A stretch of 64,000 bases of DNA, taken from assembly GCA_965112635.1 (NCBI GenBank), contig OZ218778.1:1216001-1280000 (forward strand), given 5' to 3'. Positions 1 through 64,000 of the stretch are shown here, piece by piece. Numbering within the stretch: position 1 is the first letter of the stretch; the number at the start of each line of letters is the position of its first letter. Source of the stretch: an uncultured bacterium. GTDB taxonomy: Bacteria > Oederibacteriota > Oederibacteriia > Oederibacteriales > Oederibacteriaceae. The notes beneath the pieces are model-generated. The model did no database searches, had not been told where the DNA came from, and saw only the letters and a list, made by a program, of their open reading frames with translations. The position numbers and the translations under genes are program-made.

Positions 1-1035
1 GACCACATCCTCAAGATCAACGACAAATCCACCAAAGACATGACCCTGATGGACGCGGTCTCCAAGATGCGCGGCACGCCGGGGACCCAGGTGACCATCA
101 CCATCCAGCACCAGAACGAATCCGCCACCCGAGATATCACCATCACCCGGGCTATCATCAAGATACAGAGCGTCAAGTTTTCGATGCTGGAAGACGGCAT
201 CGGCTACGTGAGGCTGGGAGAGTTCATGGAGACCTCTGAGGATGACATGAGAAAAGCCATGGAGGACCTGGAAAAACGGGGGATGAAGAAGCTGATCCTG
301 GACCTGCGCAATAACCCCGGAGGGCTTTTGGACATGGCCGTCAAGGTCGCGGGCCTGTTCCTCCCGGATCAAAGCCTGGTGGTCTATACCCAGGGCCGGC
401 TGGAGAACCAGAACCACAAGTTCTATTCCAGCGGCGAGGCGGAGTACAAGGACATCCCCCTGGTCGTGTTGATCAACAAGGGCAGCGCCAGCGCTTCTGA
501 GATCGTTTCCGGGGCCTTCCAGGACCTGAAACGCGCCCCCCTCATCGGGCAGACCAGCTTCGGCAAGGCCTCGGTCCAGACCATCCAGCCTTTGACCGAC
601 GGCTCGGCCCTGAGGCTGACCACGGCCCATTACTACACCCCCAAAGGGCGGATGATCCATGAAAAGGGGATCGACCCCGACATCAAGGTGGATGATACGG
701 TAAAACCCACGGACGAGACCAAGGCGGCTTTTGAAAAGGACGTTTTCTTCACTTTCGGACGGGAGTGGACCGAGAAGCAGAAAAAAGAGGACAAGCCAAT
801 CCCGGATTTCCCCAAGGTGACCGAGTCCATGCGGAAGAGCTTTTTAAAACTTTGCGAGAGCAAGCAGGTCCCCATCAACTCCGCGAGCTACACCAAGGAC
901 AAGGAGCTTATCGAGGAGGAAATGGTCCGGTCCATCCTGGATAACGCCAAAGGCGAAGAAGCCGCCAAGCAGTACATTCTCAGTGTCGATAAAGTGGTCC
1001 TAAAGGCGAAAGAAAAATTGAAAGAGATGAACTAG
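1..1035 (+). CDS. ctpA: C-terminal processing peptidase, S41A family (5'-partial)
   Basis: Frame open from base 1 (DHILKIND, end of PDZ domain); motifs IGYVRL, LILDLRNNPGGLL, SASASEI, GQTSFGKASVQ, TTAHYYTPKG. Confidence 0.92.
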   Translation, partial: DHILKINDKSTKDMTLMDAVSKMRGTPGTQVTITIQHQNESATRDITITRAIIKIQSVKFSMLEDGIGYVRLGEFMETSEDDMRKAMEDLEKRGMKKLILDLRNNPGGLLDMAVKVAGLFLPDQSLVVYTQGRLENQNHKFYSSGEAEYKDIPLVVLINKGSASASEIVSGAFQDLKRAPLIGQTSFGKASVQTIQPLTDGSALRLTTAHYYTPKGRMIHEKGIDPDIKVDDTVKPTDETKAAFEKDVFFTFGREWTEKQKKEDKPIPDFPKVTESMRKSFLKLCESKQVPINSASYTKDKELIEEEMVRSILDNAKGEEAAKQYILSVDKVVLKAKEKLKEMN

Positions 1036-1063
1036 CCGAGCCGGCCAGGCCACAAGGAGAGGG

Positions 1064-2050
1064 ATGAAAAGACCAGCTATCCTGTTTGCGATGATCCTGT
1101 TCCTGGTCCTCCCGGCCGTCCATGGCCAGGACAGCGACAGCGCCGGAGCCCCTGTTTTGCAGGAAAGCCCGTTTGAAAATTTCACCACCCTTCTGCAAAA
1201 CCAGCTCTCCTTGAGCGCCAGCCAGGCCGACATCAACCCTTACCCCATTGAAAAGCTCATCGCGGACCCGGACCACAAGTTCGGCGACTACAAGATGACC
1301 TCTAACATCACGGACGAAGCTCTCCTGGAACAGATGAAATTCTTTATCCTGGAGATGGCGCCGTCGTGGAGGGAAACCAGGCTGGACCTGTGGAAGGTCC
1401 ATCTGGGCGGCCCCAACGAGGATGACCTCCTGGTCACCTATGTGGACGGGGTCCGCAAGGACAGGAGCGCCAAAAAGAAAGACCCGCTTTATAAAGACAG
1501 CTATCCTTATCTCCAGGTCTGGCTGTTCAAGCAGGAAGGCCAAAAGTACAAGCCTCGCTACCTCGGGACCTTCCTCAACGGCGTGATCAAAGGCCTTGTG
1601 CCGATGTCCTACGAGGAAAAGAAAAAGAAAGTGATGCTGGACTGCCTGTTCATCCAGTTTTCCGGGACCTATTACGGCAACGGGGCCCCCAGGGTCCAGG
1701 CCATCGCGTTCCAGTCGCAGAGTTTCTTTCCCCAGGTCATGGAATTCGCGGAGGACAAGGACAATAAGGTGTTCAATAAATTCGTCCTTTGCGGCATCGG
1801 CCAGGACACGCCGCCGTGCGTCGATTACACCGAGACCAGGGTCGTGATGTCCAAGGACGAACAGGCGCCGGCCCTCATCCAGTATTACCACCAGTTCATC
1901 GGCGACACCGAGGTAGCGGCCGGCTGCCAGGGGCCTTCCCAATGGTACGTTTACAGGAACAAAAAAGGCCATAAATATTCCTGCGAAGAATACCTCGACA
2001 AATTGCCGGCCCAGCTGCTGACCTACTGGCAGACCGGCAAAAAACTGTAA
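1064..2050 (+). CDS. Hypothetical secreted protein
   Basis: RBS AGGAGAGG; signal peptide MKRPAILFAMILFLVLPAVHG; no recognised motif. Confidence 0.7.
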   Translation: MKRPAILFAMILFLVLPAVHGQDSDSAGAPVLQESPFENFTTLLQNQLSLSASQADINPYPIEKLIADPDHKFGDYKMTSNITDEALLEQMKFFILEMAPSWRETRLDLWKVHLGGPNEDDLLVTYVDGVRKDRSAKKKDPLYKDSYPYLQVWLFKQEGQKYKPRYLGTFLNGVIKGLVPMSYEEKKKKVMLDCLFIQFSGTYYGNGAPRVQAIAFQSQSFFPQVMEFAEDKDNKVFNKFVLCGIGQDTPPCVDYTETRVVMSKDEQAPALIQYYHQFIGDTEVAAGCQGPSQWYVYRNKKGHKYSCEEYLDKLPAQLLTYWQTGKKL

Positions 2051-2066
2051 ACCAGAAAAACTTCCC

Positions 2067-2651
2067 ATGGAACCCCTCAAGCAAACCAGGTATCTGCTTT
2101 CGGAAACGGATTGTTCCCGTGTCGGACCTTGCGAAGCCGAAGTCAGCCTGGTGGGGCGCTCCAATGTCGGCAAGTCCTCTTTTCTAAACGCCCTGTGCAA
2201 CCGGAAATCCCTGGCCGCGGTGTCGGATAAACCGGGGAAGACCCGGACCATCAATGTTTATGAGATGGGTGCGGGCCGGTGGATCGTGGACCTGCCGGGT
2301 TACGGGTTTTCGTCGGTGTCCAAAAAAGAACGCCTGGCCTGGAAACCGCTCATCGAGGGATATCTGACCAGCCGTCCCCATTTGGTCCGGGTGTTTGTCA
2401 TTATCGACGCCCTGGTCGGGCCAACCAGCCTGGACATCCAGATGGTGGACTGGCTTTTCGGCAAAAAAATCCCCTACAATATCCTGGCCAACAAAACGGA
2501 CAAGCTTAACCAGTCCCAGCTCCATACCCAGAGGCAAAAAACCGCGCAGGCGTTCGGATTAAAGGCTGAGGATATTTCCTGGATCAGCACGGTCAAGGAA
2601 ACCGGCCTTCCGGCACTGCGGGATGCCGTGTCGGATATGCTGGGGCTGTAA
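2067..2651 (+). CDS. engB: Ribosome biogenesis GTPase YihA/YsxC (EngB)
   Basis: G1 GRSNVGKSS, PGKTR, G3 DLPGYG, G4 NKTD. Confidence 0.93.
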   Translation: MEPLKQTRYLLSETDCSRVGPCEAEVSLVGRSNVGKSSFLNALCNRKSLAAVSDKPGKTRTINVYEMGAGRWIVDLPGYGFSSVSKKERLAWKPLIEGYLTSRPHLVRVFVIIDALVGPTSLDIQMVDWLFGKKIPYNILANKTDKLNQSQLHTQRQKTAQAFGLKAEDISWISTVKETGLPALRDAVSDMLGL

Positions 2652-2877
2652 ATCCAAGAAAGAGAAAAGTTTGGCAGGGAAATGTTGAGGATTAAAATTT
2701 TGGAAAAGTTAAAAGCGGCTGTAACCCATATACCTCTTTCCTGTTTCTGTCCCTATACAGGCAACAATCATAAGAAATAGATGCCTGCTACCGAGCTAGC
2801 TGACCTGACCCCCTAAAACTGGTCCACCTTTTGAGTTAGAATAACTCTAAAGGAAGGACAAAGGAAGGGGGATTTTT

Positions 2878-3168
2878 ATGCCAAGGAAATACAACAAACC
2901 CGAGCAGGTCGTATCCATGCTACGGGAGTTTGAGGTAGAGATAGCCAAAGGCAAGACGGTAGAGGAGCTTTGTCGGGCAAAAGGAATATCGGCGAATACC
3001 TACTACAAGTGGCGGCAGAAATACGGCGGGATGAAAGTGGACGAGGCCAAGCGATTAAGGTCGCTGGAGCAAGAAAATAACCAGTTAAAGAAAGTGATCG
3101 CAAATCAAGCTTTGGATATCCAGATACTGAAGGAATACAACAAGGTGATAAGTTCGGGAAAATATTAA
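2878..3168 (+). CDS. IS3 transposase OrfA (HTH + leucine zipper)
   Basis: GISANTYYKWRQKYGGM...RLRSLEQENNQLKK. Confidence 0.93.
   Translation: MPRKYNKPEQVVSMLREFEVEIAKGKTVEELCRAKGISANTYYKWRQKYGGMKVDEAKRLRSLEQENNQLKKVIANQALDIQILKEYNKVISSGKY
3156..3162 (+). other. -1 programmed ribosomal frameshift site G GGA AAA of the IS3 element
   Basis: X XXY YYZ heptamer one codon before the OrfA stop; OrfB frame is -1. Confidence 0.7.
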
Positions 3169-3173
3169 GCCCG

Positions 3174-4022
3174 GTGAAAAGACGCGCAGCGGTAGAAGAA
3201 GTCTGCGTAAATATGGGAGTTTCTGAGCGCCGGGCATGCAAAGCAGTAGAGCAAGGGCGCTCAACGCAGAGGTACCAGCAAAAGCGCGAAGGAAGGGATT
3301 GGGGGTTGGCAGAAACTATCATCAATCTGGCCAACCAGTATGGCCGTTACGGATATCGTAGGATTACGGCAATGCTCAGAGATGAGGGATGGCTGGTTAA
3401 TCACAAGAAAGTTGAGCGAATATGGAGACAGGAAGCGCTAAAAATACCGAAGAAGCAGCGTAAAAGAAGGCGTCTGTGGTTCAACGACGGCTCCTGTGTC
3501 AGATTAAGGCCAGATCATAAGGACCATGTCTGGAGCTATGATTTTGTAAAGGATAGAACAAGCGAAGGACGAGCGTTCCGGATCTTGACCGTGATAGACG
3601 AATACACCAGGGAGTGCCTGGCTCTGGTAGTGGGAAGAAGTCTCAAGGCGGATGATGTTCAGGAATGTTTGATGGATCTATTCATCAGTAGAGGTATTCC
3701 TGAGTACATCAGGTCGGATAACGGAAGCGAGTTTACTTCAGAAATGATCAGAGGTTGGCTGGGTAATATCGGCGTTAAGACTTTATTTATCGAACCTGGA
3801 AGTCCGTGGGAGAACGGATACTGCGAGTCTTTTAATGGGAAACTCAGGGACGAGGTCTTAGCCGGAGAAATATTTGATAATCTGTGGGAGGCAAAGTATG
3901 TTATCGAAAACTGGAGGAAGGAGTACAATACAAAAAGACCGCATAGCTCACTGGGGTATCGGCCACCAGCTCCGGAAGCAAGGTTGCTGCAACCTTGCAT
4001 TGCCCTATGTCATGCTGCTTAA
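3174..4022 (+). CDS. IS3 transposase OrfB (DDE integrase core), -1 frame to OrfA
   Basis: YGYRRI, WSYDF, IDEYTRECL, RSDNGSEF, PWENGYCESFNG, RPHSSLGY. Confidence 0.93.
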   Translation: MKRRAAVEEVCVNMGVSERRACKAVEQGRSTQRYQQKREGRDWGLAETIINLANQYGRYGYRRITAMLRDEGWLVNHKKVERIWRQEALKIPKKQRKRRRLWFNDGSCVRLRPDHKDHVWSYDFVKDRTSEGRAFRILTVIDEYTRECLALVVGRSLKADDVQECLMDLFISRGIPEYIRSDNGSEFTSEMIRGWLGNIGVKTLFIEPGSPWENGYCESFNGKLRDEVLAGEIFDNLWEAKYVIENWRKEYNTKRPHSSLGYRPPAPEARLLQPCIALCHAA

Positions 4023-4062
4023 CTCTAACTTAACAAGTGGTACAAAGAATGGGGGCAGGTCA

Positions 4063-4459
4063 GTCCGTGAATCCACTGGGTAAGGCCCTGAAAAACTCAA
4101 AGCGTTGGGAAGTCCGCTGGGAAGCGGCCAAAGCCCTGGGAAATATTGCGGATCCGGCTTCAACGGGTGTCCTTATCGCTGCTTTGGATGACGAAAATCA
4201 AGATGTAGGATGCGTGGCTGCGGCATCTTTGGCCAGCCTCGGTGATGCAGCCATACAACCGCTGCTCCTGGCTTTGATGAAACAACCTACTTCCCGGTGT
4301 TTGCGCGCCGGCGTCAGGCACGTGTTAAGAGAACGCAAAGCGGAACATTCTAAAGACCAATACCGCGGAGTGTTAGCGGCAATCGAAACTGGGGTGGTTC
4401 CGGAAGCGGTCGCCGTTGAGGCTTATCGGGCGTTGTATCCAGGTAAAAAGGAGAAATGA
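4063..4459 (+). pseudogene. HEAT/PBS-repeat protein, probably 5'-truncated by the IS
   Basis: WEVRWEAAKALGNI...LDDENQDVGCVAAASLASLG repeats begin right at the IS right end; ORF-track start (4037) lies inside the IR. Confidence 0.6.
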
Positions 4460-4553
4460 AGTTTTGCCCGGGATGTTAGTTTTCTGCTCTTGTATGTTAA
4501 TGTTCCGTCGCAAAAGCAAACAAGGCTGAGATATCGGGGAACGAGGGCTTAAA

Positions 4554-5735
4554 ATGTCCAAAAAAAAAGTTGTAATATGTTATTTGCTAGCGCTATTTAG
4601 CCTAGCCGTCCTAGTCATTTGGAGCCGGGCGCAAACAGGATCCCTTCAAAAAGATCCGAGTCTTTTTACCCCGGCGGTTTCCCAGGACAAGGCAGTGCCG
4701 GTGACTTTTAAAGTGAACAACAGCCGGCAGGGCTGGATCAAGGATGAGATTAAACCTCCCTTAACGCTTAAATGGGTTTATAAAACCGGTAAAGGCCTTT
4801 ATTCCTCCCCCGCGGTCAGCCGGGGGACCGTTTATTTTGGCGGCGAGGACGGTTATCTTTACGCCGTGTCCGTGGAAACAGGAAAATTAAAATGGAAAGT
4901 CCAGGAGAACGGCAAAATTTACGGTTCCTCTCCGGCCGCGGCCAACGGTAAGGTTTATGTCTGCACCACCGAGGGCTGTCTGAACTGTCATGACGCGCTG
5001 ACCGGCGCACGGCTGTGGAAATACAGCGCGGGCCCGCACACCCTTGCTTTCAGCTCGCCTTTAGTGCAAGACAACCTGGTTTATTTCGGCGCGGATAATA
5101 AATATTTTTACTGCCTGGACGCGGACACCGGGAAAAGGCAATGGGAATTTCTCACCAAAAACAAGATCCATGATAACGCGGGGGCCTATGACCAGGGTCT
5201 TGTTTTTTTTGGATCAGAGGATGGATATGTGTACGCGGTACACAGCCATACGGGAAAGTCAGCCTGGAATTTCAAGACCAAACAGGAGCTGGATACCTGC
5301 CCTGCCGTTTATAATGGATCTGTTTTTTTCGGGTCCAGTGACAGCGCTTTGTACGCTGTCAGCGAAAAGGACGGGAGCAAGGTATGGAGTTTTAAGGCAG
5401 GCAAAGGTATCGGCAGTTCTTCGGCTATAGATGACAAAGGGCGGCTGGTATTCGGGGCCGGGGATCACAATGTTTATTGCCTGGACGTCCTGACCGGAAA
5501 ACGGGCCTGGACTTTTAAGACAGGGGACTACGTGTTCGCTTCTCCCCTGATCACGGGCTCAATAGTTTACGTGGGTTCTTTTGACCATAAATTTTACGCC
5601 CTGGATGTTCAGGATGGAAAAATGCTCTGGTCTTATGAAACACACGGGGGCATCTATTGCTCGGCAGCGGCCGGTCCGCACACTATCCTGGTCGGCAGCA
5701 GGGACGGCTCCATGTATTGTTTCGAGGGACACTGA
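4554..5735 (+). CDS. PQQ-like beta-propeller repeat protein (BamB-like), N-terminal signal/anchor
   Basis: About 8 repeats of SSPAV..G.VYFG..DG.LYA.....GK..W. Confidence 0.85.
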   Translation: MSKKKVVICYLLALFSLAVLVIWSRAQTGSLQKDPSLFTPAVSQDKAVPVTFKVNNSRQGWIKDEIKPPLTLKWVYKTGKGLYSSPAVSRGTVYFGGEDGYLYAVSVETGKLKWKVQENGKIYGSSPAAANGKVYVCTTEGCLNCHDALTGARLWKYSAGPHTLAFSSPLVQDNLVYFGADNKYFYCLDADTGKRQWEFLTKNKIHDNAGAYDQGLVFFGSEDGYVYAVHSHTGKSAWNFKTKQELDTCPAVYNGSVFFGSSDSALYAVSEKDGSKVWSFKAGKGIGSSSAIDDKGRLVFGAGDHNVYCLDVLTGKRAWTFKTGDYVFASPLITGSIVYVGSFDHKFYALDVQDGKMLWSYETHGGIYCSAAAGPHTILVGSRDGSMYCFEGH

Positions 5736-5769
5736 AAATTCCCCGGACCCTTATTTCCGCCTTTAAGAT

Positions 5770-6786
5770 TTATCTTTTTGAGGGGATGCGGACAGGGCGC
5801 TGTTCACGGGAAGAGCGGTAGAGGGCCAGGACCACTTCCAGGGCACGGCGGTTGGTCTCTCCGGTGACCAAAGGCTCGCGGTTTTCCTGAATGGCCTCCA
5901 CAAAATCCCTGAACTGCCAGACATGCATAACGCCCCAGGGAATTTCCTTGTCCGCGGGACGGGCCAGGCCGTTCTTGAACTTCCAGGACAAAACCTTGCC
6001 GCTGGTTTCCCAGCTGGCCGTTCCCTTGTTCCCGTTGATCTCCACCTTGGCGCTGTCGCCGGGATAGGCCGTGGTCGTAGCCTCGATGACGCCCAGGCCG
6101 CCGTTCTCAAATTCCAGATTGGCAACCGCGGTGTCCTCAGTCTCGATCTTGTGCCAGAGCCTGCGGGTAAAGCCCTGCACCTGTTTGACCGGCCCCATAA
6201 CCGAGAGAAGCAGGTCCAGGCAATGGATGCCCTGGTTGACCACGCAGCCTCCGCCGTTACCCTTCCATGTTCCACGCCACGGGGCTTCGCTGAAATATTC
6301 CGGCGGACGGAACCATTTGGTAGAGGCCAGGCCCAGGGTCAAACGGCCGAATTTTCCCTGTTTTACCGCCTTGTAAACTGCGGTCATAACGGGCATAAAC
6401 CTTAATTGTGAGATGACCCCTAACTTTACCTTGGCCTTATGGCAGGCCTTGATCAGGGCATCGGCTTTTTCCAAAGTTGTCTCAATGGGTTTTTCCACCA
6501 TCACATGCTTGCCGGCCCGGGCTGAGGTGATACCGAGGCTGCCGTGCAAACCGGAGGGGGAGGTGATGGTCACGGCATCCACTTCAACCAGTTGTAAAAG
6601 TTTCTGGTTATCCGTAAACCAGGGGACGCGGTATTGTCTGGCCATTTTTTTGGCCCTATCAGCTACAGGGTCGGACACTGCGACAATCCGGGCATCCTTT
6701 AGGGCAGCAATGGCTTTGGCATGGATGTCGCTGATGCCTCCACAACCGATGATCCCAAATCCGATCATTTTCTTAGACATGTTCAA
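5770..6786 (-). CDS. Gfo/Idh/MocA family NAD(P)-dependent oxidoreductase
   Basis: GIIGCGGIS, AGKHVMVEKP, GGGCVVNQGIHCLD. Confidence 0.92.
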   Translation of the reverse strand: MNMSKKMIGFGIIGCGGISDIHAKAIAALKDARIVAVSDPVADRAKKMARQYRVPWFTDNQKLLQLVEVDAVTITSPSGLHGSLGITSARAGKHVMVEKPIETTLEKADALIKACHKAKVKLGVISQLRFMPVMTAVYKAVKQGKFGRLTLGLASTKWFRPPEYFSEAPWRGTWKGNGGGCVVNQGIHCLDLLLSVMGPVKQVQGFTRRLWHKIETEDTAVANLEFENGGLGVIEATTTAYPGDSAKVEINGNKGTASWETSGKVLSWKFKNGLARPADKEIPWGVMHVWQFRDFVEAIQENREPLVTGETNRRALEVVLALYRSSREQRPVRIPSKR

Positions 6787-6806
6787 ACTCCTCGCGGGAT
6801 GGTTTG

Positions 6807-7652
6807 TTAGTACGGTATGCCGACTTTTTTCAGCAACTGCACCAGGGCGCTATGGGCCGGGGAAAACAGCTCTTTGCCGGCGGGATTCCCGCCGTTCTGG
6901 TGGGGTTCCAGGGTGATGAGGCCGCTATAGTTCCAGGCTTTGACCTGGCGGAGGATGGATTCCCATTGGGAATCCCCCTGGCCGGCCAGGAGGGCCCGGC
7001 CCGGATGCTGTCCTTTGGGATAATCCTTCACGTGGATGCAGTCAATATAGGGTTTGGCTTTTTGCAGCGACTCTGTAGAGGGGTCAATGCCCAGGACAAT
7101 GAGGTTGCCGGGGTCATAGATCATCCTTAGGCGGGGCGAGTTCACGGTCTGGAAAACATCCACGCATTCCTCAACGGTCTCGCCAAAGAGGCCTCCGTCG
7201 TTCTCTACCAGCAGGGTGACGCCGGCCGCTTCGGCCAGCTGGGCCAGCTGCTTCATCCGTTGCATGATGGGCTGGCGGCACTCGGCTTTGGTTTTACCTT
7301 CGGTGGCGTAATAAGTGAAAATGCGGATATATTTAGCTTTCAACCTTTTGGCCACTTCCAGGGACCGAACGAGCAGTTTTTTCTCGCTTTCCCAGGGTTC
7401 CTCAATAGGGACTTTGGCGATGGGAGTGACCAGGCAGCCGACCTGGAATCCGTATTTTTTCACGATCGCCTCACCGTCATCAAGCTGCTTGTCAGTAAGT
7501 TCCGCGACATTGACCTCGCCGCCGACAAAACGGAGGTCGGCCCAGCGCATGCCGAGGCGCTTCATCTCTGAAAGGGATTCCTCCAGGTCCAAGGATATTT
7601 CACTGGAAATCGCTGAAAGCATTACGCCGGCCATAGTCTTCTCCCTTCCCAT
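6807..7652 (-). CDS. Sugar phosphate isomerase/epimerase (xylose isomerase-like TIM barrel)
   Basis: LLVEN, YDPGN, IHVKD, TLEPH metal motifs; paired with Gfo/Idh/MocA gene. Confidence 0.85.
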   Translation of the reverse strand: MGREKTMAGVMLSAISSEISLDLEESLSEMKRLGMRWADLRFVGGEVNVAELTDKQLDDGEAIVKKYGFQVGCLVTPIAKVPIEEPWESEKKLLVRSLEVAKRLKAKYIRIFTYYATEGKTKAECRQPIMQRMKQLAQLAEAAGVTLLVENDGGLFGETVEECVDVFQTVNSPRLRMIYDPGNLIVLGIDPSTESLQKAKPYIDCIHVKDYPKGQHPGRALLAGQGDSQWESILRQVKAWNYSGLITLEPHQNGGNPAGKELFSPAHSALVQLLKKVGIPY

Positions 7653-7793
7653 TAAAATTTATCTCACACGCTATCTAGAGCAAGATTATCCTACTTTTCC
7701 TTTGATGAAAACAAGGCCTATTTGCAGCCTCTTTTGATATACTTGCTTTGTTAAAGGCCGGCGCGTAGAGGGCTTCCGGTCTGATAGGAGGCG

Positions 7794-8894
7794 GTGTCCC
7801 CAATGATAAGAAAAACTTTTTTTCTGATCTTTCTCGCCCTGTGCCTGGCGTTTTTGTGGTGGGCTGTTTCCAGGCAGCACCGGCCGGCAGTTCAGCCGGC
7901 CAAAGACCAGACCAGCCTTTCCCTGGAGGTGGAGACGGAGGTGCAAAGGGTTTTGGAAAGTTTTGGCACGATCCCCCAGATCCAGCAGCAAAAAATCCAG
8001 GTCTCCAACGGCATTAAAAGGCTTGTCTTCTACAAAAAGATCAGGGTTCCCCGGGAACAACCCCTGGCTGGCTTGGAGGATTCCTGGAGCCGTTTCGGCC
8101 AAGAACAAGGTTTTAAGGTCTGGAGCATAAAAATTTTGAAACAAGCCAAACCCAAAGCCAATGTTTTAGACGTCACTTTGGGGACCAAAGATTTTATGAC
8201 CCATCACCTGTTGTTCGTCCAATCCCTGAACCCGCAAGTGGCCCTGATCATTGATGACATGGGTTTTGTCGGAGATTCGCTGACCCAGCGTCTGCTCAAT
8301 CTGCCGGTGACCATGAACTTTTCCGTGATACCCGGCACTCCGCACGGCCAAAAGGTGGCAGACCAGGCCTATGTCAAAAAACATCAGGTCATCCTGCACC
8401 TGCCCATGGAAGCCCTGAGCCCCAAGGAAGACCCAGGACCATGGGGTATCTATACCCGGCAAGGGGACGAGGAGATCAAGGAACAGGTGGAAAAAGACCT
8501 GGCCTGGGTGCCCCACGCAGTCGGGCTCAACAACCATATGGGCTCCAAAGGCACGGCTGACCCGAGGGTCATGCAGGACGTGCTGGACATAGTCAAAAAG
8601 CACGAGATCTTTTTCATCGACAGCATGACCAACCCCAAATCCGTGGGATACATCCTGGCCCAGAAGGACAAGATCCCCTACAACCGCAGGGATATTTTCA
8701 TCGATAACAAGATGGACTCAGCCTACACCCGTCAAAGACTTTTGGAGCTGGGGAAGCTGGCCCTCAAGCGCGGTTATGCCATCGGGATCGGCCATCCCCA
8801 CAAGACCACGGTGGAGAGTTTAGAAAAAACCCTGCCGGAACTTAAAAAGATGGGGATAGAGTTCGTGATGGTCAGCGAACTGGTCATACAGTAA
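7794..8894 (+). CDS. Divergent polysaccharide deacetylase (YibQ family), membrane-anchored
   Basis: ALIIDDMG, LHLPME, GLNNHMGS, FFIDSMT, AIGIGHP. Confidence 0.9.
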   Translation: MSPMIRKTFFLIFLALCLAFLWWAVSRQHRPAVQPAKDQTSLSLEVETEVQRVLESFGTIPQIQQQKIQVSNGIKRLVFYKKIRVPREQPLAGLEDSWSRFGQEQGFKVWSIKILKQAKPKANVLDVTLGTKDFMTHHLLFVQSLNPQVALIIDDMGFVGDSLTQRLLNLPVTMNFSVIPGTPHGQKVADQAYVKKHQVILHLPMEALSPKEDPGPWGIYTRQGDEEIKEQVEKDLAWVPHAVGLNNHMGSKGTADPRVMQDVLDIVKKHEIFFIDSMTNPKSVGYILAQKDKIPYNRRDIFIDNKMDSAYTRQRLLELGKLALKRGYAIGIGHPHKTTVESLEKTLPELKKMGIEFVMVSELVIQ

Positions 8895-8948
8895 CCGTTC
8901 AGGTCGCAAGCGCAAAGCCAATTCCCCAAAATAAAAATATAAGCAGGA

Positions 8949-9962
8949 GTGAACATGCTCGTTCTTGGAATTGAAACGTCCTGCGACGAAACCGCCGCCG
9001 CGGTGGTCCGGGACGGAAGAAAAACGCTTTCCAGCGTGGTGGCTTCCCAGATCCCCCTGCATCAAAAGTACGGCGGGGTGGTGCCGGAGATCGCCTCGCG
9101 GGAACATTTGCGCACCATCAACATGGTCATCGACGAGGCCCTGGAAAAAAGCGGCAAGAGTCTGGGCCAGATAGACGGTATCGCCGTGACCTACGGCCCA
9201 GGGCTCGTGGGGTGCCTTTTGATCGGCCTGGCTACGGCCAAGGCCATCGCGTTCAGCCGGAATCTCCCCTGGATTGGGGTCAACCATCTGGAAGGGCATC
9301 TTTACGCCGTTTTTCTGGAAGAGAAACAGCCGAAATTTCCTTTCCTGGGGTTGGTCGTGTCCGGCGGGCATACCAGCCTGCTTTACGCCAAGGCCCCGGG
9401 AGTTTACGAGATCATGGGTAGCACCCGCGATGACGCGGCCGGCGAAGCCTTTGACAAGGTTTCCAAGCTTTTGGGGCTGGGTTACCCGGGCGGTCCTTTG
9501 ATCGAAAAAGCCAGCCAAAAAGGCGATCCCAGGGCTTTCACCTTTCCCCGAGCAAGGATGAAGGACCGGAGCCTGGATTTTTCTTTTAGTGGCATCAAAA
9601 CCGCAGTTTTACTGACGGTCCAGGAACTGAAGAAAAAAAGGAAGAGGATACCCAGGCACGACCTAGCCGCGAGTTTCCAGACGGCCGTGATCAAAGCACT
9701 GGTCGCAGGGGTCCGGGAAGGTGCTAAAATACATAGGGTCAGGGAAGTGGTCGTGGCAGGCGGGGTAGCGGCTAACCGTTACCTGCGGGAAGAGTTCGCC
9801 AGGGTCGCCGCAGAGCAAGGCTGGAAGGTCCATTTTCCGTCCCTGAAATATTGCACGGATAACGCGGCCATGATCGCGGCGGCGGGTTATGTTAGGTTGA
9901 AAAAAGGGATCCGTTCCGGCTGGGAACTTACCGCGGTCCCCGGTCTGGGCTGGAAGGTCTAA
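8949..9962 (+). CDS. tsaD: tRNA N6-adenosine threonylcarbamoyltransferase
   Basis: LGIETSCDET, GGVVPEIASREH, VNHLEGH, VSGGHT, DDAAGEAFDK, TDNAAMIA. Confidence 0.97.
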   Translation: MNMLVLGIETSCDETAAAVVRDGRKTLSSVVASQIPLHQKYGGVVPEIASREHLRTINMVIDEALEKSGKSLGQIDGIAVTYGPGLVGCLLIGLATAKAIAFSRNLPWIGVNHLEGHLYAVFLEEKQPKFPFLGLVVSGGHTSLLYAKAPGVYEIMGSTRDDAAGEAFDKVSKLLGLGYPGGPLIEKASQKGDPRAFTFPRARMKDRSLDFSFSGIKTAVLLTVQELKKKRKRIPRHDLAASFQTAVIKALVAGVREGAKIHRVREVVVAGGVAANRYLREEFARVAAEQGWKVHFPSLKYCTDNAAMIAAAGYVRLKKGIRSGWELTAVPGLGWKV

Positions 9963-9983
9963 ATCTCCCCAAGGAGGCTGTGA

Positions 9984-10637
9984 GTGGAAATCTGGGATAT
10001 CTTCGTCAGGATGGTCGTGGCACTGGTGTTGTGCGGCATCATCGGGTTTGAAAGGGAGTTTTCCCACAAGTCCGCGGGTTTCAGGACCCATATCCTGGTG
10101 GGCATGGGCTCAGCCCTGTTCGTGGTCTGCTCCATCTGGATCTCGGACGCTTTTCCCGCCAAAGGGGTGGACCCTTCCCGCATCGCGGCGCAGGTCGTGA
10201 CCGGCATCGGTTTTCTGGGAGCCGGGGCCATCATGCACTCCGGGTTCTCGGTGCTGGGGCTGACCACCGCGGCGTCCCTCTGGATGGTCGCGGGCGTGGG
10301 CATGGCCGCGGGCATGGGGTTTTACCCTGGAGCGGTCATCGGAACCGCTCTTTCTCTGTTGACCCTGATCCTGTTGAACTATCTGGACGTGTTCCTGCGC
10401 CGGTATGATTTCATCCAGGTCAGCGTTAACATCACCGCGGATAAGGACGCTTTCTCCAAGATCGAGCAGGAGATCAACCGGATGAGACTGATGCTGAGCG
10501 AATACACCCTTACCGAACAGGGAAAGGACAGGGGAGAGGTCGTGGTCAAGATCAAGGACATCCCCCAGTCCAAGGCCAGGGAGTTCATGGACACCCTGTG
10601 GGAAATCCCGGGGGTCAAGCGGATAGAAATGGTCTGA
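9984..10637 (+). CDS. MgtC/SapB family membrane protein
   Basis: IGFERE...AGFRTH, DPSRIAAQVVTGIGFLGAGAI, GLTTAASLW. Confidence 0.93.
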   Translation: MEIWDIFVRMVVALVLCGIIGFEREFSHKSAGFRTHILVGMGSALFVVCSIWISDAFPAKGVDPSRIAAQVVTGIGFLGAGAIMHSGFSVLGLTTAASLWMVAGVGMAAGMGFYPGAVIGTALSLLTLILLNYLDVFLRRYDFIQVSVNITADKDAFSKIEQEINRMRLMLSEYTLTEQGKDRGEVVVKIKDIPQSKAREFMDTLWEIPGVKRIEMV

Positions 10638-10677
10638 ACGTTTTGTTTTTCGCCAGCTTGAAAAATCCGTAAAAGAG

Positions 10678-10708
10678 TTGACAGGATCAACGCTTTTTAA
10701 ACTATAAT
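10678..10708 (+). promoter_or_regulatory. Putative sigma70-type promoter (TTGACA-N19-TATAAT) of the HD-GYP gene
   Basis: Consensus hexamers at 10678-10683 and 10703-10708; spacer longer than optimal. Confidence 0.5.
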
Positions 10709-10748
10709 ATTAGGGAATCATGAAATTGTCAGTTTAGGGGAAAAGCTG

Positions 10749-13514
10749 ATGAAAATCCAAGCAGGGCGCCATGGTTTTGATATATCTCTGATGAAGCCGG
10801 ATAATGTCGGGCTTTATCAGCAGCACGTGAGCAGCTTCCAGGAGACTTTCAGCACCTTGTCCAAACTTTTTTACTGCGATTGTTCGGTTTTTTATATTTT
10901 TGACGAGAAGAAGGGCCAGCTGGAAAGGGTTTGCGATTACCGCCGGCCTGGTTATAAAGGCAGCATCAAATTGCCCTCCCGCATCCCCCTGAAGGATAAG
11001 CAGTCGCCCGTGGCCTGGGTCAGCCGCACCAAAAAACCCTTGACCGCAGTCAAAAAACTCGGAAAAAAACCAAAAGACAAACCTTATTTTTCTTCCAACC
11101 TTCTCAAAAACGTTTTCCTTCCAGTCATTTCGGAAAAACATTTGATCGGAGTGCTGGTCGTGGATAACCAGATGGCCAGGGAAAAGTTCAACGGCCGGGA
11201 AGAGCATTTTCTCAATATTTTCACTGGAGGGCTGGGGAGGACCCTGGGCGGCTACAGCATGCTCCAACAAATGGCTGCTACGCTCAACATGGAAAAACAG
11301 CAGTTGGAAAAAGCCAACGAGCAGCTCAGCCAGCATAACGTATACCTCTATGCCCTGTACGAGGTCAACCGGTTGATCAGCCATTCGGGCAGCACGGATG
11401 AGATCTTTGACATCATCCTGAAGCACGCCATGCGGATCGCTCCGGGTGGAAGCGGGGTTTTGACCCTTATTAAGGGCGACGGCGTTGAGAGGGAGATCAG
11501 AGCAACCAAAGACCACTCGCCGGCCTTGCTTCGCATCGTGGAAAAGCAGATCAAGACCCATGGCTGGATCGTCAGAGAACTGGACCGGACCAAGGCCGTT
11601 TATTTCAATAACCAGCATCCCAGCGAGGCATACCCGGGCCGCAAGGTATCCCTCATTGTGGCCCCGTTCCTGCTCCATAACGTCAGGCTGGGTTCGATCG
11701 TGATCTGGCACCCCAAGCCGAACTTTTTCACTCCAGAACACGTTGATTTCCTCAGCGCTTTGGCCGGATTGGCGGTCAATGTGTTCAGGGAAAGAGAGAT
11801 GGTCGGGGCCCTGCAGGTCACCCGTATGGAAAAAGAAAGGCGCATCAGGGAGCTAAAATCTTTGAGCGACCTGGCCAAGCTGTTCCTGACCCCATCTTTG
11901 CCCGAAGAGACATTGTTGACGGAGGCGGTCAAGGCCATCCGCAAGGGTTTGGATTACGACCGGGTCGGCCTATTCTTGATCGATGAAGACAAAGGATTGC
12001 TGTCAGGAAAGATGGGGTTGGATAATCTGGGTGCTGTCGATAAGATCTATGGACTCCATTTTCCTTTAAAACCAAACTATTCTGTTTTAGTTGAAGTGGC
12101 TCTGGGCAAATTACCCTTTTATTTCACTGAAGATTATACCCGGGATACCCGGGTGAACAAAGATTTGATCCCTAAATTTCCTAGTGAGTTAAAGGGGTTC
12201 ATTGTCGTTCCTCTCAAGACCAAGACAAAGATACTGGGAATCTTGTGTATGGACAATTTAGATACCAGTAGGCCGCTCTCAGAAAAAGACATCCCGGACT
12301 GCCTGACCTTTGCCTCGCAAGTGGCCATTGCCATGCAAAATGTCATCTTGGATAAAAAAAGGGAAGAGCTATCCAAGATTAACGACCAAAAAGTAAAACA
12401 GCTCAGCACCCTGCAGCAGACCATACGGCGCCTGGGGGAGCCCTTGAACGAGGAAGAAGTGATGCGGGAGCTTTACAAGGGTATCCGGGAGGGGCTGGAG
12501 ATCGACCGATGCCAGATCTATCTCATCAACGAAAAGACCAAAACCTGCGAAGGGACTGCTTTTGGCACGGACCGCCTGGGAAAAACGACGGACTTGCGCG
12601 GTTTTCAAGCGCCGTTGGAGAGCGACAAGAGGATCTTCGGGGAGATCTTCAGGCAAGAAATATCACATTTTTACAGCAAGGACGTGCGGACCGCGCCCCT
12701 TTACTGCGACCGATTCGCTTTTGATCCCGGCGTCAAGGAGACCGCGGTTTTCCCCTTGAAAGGCAAGAAAAAAGTCATTGGTTTGATCGCGGTGGACAAC
12801 CTCCTTTCCGGAAAACCTTTGACCCGGGAACTGCTGGATTCCCTTTCGGCATTGATCGTCGACGCGGCCCAGGCCCTGGAACATGTCCGTATCTACGTGA
12901 CCCTGAAGCAGTCCTATTTTGAATCAATCCGGGCTTTCAGTTATGCCATCGACGCCAAGGACCATTATAATGTCGGCCATTCGGACAAGGTCGGCAACAT
13001 TGCCGTCGCCATTGCCAAAGAGCTGCAGCTATCGCCCCAACAGCGGGAAGACATCCAGTACGGCGCCATCCTGCATGACGTGGGCAAGATCGGCATCGAC
13101 GAAAAAATATTGAACAAACCTTCCCGGCTCGATAAGGAAGAATATGAAGTGATCAAGGAACATCCCGCCTTGGGGGTCAATATCGTGCGGCCCATTGAAG
13201 CTCTGGGCCATCTGCTGCCGATCGTCCGGCACCATCACGAATGGTATAACGGCACGGGATACCCGGACCGCCTCAAAAAGGAACAGATCCCTCTGGGGGC
13301 GCGCATCGTCGGGGTCGCGGATGCCTTTGACAGCATGATCTCGGATAGGCCTTACCGCAAAAGCCTGGGCCTGACGCAGGCCATGGCGGAGCTCAAGAAA
13401 TTCAGAAGCATCCAGTTCGATCCCCAGGTGGTGGACGCACTGATGAAGATCCTGCAAAGACACCTGTCCCGGCATCCGGGCGAAGAGCTGAGTCTGGAAA
13501 ATCTGTTCTCATAA
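10749..13514 (+). CDS. Multi-GAF sensor with C-terminal HD-GYP cyclic dinucleotide phosphodiesterase
   Basis: About four GAF-like units (e.g. VPLKTKTKILGILCMDN); C-terminal DAKDHYNVGHS, LHDVGKIG, HHEWYNGTGYP, ADAFDSM. Confidence 0.9.
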   Translation: MKIQAGRHGFDISLMKPDNVGLYQQHVSSFQETFSTLSKLFYCDCSVFYIFDEKKGQLERVCDYRRPGYKGSIKLPSRIPLKDKQSPVAWVSRTKKPLTAVKKLGKKPKDKPYFSSNLLKNVFLPVISEKHLIGVLVVDNQMAREKFNGREEHFLNIFTGGLGRTLGGYSMLQQMAATLNMEKQQLEKANEQLSQHNVYLYALYEVNRLISHSGSTDEIFDIILKHAMRIAPGGSGVLTLIKGDGVEREIRATKDHSPALLRIVEKQIKTHGWIVRELDRTKAVYFNNQHPSEAYPGRKVSLIVAPFLLHNVRLGSIVIWHPKPNFFTPEHVDFLSALAGLAVNVFREREMVGALQVTRMEKERRIRELKSLSDLAKLFLTPSLPEETLLTEAVKAIRKGLDYDRVGLFLIDEDKGLLSGKMGLDNLGAVDKIYGLHFPLKPNYSVLVEVALGKLPFYFTEDYTRDTRVNKDLIPKFPSELKGFIVVPLKTKTKILGILCMDNLDTSRPLSEKDIPDCLTFASQVAIAMQNVILDKKREELSKINDQKVKQLSTLQQTIRRLGEPLNEEEVMRELYKGIREGLEIDRCQIYLINEKTKTCEGTAFGTDRLGKTTDLRGFQAPLESDKRIFGEIFRQEISHFYSKDVRTAPLYCDRFAFDPGVKETAVFPLKGKKKVIGLIAVDNLLSGKPLTRELLDSLSALIVDAAQALEHVRIYVTLKQSYFESIRAFSYAIDAKDHYNVGHSDKVGNIAVAIAKELQLSPQQREDIQYGAILHDVGKIGIDEKILNKPSRLDKEEYEVIKEHPALGVNIVRPIEALGHLLPIVRHHHEWYNGTGYPDRLKKEQIPLGARIVGVADAFDSMISDRPYRKSLGLTQAMAELKKFRSIQFDPQVVDALMKILQRHLSRHPGEELSLENLFS

Positions 13515-13560
13515 ATCAAGGGCCATGATCCTCGTCCCGTGCGTCAGGGAGCAGGCTGGC

Positions 13561-13590
13561 AAGCTACCATCCAGTATGGTAGCTTTTTTT
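13561..13590 (+). terminator. Rho-independent terminator
   Basis: AAGCTACCAT-ccagt-ATGGTAGCTT followed by T tract. Confidence 0.8.
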
Positions 13591-13648
13591 ATAATCGTCC
13601 CAGAAGTCATCCGTTTCGATCAAAGGACCGAAAGAGAGGTAAGCTTTT

Positions 13649-14305
13649 TTGCGGAAGTGGACCAATGCCCTAATCGGCGTGTTGCTGATCCCCATCAGCC
13701 TGACCATGGCCTACACCTTTTGCCGCCTGATGTGGGACCTGCCCTGGCTCAAGCTCCCTCTCCTGCCTTTTGCCCTGGGGTTTCTCGTCTACGGGGTCGT
13801 CCATGCCATTTTTTATAAACCGGTGTTCATGCACGTCATGGGACACGAGCTCACCCACGCCCTTTGGGCGTTCTTTTTCGGCGGCAACGTCAAATCCCTG
13901 CAGATCACCCCGCAAGGCGGCAAGGTCATCGTCAACCGCTCCAATTTTTTGATCATCCTGGCCCCTTATTTTTTTCCCCTTTACACCTGCCTCCTCCTGC
14001 CTGTCTACGCCGTGGCCAAGGAAAGTTTCGCTCCCTACGTAGTATTCCTCCTAGGGGCTTCCATCGCCTTCCATCTGATCCTGACCGCCTACTCGCTCTG
14101 GCTCAACCAGTCGGACGTCCAGGCGGTGGGGTTCCTGCTTTCCCTGAACATTATCCTTATCATCAATCTGCTGATCCTTACCTTATTGGTGTCCTATATC
14201 GCCCCGGCCGCTTATCCCTATGGCCAATTTTGGATCTCCCTCTGGCAGGATCTGGGCCAGGGGTTTTGGTGGTGCGTCAATATGTTCAAGGGGGCGAGAA
14301 CTTGA
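13649..14305 (+). CDS. Membrane protein with HExxH motif (peptidase M50B-like)
   Basis: TTG start after GAGAGG; several TM helices; GHELTHA and LAPYFFP motifs. Confidence 0.7.
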   Translation: MRKWTNALIGVLLIPISLTMAYTFCRLMWDLPWLKLPLLPFALGFLVYGVVHAIFYKPVFMHVMGHELTHALWAFFFGGNVKSLQITPQGGKVIVNRSNFLIILAPYFFPLYTCLLLPVYAVAKESFAPYVVFLLGASIAFHLILTAYSLWLNQSDVQAVGFLLSLNIILIINLLILTLLVSYIAPAAYPYGQFWISLWQDLGQGFWWCVNMFKGART

Positions 14306-15123
14306 ACAGGCTCCGCGTATTCCTAGCGCTGGTAGGGGTGGTTTTTTTCTTGTGGGTCCGGGTCCAGGGAGCCACGCCCGCGGTTTTCAGCCACGGGCTG
14401 AGGGGCAGACCCGAGGTCGCCCTGACCTTTGATGACGGGCCGCACCCGCTTTATACGCCCCTGCTTTTGGAGATCCTGAGGCAGCACCAGGCAAGAGCCA
14501 CCTTTTTTGTCGTGGGCAAAAGGGTCAAGCAGTACCCTGGGCTTTTGGACCGTATCACCAGGGAGGACCAGGAGCTGGGCAACCATTCTTTCAGCCACAC
14601 GGATATGCGCAGCCTGACCAGGGAGGAGGTCTCCCGGGAGTTGAGCCGTACTTCGGCTCTGACCGAAGGCTGGGCCGGGGTCAAGCTCCATTTGTTCAGG
14701 CCTCCGGGCGGCCAATATAATGGAAAGGTCATGGAGTGCGCCCGACGCCAGGGCTATACCATGGTATTGTGGACCCTCAATCCCGCGGATTGGAAAATGC
14801 CCCAGGACAAGATCCTTGAAAAGATAGAAAATACGGTCAGGGGCGGGGACATCATCTTGCTCCACGACGGAGCGATCGAGACCATCAAGGCCCTTCCGGA
14901 AATTTTGAGCATCCTTAAAACCAAAGGCCTGAATTGCGTGACCGTGGGCTGGATGATCCAGAAATGGGAAGAACAACGGTCAGCCAGCCAAACCAAACAG
15001 GAAGCGGCCCAAATAAAAAAGGAGCTTCAGGGCAAGTATAAGGACGGTCATCCTGTTGTAAAATCAGACAAGCCCGACAAAGGGGCCTTGGAGATCTACC
15101 ATAACATTGAACAAGACCGTTAA
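14302..15123 (+). CDS. Polysaccharide deacetylase (CE4/NodB)
   Basis: TTG start overlapping previous stop; ALTFDDGP, GNHSFSH, FRPPGG, DW, IILLHD. Confidence 0.9.
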   Translation: MNRLRVFLALVGVVFFLWVRVQGATPAVFSHGLRGRPEVALTFDDGPHPLYTPLLLEILRQHQARATFFVVGKRVKQYPGLLDRITREDQELGNHSFSHTDMRSLTREEVSRELSRTSALTEGWAGVKLHLFRPPGGQYNGKVMECARRQGYTMVLWTLNPADWKMPQDKILEKIENTVRGGDIILLHDGAIETIKALPEILSILKTKGLNCVTVGWMIQKWEEQRSASQTKQEAAQIKKELQGKYKDGHPVVKSDKPDKGALEIYHNIEQDR

Positions 15124-15136
15124 AAGGAGAAGCACC

Positions 15137-16105
15137 GTGAAACACAAAATATGCCTTGCTTTGACCATGGGCGACCCGAAGGGGATTGGGCCTGAAGTGC
15201 TGGTCAAGGCCCTTGGTTACCACAGGTATCCGGGTACCCGACTTCTAGGCGTAGGAGACCCGAAAGTTTTCCAAAGAGCCCTTAGGCCTCTGAAGGGCGG
15301 AAAAAGACTAAGATTAAAGATCGTTTGTTGCCCTGAGCAAGCCGGGGCCGACCCTTCCAAGCTCTGGGTTTACCCTGAATCTGACGCTTTGGGATGCGTC
15401 AGGCTGGCCGGAGAGTGGGCTTTGGCGGGCAGGGTGCAGGGCATTGTCACGGCACCCCTCTATAAAAAAGCTTTCCGGAGTTTTCCCGGCCATACGGAGT
15501 ACCTGGCCCATTTGGCCGGGGTTAAACGGGTGGTCATGATGTTGGTGGGCGGGGGACTCAGGGTGGCTCTGGTCACCACGCATCTGCCGTTTCGCAAGAT
15601 CCTCAACGCCCTGAACCCCGGAACCATCCTGGAGACGGTCAAGATCACGGGGCTGAGCTTGCAGCGGTTTTTCGGGCTCCCCCGGCCGCGGATCGCGTTG
15701 GCCAGTTTAAACCCACACGCGGGCGAGGGTGGGCTACTCGGAGATGAAGAGAAAAAACTTTTTCCACAGGTCCTGAAAAGATCCAAGCTGTTCAGGGGCC
15801 TGCAAGTCACCGGCCCATACCCTCCGGATGTCGTGTTCTTCCAGGCCCTGCAAGGGCGGTTCGACGCCGTGGTGGCCCTGTATCACGACCAAGGGCTTAT
15901 CGCTTTGAAGACCATTGCTTTTAACAGCGGGGTCAATGTCACCCTGGGGCTTCCTTTCATCCGGACCTCACCGGACCACGGGACTGCGAGGGAAATAGCC
16001 TGGAAAAATATAGCGGATTATGAGAGTATGAACCAAGCCATTCTGCTTGCTGTGGACATGGCAATCAAACAAAGGGAGGATAGTCATGATCATAGGTGTT
16101 CCTAA
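15137..16105 (+). CDS. pdxA: 4-hydroxythreonine-4-phosphate dehydrogenase
   Basis: GTG after AGGAG; TMGDPKGIGPE, GHTEYLA, LNPHAGE, YHDQG, IRTSPDHGTA. Confidence 0.93.
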   Translation: MKHKICLALTMGDPKGIGPEVLVKALGYHRYPGTRLLGVGDPKVFQRALRPLKGGKRLRLKIVCCPEQAGADPSKLWVYPESDALGCVRLAGEWALAGRVQGIVTAPLYKKAFRSFPGHTEYLAHLAGVKRVVMMLVGGGLRVALVTTHLPFRKILNALNPGTILETVKITGLSLQRFFGLPRPRIALASLNPHAGEGGLLGDEEKKLFPQVLKRSKLFRGLQVTGPYPPDVVFFQALQGRFDAVVALYHDQGLIALKTIAFNSGVNVTLGLPFIRTSPDHGTAREIAWKNIADYESMNQAILLAVDMAIKQREDSHDHRCS

Positions 16106-17213
16106 AGAAATAAAAACCCACGAATACCGGGTGGCTGTGGTGCCCGCGGGCGTGGAAACGCTGGTCCGCCACGGGCATAAAGTGATGATCCAGAAAGGGG
16201 CGGGAGTGGGCATCGGTGTCAGCGACCATACCTATGCCAAGGCCGGAGCCGTTATCGTGGCCAACCCTAAGGATATTTTCAAAAAAGCCGAAATGATCGT
16301 CAAGGTCAAAGAGCCGCAATCATCCGAATACAATCTTTTGAGACCGGGCCAAATCGTTATCACCTATTTCCACTACGCTTCAGGCAAAGAGCTGACTATG
16401 GCCATGATTCGCCGGCGCATCGTCTCCATCGCCTACGAGACCATCCAGACCGAGGATGGAGGGCTGCCCTGCCTTACCCCGATGAGTGAAGTGGCCGGAA
16501 AATTGGCCGTGCAGGAAGGCGCCAAATATCTCGAGAAGCCCATGCTGGGCAAAGGTCTGCTTTTGGGCGGCGTGCCCGGAGTGCCGCCGTGCAAGGTCGT
16601 TATCTTGGGCGGGGGAGTTTCGGGGACCCATTGCGCCAAAGTAGCGGCCGGAATGGGGGCCAGGGTGGTGATCATGGACATCAATGTGGACCGTTTGCGT
16701 TATTTGGATGACATCATGCCTCCGAACGTTTCCACCCTTTTCTCCAATCCCCATAACATCCGCCAGCAGATCAAAGACGCCGACCTTCTGGTCGGCTGCG
16801 TGCTGATCAAAGGGGATCGGGCCCCGGTCCTGGTGACCAAGGAAATGATCAAGACCATGACCCCGGGTTCGGTCATCGTGGACGTGGCCATCGACCAGGG
16901 CGGATGCATCGAGACGAGCCGTCCGACCACGCACACCAACCCCACTTACACCGTCTCCGGGGTGGTGCACTACTGCGTGGCCAACATGCCGGGAGCCGTG
17001 GCCGGGACCTCCACCTATGCCCTGACCAATGTCACCCTGCCGTATGTCCTGGAAGTGGCCAATAAAGGTTATGAAAAGGCCATCCATGACAACGCGGCCC
17101 TGGCCTGCGGGGTCAATATGATCGACGGGATGATCACTCTTCCGGAAGTCGCGCAGTTCTACAAGCTGAAATATACTCCGCTGGAAGAGGCGCTGGCCAG
17201 CAAAAGGTTTTAA
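16086..17213 (+). CDS. ald: Alanine dehydrogenase
   Basis: MIIGVPKEIK, VKVKEP, PMSEVAG, DVAIDQGGCIET, YCVANMPGAV. Confidence 0.96.
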   Translation: MIIGVPKEIKTHEYRVAVVPAGVETLVRHGHKVMIQKGAGVGIGVSDHTYAKAGAVIVANPKDIFKKAEMIVKVKEPQSSEYNLLRPGQIVITYFHYASGKELTMAMIRRRIVSIAYETIQTEDGGLPCLTPMSEVAGKLAVQEGAKYLEKPMLGKGLLLGGVPGVPPCKVVILGGGVSGTHCAKVAAGMGARVVIMDINVDRLRYLDDIMPPNVSTLFSNPHNIRQQIKDADLLVGCVLIKGDRAPVLVTKEMIKTMTPGSVIVDVAIDQGGCIETSRPTTHTNPTYTVSGVVHYCVANMPGAVAGTSTYALTNVTLPYVLEVANKGYEKAIHDNAALACGVNMIDGMITLPEVAQFYKLKYTPLEEALASKRF

Positions 17214-17229
17214 TTCACAGATGTCCGTT

Positions 17230-17265
17230 GAACAGCCCTGGACAAAAACCAGGGCTGTTCTTTTT
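17230..17265 (+). terminator. Rho-independent terminator after ald
   Basis: GAACAGCCCTGG-acaaaaa-CCAGGGCTGTTC-TTTTT. Confidence 0.88.
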
Positions 17266-17307
17266 AAATCGTACATTGCAGTCATTCTTCATTGAAGGAG
17301 GGTTCGG

Positions 17308-19803
17308 ATGAGTTTCCAGTACGATGCGGGGTTGAATAAAAAGGTGGCCAAACTGCTGAGCAAAATGACGCTCAAAGAAAAGGTATCCCTGCTTTCAGGC
17401 AAAGACCTTTACGCCACAGTGCCCATCCCCAGGCTGGGCGTGTCGCCCCTCATTGTTACGGACGGTCCCCACGGGGTCCGGGCCTTTTACCTCGACTACA
17501 ACGGGCAGACCACGGGCCGTAAAAGCGGCCAGGCAACCCTTTTTCCGACGGGTTTTTCCATGGCCGCCACCTGGAACCCCCAGCTCGTCGGCAAGGCCAG
17601 CAGCGCCATGGCCGAGGAAACCCGCGCTCTCGGTTGCGACATCCTTTTGGGTCCTTGCATCAACATCGTGCGGGTCCCTGGATGGGGACGCAATTTTGAA
17701 TCCATGGCCGAGGACCCGTTCCTGGCCGGCCGCGTCGGTGTGGAGTGGGTCAAGTCGCTCCAGGCCAAAGGAGTCGGCGCTTCGGTCAAGCACTACGCCT
17801 GCAACAACCAGGAACTGAACCGGTTCAAGGTCGATGTCCGGATCGACGAGAGGACTATGCGCGAGATCTACCTGCCCCATTTCGAGGCGGTCGTCAAGGA
17901 AGCCAATCCGGCCACCGTGATGTGTTCCTACAACCGGGTTAACGGTTACTACAGCAGCCAGAACCATTTCCTGCTCACCCAGGTCCTCAAGGAGGAATGG
18001 GGGTTCCAGGGGCTGGTGATTTCTGACTGGGGAGCCAACCACGCTACGGTTGAGTCCATGGAGCACGGCCTGGACCTGGAAATGCCCGGACCCGCCAAAT
18101 ATTACGGCAACCTTCTGGAGGAGGCCGTAGAGAACTGGCAAATCGAGGTCGAAAAGATCGACGAAGCGGCCCGACGCGTGTTGAAAGTCATTCTGGCCCT
18201 GGAACGCAACAGGAGGGGCAAGTGGAAAGCCAACACCACGTCCCATCAGGCCATCGGCCGCAAGGTCGCCGACGAAGCCGTCATCCTTTTAAAGAACGAA
18301 CGCCAGATCCTGCCCCTGGAACCCAAAAAACTGAATTCCCTGGCTGTTATCGGCCCCAATGCCGATGACTGCGTCTGTGGCGGCGGCAGCAGCTGGGTCT
18401 GCAGCCCCTACCGCAAAACCTTGCTGGGAGCTTTGAAAAAGAAGCTGCCCCGATCCCTCAAGATCGTGCAGAAAACAGGATGCCCCAATTCCGAAGAGCC
18501 ATCCATGCCTATCAGTTGCTTCAAACCCGAGAAGGCCTCCGGGCCCTCTACCGTGGGCCTGACCGCCCGTTTCTATAGCAGTCTGGGCTTCAAAGGGAAG
18601 CCTGTGGAAACCCGCGTGGACAGGCTCGTTGATTACTGGGGGTCCCCGGTCGACGACATCGGCCTCGTTTACAGTTCGCGTTACACCGGCACTTTGACGG
18701 TGCCCGAAGAGGGATGGTATACCTTCAAGCTCACCGGCCGAGGGAGCCTGGGGTTGTGGGTGGACGGGAAACGGCTGATCTCCTGCAGTATCCCCGACCC
18801 CAAAAAGAACGATAATTCCGAGCGAGCCGGCCAAGTGGTGCTCCGCCTGCAAGAAGGACGCGGTTATCGCGTCCGCATTGAACATCAGCATACTCCCGGG
18901 GATGTCATCCATTCCTTGACTTTTGGCGTCAGCCTTTCTTCCAAAACAGGATATGACCAGGAGATCCAGCACGCCGTAGAAGCGGCCGCAGGGTGCGACA
19001 TAGCCGTGGTCTGCGTCGGGCTTAGAGAAGGTTACGAGTCAGAGGGAAGGGACCGGGAAAATATCAAGCTCATGGGCGAGCAAGACAGGTTGGTTTCCGC
19101 CGTAGCTGACGCTAACCCCCGCACCATCGTGGTGGTCAACGCGGGCGCGCCGGTGGAGATGCCCTGGGCGGACGAGGTCCAGGCCATCGTGTGGGCCGGT
19201 TACGCGGGACAGGACATGGGCGACGCCGTAGCGGATATTTTGCTGGGCTTGGTCAATCCCTCCGGCAAGCTCCCCATCACGCTCCCCAAAAAGCTGGAAG
19301 ACAACCCTTCCTATGGGAATTATCCAGGAACAAGGAGGGTCGTATACGGGGAAGGGGTCTTCGTGGGTTACCGCTGGTATGACGCTAAAAAAGTCGAACC
19401 TTTGTTCTGTTTCGGGCACGGCCTTTCCTACACCACCTTTGAATACAGCGGTTTAAAGTTACCCAGGACCGTGAAGATAGGCAGGGACGGCCTGGCCCAA
19501 GCGGCCGTCGTCTCCATGTCCGTCAAGAACACAGGATCCAAGGCGGGAGCCGAGACCGTGCAGGTCTATGTGGGAGACCCGGCAGCCAGCGTCAGCAGGC
19601 CGGTGAGGGAGCTCAAAGGTTTTACCAAGGTTTACCTGAAACCCGGGCAGTCCCGCAGGTTGAGCTTTAAACTGGACCACCGCGCTTTGGCCTTTTTCCA
19701 TCCGGAAAAAAAGCGCTGGACCGTGGAGCCGGGAGAGTTCGTCGTCGAGGCCGGAGCCTCTTCCAGGGACATCCGCCTCAAAGGTTCTTTCAAGGCGCTT
19801 TGA
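17308..19803 (+). CDS. GH3 beta-glucosidase with PA14 insertion and Fn3-like C-terminal domain (cytoplasmic)
   Basis: TDGPHGVR, GRNFESMAEDP, KHYACN, ISDWG nucleophile, GYRWYD, FGHGLSYTTF, RELKGF. Confidence 0.92.
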   Translation: MSFQYDAGLNKKVAKLLSKMTLKEKVSLLSGKDLYATVPIPRLGVSPLIVTDGPHGVRAFYLDYNGQTTGRKSGQATLFPTGFSMAATWNPQLVGKASSAMAEETRALGCDILLGPCINIVRVPGWGRNFESMAEDPFLAGRVGVEWVKSLQAKGVGASVKHYACNNQELNRFKVDVRIDERTMREIYLPHFEAVVKEANPATVMCSYNRVNGYYSSQNHFLLTQVLKEEWGFQGLVISDWGANHATVESMEHGLDLEMPGPAKYYGNLLEEAVENWQIEVEKIDEAARRVLKVILALERNRRGKWKANTTSHQAIGRKVADEAVILLKNERQILPLEPKKLNSLAVIGPNADDCVCGGGSSWVCSPYRKTLLGALKKKLPRSLKIVQKTGCPNSEEPSMPISCFKPEKASGPSTVGLTARFYSSLGFKGKPVETRVDRLVDYWGSPVDDIGLVYSSRYTGTLTVPEEGWYTFKLTGRGSLGLWVDGKRLISCSIPDPKKNDNSERAGQVVLRLQEGRGYRVRIEHQHTPGDVIHSLTFGVSLSSKTGYDQEIQHAVEAAAGCDIAVVCVGLREGYESEGRDRENIKLMGEQDRLVSAVADANPRTIVVVNAGAPVEMPWADEVQAIVWAGYAGQDMGDAVADILLGLVNPSGKLPITLPKKLEDNPSYGNYPGTRRVVYGEGVFVGYRWYDAKKVEPLFCFGHGLSYTTFEYSGLKLPRTVKIGRDGLAQAAVVSMSVKNTGSKAGAETVQVYVGDPAASVSRPVRELKGFTKVYLKPGQSRRLSFKLDHRALAFFHPEKKRWTVEPGEFVVEAGASSRDIRLKGSFKAL

Positions 19804-19842
19804 ACGTTTTGTATCATCGGCTGAGCCGAGGAGGAGAGTAGC

Positions 19843-20883
19843 TTGGCGGTTTTGGATCAGGCCCTCAAGGTTTGCGCTCAAAAGAAATGTTCCGACCTCC
19901 ATGTGGCGGCCGGGATCCCTCTCAAGGTCCGCTATCTGGGGGACCTGATTTCCTACGACACAGGGGCCGCGCTCAAGCCACCGCAGGTCAAAGAGCTGAT
20001 CGAGGAGATCTTGACCGAGGAACAGCGCAAGACCCTCAATGATACCCTGGAACTGGACGCCATTTACCAGACCTCGGACGGGATGCGTTTCCGCATGAAC
20101 GTCTGCTGTGAGCAGCGGGGGCTGGCCGCGGTGTTCCGCCATATCCCCCCGGAGATACGCAGTTTTACCGACCTGGGCCTGCCTGCGGTCGTGGAAAAGT
20201 TCTGCATGGTCACCCAGGGATTGATCATCGTGACCGGGCCGTCCCGCTCGGGCAAGACTGCCACGCTTGCTTCCCTGGTCGACTACATCAATACTAACCG
20301 CAACGAGCATATCATCACCATCGAAGACCCCGTGGAATACCTGCATGTGAACAAAAAGAGCATCATTTCCCAGCGCGGCCTGGGTGTCCATACCCGCAGT
20401 TTTGCCAACGCTCTAAGGGCCGCTCTGCGCGAGGACCCGGACGTCATCATGGTGGGGGAGATCCGGGACCTGGAGACCATGACCCTGGCCCTGACCGCGG
20501 CCGAGACCGGGCACGTGGTGCTGACCACCCTGCACACCTCCGGGGCTATCTCCACGGTCAACCGGGTGGTCAACCTTTTCCCGCCGGCCGAACAGGCGCA
20601 GGCGCAGACGACCTTTTCGGAATGCCTCCTGGGGATCATTTCCCAGCAGCTGATCAAGAACAATACCGCGACGGACATGGTGGCGGCCTTTGAGATCCTG
20701 GTCAACACCATGGCCATTTCCAACATCATCCGGGAGGGCGAAAGTTTTAAGATCGAAGGGATGATGCAGGTCGGCACCAAGGACGGGATGCGGCTGATGG
20801 ACCAATCCCTGGACGACCTGTTCCGGAGAGAAAAGATCAGTCCTACGGCGCGAAAAGAATTCAGCCTCAAGGAGAGCCACTGA
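19843..20883 (+). CDS. pilT: PilT/PilU-family type IV pilus retraction ATPase (variant Walker A)
   Basis: SDLH, GPSRSGKT, TIEDPVE, ALREDPDVIMVGEIRD, AETGH, TLHT, AISNIIRE. Confidence 0.85.
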   Translation: MAVLDQALKVCAQKKCSDLHVAAGIPLKVRYLGDLISYDTGAALKPPQVKELIEEILTEEQRKTLNDTLELDAIYQTSDGMRFRMNVCCEQRGLAAVFRHIPPEIRSFTDLGLPAVVEKFCMVTQGLIIVTGPSRSGKTATLASLVDYINTNRNEHIITIEDPVEYLHVNKKSIISQRGLGVHTRSFANALRAALREDPDVIMVGEIRDLETMTLALTAAETGHVVLTTLHTSGAISTVNRVVNLFPPAEQAQAQTTFSECLLGIISQQLIKNNTATDMVAAFEILVNTMAISNIIREGESFKIEGMMQVGTKDGMRLMDQSLDDLFRREKISPTARKEFSLKESH

Positions 20884-21962
20884 TGGCGATGATCGACAGG
20901 CTGCTCCAACTGATGGTCCAGCACAAGGCCAGCGACCTGCACCTCTACACCGGCCAGCCGGTCCACGCCCGCATCCACGGCAGCCTGGTGCCCCTGGAAC
21001 CGGGGAGCAAGCCCCTGAACGAGGATGAGGTCAAACTCCTGCTTTTGGAGATCGCCAGCGACGAACAGTGCGCCACCATCGCGCAAAACCTGGACTTAGA
21101 TTTCGCCTATCATATCGAGGGGGTGTCCCGCTTCAGGGTGAACTATTTTTACCAGCAGACGGGCATGGCCGCCGTATTCAGACAGATCCCGGAGCAGATC
21201 AAAAGCCTGGACGAACTGGGCTTTCCGCCTGTTTTGAAAAAACTGTCGCTTTTGAGGCGCGGACTGGTCCTGGTCACGGGCCCGACCGGGTCCGGTAAAT
21301 CCACCACCTTGGCCGCCATGATCAACGAGATCAACCATACCCGGAAGGCCCATATCCTGACCATCGAGGACCCGGTGGAGTTCGTCCACGCGCCCCTGCA
21401 GTGCAGGATCACCCAGCGCGAGGTCGGGAGCGATACCCAGAACTTCACCTCGGCCCTGCGGGAAGCCGGCCGCATGGACGCGGATGTCATCCTGGTCGGA
21501 GAGATGAGGGACCTGACCACCATCAGCCTGACCCTGACCCTCGCGGAGATGGGATCCCTGGTCTTTGCCACGGTGCACACCAACAGCGCGGCCAAGACCA
21601 TCGACCGCATCATCAACGTGTTCCCCCAGGACGAACGCGGCAAAGCGCGCATCATCCTGTCCGAAGTCCTCAGGGGCATCCTCGCCCAGCAGATCCTGCG
21701 TAAAACGGACGGCAGCGGGCGCGTGGTGGCCATGGAGATCCTGACCTTTACGGCCGCTTTACCCAACCTCATCCGCACCGGCAAGACCTCCTCGCTGGTG
21801 TCCCTGATCGACGCGGGCAAAACCGAGGGGATGCAGTCCATGGACGATTCCCTGGAAAAATTGCTCAGGGATAACGCCGTGGACGGCCGTTCCGCCTACA
21901 TGCACTCCCTGGACAAGAAGCGGTTCGAGAAATATGTCCAGGGCTCTTCCTCGATCTTTTGA
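20883..21962 (+). CDS. pilT: PilT/PilU-family type IV pilus retraction ATPase
   Basis: ASDLH, GPTGSGKSTT, TIEDPVE, VGEMRD, ATVHT. Confidence 0.88.
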   Translation: MAMIDRLLQLMVQHKASDLHLYTGQPVHARIHGSLVPLEPGSKPLNEDEVKLLLLEIASDEQCATIAQNLDLDFAYHIEGVSRFRVNYFYQQTGMAAVFRQIPEQIKSLDELGFPPVLKKLSLLRRGLVLVTGPTGSGKSTTLAAMINEINHTRKAHILTIEDPVEFVHAPLQCRITQREVGSDTQNFTSALREAGRMDADVILVGEMRDLTTISLTLTLAEMGSLVFATVHTNSAAKTIDRIINVFPQDERGKARIILSEVLRGILAQQILRKTDGSGRVVAMEILTFTAALPNLIRTGKTSSLVSLIDAGKTEGMQSMDDSLEKLLRDNAVDGRSAYMHSLDKKRFEKYVQGSSSIF

Positions 21963-21972
21963 TCCTTCCGGC

Positions 21973-22482
21973 ATGCCTTTGACCATCCAGCCCGTGGCTG
22001 GGGCTACGGCCATCCAACGCACCTCCCTGCTGGCCTGGCGCATCTGGCGCGAGTATTACCCAGGGCTCGTCGGCAGCGCCCAAGTTGAATACATGCTCAG
22101 AAAGTTCCAGTCCAAAAAAGCCATCGCCGGTCAGATCCGGAAGGGAGCCTTGTATTTCGTGATCAAGGACCCCCAAGGCCGCTGGGCCGGTTATCTGGCC
22201 GCGGAACCCAGGCCGGGGGAGCTTTTCCTGAGCAAGTTCTATGTGGCGGCGGAAAAAAGGGGCAGGGGACTGGGGCGACGGGCCATGCGATTCGTGGTGA
22301 AGCTGGCCAGAAAAATCAAAGCGCCCAAGATAGTGCTGAGCGTGAACCGGAAAAACCACTTGGCCGTGCGTTTTTACGAACGGGCCGGGTTCAAGGTCAA
22401 AAAAAGGATCAACCAGGATATTGGAAGAAATTTCTTCATGCGGGATTATGTGATGGAAAAAAGAGTCGTTAAGGTTATCTAG
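21973..22482 (+). CDS. GNAT family N-acetyltransferase
   Basis: FLSKFYV..RGRGLG, LSVNRKN..AVRFYERAGF; start uncertain (21934 or 21973). Confidence 0.85.
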   Translation: MPLTIQPVAGATAIQRTSLLAWRIWREYYPGLVGSAQVEYMLRKFQSKKAIAGQIRKGALYFVIKDPQGRWAGYLAAEPRPGELFLSKFYVAAEKRGRGLGRRAMRFVVKLARKIKAPKIVLSVNRKNHLAVRFYERAGFKVKKRINQDIGRNFFMRDYVMEKRVVKVI

Positions 22483-22903
22483 ATTTCTTGGGGTCGTCTT
22501 CGATGAATTTTTCCAGGTCGGCAAGGTCTTTTTTGTGGATGGAGACGATCTGGATGCCGTTACGGTATTTATGAGGCCCTTCCTGCTTGTCGTCGGTGAC
22601 CCAGACCACCATGGCCATCACCCGCAGAGGCTCCTGGGAGCCGGGCAGGACCATTTCCACCAAAAGGTATTTTCCGGCCTGCAAAGGCTTGCTGCTGACC
22701 ATGGCCAAACCGTTCAGGCTGATGTTATCGACACTGCTGGCCTTGACCTTTCCGGGGCTGACCGACAGGTGGTCCTTGCGGGCGGCGGCGTCCTTTAAAA
22801 GGGCCGGAACTTCTTTGTCATCCAGCGGAAGGAATTGGACTTTGAGGGAGCTTTGGACCCTTTTGTGTTTTCTCTTTTCCAGCCAACCGGTATGTCCGGC
22901 CAT
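22475..22903 (-). CDS. Stand-alone PilZ domain protein (c-di-GMP receptor)
   Basis: RxxxR (RKHKR) and (D/N)xSxxG (NISLNG) motifs. Confidence 0.82.
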   Translation of the reverse strand: MAGHTGWLEKRKHKRVQSSLKVQFLPLDDKEVPALLKDAAARKDHLSVSPGKVKASSVDNISLNGLAMVSSKPLQAGKYLLVEMVLPGSQEPLRVMAMVVWVTDDKQEGPHKYRNGIQIVSIHKKDLADLEKFIEDDPKKSR

Positions 22904-23055
22904 AGCTTTTTCTCCTGGAAGTCCAGTTTATCAAAATAGGCACATTGTTCCAATTGATAACTTTTTTCAGGGTAAACGCGGAGCGGGTCTTGGGTGAAAT
23001 CTTGCGCTCAGGCAACGAAAACACAGCCGGCCCGCACGGGAGAAGAGGCAAAACA

Positions 23056-23085
23056 TTGACAGCGCCATATAAATCAAGTAAAAAT
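23056..23085 (+). promoter_or_regulatory. Putative sigma70-type promoter of hisG-rsmA
   Basis: TTGACA at 23056-23061, TAAAAA(T) 17 nt downstream. Confidence 0.45.
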
Positions 23086-23142
23086 GATTAACTCGCAAGC
23101 TTGGGGTATTTAAAAGAGTTGGAGCATGAACCAGGAGGCATT

Positions 23143-24012
23143 ATGAAATTAAAATTGGGGTTACCCAAGGGAAGCCTGCAGGAGACCACCTTTCAGATGT
23201 TCAAAAAGGCCGGTTTCCAGGTCAGCGTTTCTTCGCGGTCCTATTTTCCGACCATCGCGGACCCTGAAATAGAACCGGTCCTGATCCGGGCCCAGGAGAT
23301 TTCCCGGTTTGTGGAAGACGGAGTCCTGGACGCGGGCCTCACCGGAGAGGATTGGATCAGGGAAAACGACTCTGATGTGGTCAGGGTGGCGGAGCTCGTT
23401 TACGCCAAGGGAGGCCTGAGGCCGGTCAAATGGGTCCTGGCAGCGCCCAACAACTCGGCTATCAAAAAAGTCTCTGACCTCAAGGGCAAAAGGATCGCGA
23501 CCGAGCTGGTCAGCGTGACCAAGGAATATTTAAAGAAGAACAAAGTCAAAGCCGAGGTGGAGTTCTCCTGGGGAGCGACCGAGGCCAAGACCCCTGACCT
23601 GGTGGATGCTATCGTGGAGCTGACGGAAACGGGCTCGTCCCTACGGGCCAATAACCTCAAGATCCTGGACGTGGTGATGGAATCCACCACCAAGCTGATC
23701 GCCAATAAAAAGGCCTGGGCCGATGTCTGGAAGAAAAACAAGGTCTCCAACCTGGCCCTGCTCCTCAAAGGCGCTTTGCTGGCCGAGGAAAAAGTGGGGC
23801 TCAAGATGAACATCCGCAAGGCCGGCCTCAAAGCGGTTTTGGATATCCTGCCGGCCATGAAAAATCCCACCGTGTCGCCCTTGAGCGACCCGGAATGGGT
23901 GGCCCTGGAAACCATCATCGACGAACGAGTGGTCCGGGATATCATCCCGCTGCTCAAAAAAGCCGGCGCCCAGGGAATTATCGAGTATCCTTTAAACAAG
24001 GTCATTCCTTAA
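23143..24012 (+). CDS. hisG: ATP phosphoribosyltransferase, long form
   Basis: ATG after AGGAGG; [30 protein letters not shown]-terminal regulatory domain (PTVSPL...GAQGIIE). Confidence 0.95.
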
Positions 24013-24061
24013 AAGATGCTTCAGGCTGGCTAGGAACCTATTTCAATCCCAAAGGAAAACA

Positions 24062-24928
24062 ATGCCCGCGTTTTCACCCATCATGCTGGACCTTTTGAGG
24101 CGCCACGATTTTTTCATCAAAAAAAGGCTGGGCCAGAATTTTCTGGTCGACCCGCAGGTGACGAGCGATATTCTGGAGGCCAGCCGGATCCAGCCCGAGG
24201 ACGTGGTCCTGGAGATCGGGCCGGGGCTGGGAGCGCTCACGGTCGCCCTGTCGGAAAAGGCCTCCAAGGTTTACGCCGTCGAGCTGGACAGGAAGCTCTG
24301 CGAGATCCTGCGGGAGGTCCTGGTGGCCTGCCGCAACGTGGAGATCATCCAGGAGGACATCATCCACGTGGACCTGAAAAAACTGCTCAAGCCCTATCCG
24401 GCCAAGCGGGTCAAGGTCGTGGCCAACCTGCCCTACTACGTGACGACCCCCATCCTGATGAACCTTTTGGAGTCCCATCTTAAGATCGGCTCGCTGGTGG
24501 TGATGGTGCAAAAAGAGGTGGCCGAAAGGATGGCCGCCCTGCCCGGGAACAAGACCTACGGGTCGCTGTCCATCGCCGTGCAATACCACGCCCAGCCGCA
24601 GATCGTGCGTCATGTGCCTCCCTCCGCTTTTGTCCCGCAGCCCAAGGTCGATTCCAGCGTGGTCAGGATGGCGATCTATCAAAAACGCCCTTACCAACCC
24701 AAGGACGAAGAGCTTTTTTCCCTTGTCGTGCGGGGGGCTTTTGGCAAGCGCCGCAAGACCCTGGTCAACGCCCTGATCCAGGCCCCTCATTTTCCTTTTA
24801 CCAAGCCGCAATTGCTTTCCGCCCTGGAGCGGACCAAGATCGATCCCCAGCGCAGGGGCGAAACCCTGAGCATCCCGGAATTCGTGCGATTGAGCGATGC
24901 GTTGACCCGTCTGCGTTCCCTCGACTGA
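24062..24928 (+). CDS. rsmA: 16S rRNA m6(2)A1518/1519 dimethyltransferase
   Basis: KRLGQNFL, EIGPGLG, VANLPY, MVQKEVAERM, PQPKVDS. Confidence 0.96.
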   Translation: MPAFSPIMLDLLRRHDFFIKKRLGQNFLVDPQVTSDILEASRIQPEDVVLEIGPGLGALTVALSEKASKVYAVELDRKLCEILREVLVACRNVEIIQEDIIHVDLKKLLKPYPAKRVKVVANLPYYVTTPILMNLLESHLKIGSLVVMVQKEVAERMAALPGNKTYGSLSIAVQYHAQPQIVRHVPPSAFVPQPKVDSSVVRMAIYQKRPYQPKDEELFSLVVRGAFGKRRKTLVNALIQAPHFPFTKPQLLSALERTKIDPQRRGETLSIPEFVRLSDALTRLRSLD

Positions 24929-25026
24929 AAGTTCCCGAAAACCCGCCAAAACAAACTTTAACGGGGAACAAGAGAGCCATTTTTTTGTCTAATAATTAAG
25001 GGTATAATTAAAATACTGTCGGTAAA

Positions 25027-25145
25027 GCGCTTAGAATACCACGGGCTGTGTCCGTGGTTGAATAAGCGCGGATTATATAAACCGTTCCTCTCCGAGAGGA
25101 TTCCAAAGGAGGTTACTCCTTTGGTCAGCCAGCGCAGCTGGCTGA
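25027..25145. repeat. Cluster of four stem-loops (IS200/IS605-end-like or structured leader)
   Basis: GCGCTTA..ACCACGGGC/GTCCGTGGT..TAAGCGC; TCCTCT/AGAGGA; CCAAAGGAG/CTCCTTTGG; TCAGCCAGC/GCTGGCTGA. Confidence 0.6.
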
Positions 25146-25182
25146 ATGTTTTGTGGGAGCCACGGGATTAAGGCGGCAATTA

Positions 25183-28134
25183 GTGAAAAAACTGCTGATA
25201 TTATCAATATTCTTTATGCTGTTGAGTTGCCTGGCTGCTCCCGGCTTAAGAGCCGAAGTGAGATGGTGGATGGGCTGGCCAGCAGGCATCACCAACCCTA
25301 CGGGAGTGACCACCTGGGCTTACGCGACCTCCATCTACGCCTGTAATCCTTTGACCACTTCCGCCTCGCTCGCCTCCACCGTTGTGGTGACCCTGCCCAA
25401 CGGCGTTTATTACCGGAATACGGGCGTTGGCCCGGCGCCCATCATCAACTATACCGCGGGCACAGGGGTGACTACCCTGACCTGGTCTATCCCTTCCATG
25501 GCGCCAGGAACATGCCCTCCCAGCACGCCCTTTGTCACGTTCTATTTTTATGAAGGATATACTTGGGCCAACGGCACGGTCATCGGACAGAATTCCATCT
25601 TTAACAATATCGAGGCGGATTTTTCCGGGGACACCCTGGAGCCGGGTTATACTACACCATCCCCCTTCGCCCCGTCCGCAGCGACTTTTCATGTCTTTGG
25701 AAAATCCGTTTGGCCCCAATGGGTCCCCTCGGCTTTACCATATACCTATCCACCTTTCTGCAACGGAGTAACCTTACTATTAGCCTTTTCTGATTACTAT
25801 AATTTTAATAATTCAAATGGCGTGACGGTCTGGGACACACTGGCCAGTGGTACGACTTATGTAGGAGCCTATATTGGTGCTGGAGGCTGTGGATCAACCA
25901 CCCTAAATACCACCTATAATTCCGGATGCCGAGGGGACGGGACCACTTTAGTATCCTGGCTTGTTCCACCCTCCTACAGCCAGCCAGGGGATTATACGTG
26001 GATCAATTACCAGTATTCGGTGGACACCCATTATCTTTGTGGCAGTGGGCCGCTGGTATATTCTTGTGATTTTTTAAGCGATTATGCAGAAGATTTTGTT
26101 AGCTATAGTAGTTTGAACGGGCTTAGTCCAACCAATTCTGGGTCATTTTATACCCCAACTAACTCATATAGTTATGTTCAAGGCCCTACTATTACAAAGT
26201 CTTTGGCCGGCATCACAGATGCCTTGGGAAATCCTGTGTCCGGGACCAATGTCACCATCGGCGACATCGTGACCTATACCGTCACGGTTGCTTCTCCGTT
26301 CGCGCCTTCCAAAAGTGTGGTTGTCACGGATACTCTTCCCAGTGGCCTGCAATATTCTGGAAGCTTGACCAATTACACTTCGTCAGGAGGAGTGCCAACT
26401 CCCAACTTATCACAGGTAGGGCAGGTCGCTACCTGGACCTTTCCCTCTGATTTTCCCGAAGGAGGAACCTGGAGCGTGACTTTTAAGGCCCAGGTCCTCA
26501 ATAACGGATCTTTACCTGACCCTGGCCAGACCACGCTGACTAACCAATCAAACGTTACGAATGTTGATACCACAGGAACACAATGCTTTGTCAATGCTTC
26601 TGACCCTGGAGTGACCTATCAGGACAACCTGACCATCACCAAAGTGCCCGACAAGAGCGTGGTCCTGACGGGCAATACTATCAACTACACCATCACCCTG
26701 ACCAATAACGGCGGCAGGGCGGTCAATAATGTGCAGGTGTTCGACACCATCCCGGCGGGGCTGACCTATGTCAGCGCCAACCCCACGCCTAATGCCACGG
26801 TCATCAATGGCGACAATAGCACCACCATCAAATGGAATAATTTGGGAACCATTAATCCGGGAAACAACTACATCATCACGAATTCAGCCTCGGTCAATGT
26901 AGCTGATGTCTGTGGGGCGAGCCTGACCAACTATGTCCGGCCCGTATTTTACTCATCCCAGAAAACGCCGGGCGCCCCGGGGAGGAATTATTACAATGGC
27001 GTCACAGCTTCGGCCACGGTTCTGGTGGCCACCTGCACTTCCACCACTACCCCGACCTTTACCTATACCACAATTTATACGTCCACCCAGACCGTGACGC
27101 CTTCGCTGACCCTGACCAGCTCGCTGACCAGTTCTCAGACCTATACGCCGACCGTCACGGCCACCGCGACACAGACCCCCACTTATTCCACGACCCGCAC
27201 CAGCACTTTGACCAGCTCCCAGACGCTTACCTCGTCCCAGACCACCACGGCGACACAGACCGTTACCGCCACCAATACGGCCACCAGCACCCAGACCAGT
27301 TCCCAGACCTTTACCCCGACCGTGACCCTGACCGCGACCCGGAGCTACACATCCACCCTGACCTGGACCTCTTCCATGACCTTAACCTCCAGCTATACCT
27401 CGACGCAGACCTACACCTCCACGGTGACCTATACTTCGACCCAGACGCCGACCTATGCCCCGGCCAACGTGTCGCTGACCAAGGTGGCGAACAGGACGAG
27501 CGCCAGGGACGGCGACGATATCACCTATACCATCACTTACAGCAACCCCCCGTTCTTTTTTGACGCGACCAATGTGGTGATCTGGGACACCATACCGCTA
27601 AATCTGGTGAGTTATGTCAACTCGACGCCTATAGGGAGTTTCCCCAACGGTCCCGGTCTCATCGTCTGGAACCTTGTTCCGGCACCCACTCCGGTGATAG
27701 GCGGCACCCAGGGCTCGGTTTCCTTTACCGTGCAAGTGCTGCCCAATGTGCAGAGCCAGACCCTGATCCCCGACACAGCGGCCGTGGGGTTTGAGGACAT
27801 GCCGACCCCGGGATTCCCCACGCCGGTCCAGACCGTCAATATCTCCAATGAAGTGGATATCCGTGTCCTCAACGCGCCCATCGTTTTCCCGACCATCTTC
27901 AACCCCAACACCGCCATCCGGGGGACCTTAAAGGTCATGGGGATGTCCCCCAAGGGGAGCATGGAGATCTACGACGTGTCCGGGGAAATGGTCAAGGTCC
28001 TGCGGCCTGACCCTACCAACGGGACAGCGACCTGGGACGGTAAAAATGAATACGGCTCCACGGTGGCGTCAGGCCTGTATCTTTACGTGATCCTGCCCGA
28101 ATTGATCCGGGGCAAGATTATCGTCAAAAAGTAG
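25183..28134 (+). CDS. Large secreted protein: DUF11-like Ig repeats, Thr/Ser-rich linker, FlgD-Ig/T9SS-CTD-like tail
   Basis: GTG start with signal peptide MKKLLILSIFFMLLSCLAAPGLRA; repeats like ITK..GD.VTYT(V/I)T..N..V.DT(L/I)P.GL.YV; tail VFPTIFNP...IYDVSGEMVK...WDGKNEYG..VASGLY..KIIVKK. Confidence 0.8.
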   Translation: MKKLLILSIFFMLLSCLAAPGLRAEVRWWMGWPAGITNPTGVTTWAYATSIYACNPLTTSASLASTVVVTLPNGVYYRNTGVGPAPIINYTAGTGVTTLTWSIPSMAPGTCPPSTPFVTFYFYEGYTWANGTVIGQNSIFNNIEADFSGDTLEPGYTTPSPFAPSAATFHVFGKSVWPQWVPSALPYTYPPFCNGVTLLLAFSDYYNFNNSNGVTVWDTLASGTTYVGAYIGAGGCGSTTLNTTYNSGCRGDGTTLVSWLVPPSYSQPGDYTWINYQYSVDTHYLCGSGPLVYSCDFLSDYAEDFVSYSSLNGLSPTNSGSFYTPTNSYSYVQGPTITKSLAGITDALGNPVSGTNVTIGDIVTYTVTVASPFAPSKSVVVTDTLPSGLQYSGSLTNYTSSGGVPTPNLSQVGQVATWTFPSDFPEGGTWSVTFKAQVLNNGSLPDPGQTTLTNQSNVTNVDTTGTQCFVNASDPGVTYQDNLTITKVPDKSVVLTGNTINYTITLTNNGGRAVNNVQVFDTIPAGLTYVSANPTPNATVINGDNSTTIKWNNLGTINPGNNYIITNSASVNVADVCGASLTNYVRPVFYSSQKTPGAPGRNYYNGVTASATVLVATCTSTTTPTFTYTTIYTSTQTVTPSLTLTSSLTSSQTYTPTVTATATQTPTYSTTRTSTLTSSQTLTSSQTTTATQTVTATNTATSTQTSSQTFTPTVTLTATRSYTSTLTWTSSMTLTSSYTSTQTYTSTVTYTSTQTPTYAPANVSLTKVANRTSARDGDDITYTITYSNPPFFFDATNVVIWDTIPLNLVSYVNSTPIGSFPNGPGLIVWNLVPAPTPVIGGTQGSVSFTVQVLPNVQSQTLIPDTAAVGFEDMPTPGFPTPVQTVNISNEVDIRVLNAPIVFPTIFNPNTAIRGTLKVMGMSPKGSMEIYDVSGEMVKVLRPDPTNGTATWDGKNEYGSTVASGLYLYVILPELIRGKIIVKK

Positions 28135-28145
28135 GAAACCCAAAA

Positions 28146-29195
28146 ATGAACCACTGGCTACATTTCAGATCAAGGGGTCTTTTTTTCCGAACGGCTGCAC
28201 TCGCAGGGCTCCTCGCGGCAACGGCCGGGCAGACCGTCCCGCTTTACGGGGACGGCGGGCCGGGCTATACGGCCGCCAATTTTTTGAACATCGGGGCGGG
28301 CACCCGTTCCGCGGGCATGGGCGAGGCTTTTACGGCGGTCGCCAACGACGGGGAGGCCGTGGCCTGGAACGTCGCGGGCCTGTCGCAGCTGATGGCCAAG
28401 GAGATCCTTTTCATGCACTCCGAATGGGTGCAGGGGGTGCAGTACGAATATCTTTCCTACGGCCAGAACCTGAGCAACCACCAGGGGCTCGGTTTTTCCC
28501 TGGCCTACCTCCATATGGACAACATGCCCGTCATCAACGAGAGCGCGGTCACCAACCCCGGAGACATCCTGGGGTCTTCGCCGGTCATCACCAATGAGAC
28601 TGTTTCCGTCAAGGACCTGGCGGCCACCATAGCCTACAGCCGTCCTTTTTCCAACAGGCTGCTGGTGGGCGGAGCCGTCAAGTTCATCCAGCAGACACTC
28701 GTTGACCAGAGCTCCACGGACTTTGCCGCGGACCTCGGAGGGATGTACCTCAACAGGGATGCGGGATGGAGCCTCGGCGCCACGCTCTCCAACCTGGGGC
28801 CGGCCATGGCCGGCGACCCGATGCCCATGACCATCCGTTTCGGGGGAGCCCAGCGCATGCGGTTCTCGGACATGATGTCGGTCTATTCGGACAAAGAACT
28901 GGAGCCTTCCAAAAGGCGCGATATTCTGTTCACCGTAGACCTGGCGGATACGCTCAGCGAGAGCACCATCAAAACCTACCTGGGCTCGGAGTGGAGGTTC
29001 GTCTTCGACGTCCAATACGTATCCGTGCGGATGGGCTACCGGTTCGAAATGACCAAGGACGGCCAGGGGGTGGTCTCCTTCGGGCTGGGGTACGTGCTGT
29101 CGCAGGATTTCGCCGAATGGGAAGTAGATTACTGTTACGCACCCTTTACCGACCTGGGGGATACCAACCGGTTCTCCTTTGGCATAAGGTTCTAG
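28146..29195 (+). CDS. PorV/PorQ-like (UPF0164) outer-membrane beta-barrel
   Basis: ANFLNIGAGTRSAGMGEAFTAVANDGEAVAWNVAGL signature; amphipathic strands; terminal aromatic (FSFGIRF). Confidence 0.78.
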   Translation: MNHWLHFRSRGLFFRTAALAGLLAATAGQTVPLYGDGGPGYTAANFLNIGAGTRSAGMGEAFTAVANDGEAVAWNVAGLSQLMAKEILFMHSEWVQGVQYEYLSYGQNLSNHQGLGFSLAYLHMDNMPVINESAVTNPGDILGSSPVITNETVSVKDLAATIAYSRPFSNRLLVGGAVKFIQQTLVDQSSTDFAADLGGMYLNRDAGWSLGATLSNLGPAMAGDPMPMTIRFGGAQRMRFSDMMSVYSDKELEPSKRRDILFTVDLADTLSESTIKTYLGSEWRFVFDVQYVSVRMGYRFEMTKDGQGVVSFGLGYVLSQDFAEWEVDYCYAPFTDLGDTNRFSFGIRF

Positions 29196-29203
29196 GAGGG
29201 ACG

Positions 29204-29617
29204 ATGAGGATCTTGGGGCTGGACGTGGGGGAGAGGACGATCGGCGTGGCCGTTTCGGACGGCCTGGGGCTGACCGCGCAAGGGGTCACCACCCTTTACC
29301 GCAAAAGCCTGGAGCATGACCTCAAAGCCCTGCAAAAGATCATGGAGGAATACGAGGTCCAAAGGATCGTGGTGGGCCTGCCCATCAGCCTGGACGGGAC
29401 CCTCAAGGTCCAGGCGGAAAAGGTGGCGGTTTTTATGGAGGCGCTCAAAGGCCGGTTCAGCCAGGAGGTCGTGGCCTGGGACGAGCGCCTGAGCACCGCC
29501 GGGGTGGAGCGGTCGCTCAGGGAAACAGGGGCCAGCCGCAAAAGCCGCAAACGGTTGGTCAACGAGCTGGCGGCCCAGTGGATCCTGCAGGGCTATATGG
29601 ACAAGGAGAGATCGTGA
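29204..29617 (+). CDS. ruvX: YqgF/RuvX pre-16S rRNA nuclease
   Basis: ATG after AGGAGG; MRILGLDVGERTIGVAVSD, VVGLP, WDERLST, AAQWILQ. Confidence 0.93.
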   Translation: MRILGLDVGERTIGVAVSDGLGLTAQGVTTLYRKSLEHDLKALQKIMEEYEVQRIVVGLPISLDGTLKVQAEKVAVFMEALKGRFSQEVVAWDERLSTAGVERSLRETGASRKSRKRLVNELAAQWILQGYMDKERS

Positions 29618-30663
29618 GCGTGGAACAATCCCCAAAACCGGAAGCCGTGCTTTTTATACGGGGCAAAAGGCCAAAGAGGCCCGGAAAAGCCGGCAAGGTC
29701 ATCCTGCTTTTGGGGGCGCTGCTGGCCGCCTGGATGGTCTGGGTCTTGGCCGTGCCCTGCCGTTTCAGCGGCGGGGAAAAAGTCCTGGATGTACCGCTGC
29801 ACAACGGCGCGGGCCGGATCTCGCGCTTCCTGGAAAAAGAGGGCGTGATCCGGAGCGGCCTTTGGTTCAGGCTCCTCTGCGTCGCCACCCACACGGAGAA
29901 CAAGCTCAGGGCCGGGGAATACGCTTTTCCCCAGTCCGGCAACCTTTGGCAGGTATGGTCCAAGATCCGCAACGGCCAGGTCAAGGTACACCTGGTGACC
30001 ATCCCCGAAGGTTTCACCAGCAGGCAGATCGCGGAAGCCCTGGAGGCGGAACATCTGACGACCCAGGCCGATTTCCTGGCCGTGGTGCAGGACGCGGGGT
30101 TCTGCGAGGCCAATAAGGTCCCGGCCAAGACCGCCGAGGGATTTTTATTCCCGGACACCTACGAGTTCATCAAAGGGATGAAGCCGGCCGAGATATGCCA
30201 GGAGATGATCCAGCACTTCTATAAAATGGTCAGCGAGCAGGAGATCGGTCGGGCGGAAGACATGGGGTTCGGCCTTAGGCAATGGGTGACCCTGGCTTCC
30301 ATCGTGGAAAAAGAGGCTGAGGCCAAGGAAGAGCGGGCCATCATCGCGGCGGTGTTTTTGAACCGGCTCAAAAAGGATATCCGCCTGGAATCCTGCGCCA
30401 CCGTGAACTATGTGCTGGGCACGACCAAGCCCAAACTCACCTGGAAGGACCTAGGCACGCCCTCGCCTTACAACACGTACCGGCACCGGGGCCTGCCGCC
30501 AGGGCCGATCTGCAATCCCGGCAAACCGGCCCTTTTGTCGGTGCTGAGCCCGGCCAAGGTGGACTATTTGTTCTTTGTTTCCAAGGGCGACGGCACGCAC
30601 CAGTTTTCCAAGACCATAGAAGAGCACATCAAAGCCAAAAACAAATACAAGCAAAAATATTAG
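29614..30663 (+). CDS. mltG: Endolytic murein transglycosylase
   Basis: VTIPEG, EGFLFPDTY, LASIVEKE, SPYNTY, GLPPGPICNPG, YLFFV; start probably GTG 29614. Confidence 0.93.
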   Translation: MSVEQSPKPEAVLFIRGKRPKRPGKAGKVILLLGALLAAWMVWVLAVPCRFSGGEKVLDVPLHNGAGRISRFLEKEGVIRSGLWFRLLCVATHTENKLRAGEYAFPQSGNLWQVWSKIRNGQVKVHLVTIPEGFTSRQIAEALEAEHLTTQADFLAVVQDAGFCEANKVPAKTAEGFLFPDTYEFIKGMKPAEICQEMIQHFYKMVSEQEIGRAEDMGFGLRQWVTLASIVEKEAEAKEERAIIAAVFLNRLKKDIRLESCATVNYVLGTTKPKLTWKDLGTPSPYNTYRHRGLPPGPICNPGKPALLSVLSPAKVDYLFFVSKGDGTHQFSKTIEEHIKAKNKYKQKY

Positions 30664-30752
30664 AGTTTCCGCGGGAGCCCCGGTTGTTGGTGTCCCGGGC
30701 TGGTTGTGTTAAACTAACGGCTATTGTGAATAAGAGGAAAAGGGAATAGTGC

Positions 30753-33203
30753 ATGTTTATTAACTGGAACAAAATACCTCTTTGGTCTTCCGCGGCAGCG
30801 GCATTGCTGTTGTGCTGCTGTTTTTGTTTTAATAACGTTTCTTTTGCTCAGGAACACCCCAAGGTTATCGTCAAGATCCCTGATTCCATCGTCTCCACGG
30901 ACGATACCAATATGGGCATCGGCGCGCAGGCTTCGCGGGCCTTGCTCAAGGCTTTTAATGAAAAGTATCCCTGGATCGAAATGAAACCGGTCAGCATCCT
31001 ATCGATCCAGGATGTTTCCACCGAGGCCGGCCAGCTCATGGCCATTGCCGGCGGCACTTCGCCGGACATCATCTACGTCAATTTCCGGCAGTCCGACAGT
31101 TTCATCCAGCAGGGTTTCCTTTATCCCCTGGATGAGTTCATCGACAAGATGTCCAAGCAAGAGCTGGACCGTTGCGTCCTGCCGCCGGTCCGGCCGGTCC
31201 TGGACCGAGTGGGGCCGGACCATAAAAAGCATTGGTGGGCCTTCCCTTCTCTAACCTGTTGCGAGGTCTTATATTACCGAAAGGACCTGTTCCATGAAGC
31301 CGGACTGGACCCGGAAAAGCCTCCCCAGACCTGGGCGGAGATGCTGGAGGACTGCCGAAAGATCACGAACCCTGAAAAGGGGACCTACGGCCTGGGAATG
31401 TACGGCGGTCTGGCCGCTTCCTGGTCTTTTTATCCTTTTTTGTTGTCCACGGGTTCCCGCGTGTTGCAAGAGGACCAGCAGGGTAACTGGAAAGCCATCT
31501 ACAACACCCCAGCGGCGGCGGAAGCCGTTCATTTTTACGCTGAGTTGATGCAGGGCGACTTTGTCAGAAACGGGAAGACCATCCACGGGGCCGCGATGCG
31601 GGACGTGAATTTCGGCACTCCCTGGAGCCAGGGCAAGATCGGGATGGTGCTGAATTATGTGACCGACCAGATGATGTCCAGTGCGGACCCCCAGCTCGTG
31701 GGCATCGCCGCGGTCCCCAAGGGGCCTACCGGCGTGAGAGGCAACGAGATCAATGCCGCCTCCCTGGGTATTTTCGCCGGCACCCAGGATCCCCAGGTCA
31801 GGGATGCGGCCTGGAAATTCATCGAATTTTATTGCGGTCCGGAAGGCAAAAGAATCACGGACCGGGTCTATGTGGAGAACGGTTACGGAGCCTATTTAAA
31901 TCCCTCCGAATTAAGAGCCTTCGGATACAAGGAGTATTTAACCAGGGTCCCCAAGGGATGGGAAAAAATTTACAAAGAGTCTGTCTTGAGCGGCGTTCCC
32001 GAGCCCTACGGCAAGAACTGCAACCAGGTTTACTGGTATTTGACCGAGCCCCTGGACCAGGCCTTGGTGGAAAACCTGGGCAACCAGGAGCCGGGCGCAG
32101 CCAAAAAAAGGATCCTGGAGCTGTTAAATGTCGCGGTGGCCAAAACCAATGAGAAAATGATCGGCATCATCGCGCCGGAAAAAGAAAGATTCAGGAGGCA
32201 GGTCGCTTTTGTGGTTGCCGCGGTCATTGTCCTGACCTTTTGCCTGGCTTTCTGGTATCTGATGAAAATTTTCACCCCGGAAGGCGTGAAATCCAGCTGG
32301 GGATTCAAAAAATACTGGGCCGCCTATCTTTTATTGGTGCCGGGCGTTCTGGGCATGGCTGTCTGGAACTACCTGCCCACGTTGCGGGGAGCCCTGATCG
32401 CTTTTATGAACTACCGGATCATGGGAGGCAGCGCCTTCGTTGGGCTCGATAATTTTGCCAACGTCCTGTTTGACCCGGTTTTCTGGGACACCCTGGGGCA
32501 CAGCCTTTATTACGCCTTTATCAGCCTGGTGCTCGGTTTTTGCGCTCCCATCATCCTGGGGCTAATGCTCCATGAAATCCCCAGAGGTAAAGTGTTTTTC
32601 AGGATCATTTTCTATTTACCGGCCGTAGTCAGCACGATCGTGGTCGTTTTCCTGTGGAAAAGTTTTTATGACCCTTCGCCGTACGGCCTGTTGAATCAGC
32701 TATTGAGGATCTTTTCCTTTGGTCTTATCTCTAACCAGGGCTGGCTCACGGACCCCAAGTGGGCCATGCTGAGCGTCGTCATCCCCATCGTGTGGGCCGG
32801 TATGGGGGCCGGCTCGCTCTTATACCTGGCGGCTTTAAAGACCGTGCCCGAGGAGCTCTACGAGGCGGCCGAGGTCGACGGCGCCAATGTCTGGCAAAAA
32901 ATGTGGAGCGTCACCTTTCCGACCATCAAACCCCTGATCATCATCAGTTTCGTGGGCGCGTTCATCGGGGCCTTCCGGGCCAGCGATTTTATTCTGGCCA
33001 TGACCGGCGGCGGACCGGCCGGGGCCACCAAGGTATTAGACCTGCAGATCTATTATAGTGCTTTTATGTACCTGCAGTTCGGTCCGGCCACGGCCATGGC
33101 CTGGATCCTCGGATTCCTTTTGATCGGATTCACGGTCTATCAAATGCGGCGGCTGAGCAATATGCAGTTCAGGTCCGCCGGTGACGAAGGGAAAGGCAAA
33201 TAA
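30753..33203 (+). CDS. Fused extracellular solute-binding protein + carbohydrate ABC permease
   Basis: Signal peptide; SBP family-1 motifs (AGGTSPDI, LYYRKDLF..AG..PPQTW); C-terminal TM domain with FVGLDNF and EAA loop ELYEAAEVDGA. Confidence 0.87.
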   Translation: MFINWNKIPLWSSAAAALLLCCCFCFNNVSFAQEHPKVIVKIPDSIVSTDDTNMGIGAQASRALLKAFNEKYPWIEMKPVSILSIQDVSTEAGQLMAIAGGTSPDIIYVNFRQSDSFIQQGFLYPLDEFIDKMSKQELDRCVLPPVRPVLDRVGPDHKKHWWAFPSLTCCEVLYYRKDLFHEAGLDPEKPPQTWAEMLEDCRKITNPEKGTYGLGMYGGLAASWSFYPFLLSTGSRVLQEDQQGNWKAIYNTPAAAEAVHFYAELMQGDFVRNGKTIHGAAMRDVNFGTPWSQGKIGMVLNYVTDQMMSSADPQLVGIAAVPKGPTGVRGNEINAASLGIFAGTQDPQVRDAAWKFIEFYCGPEGKRITDRVYVENGYGAYLNPSELRAFGYKEYLTRVPKGWEKIYKESVLSGVPEPYGKNCNQVYWYLTEPLDQALVENLGNQEPGAAKKRILELLNVAVAKTNEKMIGIIAPEKERFRRQVAFVVAAVIVLTFCLAFWYLMKIFTPEGVKSSWGFKKYWAAYLLLVPGVLGMAVWNYLPTLRGALIAFMNYRIMGGSAFVGLDNFANVLFDPVFWDTLGHSLYYAFISLVLGFCAPIILGLMLHEIPRGKVFFRIIFYLPAVVSTIVVVFLWKSFYDPSPYGLLNQLLRIFSFGLISNQGWLTDPKWAMLSVVIPIVWAGMGAGSLLYLAALKTVPEELYEAAEVDGANVWQKMWSVTFPTIKPLIIISFVGAFIGAFRASDFILAMTGGGPAGATKVLDLQIYYSAFMYLQFGPATAMAWILGFLLIGFTVYQMRRLSNMQFRSAGDEGKGK

Positions 33204-33205
33204 CC

Positions 33206-35083
33206 ATGAGCCTGTTGAATACCACCCGACATCTGGACAGGGAAACCAAGATCTACCTGTTGATCATTTATATCTTCCTTGTCCTGGGGGGGATCACCAT
33301 GGTCTATCCTTTCCTCATCATGATATCGGGCTCTTTTAAGAGCGACGTGGACGTATACCAGTTCGACGCTGTCCCCGCCTACTTTTTCAGCGATACGGTG
33401 CTTTTTACCAAATATCTGGAGGCGAAATATAACGAGGGGATCGCTACTTACAATATGTGTAACCGGGAAAATGAATACGCCTTCAAGCAGATCCAGCCTC
33501 CTGCCAAGATCCACGAGAAAAAGATCGCAGATTGGCAGGAGTTCCTGGCCACGGCTCGGCTGCCTTTGGATTACAGCTCCCTGGGATTTTCCTCCTCCCT
33601 GAACAACCGCATGCTCCCAGAAATGGGAAGGAAATACAGGGATTGGATGGAGAAAAAATACGACGGTTCCATAGAGCTTTACGATAAAAAATACGGGGAC
33701 CGCGCTGTTTCCTGGCTCTCCCTTCATTACCCCATCGCGGCTCCTCCAGGGTCGTCTTTGTACCAAGCCGCCAAGGAGTTCCAGGCCCAACAGCCCTTAG
33801 GCGACTATTTTCTGCCATCCTTGGACGGATTTTATATCCAGGGATTCCTTCAATATAAATACGGGACGAAAATAGAAAATTACAACAAGGCCCACAGCAC
33901 CCATTACCAAAGCTACGATGAAATTTATCTGCCCCGCACAGCCCCCGCCAAGGGAAAAGTACAGACAGAGTGGCTGGAGTTCGTCAAGGAGTTGGGTTCC
34001 ACGGCGATCTTTGGTAATTCGACCCAGTTCCTTAGAGTTAGCCAGGAGGCCAAACCGGAATTCTCCCGTTATCTCAGCGCCAGGTATGAAGGGAAGCTAG
34101 CCCTTTTGAACAAGTCCTACGCCAGCCATTACCAAAAGTTCAGCGCAGTTCCTTTCCCCCAGGATGTCCTGGCTCCCAGCAACCAGCTGGTGGACTGGAA
34201 ACTATTTATCAACAGCGTATCCCCGAAATACCTCAGCCTGACGGGCCCGGATTTCCTGTGGCGGAACTTTTTAAAGCGCAAGTACGGGGACCGGCTGAGC
34301 CGGCTCAACCAGGCCCACGGGGAGACCTATGCCTCATTTGGAAAGATACCCCTGCCGACCCAGGAAGCGGATTACCAGGATATGCTTGGCCGTTCCCGGG
34401 CGCTGCGCTGGGAATTCATGACCCGTAATTACCGGTACGTTTTCGACTACCTTCTCTTCCACGGCAGGGCCGTATGGAACACCTTTGTCTTTTGCATCCT
34501 GGCCATTGTGATCGTCCTGATCGTGAACCCGCTGGCGGCCTATGCCATGAGCAGGTTCAGCCTGCCTTCCACCTACAAGATCCTCCTGTTCTTGCTGGCT
34601 CCCATGGCTTTCCCGGCCATGGTCACCCTGATCCCTAATTTTCTCCTGCTCAAAGAGCTCAATCTGCTCAACACTTTTTGGGCCCTGGTCCTGCCCGGGA
34701 TGACGAATGGCTTTTCTATTTTCCTGCTCAAAGGGTATTTTGACAGCTTGCCCCGGGAGATCTATGAGGCGGCGCAGATCGACGGAGCCGGGGAGTGGGT
34801 CATGTTCTGGAACCTGACCATGAACCTCTCCAAGCCCATCCTCGGCGTCATCGCCCTGAGCGTGTTCACGGGTGCTTACGGGGCCTTTATGTTCGCTTTT
34901 ACCGTTTGCCAGGACCAGAGCATGTGGACCATCAGTGTCTGGCTTTATCAGATGCAGCAATACAACGTGCACCAATCCGTCATATTTGCCGCCCTGCTGG
35001 TGGCTTCCATGCCTACTTTTGTGGTCTTTATACTGTGCCAGCGCATCATTATCCGGGGTATCGTCATTCCCATAGAAAAATGA
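33206..35083 (+). CDS. Carbohydrate ABC permease with large extracytoplasmic insertion
   Basis: N-terminal TM (YPFLIMISGSFK), about 350-aa soluble insert, C-terminal AAYAMSRF and EIYEAAQIDGA. Confidence 0.85.
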   Translation: MSLLNTTRHLDRETKIYLLIIYIFLVLGGITMVYPFLIMISGSFKSDVDVYQFDAVPAYFFSDTVLFTKYLEAKYNEGIATYNMCNRENEYAFKQIQPPAKIHEKKIADWQEFLATARLPLDYSSLGFSSSLNNRMLPEMGRKYRDWMEKKYDGSIELYDKKYGDRAVSWLSLHYPIAAPPGSSLYQAAKEFQAQQPLGDYFLPSLDGFYIQGFLQYKYGTKIENYNKAHSTHYQSYDEIYLPRTAPAKGKVQTEWLEFVKELGSTAIFGNSTQFLRVSQEAKPEFSRYLSARYEGKLALLNKSYASHYQKFSAVPFPQDVLAPSNQLVDWKLFINSVSPKYLSLTGPDFLWRNFLKRKYGDRLSRLNQAHGETYASFGKIPLPTQEADYQDMLGRSRALRWEFMTRNYRYVFDYLLFHGRAVWNTFVFCILAIVIVLIVNPLAAYAMSRFSLPSTYKILLFLLAPMAFPAMVTLIPNFLLLKELNLLNTFWALVLPGMTNGFSIFLLKGYFDSLPREIYEAAQIDGAGEWVMFWNLTMNLSKPILGVIALSVFTGAYGAFMFAFTVCQDQSMWTISVWLYQMQQYNVHQSVIFAALLVASMPTFVVFILCQRIIIRGIVIPIEK

Positions 35084-35118
35084 CCTTATCGAATGAAAAA
35101 TATTAGGAGGCTAATCTT

Positions 35119-35772
35119 ATGAAATTATTCATCGATTCAGCGAACCTCAAAGAGATCAAAGAAATCAGCGACTGGGGCATCCTGGACGGGGTCACGACCA
35201 ACCCCTCCCTGGTGGCCAAGGAAGGCAAGAGTTACCACGAAGTGGTCCGGGAGATCTGCTCCCTCGTGGACGGGCCGATCAGCGCCGAGGTCATCAGCAC
35301 GGACCATCACGGCATGCTCAAAGAGGCCGAGATCCTCACCGGCATCCACCCCAACGTGACCGTCAAGGTGCCCTGCATTCCGGAGGGGCTCAAGGCGGCC
35401 AAGGTCCTGTCCAGCCTGGGCGTCAAGACCAACGTGACCCTGGTCTTTTCTCCCAGCCAGGCCCTGCTGGCGGCCAAGGCCGGGGCCACTTTTGTGAGCG
35501 TGTTCGTGGGCAGGATGGACGACATCAGCGAGGAGAGCCGGGAGGTCATCCGCGATTGCGTCACGATCTTCAAAAATTACGATTTTAAATCCGATCTTTT
35601 GGTGGCGAGCATCCGCCATCCCCTGCATATCGTGGAGGCGGCCCTGTGCGGAGCGCAGGCGGCGACCGCCCCTTTTAAAGTATTGGAGCAGCTCATCAAA
35701 CATCCCCTGACCGACGCGGGCCTCCAGAAGTTCCTAGAAGACGCCAAGAAGATCCCGAAAACGGGGAAATGA
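35119..35772 (+). CDS. tal: Transaldolase / fructose-6-phosphate aldolase (short type 3B)
   Basis: [39 protein letters not shown]. Confidence 0.9.
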
Positions 35773-37163
35773 ACGTGGCAGAAAAATATCAGATCGCGGT
35801 CCTGGGAGCCGGGCCGGGCGGTTACGTGGCGGCCCTGAGAGCCGGCCAGATGGGGGCGAAGGTCGCCCTCATTGAAAAACTAGAAGTGGGCGGCACCTGC
35901 CTGCAGCGGGGCTGCGTCCCCTCCAAAGTCCTCCTGGCCACCGCCACCCTGTTCCACCAGATCAAGAACCAGGCCCGCTCTTTCGGGGTCACGGTCGCAG
36001 AACCCCAGCTCAATATCGCGGATATGATGAGACGCAAGAACAAGGTCGTCCGGCAGCGTACCCTGGGCCTCCAAGCGCTCCTCCAGGACCGGAAGGTTGA
36101 TGTGATCTACGGCCAGGGGATCTTGGCCTCGGCCCACCGGATAGAGGTCCAAAAGAACGACGGGGGACAGGCCAGCGTGGAAGCCGACAAGGTCATCGTT
36201 GCCTCGGGGTCCGAGCCGAGCCAGCCCTCTTTTTTTCCTTTTAACGGCAAGACCGTCATCACGAGCAACGAAGCCCTGGAGCTAAAAGAGATCCCGGCCT
36301 CCTGTATCATCGTGGGAGCCGGGGCCATCGGCTGCGAATTCACCACCCTGCTCGCCTGCATGGGCTGCCGCGTCACCCTGGTGGAAAAACTCCCCCAGGT
36401 CATGCCCCAGACCGACCCGGAGAACGCCGCCTTTTTGGAAAAACACCTGAACAAGCTGGGCGTGCAGGTCAGGACCGGCGTTTCCGTGGACAAGATCGAG
36501 GCCCCGGAGAACGGCCCGGTCAAGGCCTGGCTGTCCGGGGCGGAGGCCGTGGAGGCCAGCCTGATGCTGGTGGCCATCGGCCGAAGCCTGAACATCAAAG
36601 GCATCGGCCTGGAAAAGGCCGGGGTCGAGGTGATCGAGGGAAGGGTCAGGGTCAACTCAAAACTGGAAACCAATGTTACCGGCGTGTATGCGGTGGGGGA
36701 TATCACAGGGCAGATACTCCTGGCACACAGCGCCTCGGCCCAAGGGCATGCCGCGGCGGAGAACGCTTTGGGAGGGAAAAGCGAGTTCCACCAGGACCTG
36801 GTGCCCCTTTGCGCCTATACCTGGCCGGAGATCGCTTCCGTGGGCCTGACCGAAAAAGAAGCGCAGCAAAAGGGTTTGACCTTTAAGATCGGCAGGTTCC
36901 CGTTCTTCGCGTCCAGCAAGGCCCAGGCCGAAGGGGATGCCCAGGGACAGGTCAAGATCATCGCCGAGAGCAAGACAGACAAACTGCTGGGGTTCCATCT
37001 GGTGGGGCCGCACGCCACAGAGCTCGTCCACGAGGGAGCTCTAGCGCTCAAGGCCGGATTAAAAGCCGGGGATGTGGCGGACATGATCCACGCCCACCCG
37101 ACCCTGTCCGAAGCTATAGGTGAAGCGGCCAGCGCCCTGCTGGGCAAGCCGTTGCATATCTAA
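35769..37163 (+). CDS. lpdA: Dihydrolipoamide dehydrogenase
   Basis: [20 protein letters not shown] redox disulfide, [14 protein letters not shown]. Confidence 0.93.
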
Positions 37164-37180
37164 AAGGAGGCTGATTTTCC

Positions 37181-38113
37181 ATGAGCGTTTGCGGGTATCT
37201 TTACCCAGGGCAGGGGTCCCAAAAGGTCGGGATGGGCAAGGAGTTTTACAGCCAGGTCATTTCCATACGGCCGTTGTTCGAAACGGCTGAAAAAGCGACC
37301 GGCCTCAAGCTTCTCAGGCTCTGCTTCTACGGGCCCGCGGAGGACCTCAACAACCCCTTGGTTTCCGAGCTCTGCGTATTCCTCATCGATGTGATCACTG
37401 CCGAAGTTTTGAAACACAAAAGGCTACGGCCCCAGGCCCAGTTCGGGGCGGGAGCCGGGCTTTACGCGGCCCTGGTCGTGGCCGAAGTCCTGACCCTCAC
37501 GGAGGCCGTGGGCCTGCTCAAGCAGCGGGTGGAGCTGATCCAGGAAGAGGCCAAAAAATATGACAGCGTGATGATCCAGATCGTCGGCCTCACCGATTCC
37601 GAACTGGAACACCTGCTCATGGAGGTCCAGCTGGAGGGAAGGCTGGAAATAGCCTTTAAAATGGCGGATAAATACTTCACCCTGGCCGGAGAACGCAACG
37701 CCCTCAAAAAGTTCATCGGTTTGGCCAAAGCCTACCCGGAATGCAAGGCGCAGGGGCTGGTCCAGGGAGCGGCCTACCACAGTTCCTTGCTGGACCAGGC
37801 CACGGATAAGATGAGATCCCTGGTGCAGTCCGTGAGATTCCAGCCCATCAAGATATCCACCATCAACCCCGGCAAAGGCGAGTATTTTAACAGCGTGGAC
37901 GAGGTTAAAAAGGCCCTGTGCGAGGAATTCACCCACGCGGTCGATTTTGAAAAGGGCATCAACCGGTTAAAGCAGGACGGATGCTTCACCATGGTGGAGA
38001 CCGGGCCTGGGCAGATGCTGGGACAACTGGTCAGGAGGATAGACCGGGGCATCCGCATCCTCAACTGCGAGGACGCCAAGAGCCTGGCCCTGACCCTCAA
38101 GCTGGCGGAGTAA
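37181..38113 (+). CDS. FabD-like ACP S-malonyltransferase homolog lacking the catalytic Ser
   Basis: YPGQGSQKVGMG, AYHS, ETGPG retained; GHSxG replaced by GAGAG. Confidence 0.75.
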   Translation: MSVCGYLYPGQGSQKVGMGKEFYSQVISIRPLFETAEKATGLKLLRLCFYGPAEDLNNPLVSELCVFLIDVITAEVLKHKRLRPQAQFGAGAGLYAALVVAEVLTLTEAVGLLKQRVELIQEEAKKYDSVMIQIVGLTDSELEHLLMEVQLEGRLEIAFKMADKYFTLAGERNALKKFIGLAKAYPECKAQGLVQGAAYHSSLLDQATDKMRSLVQSVRFQPIKISTINPGKGEYFNSVDEVKKALCEEFTHAVDFEKGINRLKQDGCFTMVETGPGQMLGQLVRRIDRGIRILNCEDAKSLALTLKLAE

Positions 38114-38142
38114 ACTTCCCCGCCCTAAAGGCCGGGGTTTTC
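38110..38142. repeat. Isolated IS200/IS605-end-like palindrome
   Basis: GTAAACTTCCCCGCCCTAAAGGCCGGGGTTTTC, imperfect CCCCG/CGGGG hairpin. Confidence 0.45.
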
Positions 38143-38196
38143 TCGGCAGTAGTCATAGCCTTACCGGACCGCTAGTCCAATCATTCCCTGGACACG

Positions 38197-38237
38197 AAAA
38201 AAGGAGTTCCCCGACGAGTGCGGGGAACTCCTTTTTT
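38197..38237. terminator. Bidirectional Rho-independent terminator
   Basis: AAAAAAGGAGTTCCCCG-acgagtg-CGGGGAACTCCTTTTTT between convergent genes. Confidence 0.9.
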
Positions 38238-38255
38238 GTTTATTGGATCGCTTGG

Positions 38256-38783
38256 TTATTTCTTAAGGTCGTGTTTCAAGTCTTTGATATCGTGCCGGCG
38301 GTTCTTCCTGTCGCTTTTGAGATCTTTCCAGTCCTGGTGGCGGTCCTTGAGGTCTTTCCTGAGGTCCTTGAGGTCCTGCTTGCGGTCCTTTAGGTTTTTG
38401 GCCAGGTCTTTGAGGTCCATCTTACGGTCGGACAGGTCTTTTTTCAGGCCAGCCAGAGCCGCGTCCAGAGCCTGGGTGTTGCCGCTTTTGCGGGCGTCCC
38501 TGATGGCGTCCATATCTTTGCGCAAGGCCGCGTCGTCCTGACGGACATCCTTGGCGTCCTTGGCGATATCCTTATGGTCCGCCTTGACACCCTTCGCGTC
38601 GGAATGGATGTCCTTTGTTTCTTGACCGATATCCTTTTTATCCTGGTGGATATCCTTGGTGTCCTGCTTGATGTCTTTGACGTCGCTGTTGACGTCTTGA
38701 CCCCAGGATTGCGGAGCCGCCCATATAACCAGGCCCGCGACCAGCGTTAAACCGACCAATTTCTGTGACATTTTCATAGCCAT
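38256..38783 (-). CDS. Secreted highly charged heptad-repeat protein
   Basis: RBS AGGAGG; signal peptide; repeated D-x-K-D-(I/L/R)-x-x units. Confidence 0.8.
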   Translation of the reverse strand: MAMKMSQKLVGLTLVAGLVIWAAPQSWGQDVNSDVKDIKQDTKDIHQDKKDIGQETKDIHSDAKGVKADHKDIAKDAKDVRQDDAALRKDMDAIRDARKSGNTQALDAALAGLKKDLSDRKMDLKDLAKNLKDRKQDLKDLRKDLKDRHQDWKDLKSDRKNRRHDIKDLKHDLKK

Positions 38784-38910
38784 TTCCTCCTTTTAAAATT
38801 ATTGAAGGCTACTCCTAAGATTTTAGGAAAATACCTTTTGGGGCCTTCTGTCAAAATAAACAAACCATGGCTCAAAAAAATTTCATCCCCATGGGGAAAT
38901 GAGCCTTAGT

Positions 38911-40036
38911 TCATGGATCTATTTTAGTCACGATCTCGTTGGAAAAGGCGGTTCGCGTGGAGCCTTTGAAATAATAGACACCCTTGGCGCTATTTTGCGC
39001 AAAAGTCCCTTCAGAATTCGGCGGTCCCGGTTTTTCTTTTAGTGAATAAAGCAGTTCACCTTCATCGCCCCGGTGCAGGGGACCCGGTATTTTGAACAAC
39101 ACCTGATCGCCGGCCGCGTTAAAAGTCCCGCCCTGACCCGCGCTGACCTGCTGCAAGAAGGAGGGGATTGCATCGATGACCGTAAATCCGGCTTTGAGGT
39201 TTTGCGTGACAGACCAGTTGATCTTATAGATAAAGAACTGCTCGCCGGTATCTTGGTAACTGACGGAAAGGGTTTTGTGCAGGACAAGTTCAGAAGAGTT
39301 AGAAAGTTTTGCTTCAGGGGTTCTGGCCGGCCTGGGGGTGAAGGTCAAGGTGAAAGGGACCGGAGACAAAGTCTCCGCGACTGTGGAGGTTGGCGTCGGC
39401 GGGAAGGGTGTGAAGGTCAGCGTGGGCTGACTGGTCGGTGTTCCGGTCAGGGTCGGGGTCGGGAAGACAGGGACAGGGGTGCGGGTGGGGGTCGCGGACC
39501 AAGGCGTGAAGCGTGGGGTTAGGCTCATTGCCGATCCGGGTCAGGTCGTAGGGCTCGCTCCATTCCCTGCTGATGACCGTGCAGTCGTCAGGGTCAATAT
39601 GGGTGATCTGGAACCGGAAGGTGATCCTGTTGAAGTTCGGACTGATATAGCCGTTCGCTGCGGGAAAGTACTTGTCACCCTGACATTTCCTGATTCCTTC
39701 GGGATCCAGAGTCTCGGCGGTAAAACGGACAATGGAACCGGTCAGGGTCAGGCCGCTGACCTGGAACATTCCGCAGACCAGGCCGGGCCGGTAACCCAGG
39801 GAAAATTCCTCCGCGGTCGGCGTGACCGAGATGAGCAAGGCTTCGCTTCCGCTGGCCTGGAATTGCATGGCAGCGCCTTTGGGGAAATACCACTCTTTTT
39901 TATTTTGGGTATGCCACGGCCCTTCCAATTTTTTGGCCGCGTCCTCGTCCGTCCCGGAAAAAAGAAACGGCGGGTTGAGGCTAAGCGCCAAAATAAAGAT
40001 AAAAAGGAAAATTTTTTGTTCTATGGGAAGCCGCAA
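38911..40036 (-). pseudogene. Secreted protein (N-domain + Thr/Pro linker + DUF11-like domain) split by a one-base frameshift near 39511
   Basis: ORFs 39314-40036 and 38911-39528 overlap; removing one base reads ..RIGNEPNPT-FTPWSATPT.. Confidence 0.65.
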
Positions 40037-40231
40037 ATCATTCCTCCCTGGAAAAAATGAAAAGGCCCGCCAATATTCGAGCGGATTTGATTATAAAGGG
40101 TTGTGGAGCCGGGCGGGCAATTTTTCTTGGCCATATCGCTCCAAAACCAGGCTTGAGAAACAGCAGGGGATTAGCTAATATTTAGTGAGAAGAAGGGAAC
40201 AGCGTTAAATTGACTGAAAAAGGAGTTTCCC

Positions 40232-40561
40232 ATGAGCAACCTTCCCCAAGTCGGAGACGATAATTTTAAAGAAGAGATCCTGGACCATAAAGGCGTGGCC
40301 ATGGTCGATTTTTGGGCGGCCTGGTGCGCGCCTTGCCGGATGCTCACCCCCATCGTGGAAGAGCTGGCCTCGGTCTTCCAGGGCAAGATCAAGATCGTCA
40401 GCCTGGACGTGGATGCCAGCACGGGCATCGCCTCCCAGTACGGCATCCAGGCTATCCCCACCCTGCTGATCTTCAAGAACGGCACGGTCATTGAGCAGGT
40501 CGTCGGAATGCAGTCCAAAGATGTCCTCACGGCCAAGCTGGAACAGGCCCTCACCAAGTAA
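40232..40561 (+). CDS. trxA: Thioredoxin
   Basis: VDFWAAWCAPCR, YGIQAIPTL. Confidence 0.95.
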   Translation: MSNLPQVGDDNFKEEILDHKGVAMVDFWAAWCAPCRMLTPIVEELASVFQGKIKIVSLDVDASTGIASQYGIQAIPTLLIFKNGTVIEQVVGMQSKDVLTAKLEQALTK

Positions 40562-40562
40562 T

Positions 40563-41552
40563 ATGGCCAAATCTCCCAAGCTTTTAGCCGGTTGCGACCT
40601 GGGCGGCACCAATATCGTCAGCGCCGTGGTCACCTTGTCCGGCAAGATCCTGGCCAAGGACAAAAGGCCCACCGAAGCCTTCCGGGGCCAGGACACGGTC
40701 CTCAAGAACATCCGCGATTCCATCCATAGCGCCATCGCCCAGTCCGGGGTCCAGGTCAAGCAGCTGATGGCCGTGGGCGTGGGCTCTCCGGGCCCTTTGA
40801 ACACCACCCGGGGCGTCATCTACGAGACCCCCAACCTTCCTTTTAAGAAAGGCTTGGCCATCCGCAGCCTCCTGCAAAAACATTTCCCCTGCCCGGTCTT
40901 TTTGGAAAACGACGCCAACGCCGCGGCCTGGGGCGAGAAATGGGTAGGAGCGGCTAAATCCTGCGACGACGTCATCTGTCTGACCCTAGGCACCGGCGTA
41001 GGCGGGGGCATCATCCTGGACGGCAAGCTATGGCGGGGCAAGGACGACTCCGCGGCGGAACTCGGCCATATGATCCTTTTTCCCGGCGGGGTGCGTTGCA
41101 ACTGCGGCAACCAGGGGTGCCTGGAAAGTTACGCGTCAGCGACCGCCACGGCGCGCAGGGCCAGGGAGGCTGTGCAGAGCGGCCAGAAGACGGTCCTGAC
41201 CAGGCTTTCGCAGGGAGACCCGGCCAAGATCACCTCAGCCCTGGTCTACCAGGGTATTTTACAGGGGGACAAGTTGAGCAAAAAGATCATGGAGGACACG
41301 GGTAAATACCTCGGCATTGTCATCGGCACTCTTCTCAATATTTTAAACCCCCAGATCGTGGTCCTGTCCGGGGGCATGATATCCGCCGGACGCTGGCTTT
41401 TTGACCCCATCAGGGAAACAGCCAAAAAACACTGCTGGGCCGTGGCTTTTAAGCGCGCTCGCATCGTTCCCGCCCGGCTGGGCGATGACGCGGGAGTGAT
41501 TGGCGCGGCGGGCGTGGCCCTGGAAAGACTGAAAGAAAAAAAGCTTGCCTAA
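40563..41552 (+). CDS. ROK family sugar kinase (glucokinase-like)
   Basis: DLGGT, ENDANAAA.GE, LGTGVGGG, ELGH, CNCGNQGCLE, AGVIGAA. Confidence 0.92.
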   Translation: MAKSPKLLAGCDLGGTNIVSAVVTLSGKILAKDKRPTEAFRGQDTVLKNIRDSIHSAIAQSGVQVKQLMAVGVGSPGPLNTTRGVIYETPNLPFKKGLAIRSLLQKHFPCPVFLENDANAAAWGEKWVGAAKSCDDVICLTLGTGVGGGIILDGKLWRGKDDSAAELGHMILFPGGVRCNCGNQGCLESYASATATARRAREAVQSGQKTVLTRLSQGDPAKITSALVYQGILQGDKLSKKIMEDTGKYLGIVIGTLLNILNPQIVVLSGGMISAGRWLFDPIRETAKKHCWAVAFKRARIVPARLGDDAGVIGAAGVALERLKEKKLA

Positions 41553-42654
41553 ACTTTTCCGTTCCATCAAATTCCTTGCCTTATTATCCCTTTTATTGCC
41601 TTTTAGCCGGGCTTTTGGCCTGGACAGCGGCTGGCTGGAGGGCCAAAAAGTCCTGGCCCTGGTGGGGCCGGCCATCAGCCAGCAGACGAAAACCCTGCTC
41701 CAGGGAGCCCGCCAAAGGGTTTGGGTGGAGATGTATGAATTCCAGCGCCGGGATTACGCCCAAGAACTGGCGGACCTGGCCCAGCAGGGGGTGGAGGTCA
41801 AGGTCCTGCTGGATATTCGCACGCCTGGAAGCCTGAGCATCAAAAATTTTCTGGCTCACCACAAAGTGGCGGTCAGGACCCTAGCCATGGACGACCCTTC
41901 CCAGAAAAATCACGCCAAGCTAATCCTGGTGGACGGCGGCATAGCCATTGTCTCCAGCATGAACTGGGGCACCCGCTCCGAGGAAAACATCGAGGCCGGG
42001 GTGCTTTTGCAGGGGTCAAGTGCGGGATATTTGGAAAATGTTTTTTGCCGGGACTGGCAAAAAAGCACAGGCCAGACCCTGTTGCCCAGCCCGGTCCAGG
42101 CGGCCAGCCAGGGAAAAAGCAGGGTAAGAGTTTTGACGGACAAAGATTTCTGGAAACCCCTCCTGGAAACACTGAACTCCAGCAGTTCTGAGATCAAAGC
42201 AGGGCTCTATTCTTTCACCGACCGCAAGCTGGAAGCCAGTCTGAGCCGGGCCGCCAAAAAAGGGGTTACCGTGAGGGTCGTCCTGGAGCCCAGCCAGATG
42301 GAGAATCAAAAGACAGCGGAATATCTGGCCAAGGGACATGTAACCGTCAGATGGTATGATCCGGGTTCCAGCAAGTCCGGGGTCATGCATTTAAAGCTCG
42401 GCGAGGTAGACCAGCGCCTGACCGCGGTAGGTTCAGCCAACTGGAGTAGCAGGGGATTTGGCTGGAACCACGAGATCAGCCTGTTGATCGACGACCCTGC
42501 GATTGCCCGCGTTTTTAGCCAGGAGTTGGACGGCCTATGGTCGGCAGGTTCAACTGTGCCTACCAGTCCGGCCAGCGGACACGACAAGGGAAGCCGTTTT
42601 GGCGTCCATCCCAAAAAGGATTATGAGTTCAACCTCCGCTCCTCGATGGAATAA
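41545..42654 (+). CDS. Secreted phospholipase D-family protein with two HKD motifs
   Basis: Signal peptide; NHAKLILVD...SSMNW and MHLKLGEVD...GSANW. Confidence 0.85.
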   Translation: MPKLFRSIKFLALLSLLLPFSRAFGLDSGWLEGQKVLALVGPAISQQTKTLLQGARQRVWVEMYEFQRRDYAQELADLAQQGVEVKVLLDIRTPGSLSIKNFLAHHKVAVRTLAMDDPSQKNHAKLILVDGGIAIVSSMNWGTRSEENIEAGVLLQGSSAGYLENVFCRDWQKSTGQTLLPSPVQAASQGKSRVRVLTDKDFWKPLLETLNSSSSEIKAGLYSFTDRKLEASLSRAAKKGVTVRVVLEPSQMENQKTAEYLAKGHVTVRWYDPGSSKSGVMHLKLGEVDQRLTAVGSANWSSRGFGWNHEISLLIDDPAIARVFSQELDGLWSAGSTVPTSPASGHDKGSRFGVHPKKDYEFNLRSSME

Positions 42655-42681
42655 TTAATGAGGTTGGCCAAAATGGCCGGG

Positions 42682-42690
42682 TGATATAAT
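42682..42690 (+). promoter_or_regulatory. Extended -10 promoter TGnTATAAT
   Basis: TGATATAAT just upstream of GGGAG RBS and ATG 42708. Confidence 0.5.
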
Positions 42691-42707
42691 TGCCGCAGGG
42701 AGCTCTT

Positions 42708-44849
42708 ATGATGTCCGTTATTAGAAAAGAAAATTTTCTATTCCGATTATCCTTTTTATTCCTCTTGCTTTTCGTCCCCTGCAGGGCTTCCCTGGCTGAT
42801 ATGTGGACGGATTTTCACGGCACCACCAGCAACAACGGCGTGACGGACAGCGGAACCCGCAACAATCCGGCCACAACCGGAGTTCCTCCTTTCAACTACA
42901 TCTGGAGCCACACCAACTGGGACGGGGTGACCACGAGTGCTATCCAAGAGAACAGCCCGATCATCGTTAACGGGGTGGCCTATTTAGCGTCCTTTGACGG
43001 CCAGATCTTTGCCTGGGACACTGCGACCGGCAACCCCGTGGCGCCCTTTCCCCTGAATACAGGGGATGCCATGGCCTCAGCCCCGGCTGTGGCCAACGGC
43101 ACTATTTATGTGGAATCTCTGGACGACGGGCTTTTTGCCTACAATATCGCCACGGGGGCTTTGGTTTTCAATGTTCCTACGGGCATACCCTGCATGAATG
43201 CAGGCTGGGTCCTCGGGTCTTCTCCTGTCGTGGACAACGGTAAAGTTTATGTGGGAAGCTGCGACGGTAAAGTTTACGGTTTCAATGCTCTGACCGGGGC
43301 TGGCATCCCCAATTTTCCTTTGGCTACGGGAGGGGCTGTCTGGTCCTCGCCAGCCGTGGACAACGGCGTCCTTTACGCGGGCTCCGAGGACGGCAAACTC
43401 TACGCGTGGGACGCCAATACCGGAGCTCTGAAATTTTCCAACCCCGTGACGGCCGGATTTGGCATCGCTTCCTCCCCGGTTGTCAGCGGCGGCATCGTAT
43501 TCATCGGCGCGGACGACGGCAAGCTCTATGCCTGGAACGCGGCAACCGGGGCCGCCATCGCCAATTTCCCGGTAAGCACCGGAGGCCGGCTCTGGTCCAC
43601 ACCGGCTGTGGCCTACGGCAATGTGTATGTAGGTTCACAGGACGGGAAACTGTACGGCTGGAACATCGCCACCGGGGCTTTGGTGCCGGGATTCCCGGTC
43701 ACGCTCAACGACTCTATTGAATGCTCTCCCTCCGTGGCCAACGGCGTGGTCTATATCGGGACCGGAGAATGCTGCAACGCTGTCGGCAACTCGGTCTACG
43801 GCATCAATGCCGCGAACGGTTCGGTTCTGTGGAGCTATAATTTGCCTTCCGACCCCGATTTTCCTGAAGGATTGGACGAAAGTTCCCCGACCGTGGCTGA
43901 TAACAAGCTCTTTGTCAGCTCGGACGAACTCAACGGCATTTATGTGTTCTCCCTTTCCACGCAAACCTATACTCCCACGGCCACAGGGACCTCGACCCAC
44001 ACGGGGACCCCTACCACGACCGGGACAGTCACCTTGACGGCCACCCAGACCCAGACCCCTTCGCAGACTTTGACCCCCTCCAAGACCTTGACTTCCAGCA
44101 ATACCGCCACCCCAACCCTTACCTTTACACAGACCGAAACCCCCACGCAGACCCTGACGCCCAGCAAGACCTTTACCCCGAGCAACACGGCGACCCAGAC
44201 CAGCACCATGACGCCGACCCCCAATATCCTTGTCATCCATAAGTCAGCCTCGCCCAGCCAGGGAGACAACAACGATCTCATTACCTATTCCCTGACCCTG
44301 CGGAACAACGGCTCGGATGCCACAGGGGTGACCCTGTGGGACAGCGTGAGTTCCAGGCTGGACCTGGTGAGTTATTCTTCGCCCGGAGTGTCCAGCCCGC
44401 CGTTGCTGAGCTGGTCTTTGGGGACCGTCACCGCAGGCCAGCGTGTCGTGGAGACTTTTTCGGCCAAAATCGACAACAACGACGCTCCGGGGTCCGAGAT
44501 CCCCAATAATTTTTACGCGAGATATTTTGATACCGCCACCCTGCAGACCGTCGCGGGCTTAAAGAGCAATACCGCCTGGGTGACGGTGGGCAAGGATGTC
44601 TTGGTCTATCCCAACCCCTTCAGCCTGAGCGGCTCCCTGGGCCGGGTCCTCAAATTCGTCAACGTGGAACCGGGCACGACCATCGAGATCCGCAGCCTTT
44701 CCGGAGAGATCGTGACGTCCATCCAGGCCGCGGATTATTACGCCACCTGGGACGGCCGCAACAACAGGGGGGAACTGGTGGCGCCGGGCATATTTTTTTA
44801 CATCATCGGTTATCCCAGCGTGAAAGGCAGGCTCATCGTCCACCCTTAA
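42708..44849 (+). CDS. Secreted PQQ-like beta-propeller protein with Thr-rich linker, DUF11-like domain and T9SS-CTD-like tail
   Basis: Signal peptide; repeats SSPAV.NG..Y.GS.DGKLYAW.A.TG...NFP; (Tx)n linker; tail VYPNPF...IRSLSGEIV...WDGRNNRGELVAPGIFFY..KGRLIV. Confidence 0.82.
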   Translation: MMSVIRKENFLFRLSFLFLLLFVPCRASLADMWTDFHGTTSNNGVTDSGTRNNPATTGVPPFNYIWSHTNWDGVTTSAIQENSPIIVNGVAYLASFDGQIFAWDTATGNPVAPFPLNTGDAMASAPAVANGTIYVESLDDGLFAYNIATGALVFNVPTGIPCMNAGWVLGSSPVVDNGKVYVGSCDGKVYGFNALTGAGIPNFPLATGGAVWSSPAVDNGVLYAGSEDGKLYAWDANTGALKFSNPVTAGFGIASSPVVSGGIVFIGADDGKLYAWNAATGAAIANFPVSTGGRLWSTPAVAYGNVYVGSQDGKLYGWNIATGALVPGFPVTLNDSIECSPSVANGVVYIGTGECCNAVGNSVYGINAANGSVLWSYNLPSDPDFPEGLDESSPTVADNKLFVSSDELNGIYVFSLSTQTYTPTATGTSTHTGTPTTTGTVTLTATQTQTPSQTLTPSKTLTSSNTATPTLTFTQTETPTQTLTPSKTFTPSNTATQTSTMTPTPNILVIHKSASPSQGDNNDLITYSLTLRNNGSDATGVTLWDSVSSRLDLVSYSSPGVSSPPLLSWSLGTVTAGQRVVETFSAKIDNNDAPGSEIPNNFYARYFDTATLQTVAGLKSNTAWVTVGKDVLVYPNPFSLSGSLGRVLKFVNVEPGTTIEIRSLSGEIVTSIQAADYYATWDGRNNRGELVAPGIFFYIIGYPSVKGRLIVHP

Positions 44850-44885
44850 AGGGTTCCGATTTAACCTGAAAAAGTCGCTATTGGC

Positions 44886-44914
44886 TTGACAAGAGGGGTT
44901 TGAGGGGTTAGATT
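44886..44914 (+). promoter_or_regulatory. sigma70-type promoter of the his-trp operon
   Basis: TTGACA (44886-44891) - 17 nt - TAGATT (44909-44914). Confidence 0.8.
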
Positions 44915-44959
44915 ATTAACAATTCCGCACAAGGCGGGTCAAAAAAAGGAGAATTTTTC

Positions 44960-45031
44960 GTGGAAAACATCAAGTTAGCGGGCTGGCATTGGCATTCTGG
45001 TTCCACTAGGGGTGTGCCCGCTGCTTGGTAA
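44960..45031 (+). CDS. Attenuator leader peptide, 23 aa: MENIKLAGWHWHSGSTRGVPAAW
   Basis: AGGAG RBS at 44947-44951, GTG start, TGG CAT TGG CAT at 44984-44995, TAA at 45029-45031; too short for the ORF track. Confidence 0.85.
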   Translation: MENIKLAGWHWHSGSTRGVPAAW

Positions 45032-45085
45032 TCAGGTGCAGTAAATTCCAAAGGCCGTGGGTCACCACCCACGGCCTTTTTTGTT
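44976..45085 (+). promoter_or_regulatory. Ribosome-mediated transcription attenuator (1:2, 2:3, 3:4 helices)
   Basis: 1:2 AGCGGGC(44977-83)/GCCCGCT(45016-22); antiterminator GGTGTGCCCGCTGCTTGG(45011-28)/CCAAAGGCCGTGGGTCACC(45048-66); terminator 45050-45085. Confidence 0.82.
45050..45085 (+). terminator. Intrinsic terminator in the leader upstream of hisD
   Basis: AAAGGCCGTGGGT-cacc-ACCCACGGCCTTT followed by TTTGTT. Confidence 0.92.
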
Positions 45086-45125
45086 ACTATATCCATCATC
45101 CATTTAGGCGAACAAGGGAGAACTA

Positions 45126-46493
45126 ATGAAAATATTCAAATGCGGCAACGAAAAACAAAAACAAAAAGTGTTCCAGTGGCTGGAGGCGATGAGCCAGAGC
45201 GACCCCAAGGTCGATGAGGTCGTCGCTAGCATCGGGGGGCTGGTCAAAAAGGACGGGGACCGCGCTTTATGCCAGCTGGCCATGCTTAGCCGGCCTGATG
45301 TTTCCAGGGCCGTGAGGCTGGGCGGCAGCAGGGCGTTGCTGCGGTATTACACCCGTCTCAAGATGCCCAGGTTCCCCCTCAAGGTCACGGACAAGGAAAT
45401 GAAGGGTTCCCTGGCCAAAGTTTCGCCTGGTGTTTTAAGGGCCGTGGTCCAGTCCCGGGACAATATCAGACGGTTCCATGAGCAGGCGGACAAAAGGACC
45501 TGGCTCAAGACCACGAACAAGCGGGGACAGCGGATCACTTTGGGCCAGATATACCGTCCTGTGGAATGCGCTGGGCTGTATGTGCCCGGAGGCACGGCTC
45601 CCCTGGTTTCTACTGTGCTGATGACCGCGGTCCCGGCCAGGGTTGCCGGGGTCAAGCGCTGTTATATTTGCACGCCGGCCTCTAGCCAGGGTGTGGTGCA
45701 TCCGATTATCCTGGCCGCAGCCAGGCTGTGCGGGGTTAACGAGGTTTACCGCACTGGCGGCAGCCAAGCTGTTTTTGCCATGGCCTACGGCACCCAGACC
45801 ATCCCGAGAGCGGACAAGATAGCCGGTCCGGGCAATGCCTATGTGGCGGCGGCCCTGAGGCAGGTGCAAGGATTCGCTGGAGTGGAGAGCATCCCGGGCC
45901 CCTCCGAAGTCATGATCGTGGCCGATGAGAGCGCCGACCCCATGGCCTTGGCCATGGACCTGTGCTCCCAGGCCGAACACGACGAGCGGGCTGTGGCCGT
46001 GCTCGTGGCGCTGTCGCCGCGCGTGACCCGGCAGGTCGAGGCGGCTTTGATAAAAGCCCTGCCTATGCTGGAGCGCCAGAGCGTCATCGAAAAGGTGCTG
46101 CAGAACAGGGCGGCCATTATTGAGGTCAAAAATAAAGCCATGGCTTTGGCCCTGGCCAACCGCATGGCTGCGGAGCATCTGGAGGTCAATTTAAAAGGCA
46201 ACGAGTCGGAAAAGTTCAGCCGGCAGGTCCAGAACGCCGGGGCAATTTTGGTGGGGCCGTTCACGCCGGCCGCGGTGAGCGATTATTTCGCCGGACCGAG
46301 CCACGTGCTGCCTACCGGCGGGACAGCCCGTTTTTCCTCAGGCGTTACCGTGGACACTTTTTTAAAGAAGACCAGCTGGGTTTCCTATAACGAAAAGGCC
46401 TTAAAAGAGGCCAGATTAGCGGTGCAGGCCCTGGCTTTGGTCGAAGGCTTGACGGCGCACAGCCAGAGCCTGGCCGTGCGCACAAAAAGATAG
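45126..46493 (+). CDS. hisD: Histidinol dehydrogenase
   Basis: GLYVPGG, KIAGPGNAYV, GPSE, QAEHD, EHL, DYFAGPSHVLPT. Confidence 0.95.
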   Translation: MKIFKCGNEKQKQKVFQWLEAMSQSDPKVDEVVASIGGLVKKDGDRALCQLAMLSRPDVSRAVRLGGSRALLRYYTRLKMPRFPLKVTDKEMKGSLAKVSPGVLRAVVQSRDNIRRFHEQADKRTWLKTTNKRGQRITLGQIYRPVECAGLYVPGGTAPLVSTVLMTAVPARVAGVKRCYICTPASSQGVVHPIILAAARLCGVNEVYRTGGSQAVFAMAYGTQTIPRADKIAGPGNAYVAAALRQVQGFAGVESIPGPSEVMIVADESADPMALAMDLCSQAEHDERAVAVLVALSPRVTRQVEAALIKALPMLERQSVIEKVLQNRAAIIEVKNKAMALALANRMAAEHLEVNLKGNESEKFSRQVQNAGAILVGPFTPAAVSDYFAGPSHVLPTGGTARFSSGVTVDTFLKKTSWVSYNEKALKEARLAVQALALVEGLTAHSQSLAVRTKR

Positions 46494-46494
46494 G

Positions 46495-47596
46495 ATGAGG
46501 AAGGTCATTATGAACAGCGACAAGGGAAACGATTTATATCTGAGAGGGGAGATCAGGACGCTCAAGCCCTATAGCGTCGAGGAAGAATCTTTCCGGGTCA
46601 AATTGGACGCCAACGAGAACCCGTTCGACCTGCCCGCGGAGGTCAAGGAAGAAGTCCTCAGCGCGGCCCGGTCCAAGCCGTTCAACCGTTATCCGGACGC
46701 CAACGCGACCGTGCTGCGGGAAATGGTGGCCCAGGACCTGAACCTTAAAAAGGAGAATATCCTGTTCGGAAACGGGTCGGACGAGCTCATCCAGCTTATC
46801 CTGGCCACTTATGGGGCGCCGGGGCGGCGGGCGGTCTTTCCCGCTCCTACCTTTGAGATGTACAACGTCCTGACGCAGGTCAGCGGCATGGTGCCGGTGA
46901 GCGTAGCCCTGGACAAGAGGAATTTCGATTTGGACGAAAAGGAGTTCCTTAAAGAGCTGGCCAAGGAAAAGACCGAGCTGTGTTTTTTGGTCTATCCCAA
47001 CAGCCCGACCGGCAACTGCTTCAGCACAGCCAAGGTCGAGGAGGTCCTCAAAGCCAGCCGGGGTCTGGTGGTCATTGACGAGGCCTATTTTCAATTCTGC
47101 GGCAAGACCTTTGTGCCGAGGCTCAAGACCTATCCCAACCTCATTGTGCTGAGGACATTTTCCAAGGCGTTCGGCCTGGCGGGTTTGAGGGCGGGTTATT
47201 GTGTGGGGACGCCGGAAGTGCTGGCCAACCTATGGAAGGTCAAGCTGCCTTACAACCTCAACGCCCTGACCCAGCTGGCCGTGCAGGGGGCCATGCGTTA
47301 TAAGAAAAAAGTTCTGGAAAAAGTCGAGGAAATATTGCGGGAAAGGGATAAACTTGCGGACAGGCTGGCCCATGTCCCCGGGGTCAAACCATACCCGAGC
47401 GAGACCAATTTCATCTTTTTCGAGGTGGAAAAGGGCGCTTCCCGGGTCTTTGAACAGTTGAAAAAAGAAGGGATACTCATCCGGAGTTTCCAGGACCAGC
47501 CCGGGCTGGATGGTTTTATGAGGGTCACAGGTGGGGTCTAGCGAAGAGAACGAGGAGTTTTTGCAGATTCTAGAGAAGATAGTTAGAAATTTGTAG
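46495..47596 (+). CDS. hisC: Histidinol-phosphate aminotransferase (C-terminus frameshifted at about 47530)
   Basis: KLDANENPF, NRYPD, GNGSDE, PNSPTG, IDEAY, RTFSKAFGLAGLR; ORF stops at 47541 but removing one G restores RVTVGSSEENEEFLQIL ending at 47596. Confidence 0.9.
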
Positions 47597-47638
47597 GAGC
47601 CGCTCCTGGCCAAGCCGGGAGGGGACGAGGAGGTTACG

Positions 47639-48238
47639 ATGAAAGCCAGGATCGCCAAGGTCGTGCGCAAGACCAAGGAGACCGACATCAAGGCAGTCCT
47701 AAACCTGGACGGCAAGGGTGAGATCACGGTCAGGACCGGGATCCCCTTTTTCGACCACATGCTTACCTCCCTGGCCAAACACGCTGGTTTTGACCTCCAA
47801 CTCTCGGCCAAAGGGGACACTCAGGTAGACGACCACCACACGGTCGAGGACGTGGGACTGGTCCTGGGGCAGGCTTTGGCCAAAGCCCTGGGGGATAAAA
47901 AGGGCATCCAGCGGTTCGGTTCGGCCATCGTGCCCATGGACGAGGCCAGGGCATACGCGGCCTTGGACATCAGCGGCCGTCCCTGCCTCAGTTACAGCAT
48001 AAGCATCGTCAAGGAGATCAAGGAGTTTGACCTGGAACTGCTGGAGGATTTTTTTGAGGCTTTTACCGTGGAAGGCCGGCTCACCCTGCACCTGTGGACC
48101 GACAGCCAGGCCGGGAAAAAGGTGAACAGCCACCACCAGGCCGAGGCCATGTTCAAGGCCAGCGCCTGCGCTCTCAGGCAGGCGGTCAGCCTCAACCCTC
48201 GGGTCAAGGGCGTGCCCTCGACAAAGGGAAAGCTATAA
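47639..48238 (+). CDS. hisB: Imidazoleglycerol-phosphate dehydratase (monofunctional)
   Basis: RKTKETDI, FFDHML, DDHHTVED, PMDE, NSHHQAEAMFK, PSTKG. Confidence 0.96.
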   Translation: MKARIAKVVRKTKETDIKAVLNLDGKGEITVRTGIPFFDHMLTSLAKHAGFDLQLSAKGDTQVDDHHTVEDVGLVLGQALAKALGDKKGIQRFGSAIVPMDEARAYAALDISGRPCLSYSISIVKEIKEFDLELLEDFFEAFTVEGRLTLHLWTDSQAGKKVNSHHQAEAMFKASACALRQAVSLNPRVKGVPSTKGKL

Positions 48239-48269
48239 AAAACTAAGGAAAAGGTAAGGATATTTTAAG

Positions 48270-48938
48270 ATGATCGCGGTTGTGGATTACGGGATGGGCA
48301 ATTTGAGGAGCGTCCAAAAAGCCCTGGAGAGCGTGGGCGGGGAGGCTGTGGTCACGGACAAACCAGAGGTGATCACTGAGGCCAGGGCCATTGTTCTGCC
48401 CGGGGTAGGGGCTTTTGGCGCTGCCGTGGAAAAACTCCAGGCGCAGAACCTGATCGGATTGCTCAAAAGAGAGATCAGCAGCGGCAAACCCTTTTTGGGC
48501 ATTTGCCTGGGGCTCCAGCTGCTCTTCCAGGAGAGCGAGGAGTCGCCGGGCGTTGCCGGACTGGGGCTTTTGGAGGGCAAGGTCAAGGCCCTGAAGGTCA
48601 GCCTCAAGATCCCGCATATGGGCTGGAACCAGGTCCACCTCAACCCCAAGAACAAGAGCAGGCTGTTCCAGGGGATCCACGACAAGACTTTTTTTTATTT
48701 TGACCATACCTTCGCGGTTGTGCCCAAGGATCCGCGGGACATCGCCACCACGACCGATTATGAGGTCGATTTTGTGAGCGCGGTCAAAAGGGACAACATC
48801 TACGGGGTGCAGTTCCATCCTGAGAAAAGCCAGGCCGCGGGTCTGCGCCTGCTCAGGAATTTCGTCATGTTCAGCAAGGTGCCGTTGGGCGCTTTTAAAC
48901 TGATCAAAGAGATCACAAGAAGGACCAGGAAAAGATAG
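48270..48938 (+). CDS. hisH: Imidazole glycerol phosphate synthase glutaminase subunit
   Basis: DYGMGNLRSV, LPGVGAF, GICLG, PHMGWN, QFHPEKS. Confidence 0.96.
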   Translation: MIAVVDYGMGNLRSVQKALESVGGEAVVTDKPEVITEARAIVLPGVGAFGAAVEKLQAQNLIGLLKREISSGKPFLGICLGLQLLFQESEESPGVAGLGLLEGKVKALKVSLKIPHMGWNQVHLNPKNKSRLFQGIHDKTFFYFDHTFAVVPKDPRDIATTTDYEVDFVSAVKRDNIYGVQFHPEKSQAAGLRLLRNFVMFSKVPLGAFKLIKEITRRTRKR

Positions 48939-48962
48939 CCTGGCCGGAGGAGGAGCAAAGCT

Positions 48963-49724
48963 GTGTTCGTTATTCCAGCGATAGACCTGAGGGACGGGTG
49001 CTGTGTCAGGCTGGTGCAGGGCGACCCGCACCGCCAGACCGTATATTCCAAGGAGCCGGTATCCATGGCCAAGCTATGGTACCTCAAGGGCGCCAAGTGG
49101 ATACACGTCGTGGACCTCAACGGCGCCCTGACCGGCAAGCCCATCCATATCGGCATCGTCAAACGCATCTGCCGGGAGGTCAAGGCCAAGGTCGAGTTCG
49201 GCGGCGGGGTGCGGAGCATGGACGTGATCGCGGAGCTCGTCGAGGCGGGAGTGCAGCGGGTCATCCTGGGCACTTCGGCCGTGGACCAGGCCAGCCTGGT
49301 GCAAAAGGCGGTGGCGCGGTTCGGCGGTAAGATCGCCGTGGCCCTGGACGTGAGAAGGGGCAAGCTGGCCACGCAGGGCTGGAAAACCATAGTGTCCCGG
49401 GAGCCTCTGGAGATGGCCCGGGAGATGCAAAAGCTGGGTGTGGGGACCTTTGTATTCACCGAGGTGAGCCGGGACGGCATGCTCAAAGGCCCTGCTTTTA
49501 AGGCCACTTCTGACTTTGTCCGGCAGGCCGGGGCCAAGGTCATCGCCTCGGGCGGCATCACCAAGCTGTCCAACCTGGTCAAGCTCAAAAAGCTGGAGCC
49601 CTTTGGGCTTATAGGCGCCATCGTGGGCAAGGCGCTTTATAGCGGGGACATGGACCTCAAGCAGGCCCTGGCCCTGGGCGAAGCCAAGGCCAGATCGAAG
49701 AAAAGACCGAAAAAAGGAGCGTAA
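48963..49724 (+). CDS. hisA: ProFAR isomerase
   Basis: IPAIDL..G.CVRL.QG, HVVDLNGA, GGGVRS, RDGML.GP, IASGGI, IVGKALY. Confidence 0.95.
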   Translation: MFVIPAIDLRDGCCVRLVQGDPHRQTVYSKEPVSMAKLWYLKGAKWIHVVDLNGALTGKPIHIGIVKRICREVKAKVEFGGGVRSMDVIAELVEAGVQRVILGTSAVDQASLVQKAVARFGGKIAVALDVRRGKLATQGWKTIVSREPLEMAREMQKLGVGTFVFTEVSRDGMLKGPAFKATSDFVRQAGAKVIASGGITKLSNLVKLKKLEPFGLIGAIVGKALYSGDMDLKQALALGEAKARSKKRPKKGA

Positions 49725-49730
49725 CCGAGC

Positions 49731-50504
49731 ATGTTAGCCAGGCGCATCATCCCTTGTCTGGATGTCACGGAAGGCAGGGTGGTCAAAGGGGTCAAGTTCG
49801 TGGACCTTAAAGATGCCGGAGACCCGGTGGAGATCGCGTCCTATTACGACAAGCAGGGCGCGGACGAGCTGGTGTTCCTGGACATCACGGCGTCGCACGA
49901 AAAGCGAAAGATCATCCTGACCCTGGTCAACAAAACCGCGGAGAGGGTCTTCATCCCCCTGACCGTGGGCGGGGGCATCAGCGAGATCGCGGACATCCGG
50001 GACCTATTGAACGCCGGGGCGGACAAGGTCTCGCTCAACACCGCGGCCGTGGAAAACCCCAAGCTTATCCGGAGCGCTTCGGACAAGTTCGGGGCGCAGT
50101 GCATCGTGACGGCCATCGACGCCATCCGCCGGCCTCCCAAAAAAAGGGGGGAGGTTTTTTGGGAGGTCTACACCCACGGAGGCAGGAAACCCACAGGCCT
50201 CAACGCCCTGGACTGGGCGCAAAAAGTGGTGGACCTGGGTTCGGGCGAACTTTTGGTGACCAGCATGGACCGGGACGGCACCCAGGTGGGCTATGACCTG
50301 GAACTTTTAAAAGCTATCTCCGAAAGGGTCCATGTGCCGGTCATCGCCTCGGGCGGGGCAGGGCATCTCAAACACCTTTACGAGGCCCTGGCCATCGGCA
50401 AAGCCGACGCGGTCCTGGCGGCATCCATATTCCATTTTGGGACCTATACCGTCAAACAGGTCAAGCGGTACTTGAAAGACCGGGACGTCCCGGTCAGATT
50501 TTGA
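49731..50504 (+). CDS. hisF: Imidazole glycerol phosphate synthase cyclase subunit
   Basis: [43 protein letters not shown]. Confidence 0.97.
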
Positions 50505-50522
50505 TCATAAGGAAGAAGAACG

Positions 50523-50933
50523 ATGAACCCACTCATTAAAGAAGTCAAATTCAATAAGGACGGGCTGGTGCCCGCCATCGTGCAGGACACGCGGGACAAA
50601 CAGGTCCTGATGTGCGCCTTCATGAACCAGAAGGCTTTGGCCCTTACCCTGAAGACCGGGCTCATGCACTACTACAGCCGTTCGAGGAACAAACTGTGGC
50701 TCAAAGGCGAGGAGTCCGGGCACGTGCAAAGGGTCAAAAAGATCTTTGTGGACTGCGACGCGGACTGTCTGCTTTTCTATGTCCAGCAGACCAAGGCCGC
50801 GTGCCATACCGGTTTTCGCACCTGTTTTTATAGGGTGGCCGAGGCCAGGAAGGGTAGGTGGAAAGTGATTGGAAAACCCTTATTCGACCCTAAAAAAGTG
50901 TATTCCATTCCTAAGGGAGGGCGCGCCCGATGA
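50523..50933 (+). CDS. hisI: Phosphoribosyl-AMP cyclohydrolase (no HisE domain)
   Basis: [37 protein letters not shown]. Confidence 0.95.
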
Positions 50934-52411
50934 TCAAGCCCGGGTGGCAGGAATTCCAGCAAAAGGCTAAAAAAGGCAACCTCATCCCGGTTTACCGGGA
51001 GATCCTGGCTGACCTGGAAACCCCTGTTTCCGCCTTTTTAAAGATAGAGGACGGCGAAAACTCCTTTTTACTGGAGAGCGTGGAGGGGTCCGAGCTCGTG
51101 GGCCGGTATTCCATTTTGGGGACCAACCCCTTGTTCGTGGTGTCCTGCAAGGACCAGAAAGTCACCTTCCAATACCACGGCAAGGTCCAGGAGGGCAGCG
51201 CGTCCACGGATCCCCTGGAACTGATCAAAAAGCTTTTGGCCGTTTACAAGCCGGTGCTGGACGAAGACCTGCCTCCTTTTATCGGCGGGGCCGTCGGGTA
51301 CCTGGCCTATGACGCGGTCCGCTATTTCGAGAAACTGCCCTATACCAAGGCCAAGGACGACCGGGAACTGCCGGACTGCCTCTTTATGGTCGCGGACACG
51401 GTGCTGATCTTCGACCACTTTAAGCACATGGTCCTGGCGGTCGCCAATGCCTACATCACGGACAAGGAAGGGCCCCGGGAAGCCTACGACAAGGCCTGCG
51501 AGAAGATAGACTTTCTGGTGGAGCAGCTCAAAAAACCCCTGAAGATCGCCAAGGCCAAGCCGGCCAAGTCCAAGGCCATCTCCTTGAGCCCGGATTTTGA
51601 GAAGCAAGGGTTCATCGAAGCCGTGGAAAAGATCAAAGAGCACATCCGGGCGGGCGACATCATCCAGGCCGTCCTGTCCCAGCGGCTCCAGGGCAAGATG
51701 ATGGTGGACCCTTTCACCGTGTACCGGGTCCTGAGGACCATCAACCCGTCCCCCTACATGTTCTACCTGCAGTTCGGGGACCTGCAGCTGGTGGGGTCCT
51801 CGCCGGAGATGCTGGTGAGGGTCAAGGGAACGCACGTGGAAACCCGGCCCATTGCCGGGACCCGGCCGCGCGGGAGGGACAGCGAAGAGGACGCCAACCT
51901 GATGAACGAACTCATCACGGATTCCAAGGAAAGGGCCGAGCACCTGATGCTGGTGGACCTGAGCCGCAACGACCTGGGACGGGTCTGCGACTACGGCACG
52001 GTGGAGGTCAGGGACCTCATGCGCGTGGAAAAGTTCTCCCATGTCATGCACCTGGTCACGGAAGTGCACGGGACTTTAAAGCAGGGGCACGACGTGTATG
52101 ACTGCCTGAGGTCCTGCTTCCCGGCCGGCACGGTCTCCGGGGCGCCCAAGATACGGGCCATGGAGATCATCGAAGAGCTGGAACCTTTTTATCGCGGGCC
52201 TTACGCGGGGGCCGTGGGTTATTTCGGGTTCCAGGGCAACATGGACACCTGCATCGCCCTGAGGACCCTGGTCATCCACAAGGAAGTGGCTTATGTCCAG
52301 GCCGGGGCGGGCATTGTCGCGGATTCCCATCCTGAACTGGAATACGAAGAAAGCATGAATAAATCCAAAGCCCTGGTCAAAGCCATTTCCCTGGCTTCCG
52401 AGGGACTATAG
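50930..52411 (+). CDS. trpE: Anthranilate synthase component I
   Basis: [50 protein letters not shown]; ATGA overlap with hisI stop. Confidence 0.95.
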
Positions 52412-52423
52412 GTAAGAGGAGGG

Positions 52424-55360
52424 TTGATGATGAACAGAAAGGCCGTTATTATAACGCTTTTACTGCTGGCAACCGGGGCTGTCCTGGCGCCCCGCTGGCT
52501 GGCAGCGGAAGATCTGAAGATCGCCATTACGAAGGATAATTCCATTTGCATGGATTCCGGCGAACGGAAATTGAATATGGGAGGTTCTTCCCGTATCAAA
52601 TTAAAAGCGGATGAGAACGCCATCCTGCTGGCCGTGGATACCGCAGCCATGCAGAACAAGCTTTTGACCAAGGCCGTGCTGCATATCCGGGGCACGGACA
52701 CCAATATGATGGTACGCAAAGTGGACTTTTCCACTCTGGCCTGCTCTCCCTGGAGCGAGGGGGTAGGCAACGGAGAGGCGGCCAACCAGGGGGATTCCAC
52801 TTTTTTTACGCCGGAGTTCGGCAGCGACCGTTTATGGGGCGGGCCGGATTCTGATTTTTACGACGTCATCGGCGGCCGCTGCGGGACCATCTGGATGCAG
52901 GCCTATGTCAAGCCCGGGCCGGACATGTGGTACGAGATGGAGATCGACCCGCGCCTTTTGGAAGCCTGCGCGGCCGGATTATCCGGCGGCATCCTGATGC
53001 ATGACGGCAACGGACAGGTCAAAGAAATGAATGGGGCGGTAATGCCCGGCAGCAATTACGGTAATAATTTATTTTATTCCAAAGAGCAGGCCGGCTCAGA
53101 GCCTTATTTTACGGCCGTAGCCCAGCCCGCGGCCAAGGCGGCTGGTGACACGCTGGCCGTGGAGGTCAAACCCTGGCAGGCCGGGGCTGATTTTGAAAAG
53201 GGCGGTGTGGAGATCAGCTGGCCAGGTCCCTTAAGCGACAAAGAGTACAGGTCTATGCTGGGAGCCCGCGTCTATCTCACAAGCGGGAGCAATCCCGAGG
53301 TCCCGGCGCCGCTGTGGACCATGCCGCCTTTGCCCAAGCCGGGCGAGACGGCCCGGTTGCTTTTGTCCGGCCAGGAACCGGGCGCTTCCCTGACGGCGCG
53401 GGTGGAAGTCGTGACCCGGGGCGGCCAGGTGCTGCACCAAGGCAGCGCTTCAGGACAGGTCTCGGACAAGTTCCCTGAGCCGCAGGCCTTGAGCCTGCAG
53501 GCCGTGGCCGGGAAAGCCGGCGACCCGCCGTCCAACTCCAAGGCCAAAGTCTGGGTGGTGCCGGACGGGGTCAAGGTCAATCCTCTGACCGGCAATGTCC
53601 AGGAGGAGGACGGGGTGACTTACGAAGGCGACCCGGCGGGCACTTACCGCCAGGCCAATGCCGTGTGGAGCGGGGGAGGCGCCACCATAAACCTGGCCGG
53701 GCTCAAAGGCGAGTGGGTCGGGTTCCAGATCGTGTGCGAGAACGCGGGTACCGACCCGGTGTCTTACCATATTAAACCGGGCAGCCTGAGCGGGGCCAGC
53801 GGCGTCCTGATCCAGGATGCCAATGTGGGGTTGTCCAGGATGTGGTATATCAAGAACGGGGACAAGGACCAGAGCTGGTACGAGGACCCCATGGTCCCCC
53901 TAAAAAATGACGAGGCTTTTGGCGTTCCCTGGGATAAGAACGCGGTGCCTGGCCAGAAAAACCAGGCTATTTATACGGAATTCTTCATTCCCAAGAGCGC
54001 GGCGCCAGGGGCGTATACCGGCGTCATTCAGGTATTTGCCGGGGACGAAAGCCCGGTGGCTTTGAATGTAAACCTGACGGTGGGTAACGGGGCCATTCCG
54101 GATGAGGCGCATCTGATCCTGTCCATGAACAATTACCAATCTCCGGGGGGAAATTTCGAGGAAAAGGATTTTCTCCAGGGCGAGAGGGCTTTTTACCGCA
54201 TGGCCCACGACCATCGTACGGATATATGCATCGTGCCTTACAGCCACATTGGCAATATCCAGAGGGATTATCAGCTCCCCTTGGCCGGCACGGGCAGTTC
54301 CATGCGTGTCGCTGACTGGTCAGCCTGGGACAAGCGTTTTGGGCCCCTGTTCGACGGGACCGTTTTCAAGGGGTCGCCCCGGGAAAACGCACCCTTGAGC
54401 CATTTTAACCTGATGTTTTCCGAGAACTATCCCACGACCATGGCGCAGGGTTATAAATACAACAACCTGAGCTGGGAAAACTGCTGGAAAGAGAACAATA
54501 CTCCCTGGGAAGATTTCAGCGACACCTTTAAAGCCCAGTGGGTGGCCGTGGCCAAGGACTTTATCAAGCATGTGAAGGAAAAAGGATGGCAGACCTCTTT
54601 TCAGGTATTGCTGAACGACAAGAGCAACTATAAGGCCGCGGACCCTACGACCAAACAGCCGGGAAAAGGCGTGAGTTTTTGGAGGCTGGACGAGCCGGCT
54701 TATACCGATGACTTTCTGACTGTTCAGCTCATCGGCAGACTGTTGAAACAGGCCCAGGAGGGCGACCGCAACCATGTCCTATTCCGCTGCGATGTTTCCT
54801 ATCCGGAACGGGCGTGGACCATGCTGAGCCGGGTTTTGGACCTGGACGTGTGCAGCAACCTCAGCTATCTCCGTTTCCTGCAGGACGACCGCGAGCGTTA
54901 CGGCGTCGGGATCTGGAATTACAGCGGGGCGCCGTCCTGCCAGGAAAGCAACCTGGGCATCAGCGCCATGGCCATGGACCTTTTTGGCCGGAGCGTGGAC
55001 GGGTATGTGCCCTGGAAGGCCATTGGGTCGGATTTCAACTGGAACAAGTTCGACGACTTTACCAGCGTCATTTATACCGGAGGGCGCTGGGGCATCATTG
55101 GGCCCTGCGCTTCCCTGCGGCTTAAGGCTTACCGCCGCGCGGAGCAGGACGTGGAGTACCTGTGGCTTCTGGCCAACAAGAGGGGGCTCCTGAACAACGA
55201 CCCGAACCACAAACAGGTGGCCAGGCTTTTGACCAGTTCCCTGAACCTGCAAAAGACCACGAGCGCCCTGGACAACAACGGGGGCGTGGTCGAGTCGTTT
55301 AAAAGCATAAAGCCCGACCAGCTGGAGAGCCTCAGGCGGGCCATAGCAGGGGCATTGTGA
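52424..55360 (+). CDS. Large secreted protein with C-terminal DUF4091/GH123-like glycoside hydrolase region
   Basis: Signal peptide; GEWVGFQIV, GAYTG.I Ig-like domain, LDEP motif, SLRLKAYRRAEQDVEYL tail. Confidence 0.6.
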   Translation: MMMNRKAVIITLLLLATGAVLAPRWLAAEDLKIAITKDNSICMDSGERKLNMGGSSRIKLKADENAILLAVDTAAMQNKLLTKAVLHIRGTDTNMMVRKVDFSTLACSPWSEGVGNGEAANQGDSTFFTPEFGSDRLWGGPDSDFYDVIGGRCGTIWMQAYVKPGPDMWYEMEIDPRLLEACAAGLSGGILMHDGNGQVKEMNGAVMPGSNYGNNLFYSKEQAGSEPYFTAVAQPAAKAAGDTLAVEVKPWQAGADFEKGGVEISWPGPLSDKEYRSMLGARVYLTSGSNPEVPAPLWTMPPLPKPGETARLLLSGQEPGASLTARVEVVTRGGQVLHQGSASGQVSDKFPEPQALSLQAVAGKAGDPPSNSKAKVWVVPDGVKVNPLTGNVQEEDGVTYEGDPAGTYRQANAVWSGGGATINLAGLKGEWVGFQIVCENAGTDPVSYHIKPGSLSGASGVLIQDANVGLSRMWYIKNGDKDQSWYEDPMVPLKNDEAFGVPWDKNAVPGQKNQAIYTEFFIPKSAAPGAYTGVIQVFAGDESPVALNVNLTVGNGAIPDEAHLILSMNNYQSPGGNFEEKDFLQGERAFYRMAHDHRTDICIVPYSHIGNIQRDYQLPLAGTGSSMRVADWSAWDKRFGPLFDGTVFKGSPRENAPLSHFNLMFSENYPTTMAQGYKYNNLSWENCWKENNTPWEDFSDTFKAQWVAVAKDFIKHVKEKGWQTSFQVLLNDKSNYKAADPTTKQPGKGVSFWRLDEPAYTDDFLTVQLIGRLLKQAQEGDRNHVLFRCDVSYPERAWTMLSRVLDLDVCSNLSYLRFLQDDRERYGVGIWNYSGAPSCQESNLGISAMAMDLFGRSVDGYVPWKAIGSDFNWNKFDDFTSVIYTGGRWGIIGPCASLRLKAYRRAEQDVEYLWLLANKRGLLNNDPNHKQVARLLTSSLNLQKTTSALDNNGGVVESFKSIKPDQLESLRRAIAGAL

Positions 55361-55399
55361 GGATTTGACCGTCAAACTGGAGAGGAGTTCAGCGTCGCT

Positions 55400-56751
55400 T
55401 TGAAGGCCAGGTGTTTCCTAAGCTTGTTTTTGCTTGTTGTTACAGCGCTTTTGTGGCTGCAGGGATGTTCAACCCTTTCCGACCGGGTGTCCTCAGATGA
55501 CGAGTACACCCGATTGCCGGCCCAGAGGGAGTTGCGCGACCTCAAACCCGACCAGGCCAACCAGGTCGTGGAGGGGCTCGTCGCGAGGATGGACCAAAAA
55601 TCAGACCCCCTCAGCCGGGAATGGGCGGCCCAGTCCCTGGGGCTGGTGGGGCCGCAGGCCAAGGCCGCTGTGCCTAGCCTGATCCGGGCCCTGCAGGACG
55701 AGTACTACTATGTCCGGGAAAAGGCCGCGGAGGCTTTGGGCAAGATCAGGAGCGACCAAAAGGCCGTGCCGGCCCTCATCGCCGTTTTGCACGACGAGAA
55801 CGGTATTGTCCGGGACAAGGCCGAGGGTGCCCTGAACATGATCGGACCGCCGGACAAGGGGTCCATCGAGGACCTGGTCAAGCTGCTGACTGACCAGCCG
55901 GACCCCTTTATTCGGGCCAAGGCGGCCGAGTCGCTGGGGAGCATGGGGGAGGACGGACAGCCGGCCACCAAGACCCTGGCCGCGGCCCTGGGGGATAAAG
56001 ACCCCGGCGTGCGGGCCTACAGCGCGGAGGCTCTGGGCAGGATCGGCGAAGGCGCCGAAGAGGCCCTGCCCCAGGTGGTGCAGGCCCTCAAGGACGCCGA
56101 CGACCAGACCAGGAAGAACGCCAGGCTGGCCCTGTCCAGGGTGGTGCTCCGCTGCAACCTGATCCCCGGCATGGTCCCGCCGGAGCTGAGGCTGATGGAA
56201 AAGCGGCTCCAAGACATTTTCAACCGGCAGGTGGGATGGGCCAGCACCAACAAGCAGGTCAAGATCATCGCGGTCATGTGGAAGGGCATGGAGCCCGAAA
56301 TGGCCCAGAGAAAAGTTCCGAAGGTGATGATGGACAAGCTCGACACGGCCCTGCAGGACCTGGGGCAAAAGGCAGGGGCCAAGGACGACGACGGGATGGT
56401 GGGAGCCTTGCAAAGCTCCTGCGAGGCCCTGCTGGACCTGTATGAGCTGTACCAGCCCAGGATGCCCTGCGACTTTAACCGCCTGCTGGTGTACCAGGAG
56501 ATGATCACCCTGGCCCGCTGGGACAGGATCGGGCCCCTGCTGATGCAGGACCGGTGGACCTGGAACAGGGCCAAGCCGTGGCTCATCCAGTGGGGGGAGA
56601 GGGTGAGGCCGGGGAATACGAGAAGTGCCTCAACCGGCAGGAACGGGCCGCAGCGGACAAGGATATCGTCCTTTTGAACAAGGAGTCCCAGAACGGCTGG
56701 GGCCTGGCCAACAAGGTCTATAAATTTATCGCGGAGAGGAAGAAGTCATGA
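55400..56751 (+). CDS. HEAT-repeat lipoprotein (probable frameshift near G-run 56592-56597)
   Basis: Lipobox LQGC; repeats VR.KAAEALG.IG; ORF ends 56677 but the -1 frame continues to TGA 56751, overlapping the trpG ATG. Confidence 0.7.
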
Positions 56752-57317
56752 TCCTGATGATCGACAATTACGATTCATTCACCTACAACCTGGTGCAATA
56801 CCTGGGCGAGCTCAAAGAGGACCTCATCGTCCGGCGTAATGACAAGATAGAGCTGCAGGAGATAGAGAACATCAGGCCGGACCGCATCGTCATCTCGCCG
56901 GGGCCGGGAACCCCCAGCCAGGCAGGCATTTCCTGCGATGTCATAAGGCGTTTCGGGCCGGAGATACCCATTTTGGGGGTCTGCCTGGGACACCAGGCTA
57001 TCGGGCAGGTCTTCGGCGGAGAGGTGGTCAGGGCCGAGCGGCTGATGCACGGCAAGACCTCGCTGGTGCACCACGACGGCAAGAACCTGTTCCGCTACAT
57101 CCGCAACCCGTTCGAGGCCATGCGTTACCACTCCCTGATCGTGAAAAAAGATACCCTGCCCTCGTTCCTGGAGGTCACCGCGTGGACCGACCAGGGTGAG
57201 ATCATGGGTCTCAGGCACAAAACCTTTCCGGTCGAGGGGGTGCAGTTCCATCCGGAATCCATCATGACCAAAGTGGGCAAGGATATCCTGAAAAATTTTC
57301 TGATGCTGGAGCGTTGA
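56748..57317 (+). CDS. trpG: Anthranilate synthase component II (glutamine amidotransferase)
   Basis: IDNYDSFTYNL, SPGPG, GVCLGHQ, MHGKTS, RYHSL, QFHPES. Confidence 0.94.
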   Translation: MILMIDNYDSFTYNLVQYLGELKEDLIVRRNDKIELQEIENIRPDRIVISPGPGTPSQAGISCDVIRRFGPEIPILGVCLGHQAIGQVFGGEVVRAERLMHGKTSLVHHDGKNLFRYIRNPFEAMRYHSLIVKKDTLPSFLEVTAWTDQGEIMGLRHKTFPVEGVQFHPESIMTKVGKDILKNFLMLER

Positions 57318-57345
57318 ACCAGCCGAGCAAGATGAAGGAGGGATC

Positions 57346-58350
57346 GTGATCAAGGAAGCCATCCAAAAATTGATCGAGAAAAAGGACCTGACCGAGGCCG
57401 AGGCCTTGGCCGCCCTGGGCGAGATCATGGACGGCCAGGCGACGCCGGCGCAGATCGGGAGTTTCATCACGGCCCTCAGGATGAAAGGCGAGACCATTCC
57501 CGAGATCATCGGGTGCGTCAAGGCCATGCGGGCCAAGGCCACCCATATCCAGAGCGACGGCGCGGTCCTGGACACCTGCGGGACCGGCGGGGACCGGAAA
57601 GGGACCTTTAACATCTCCACGGCGGCGGCCTTTGTGGCGGCCGGGGCGGGCATCCGCGTGGCCAAGCACGGCAACCGGGCCGTATCCAGCGGATGCGGCA
57701 GCGCGGATGTGCTGGCGGCCCTGGGGGTCAACCTCGAGATGCCCCCGGACAAGGTGGAGCAGGCCCTGAGGGAGATCGGGATCGCTTTTTTGTTCGCGCC
57801 CATGCTGCACTCGGCCATGAAACACGCCATCGGTCCGCGCCGGGAGATCGGCATCCGGACGGTCTTTAACGTCCTGGGGCCCATGACCAACCCGGCCGAG
57901 GCCAGGTACCAGCTCATCGGGGTTTACGACCCCTCCCTGACCGAGGTCATTGCCAGCGTGCTGGGAGAACTGGGGAGCGAACGGGCCTGGGTGGTGCACG
58001 GCGAGGAACTTTTGGACGAGATCTCCATCTCCGGCCGGACCAGGGTCAGTGAGCTCAGGGACGGCAAGGTCAAGACCTTTACCATTGAGCCCAAGGACGC
58101 GGGATTGAAACCGGTACCTTTATCCCTGCTCCTGGGCGGGGACGCGACCCGCAACGCCCAGATTCTGGAGATGGTTTTAAGGGGTGAAAAAGGCCCTCAC
58201 CGCCAGGCGGTCCTCATTAATGCCGGAGCGGCCATTTATGTGACCCTGCCGGGAACCTTTCAGGATGGGGTGGAAATGGCCAGAAAATCCATTGATTCCG
58301 GGGCGGCTATGGCCAAGCTGGAAGCCCTGCGAAAATTTGCCAAGAAATGA
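57346..58350 (+). CDS. trpD: Anthranilate phosphoribosyltransferase
   Basis: DTCGTGGD, NISTA, AKHGNR..SS.CGSAD, FNVLGP, DEIS. Confidence 0.96.
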   Translation: MIKEAIQKLIEKKDLTEAEALAALGEIMDGQATPAQIGSFITALRMKGETIPEIIGCVKAMRAKATHIQSDGAVLDTCGTGGDRKGTFNISTAAAFVAAGAGIRVAKHGNRAVSSGCGSADVLAALGVNLEMPPDKVEQALREIGIAFLFAPMLHSAMKHAIGPRREIGIRTVFNVLGPMTNPAEARYQLIGVYDPSLTEVIASVLGELGSERAWVVHGEELLDEISISGRTRVSELRDGKVKTFTIEPKDAGLKPVPLSLLLGGDATRNAQILEMVLRGEKGPHRQAVLINAGAAIYVTLPGTFQDGVEMARKSIDSGAAMAKLEALRKFAKK

Positions 58351-58356
58351 CGAGCC

Positions 58357-59766
58357 ATGTTCCTGGAAAAGATAGCCAAACAAAAGAAAAAAGAGGTCAG
58401 GGCCGCTAAAAAACAAAAGCCCCTGGCCCAGCTCCAGGAGGAGGTGCGGCAGGCTCCTCCGGTGCGGCCCTTTTTGGCCGGCCTCAAGAACAGCCCCTAT
58501 TTCCCCCTTATCGCCGAGATAAAAAAAGCTTCGCCTTCCAAAGGCCCCTTAAACCCCAATCTGGACGTCGTCAACCTGGCTAAAACCTACGAGCAGGGAG
58601 GGGCTGCGGCCCTTTCCGTCCTGACCGAGGAGAAATTCTTCGGGGGCAGCCTGGCTGACCTGGCCAACTGCCGGCAGGCGGTCAGCCTGCCTGTCCTGCG
58701 CAAGGACTTTATGGTCGACGCCTACCAGATCTGGGAGTCCCGGGCCGGCGGAGCCGACGCGGTCCTGCTCATCGCCGACCTTTTGGCCCAGGAAGAGCTG
58801 GAGAAGTTCTACAGCCTCAGCCATGAGTTGGGCATGGAGGCTCTGGTGGAGGTCCATGGCAAACTGGACCTCAAAAAGGCCCTGGCCCTCAACCCCGGCC
58901 TGCTGGGCATCAACAACCGCGACCTGAAAACTTTCAAGACCAAGCTAAAAAATTCTTTTCAGCTCATCCCCGAGATCCCGGGGGAGATCTTCACCATCAG
59001 CGAGAGCGGTATCTTTACCTACGACGACCTGATGGCCTTGAAGTCCCGCGGCCTGAAGGGAGCGCTCGTCGGCGAAAGTCTGGTGACCAGCCCTGACCCG
59101 GCCCTAAAACTGGACCAGCTGCTGGGCAAGAGGCCGTCGCCGCTGGCCGACACTTTCCTCATCAAGATCTGCGGCATCACCAGCCTCAAGGACGCCCGAT
59201 TGGCGGTGGAGGCCGGAGCCAACGCCCTGGGGTTCAATTTTTACCCCAGGAGCCCGCGCTACATCACGCCGGAGGCGGCCAGCTCCATCGTCAAGGGCCT
59301 GCCGGGGCACGTGCGCAAAGTCGGGGTGTTCGTGGACGCGCCCGCGCCCGAGGTGCGCTATATCGCCGGCCTTTGCCAGCTGGACACCCTGCAGTTCCAC
59401 GGGCAGGAGAGCGAGACCTATTGCGGGAGCTTTGAGCAGGAAGTCATCAAGGCGTTCAGGGTGAGGGGAGAGAAAGACATCAAGCAGGCTTATACCTATA
59501 CCGCGGACGCGTTCCTGCTGGATAACTTCAGCGAGGAGCTGCCCGGCGGGACGGGCAGGGTCTTTAATTGGACCCTGCTCAAGCAGGCCAGGCGGCCTTT
59601 TATCCTGGCCGGAGGGCTGAACCCGGAGAACATCCGGGAGGCCATCCAGACCTGCCGTCCCAACGGCGTGGACGCGTGCAGCGGGGTCGAGGAAGCACCA
59701 GGCAGGAAAAGCCCAAAAAAATTAGTAAAATTCGTGCAACAGGCCAGGAAAGCACTGAATCATTAA
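58357..59766 (+). CDS. trpCF: Bifunctional indole-3-glycerol-phosphate synthase / phosphoribosylanthranilate isomerase
   Basis: TrpC: IAEIKKASPSKG, LRKDF, GINNRDL, SESGI; TrpF: IKICGIT, LQFHG, GGTG..F.W, LAGGL.PEN, DACSGVE. Confidence 0.95.
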   Translation: MFLEKIAKQKKKEVRAAKKQKPLAQLQEEVRQAPPVRPFLAGLKNSPYFPLIAEIKKASPSKGPLNPNLDVVNLAKTYEQGGAAALSVLTEEKFFGGSLADLANCRQAVSLPVLRKDFMVDAYQIWESRAGGADAVLLIADLLAQEELEKFYSLSHELGMEALVEVHGKLDLKKALALNPGLLGINNRDLKTFKTKLKNSFQLIPEIPGEIFTISESGIFTYDDLMALKSRGLKGALVGESLVTSPDPALKLDQLLGKRPSPLADTFLIKICGITSLKDARLAVEAGANALGFNFYPRSPRYITPEAASSIVKGLPGHVRKVGVFVDAPAPEVRYIAGLCQLDTLQFHGQESETYCGSFEQEVIKAFRVRGEKDIKQAYTYTADAFLLDNFSEELPGGTGRVFNWTLLKQARRPFILAGGLNPENIREAIQTCRPNGVDACSGVEEAPGRKSPKKLVKFVQQARKALNH

Positions 59767-59816
59767 AAAAGTTGTCGTTCATGCAATAATTAAACTTAAC
59801 AGGGAGGGTAACAGTC

Positions 59817-60035
59817 ATGGCTGATTTGAAACGGTTCCGGGTGGGGATCGAATGGAAGATGTACGGGTATTGTTACTCGGAGGCCAAGGACGAGAAGGAG
59901 GCGCTTTTGCTGGTGCAGGGTATGCTCAAAGACCCTAAAACCAAGTATCCAGATAATGCTAAATTTGTACCGAACAGCGCCATCATAGACCATCTTTCCA
60001 TCAAGGAAGTCAACAAGGGTGAAGCAAGCCGTTGA
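59817..60035 (+). CDS. Small hypothetical protein (72 aa)
   Basis: RBS GGGAGGG then ATG; fills the trpCF-trpB gap; preceded by AT-rich spacer. Confidence 0.65.
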
Positions 60036-60051
60036 GGATGAAAGAGGAAGA

Positions 60052-61263
60052 ATGAGCAGCTTAAAACAAAGACTATTGCCTGACAAAAAAGGGCATTTTG
60101 GGCTTTATGGCGGCAAGTTCGTGCCGGAAACCCTGATGCCGGCCCTGTTGGAACTGGAAAGGGCCTACGAGGCAGCCCAAAAAGACCTCTCCTTTAAAAA
60201 GGAGCTCGGGTTTTACCTCAAACATTACGTGGGCCGGCCGTCGCCCCTTTACCTGGCCAGGCATCTCTCTGTAGCATTGGGCGGGGCGAAGATCTACCTC
60301 AAGCGCGAAGATTTGAACCACACTGGCGCGCACAAGATAAACAACACCCTGGGCCAGGTCCTGCTGGCCCGGAGGATGGGCAAAAAACGGGTCATTGCCG
60401 AGACCGGAGCGGGCCAGCACGGGGTGGCCACGGCCACGGTGGCGGCTCTCTTTGGTATGGAATGCGAGGTCTTTATGGGCGAGGAAGACTGCCAGAGGCA
60501 GGCCCTCAATGTTTACCGCATGCAGCTTTTGGGCGCCAAGGTCACTCCGGTGATCTCGGGCTCCAAAACCCTCAAAGACGCGATGAATGAGACCATCCGC
60601 GACTGGGTGACCAATGTCCGCACCACCTTTTATATCATCGGCTCCACGGCCGGGCCGCATCCCTATCCGATGATGGTCAGGGATTTTCAAAAGGTCATCG
60701 GCGAGGAGTCCAGAAAACAGATCATAGAACTCGAGCGCAGGATGCCGGACCATCTGGTGGCCTGCGTGGGCGGGGGCAGTAATGCCATGGGATTGTTTTA
60801 TCCTTTTCTTGGAACCAAAGCCAGGATGACCGGGGTGGAGGCGGCCGGGCTGGGCCTGTTGAGCGGGAAACACGCGGCCACCATCAGCAAAGGCCGGCCG
60901 GGCATCCTGCACGGCAGCCTGAGCTACCTTTTGCAGGACAAGGACGGCCAGGTGCAGATCGCGCACTCGGTCTCGGCAGGCCTGGATTACCCAGGTGTGG
61001 GTCCGGAGCACAGCTACCTCCATGACATCGGCCGGGTCCAATACACTTCGGCCACAGACAAGGAAGCGGTGGAGGCTTTTCATCTGCTCAACCATACCGA
61101 AGGCATCATGCCGGCTCTGGAAAGCGCTCATGCCTTGGCTTATGTCAAGAAGCTGGCGCCCAGGCTGGCAAAGGACAGGGTCATCATCGTCAACCTGTCC
61201 GGCAGGGGCGACAAGGATATAGAGACGGTCAAGAAATACGGATCCATGGGGAGACATTCATAG
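60052..61263 (+). CDS. trpB: Tryptophan synthase beta chain
   Basis: [50 protein letters not shown]; ATG 60052 after GAGG. Confidence 0.97.
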
Positions 61264-61265
61264 CC

Positions 61266-62093
61266 ATGAGGATTTTTCGGCCATCCCACAACCGTTTGGA
61301 ACGGACCTTGCACACCTTAAAACAGCAGGCGAGGAAGTCTTTTGTGCCTTATGTGACCGCGGGCCATCCTGACGCGGCCAGCACCAAAAAAATCGTGCTG
61401 GCTTTGGAGCAGGCAGGCGCGGACGCGGTGGAGCTGGGCATTCCTTTTTCAGACCCCATGGCGGACGGCAAGACCATCCAGGCCTCTTCCCAAAAGGCTT
61501 TGGCAGGCGGTATGACCCTGGCCAAGGCCCTTAAACTCGTCAGGGAACTGAGGAAAAAGACCCAAATACCCCTTGTTTTTATGACCTATTACAACGTGGT
61601 TTACCAGTTCGGCTTAAAGGCTTTTTGCCGGCAGGCGGCTAAAGCCGGGGTGGACGGGGTCATTGTGCCTGACCTGCCGGTGGAGGAGTCCGGGCCCCTG
61701 GGTCAGGAGTGCAACCGCAATAAATTGTGCCTCGTATTCCTGCTGGCTCCCACGAGTTCCAAAGAGCGGATGAAACTGATCACCCACAAGAGCCGGGGGT
61801 TTGTCTACTATGTTTCCCTGACGGGCATCACCGGTGTGCGCAAGGCCCTGCCTAAAGACCTCAGGGATAAAATAAAACTGCTGGATAAACTCACGGCCAA
61901 GCCCGTGCTGGTGGGGTTCGGCATTGCCGAGCCGGCACAGGCCCGGCAGGTGGCCCAGTTCGCCGACGGGGTCATCGTGGGAAGCGCCCTGGTCAGCCTC
62001 ATTGACCAGCACGCCGGAAAAGCCAGCCTGATCCCGGCCGTTAAAAGATTCAGCGCCAGCCTGGCCCGCGCCGTTCATTCAGCCGACCGGTAA
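61266..62093 (+). CDS. trpA: Tryptophan synthase alpha chain
   Basis: ELGIPFSDPMADG, MTYYN, PDLPVEE, SLTGITG, VGFGI, GVIVGSA. Confidence 0.97.
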   Translation: MRIFRPSHNRLERTLHTLKQQARKSFVPYVTAGHPDAASTKKIVLALEQAGADAVELGIPFSDPMADGKTIQASSQKALAGGMTLAKALKLVRELRKKTQIPLVFMTYYNVVYQFGLKAFCRQAAKAGVDGVIVPDLPVEESGPLGQECNRNKLCLVFLLAPTSSKERMKLITHKSRGFVYYVSLTGITGVRKALPKDLRDKIKLLDKLTAKPVLVGFGIAEPAQARQVAQFADGVIVGSALVSLIDQHAGKASLIPAVKRFSASLARAVHSADR

Positions 62094-62111
62094 GAGAATA
62101 GGAAAACCTTT

Positions 62112-63842
62112 ATGCTCAGAGAGTTACATGTCAAAGATTTCGCCCTCATCGACAAGCTGGACCTCGAGTGGGACCAGGGTTTCACGGTCCTGACCGGAGA
62201 GACCGGAGCCGGCAAGTCCATCCTGCTGGGAGCCGTGGGGCTGGCTTTGGGCGACCGGGCCTCCCTGGAGGACATTCGCACTGGGTGCGAAGCAGCCGTG
62301 GTTACGGCCCTGTTCGACATCAGGGAACAGGAATGGCTCAAGGACAAGCTAAGAGCCATGGACCTGGACCCGGCCAGCGGCGAGCTGCTGCTCAAAAGGG
62401 AAATCCAGAGGAACGGACGCAGCCGGTGCTGGATCAACGGCGAAACCGTGACACAGAACATGCTCCAGGCCGTGGGCGAGCACCTCGTGGACATGCACGG
62501 TCAGCACGAGCACCAGTCTTTGCTGGACCTGGCGACCCAGAGGACCCTGCTGGACCAGTTCGCCAAGGCCGGCGACAGGGCGGCCAAGGTGGCCAAAGCT
62601 TACGGGGAATATCTGGATATCCAGCGGACCCGGCAAGCCCTGGTGGGCGACCCCAGCTTGAGAGCCCAAAAAATAGACCTCCTGCAATTCCAGGTGCAGG
62701 AACTCACTGAAGCCCGCCTTAAACCCAAAGAAGACGAGACCCTGCACAACGAGTACACTCTGCTCAGCCAGGCCGACAAGCTTTTCAGCGCCAGCCAGAA
62801 TGCCTACCAAAAAATAGAGGAAGGCCCGGCCGGAAGCGCGGTGGCCGCTGAATTGTTGGGTGAAGCCATCGCCAGCCTGGATGAGGCGGCCAAGCTGGAT
62901 GTCGCGCTTTTGCCCTATCTAAAAGACGCCAAATCATTACAGGAACAGACGCAGGAGCTGGGGCTCAAACTCAGGCAATATGCCGAAAACATAGAGTTTA
63001 ACCCTGAAAAACTGGCTGAAATCTCCAGCCGCCTGGACCTGATCAACCGGCTCAAGAAAAAATACGGGCCAAGTTTAGAACAGGCCATGGAGTTCAAGGA
63101 AAGAGCCAGCAAAGAGCTGGATATGCTCTCCGGGAGCGAGGAAAAACTGAAGGAATTGGCTGAGCAGGAAAAGAAAGTCCTGAAAGTTTTAGGTCAGGAA
63201 GCTCAGGCTTTGTCGCAGGCCCGCAAAAAAGGCGGGCAGGAACTCAGGACGAGAATACAAAAAGAGCTGGCTGAGCTGGCCATGCCGGGAGTCAGGTTTG
63301 AGGTCAAATGCGAGTGGCAGGAAGACCCCAACGGCATCCTGGAAATACAGGGAAATAAATATGTGTGCGACGCTAACGGTTTAGATCAGGTGGAGTTTTT
63401 AATAGCTCCCAATGCCGGGGAAGAATTGAAACCCCTAATCAAGATAGCTTCAGGTGGAGAAATATCACGGGTCATGCTGGCCATGAAAGCCATCCTGGCG
63501 CCTCTGGATCAGGTAGCCACCATGATCTTTGATGAGGTGGATACGGGCATCGGAGGCAGGGTGGCCGAGGTGGTGGGCAAAAAGATCGCTGAGGTGGCTC
63601 GGAGCCGCCAGGTCATCTGTATCACCCATTTGCCCCAGATCGCCAGCCTGGGACAGACCCACTTTTTTGTATCCAAGGAAACTGTAGCGGGCCGCACAGC
63701 CACACGCGTGGAACTGCTCTCTGAACCGGAGCGCGTCAAGGAAATCGCCCGCATGCTCGGCGGCGAAAAAATAACCGACACCGCCCTGCAGCATGCCAAA
63801 GAGATGATGGGCAAGAGCACGACAAGCAAGGGGATTGCTTGA
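62112..63842 (+). CDS. recN: DNA repair protein RecN
   Basis: LTGETGAGKS, HGQHEHQ, coiled coil, ASGGEISR, FDEVDTG, ITHLPQ, EIARMLGG. Confidence 0.96.
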   Translation: MLRELHVKDFALIDKLDLEWDQGFTVLTGETGAGKSILLGAVGLALGDRASLEDIRTGCEAAVVTALFDIREQEWLKDKLRAMDLDPASGELLLKREIQRNGRSRCWINGETVTQNMLQAVGEHLVDMHGQHEHQSLLDLATQRTLLDQFAKAGDRAAKVAKAYGEYLDIQRTRQALVGDPSLRAQKIDLLQFQVQELTEARLKPKEDETLHNEYTLLSQADKLFSASQNAYQKIEEGPAGSAVAAELLGEAIASLDEAAKLDVALLPYLKDAKSLQEQTQELGLKLRQYAENIEFNPEKLAEISSRLDLINRLKKKYGPSLEQAMEFKERASKELDMLSGSEEKLKELAEQEKKVLKVLGQEAQALSQARKKGGQELRTRIQKELAELAMPGVRFEVKCEWQEDPNGILEIQGNKYVCDANGLDQVEFLIAPNAGEELKPLIKIASGGEISRVMLAMKAILAPLDQVATMIFDEVDTGIGGRVAEVVGKKIAEVARSRQVICITHLPQIASLGQTHFFVSKETVAGRTATRVELLSEPERVKEIARMLGGEKITDTALQHAKEMMGKSTTSKGIA

Positions 63843-64000
63843 TGGATAAAAAGGGCAAAGAGGCTATCCAAACCTTTCAAGTAAAAAATCTAGGGATTGT
63901 TCTTGGATTAATATTTCCGTGTTTGACTGGCTATGGATTTTTTATAGATTTTAGAGATAAATATTTTTTAGTTCAGTCTTCATTTCAAAGTGGAACATTA

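What the first reader, a model, noticed from the sequence alone, without database searches (positions are those of the whole stretch)
44886..45125. Dual His/Trp-sensing leader-peptide attenuator (W-H-W-H) in front of a hybrid his-trp operon
Seen: TTGACA-N17-TAGATT promoter; AGGAG RBS; a 23-codon ORF (44960-45031, MENIKLAGWHWHSGSTRGVPAAW) with alternating TGG-CAT-TGG-CAT; a 13-bp terminator with U tract (45050-45085); an alternative helix pairing 45011-45028 with 45048-45066 that sequesters the terminator 5' arm; and a 1:2 helix (44977-83 with 45016-22). Established: this is the geometry of E. coli trpL/hisL attenuators, and known multivalent leaders (thrL Thr/Ile, ilvL Leu/Ile/Val) sense amino acids of linked pathways. 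Inference: a ribosome stalled at codons 9-12 masks segment 1 and frees segment 2 (read-through), whereas a ribosome reaching the stop masks segment 2 (termination). One leader would thus act as an OR gate for His or Trp starvation, matching exactly the two pathways encoded downstream. I know of no described His+Trp leader, but could not search the literature. A third Trp as the last codon lies within segment 2 and may tune Trp versus His sensitivity.
Basis: partly seen in the sequence, partly recalled or inferred. Interest (0 to 1): 0.93.

Follow-up and report, generated by a model that had tools for sequence, protein, structure and literature searches.

The report
His/Trp leader attenuator, his–trp operon
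A short upstream reading frame with alternating tryptophan and histidine codons, a terminator and a competing hairpin sits in front of an operon that makes both amino acids; it looks like a classic ribosome-sensing switch adapted to two amino acids, but it is found in this one genome only and is untested.

Summary
These are a TTGACA-N17-TAGATT promoter, an AGGAG Shine-Dalgarno, a 23-codon GTG ORF (44960-45031) with W9-H10-W11-H12, a 13-bp terminator with a T-run, and 1:2 and 2:3 alternative helices.

Constrained folding reproduces the three-helix logic. An 18-bp antiterminator is the best fold only when a ribosome is parked with its A site on codons 8-13, and W-H-W-H fills four of those six codons. 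WHWH occurs once in the genome's 5.75 million six-frame codon positions. This terminator ranks 1 of 141 strong terminators for antiterminator pairing.

Downstream lies hisDCBHAFI-trpE...trpGD(CF)BA, with the hisI stop overlapping the trpE start. This his–trp cluster is phylum-wide: trpE follows hisD in 58 of 82 genomes.

The leader is not conserved. None of 84 relatives has it, none is close (HisD 46% identity or less), and no RNA data exist. No Rfam family, T-box, TRAP or TrpR was found.

Verdict: a probable genuine leader-peptide attenuator, a new variant of a known kind. Dual His/Trp sensing is plausible but not shown.

The parts
44886..44914 (+). Sigma-70-type promoter TTGACA-N17-TAGATT; inferred transcription start near 44921
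   Evidence: 10 of 12 matches. A similar TTGACA promoter-like site precedes hisG (sequence).
44947..44951 (+). Shine-Dalgarno AGGAG, 8 nt before the GTG start of the leader ORF
   Evidence: Sequence. Neighbouring genes also carry GGAG/GGGAGG sites before their starts.
44960..45031 (+). Leader ORF of 23 codons plus stop: MENIKLAGWHWHSGSTRGVPAAW*
   Evidence: It is the only regulatory-codon-type small ORF among 52 terminators that sit before a long ORF.
44984..44995 (+). Candidate regulatory codons W9-H10-W11-H12 (TGG CAT TGG CAT)
   Evidence: Unique in the genome. They fill 4 of the 6 codons (8-13) at which a stalled ribosome yields the antiterminator.
44969..45029 (+). 1:2 hairpin (anti-antiterminator and possible pause hairpin), -27.1 kcal/mol
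45009..45069 (+). 2:3 antiterminator: 45009-45028 pairs with 45048-45069 (18 bp, -22.3 kcal/mol) and sequesters the 5' arm of the terminator
   Evidence: Rank 1 of 141 terminators.
45050..45085 (+). 3:4 intrinsic terminator: 13-bp stem, loop of 4, T-run; -24.0 kcal/mol
45126..50933 (+). hisD, hisC, hisB, hisH, hisA, hisF, hisI
   Evidence: NCBIfam hits over the curated cut-offs.
50930..62093 (+). trpE (start overlaps the hisI stop, ATGA); a 976-aa secreted protein with no Pfam match reaching its cut-off; a HEAT-repeat protein; trpG; trpD; trpC-trpF fusion; a 72-aa ORF; trpB; trpA
   Evidence: No strong intrinsic terminator between these genes.

Best explanation
This is a ribosome-mediated (leader-peptide) transcription attenuator of the trpL/hisL type, controlling a hybrid his–trp operon.

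Proposed mechanism. Transcription starts near 44921, and a ribosome translates the 23-codon leader.
- If charged tRNA-Trp or tRNA-His is scarce, the ribosome stalls on W9/H10/W11/H12 and covers segment 1. Segment 2 (45009-28) then pairs with segment 3 (45048-69) as soon as segment 3 is made. The terminator cannot form, and RNA polymerase reads into hisD...trpA.
- If both amino acids are plentiful, the ribosome runs on to the stop codon at the 3' edge of segment 2 and covers it. The 13-bp terminator forms and transcription ends near 45085.
- With no translation at all, 1:2 and 3:4 both form (super-attenuation).

Shown here: the sequence features, the thermodynamic feasibility and mutual exclusivity of the helices, the register between codons and helices, and the statistical rarity.

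Inferred: that the ORF is translated, that stalling happens at both codon types, and that read-through changes.
For: 1. All parts are in the canonical order and spacing.
2. Helix energies are close to one another: 1:2 is -27.1, 2:3 is -22.3 and 3:4 is -24.0 kcal/mol. Passages of PMC1183508 describe similar stabilities for II:III and III:IV in E. coli trp.
3. Codon-by-codon masking was run on the transcript cut at 45069. The 18-bp antiterminator is the minimum-free-energy fold only for A-site codons 8-13 (7-13 with a longer footprint). W-H-W-H occupies codons 9-12.
4. WHWH is unique among 5.75 million six-frame positions.
5. Antiterminator potential ranks 1 of 141 terminators.
6. The operon encodes exactly the His and Trp enzymes, and hisI and trpE are translationally coupled.
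7. With the queries used, no other known regulator type was found in the genome: no T-box, no TRAP, no TrpR and no Rfam family in the window.
8. The second TGGCAT copy (44991-95) is unpaired in the 1:2 hairpin, so structure does not explain its presence.
9. CAT is the minority His codon in the operon genes (23 CAT against 46 CAC), and there is a single tRNA-His(GTG) and a single tRNA-Trp gene.
10. The stop codon lies at the far 3' end of region II. PMC1183508 names this placement as one way to get low basal read-through.
Against: - It is a singleton. None of 84 phylum genomes shows a W/H leader or a comparable terminator upstream of hisD. Three of those genomes had under 60 nt of upstream sequence available. 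No covariation test is possible.
- The one public DNA run that covers the leader is identical to the window.
- No other leader-peptide attenuator was seen in this genome: 0 of the 51 other terminators that sit before a long ORF, and none in the crude scan.
- There are only two codons per amino acid, so sensitivity to His in particular may be low.
- In shuffles of the ORF region, 64 of 200 give some antiterminator window.
- The leader ORF starts with GTG.
- There is no expression or 3'-end data.
- Precedent for caution: passages of PMC1262725 report that mutating predicted regulatory codons of the S. coelicolor ilvB leader had no effect on regulation.
Confidence: 0.68

Rival explanations
1. A genuine attenuator that senses one amino acid only, most likely Trp. 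The His codons would be passengers of a 6-nt TGGCAT duplication that doubled the Trp codon.
For: TGGCATTGGCAT is an exact tandem repeat of 6 nt. Two Trp codons suffice in E. coli trpL (PMC1183508 passage), and double or triple UGG repeats occur in actinobacterial trp leaders (PMC1262725 passage).
Against: Seven his genes come first in the operon, and no other His-responsive element was found. Both His codons fall inside the six-codon control window. CAT is the less-used His codon. A stall at any codon in the window has the same structural result in the model.
Confidence: 0.14
2. No sensing at all. The hairpin is a plain terminator, for instance for the upstream 719-aa gene that ends at 44849, and the small ORF and its W/H codons are chance.
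For: No strong terminator lies between the upstream gene's stop at 44849 and position 45050. The element is not conserved. Shuffles often give some alternative pairing.
Against: A 10-of-12 promoter lies upstream of the hairpin, and no promoter-like site lies in the 40 nt between the terminator and hisD, so the his–trp operon would have no promoter of its own. About 0.001 mixed W/H tetrads are expected in the leader. Antiterminator rank is 1 of 141. The codons sit in register with the control window.
Confidence: 0.12
3. The terminator/antiterminator switch is real but is set by something other than a translating ribosome, such as an unknown RNA-binding protein, a small RNA or a ligand.
For: The alternative helices are strong in themselves. 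Nothing shows that the ORF is translated.
Against: No Rfam family matches, and no TRAP or T-box was found. This reading does not explain a Shine-Dalgarno-preceded ORF whose W/H codons fall exactly in the control window.
Confidence: 0.06

Closest known systems
E. coli trpL attenuator (Rfam Trp_leader)
   Same: Short leader ORF with two Trp codons in segment 1; 1:2, 2:3 and 3:4 helices of similar stability; an intrinsic terminator before the first structural gene. About 85 nt separate the regulatory codons from the terminator end here; the E. coli layout comes from PMC1183508 passages.
   Different: No sequence or structure match to any Rfam leader family at E up to 10. The Trp codons alternate with His codons. 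The stop codon lies at the 3' end of segment 2 rather than between segments 1 and 2. No TrpR partner was found. The organism belongs to an unrelated, small phylum of 99 species genomes.
Salmonella/E. coli hisL attenuator (Rfam His_leader)
   Same: A leader peptide with His codons controlling his genes by termination and antitermination.
   Different: Two His codons instead of seven in a row (the number seven is recalled). hisG is not in the operon. No extra hairpin of the kind described in PMC1183508. No Rfam match.
Multivalent leaders thrL (Thr/Ile) and ilvL / ilvBN leaders (Leu/Val/Ile)
   Same: One leader peptide mixes codons for more than one amino acid, so starvation for any of them relieves termination.
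   Different: Those leaders mix amino acids of one metabolic family. Here the two amino acids come from separate pathways that are joined only by sharing an operon. I recall that both pathways also consume PRPP and glutamine.
   Same: Small ORFs with His runs upstream of his genes, for example MRLFTAHHHHHASCPQAS in L015.
   Different: They contain His only, usually five in a row, in a different phylum. I did not fold their structures.

Membership tests
Ribosome-mediated leader-peptide transcription attenuator (trpL/hisL type) | Short ORF with a ribosome-binding site inside the 5' leader, downstream of the promoter | tested here: met
   AGGAG, then 8 nt, then GTG; a 23-codon ORF starting 46 nt after the -10 element.
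Ribosome-mediated leader-peptide transcription attenuator (trpL/hisL type) | Cluster of codons for the amino acid(s) made by the operon | tested here: met
   W9-H10-W11-H12. The operon encodes His and Trp enzymes. The tetrad is unique in the genome.
Ribosome-mediated leader-peptide transcription attenuator (trpL/hisL type) | Intrinsic terminator between the leader ORF and the first structural gene | tested here: met
   13-bp stem plus T-run at 45050-45085, 40 nt before hisD.
Ribosome-mediated leader-peptide transcription attenuator (trpL/hisL type) | Mutually exclusive antiterminator (2:3) and anti-antiterminator (1:2) helices | tested here: met
   Rank 1 of 141 terminators. However, 64 of 200 shuffles give some antiterminator window.
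Ribosome-mediated leader-peptide transcription attenuator (trpL/hisL type) | Register: a stall at the regulatory codons frees segment 2, and a ribosome at the stop codon masks it | tested here: met
   The antiterminator is the minimum-free-energy fold only for A-site codons 8-13, and not for codons 14-24 or the stop. This is in silico only.
Ribosome-mediated leader-peptide transcription attenuator (trpL/hisL type) | Conservation of the ORF, codons and helices (covariation) in relatives | tested here: not met
   Absent in 84 of 84 phylum genomes examined upstream of hisD. The nearest HisD is 46% identical, and metagenome and genome scans gave at most 47%. The relatives are too distant for this to count strongly against.
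Ribosome-mediated leader-peptide transcription attenuator (trpL/hisL type) | Read-through responds to supply of the cognate amino acid and to mutation of the leader codons | not testable with these tools
   No RNA run holds the stretch. This needs experiments.
Rfam His_leader / Trp_leader and other curated leader families | Match to the covariance model | tested here: not met
   No leader family among the 7 chance-level hits at E up to 10. No gathering-level hits in the whole window.
T-box riboswitch | Match to RF00230 | tested here: not met
   No hit at the locus or in the genome. The control genomes gave hits.
TRAP-mediated trp attenuation | Presence of the TRAP protein (PF02081) | tested here: not met
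   No match in the genome; the B. subtilis control gave a hit.

The most novel reading that the evidence does not exclude
A single leader peptide acts as a true two-input OR gate for amino acids of two unrelated pathways (His and Trp). It would have been invented in one lineage on top of an ancestral, phylum-wide his–trp super-operon that its relatives run from a plain promoter. That would make it a natural case of a regulatory leader evolving its codon content to match a hybrid operon.
Probability: 0.45. Interest if true: 0.65.

Novelty: new variant of a known kind. Interest (0 to 1): 0.55.

Why it matters
Leader-peptide attenuation is a textbook mechanism. Its known multivalent forms (recalled: thrL, ilvL) combine amino acids of a single metabolic family.

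A leader with interleaved Trp and His codons, in front of an operon that fuses both pathways, would show two things. First, the codon content of a leader tracks operon content even across pathways. Second, such a switch can arise in a single lineage, since its relatives keep the same his–trp cluster without any leader.

It also gives a compact, testable design: four codons and three helices in about 170 nt, usable as a two-input amino-acid sensor.

None of six full-text searches turned up a His+Trp leader or this his–trp operon. Subscription-journal papers, such as the comparative-genomics surveys of attenuators that I recall, are not in the searched library, so a prior description cannot be excluded.

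Tried and rejected
Searches for relatives that carry the leader
- The leader DNA against 41 genomes (G000 and 40 relatives) gave one hit besides G000's own (G036, L002). It is merely a similar terminator after an unrelated 435-aa ORF.
- HisD-based scans of genome contigs (53 loci) and metagenome contigs (80 loci kept of 105) gave at most 47% identity and no mixed W/H leader.
- Two apparent 'HHVWVW' small ORFs (L033, L120) lie out of frame inside a 435-aa gene and were rejected.
- A W-rich ORF in L157 lies inside hisD and was rejected.
- 21 phylum loci held too little of hisD for tblastn and dropped out. They were rescanned by orientation.
- Candidate upstream elements in L196, L193 and L195 turned out to be RNase P RNA.

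Public sequencing runs
- No RNA holder is listed.
- One DNA run (X1) covers the leader and is identical. X2 and X3 do not cover it. There is therefore no natural variation to test pairing.

Other leader-type attenuators in this genome
- None was convincing.
- Leu-, Val- and Phe-rich small ORFs were out-of-frame pieces of genes or lay in a repeat array.

Folding
- Equilibrium folding of the full leader always keeps the terminator, whatever is masked. This is expected for a kinetic switch, so I used transcripts cut at 45066/45069.

Other readings
- I compared TGGCATTGGCAT by eye with the sigma-54 consensus as I recall it. The GG-N10-GC spacing does not fit.

Tools
- Supplementary files of papers were not consulted.

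Full report
WHAT IS THERE

- A sigma-70-type promoter, TTGACA-N17-TAGATT, at 44886-44914. It matches 10 of 12 positions and is the only such site near the leader.
- AGGAG at 44947-44951, 8 nt before a GTG at 44960.
- An ORF of 23 codons plus stop (44960-45031) reading MENIKLAGWHWHSGSTRGVPAAW, with TGG-CAT-TGG-CAT at 44984-44995.
- A 13-bp, 8-G-C hairpin at 45050-45079 running into a T-run that ends at 45085. It is the strongest of the 44 terminator-like sites found between 44500 and 64000.
- hisD starting at 45126.

Region 44920-45095 folds to -64 kcal/mol (z = -3.38; 0 of 200 dinucleotide shuffles fold as well).

SURROUNDINGS

Downstream genes (NCBIfam; Pfam) run in this order:
- hisD, hisC, hisB, hisH, hisA, hisF, hisI;
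- trpE;
- a 976-aa protein with a signal-peptide-like N-terminus and no Pfam domain reaching its cut-off;
- a 425-aa HEAT-repeat protein;
- trpG, trpD, a trpC-trpF fusion;
- a 72-aa ORF;
- trpB and trpA.

All are on the + strand with short gaps. The hisI stop overlaps the trpE start (ATGA). No strong intrinsic terminator lies between the genes.

hisG is separate, 22 kb upstream at 23144-24012. It is the long form with the HisG_C domain and has its own TTGACA promoter-like site and no leader.

The gene upstream of the leader (42690-44849) is a 719-aa PQQ/BamB-like repeat protein.

DOES THE SWITCH WORK ON PAPER?

The unconstrained fold shows a 1:2 hairpin at 44969-45029 (-27.1 kcal/mol) and the terminator (-24.0 kcal/mol).

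With the full leader present, the terminator survives any ribosome mask. This is expected, because attenuators decide kinetically. I therefore cut the transcript at 45066 or 45069, where segment 3 has been made and segment 4 has not, and masked a 28-nt footprint codon by codon.
- The 18-bp antiterminator 45009-45028 x 45048-45069 (-22.3 kcal/mol) covers 10 nt of the terminator's 5' arm. It is the best fold only when the A site is on codons 8-13 (G-W-H-W-H-S). With a 31-nt footprint the range is codons 7-13.
- With the A site on codons 1-7, codons 14-23 or the stop, no antiterminator forms.

So W-H-W-H fills four of the six positions from which a stalled ribosome would cause read-through.

The three helices have similar stabilities. 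Passages of PMC1183508 describe the same for E. coli trp.

The stop codon sits at the 3' edge of segment 2. The same paper names this placement as one of two ways to get low basal read-through.

The last-codon Trp (W23) lies in segment 2. A ribosome pausing there blocks segment 2, so in this model it favours termination.

IS IT MORE THAN CHANCE?

- In the six-frame translation of the whole 2,876,006-bp genome (5,752,008 codon positions), WHWH occurs once, here. TGGCAYTGGCAY also occurs once.
- Mixed W/H tetrads total 27 genome-wide, so about 0.001 are expected in a roughly 205-nt leader.
- Among 141 strong terminators in the genome, this one ranks first for duplex energy between its 5' arm and the 67 nt upstream (-21.4 against a median of -10.9 kcal/mol).
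- A weaker control points the other way. 64 of 200 mononucleotide shuffles of the ORF region also give at least one codon with arm sequestration, and 26 of 200 give six or more.

The pairing alone is therefore not rare. The combination with the codons and their register is.

The second TGGCAT copy is unpaired in the 1:2 hairpin, so structure does not explain it.

CAT is the minority His codon in the operon genes (23 against 46 CAC). The genome has one tRNA-His(GTG) gene and one tRNA-Trp gene.

KNOWN ALTERNATIVES

- No Rfam family matches the locus even at E up to 10. The seven hits are chance-level and none is a leader family.
- No family reaches its gathering score anywhere in the window.
- The genome gave no T-box, no TRAP and no TrpR. 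Control genomes gave hits in each search.

RELATIVES

The genome stands alone in its family. All 98 other species genomes available share only its phylum. Their best HisD identity is 46%. The genome and metagenome collections gave at most 47%.

I examined hisD upstream regions in 84 phylum genomes. Three of these had under 60 nt of upstream sequence available. None has a small ORF with clustered W/H codons followed by a terminator.
- hisD usually follows the preceding gene closely. By my reading of its C-terminal residues, that gene is often murA; no family search was run on it.
- In one family I read by eye a conserved extended -10-like promoter directly before hisD.

The his–trp cluster itself, by contrast, is ancestral.
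- In 13 of 20 loci fetched at length, hisI is followed directly by trpE or trpG. Six of the other seven are cut off before that point, and one lacks it.
- Across the phylum, trpE lies 3.2-8.6 kb downstream of hisD on the same strand in 58 of 82 genomes where both genes were found. In 23 the two genes are on different contigs. In one they are 34 kb apart.

The leader is thus a lineage-specific addition to an old hybrid operon. It appears where the upstream neighbour differs from that of the relatives.

One public DNA run covers the leader and is identical to the window. No RNA run is listed. No covariation or expression test was possible.

OTHER ATTENUATORS IN THIS GENOME

A scan of small ORFs before terminators, inspection of candidates, and a list of 52 terminators that sit before a long ORF gave no second leader of this kind.

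LITERATURE

Six full-text searches found no His+Trp leader and no description of this his–trp operon.

I read passages only of two papers.
- PMC1262725: actinobacterial trp leaders with two or three UGG codons, and the caution that mutating predicted ilvB leader codons in S. coelicolor had no effect.

The multivalent leaders thrL and ilvL, and the proteobacterial survey of attenuators, are recalled and were not read. Paper supplements were not consulted.

VERDICT

The most likely explanation (about 0.68) is a genuine ribosome-mediated attenuator controlling the his–trp operon. That it senses both amino acids is plausible (about 0.45 overall) but unproven.

Rival explanations:
- a Trp-only attenuator with passenger His codons (0.14);
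- a plain terminator with a chance ORF (0.12);
- a switch set by another factor (0.06).

It is a new variant of a known kind. It is neat and testable, but it is a singleton without comparative or experimental support.

Noticed in passing
window 45126-62093; loci L167-L186: The hybrid cluster hisD(C)BHAFI-trpE-trpG-trpD-trpC is conserved across the phylum. trpE lies 3.2-8.6 kb downstream of hisD on the same strand in 58 of 82 genomes where both genes were found; in 23 they are on different contigs and in 1 they are 34 kb apart.
   Followed up: yes
window 52430-56677: Two genes are inserted between trpE and trpG only in this genome. One is a 976-aa protein with a signal-peptide-like N-terminus; it has no Pfam hit reaching its cut-off, weak GH123 N-terminal-domain leads (E 0.002), and Atlas look-alikes that are hypothetical proteins (commonest phylum Planctomycetota). 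The other is a 425-aa HEAT-repeat protein. In relatives trpG follows trpE directly, and tblastn with both inserted proteins (E cut-off 1e-8) gave no hit in the 20 loci.
   Followed up: partly
window 59817-60035: A 72-aa ORF with a GGGAGGG ribosome-binding site fills the 250-nt gap between trpC-trpF and trpB. Its only Pfam hit is sub-threshold (DUF1801, E 0.03). trpB probably starts at ATG 60052 rather than at GTG 60019.
   Followed up: partly
window 23144-24012: hisG (long form, with the HisG_C domain) lies apart from the his–trp operon, followed by a gene for a ribosomal RNA adenine dimethylase (Pfam RrnaAD). It has its own TTGACA promoter-like site and no leader. No hisE was seen in the operon: hisI is 136 aa and matches the cyclohydrolase-only model.
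   Followed up: partly
L007, L015, L019, L022, L029, L050, L054, L096, L111 (about 1-1.5 kb upstream of hisD): Small ORFs with runs of five His codons, such as MRLFTAHHHHHASCPQAS, lie upstream of the his genes. Those loci whose record titles are shown are Bacteroidales-type, Porphyromonadaceae, Bacteroides or Rikenellaceae MAGs. They look like His-only leader peptides. Their structures were not folded.
   Followed up: no
L196 568-931 (-); L193 1-268; L195 2169-2401: In three phylum genomes the RNase P RNA gene lies close upstream of hisD. In L196 its terminator sits just before hisD.
   Followed up: partly
G000:C1 about 2488290-2488460 (outside the window): An array of repeated TTGTCATAA-like motifs followed by a strong terminator, with no long ORF downstream. 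Seen while scanning for leader ORFs.
   Followed up: no
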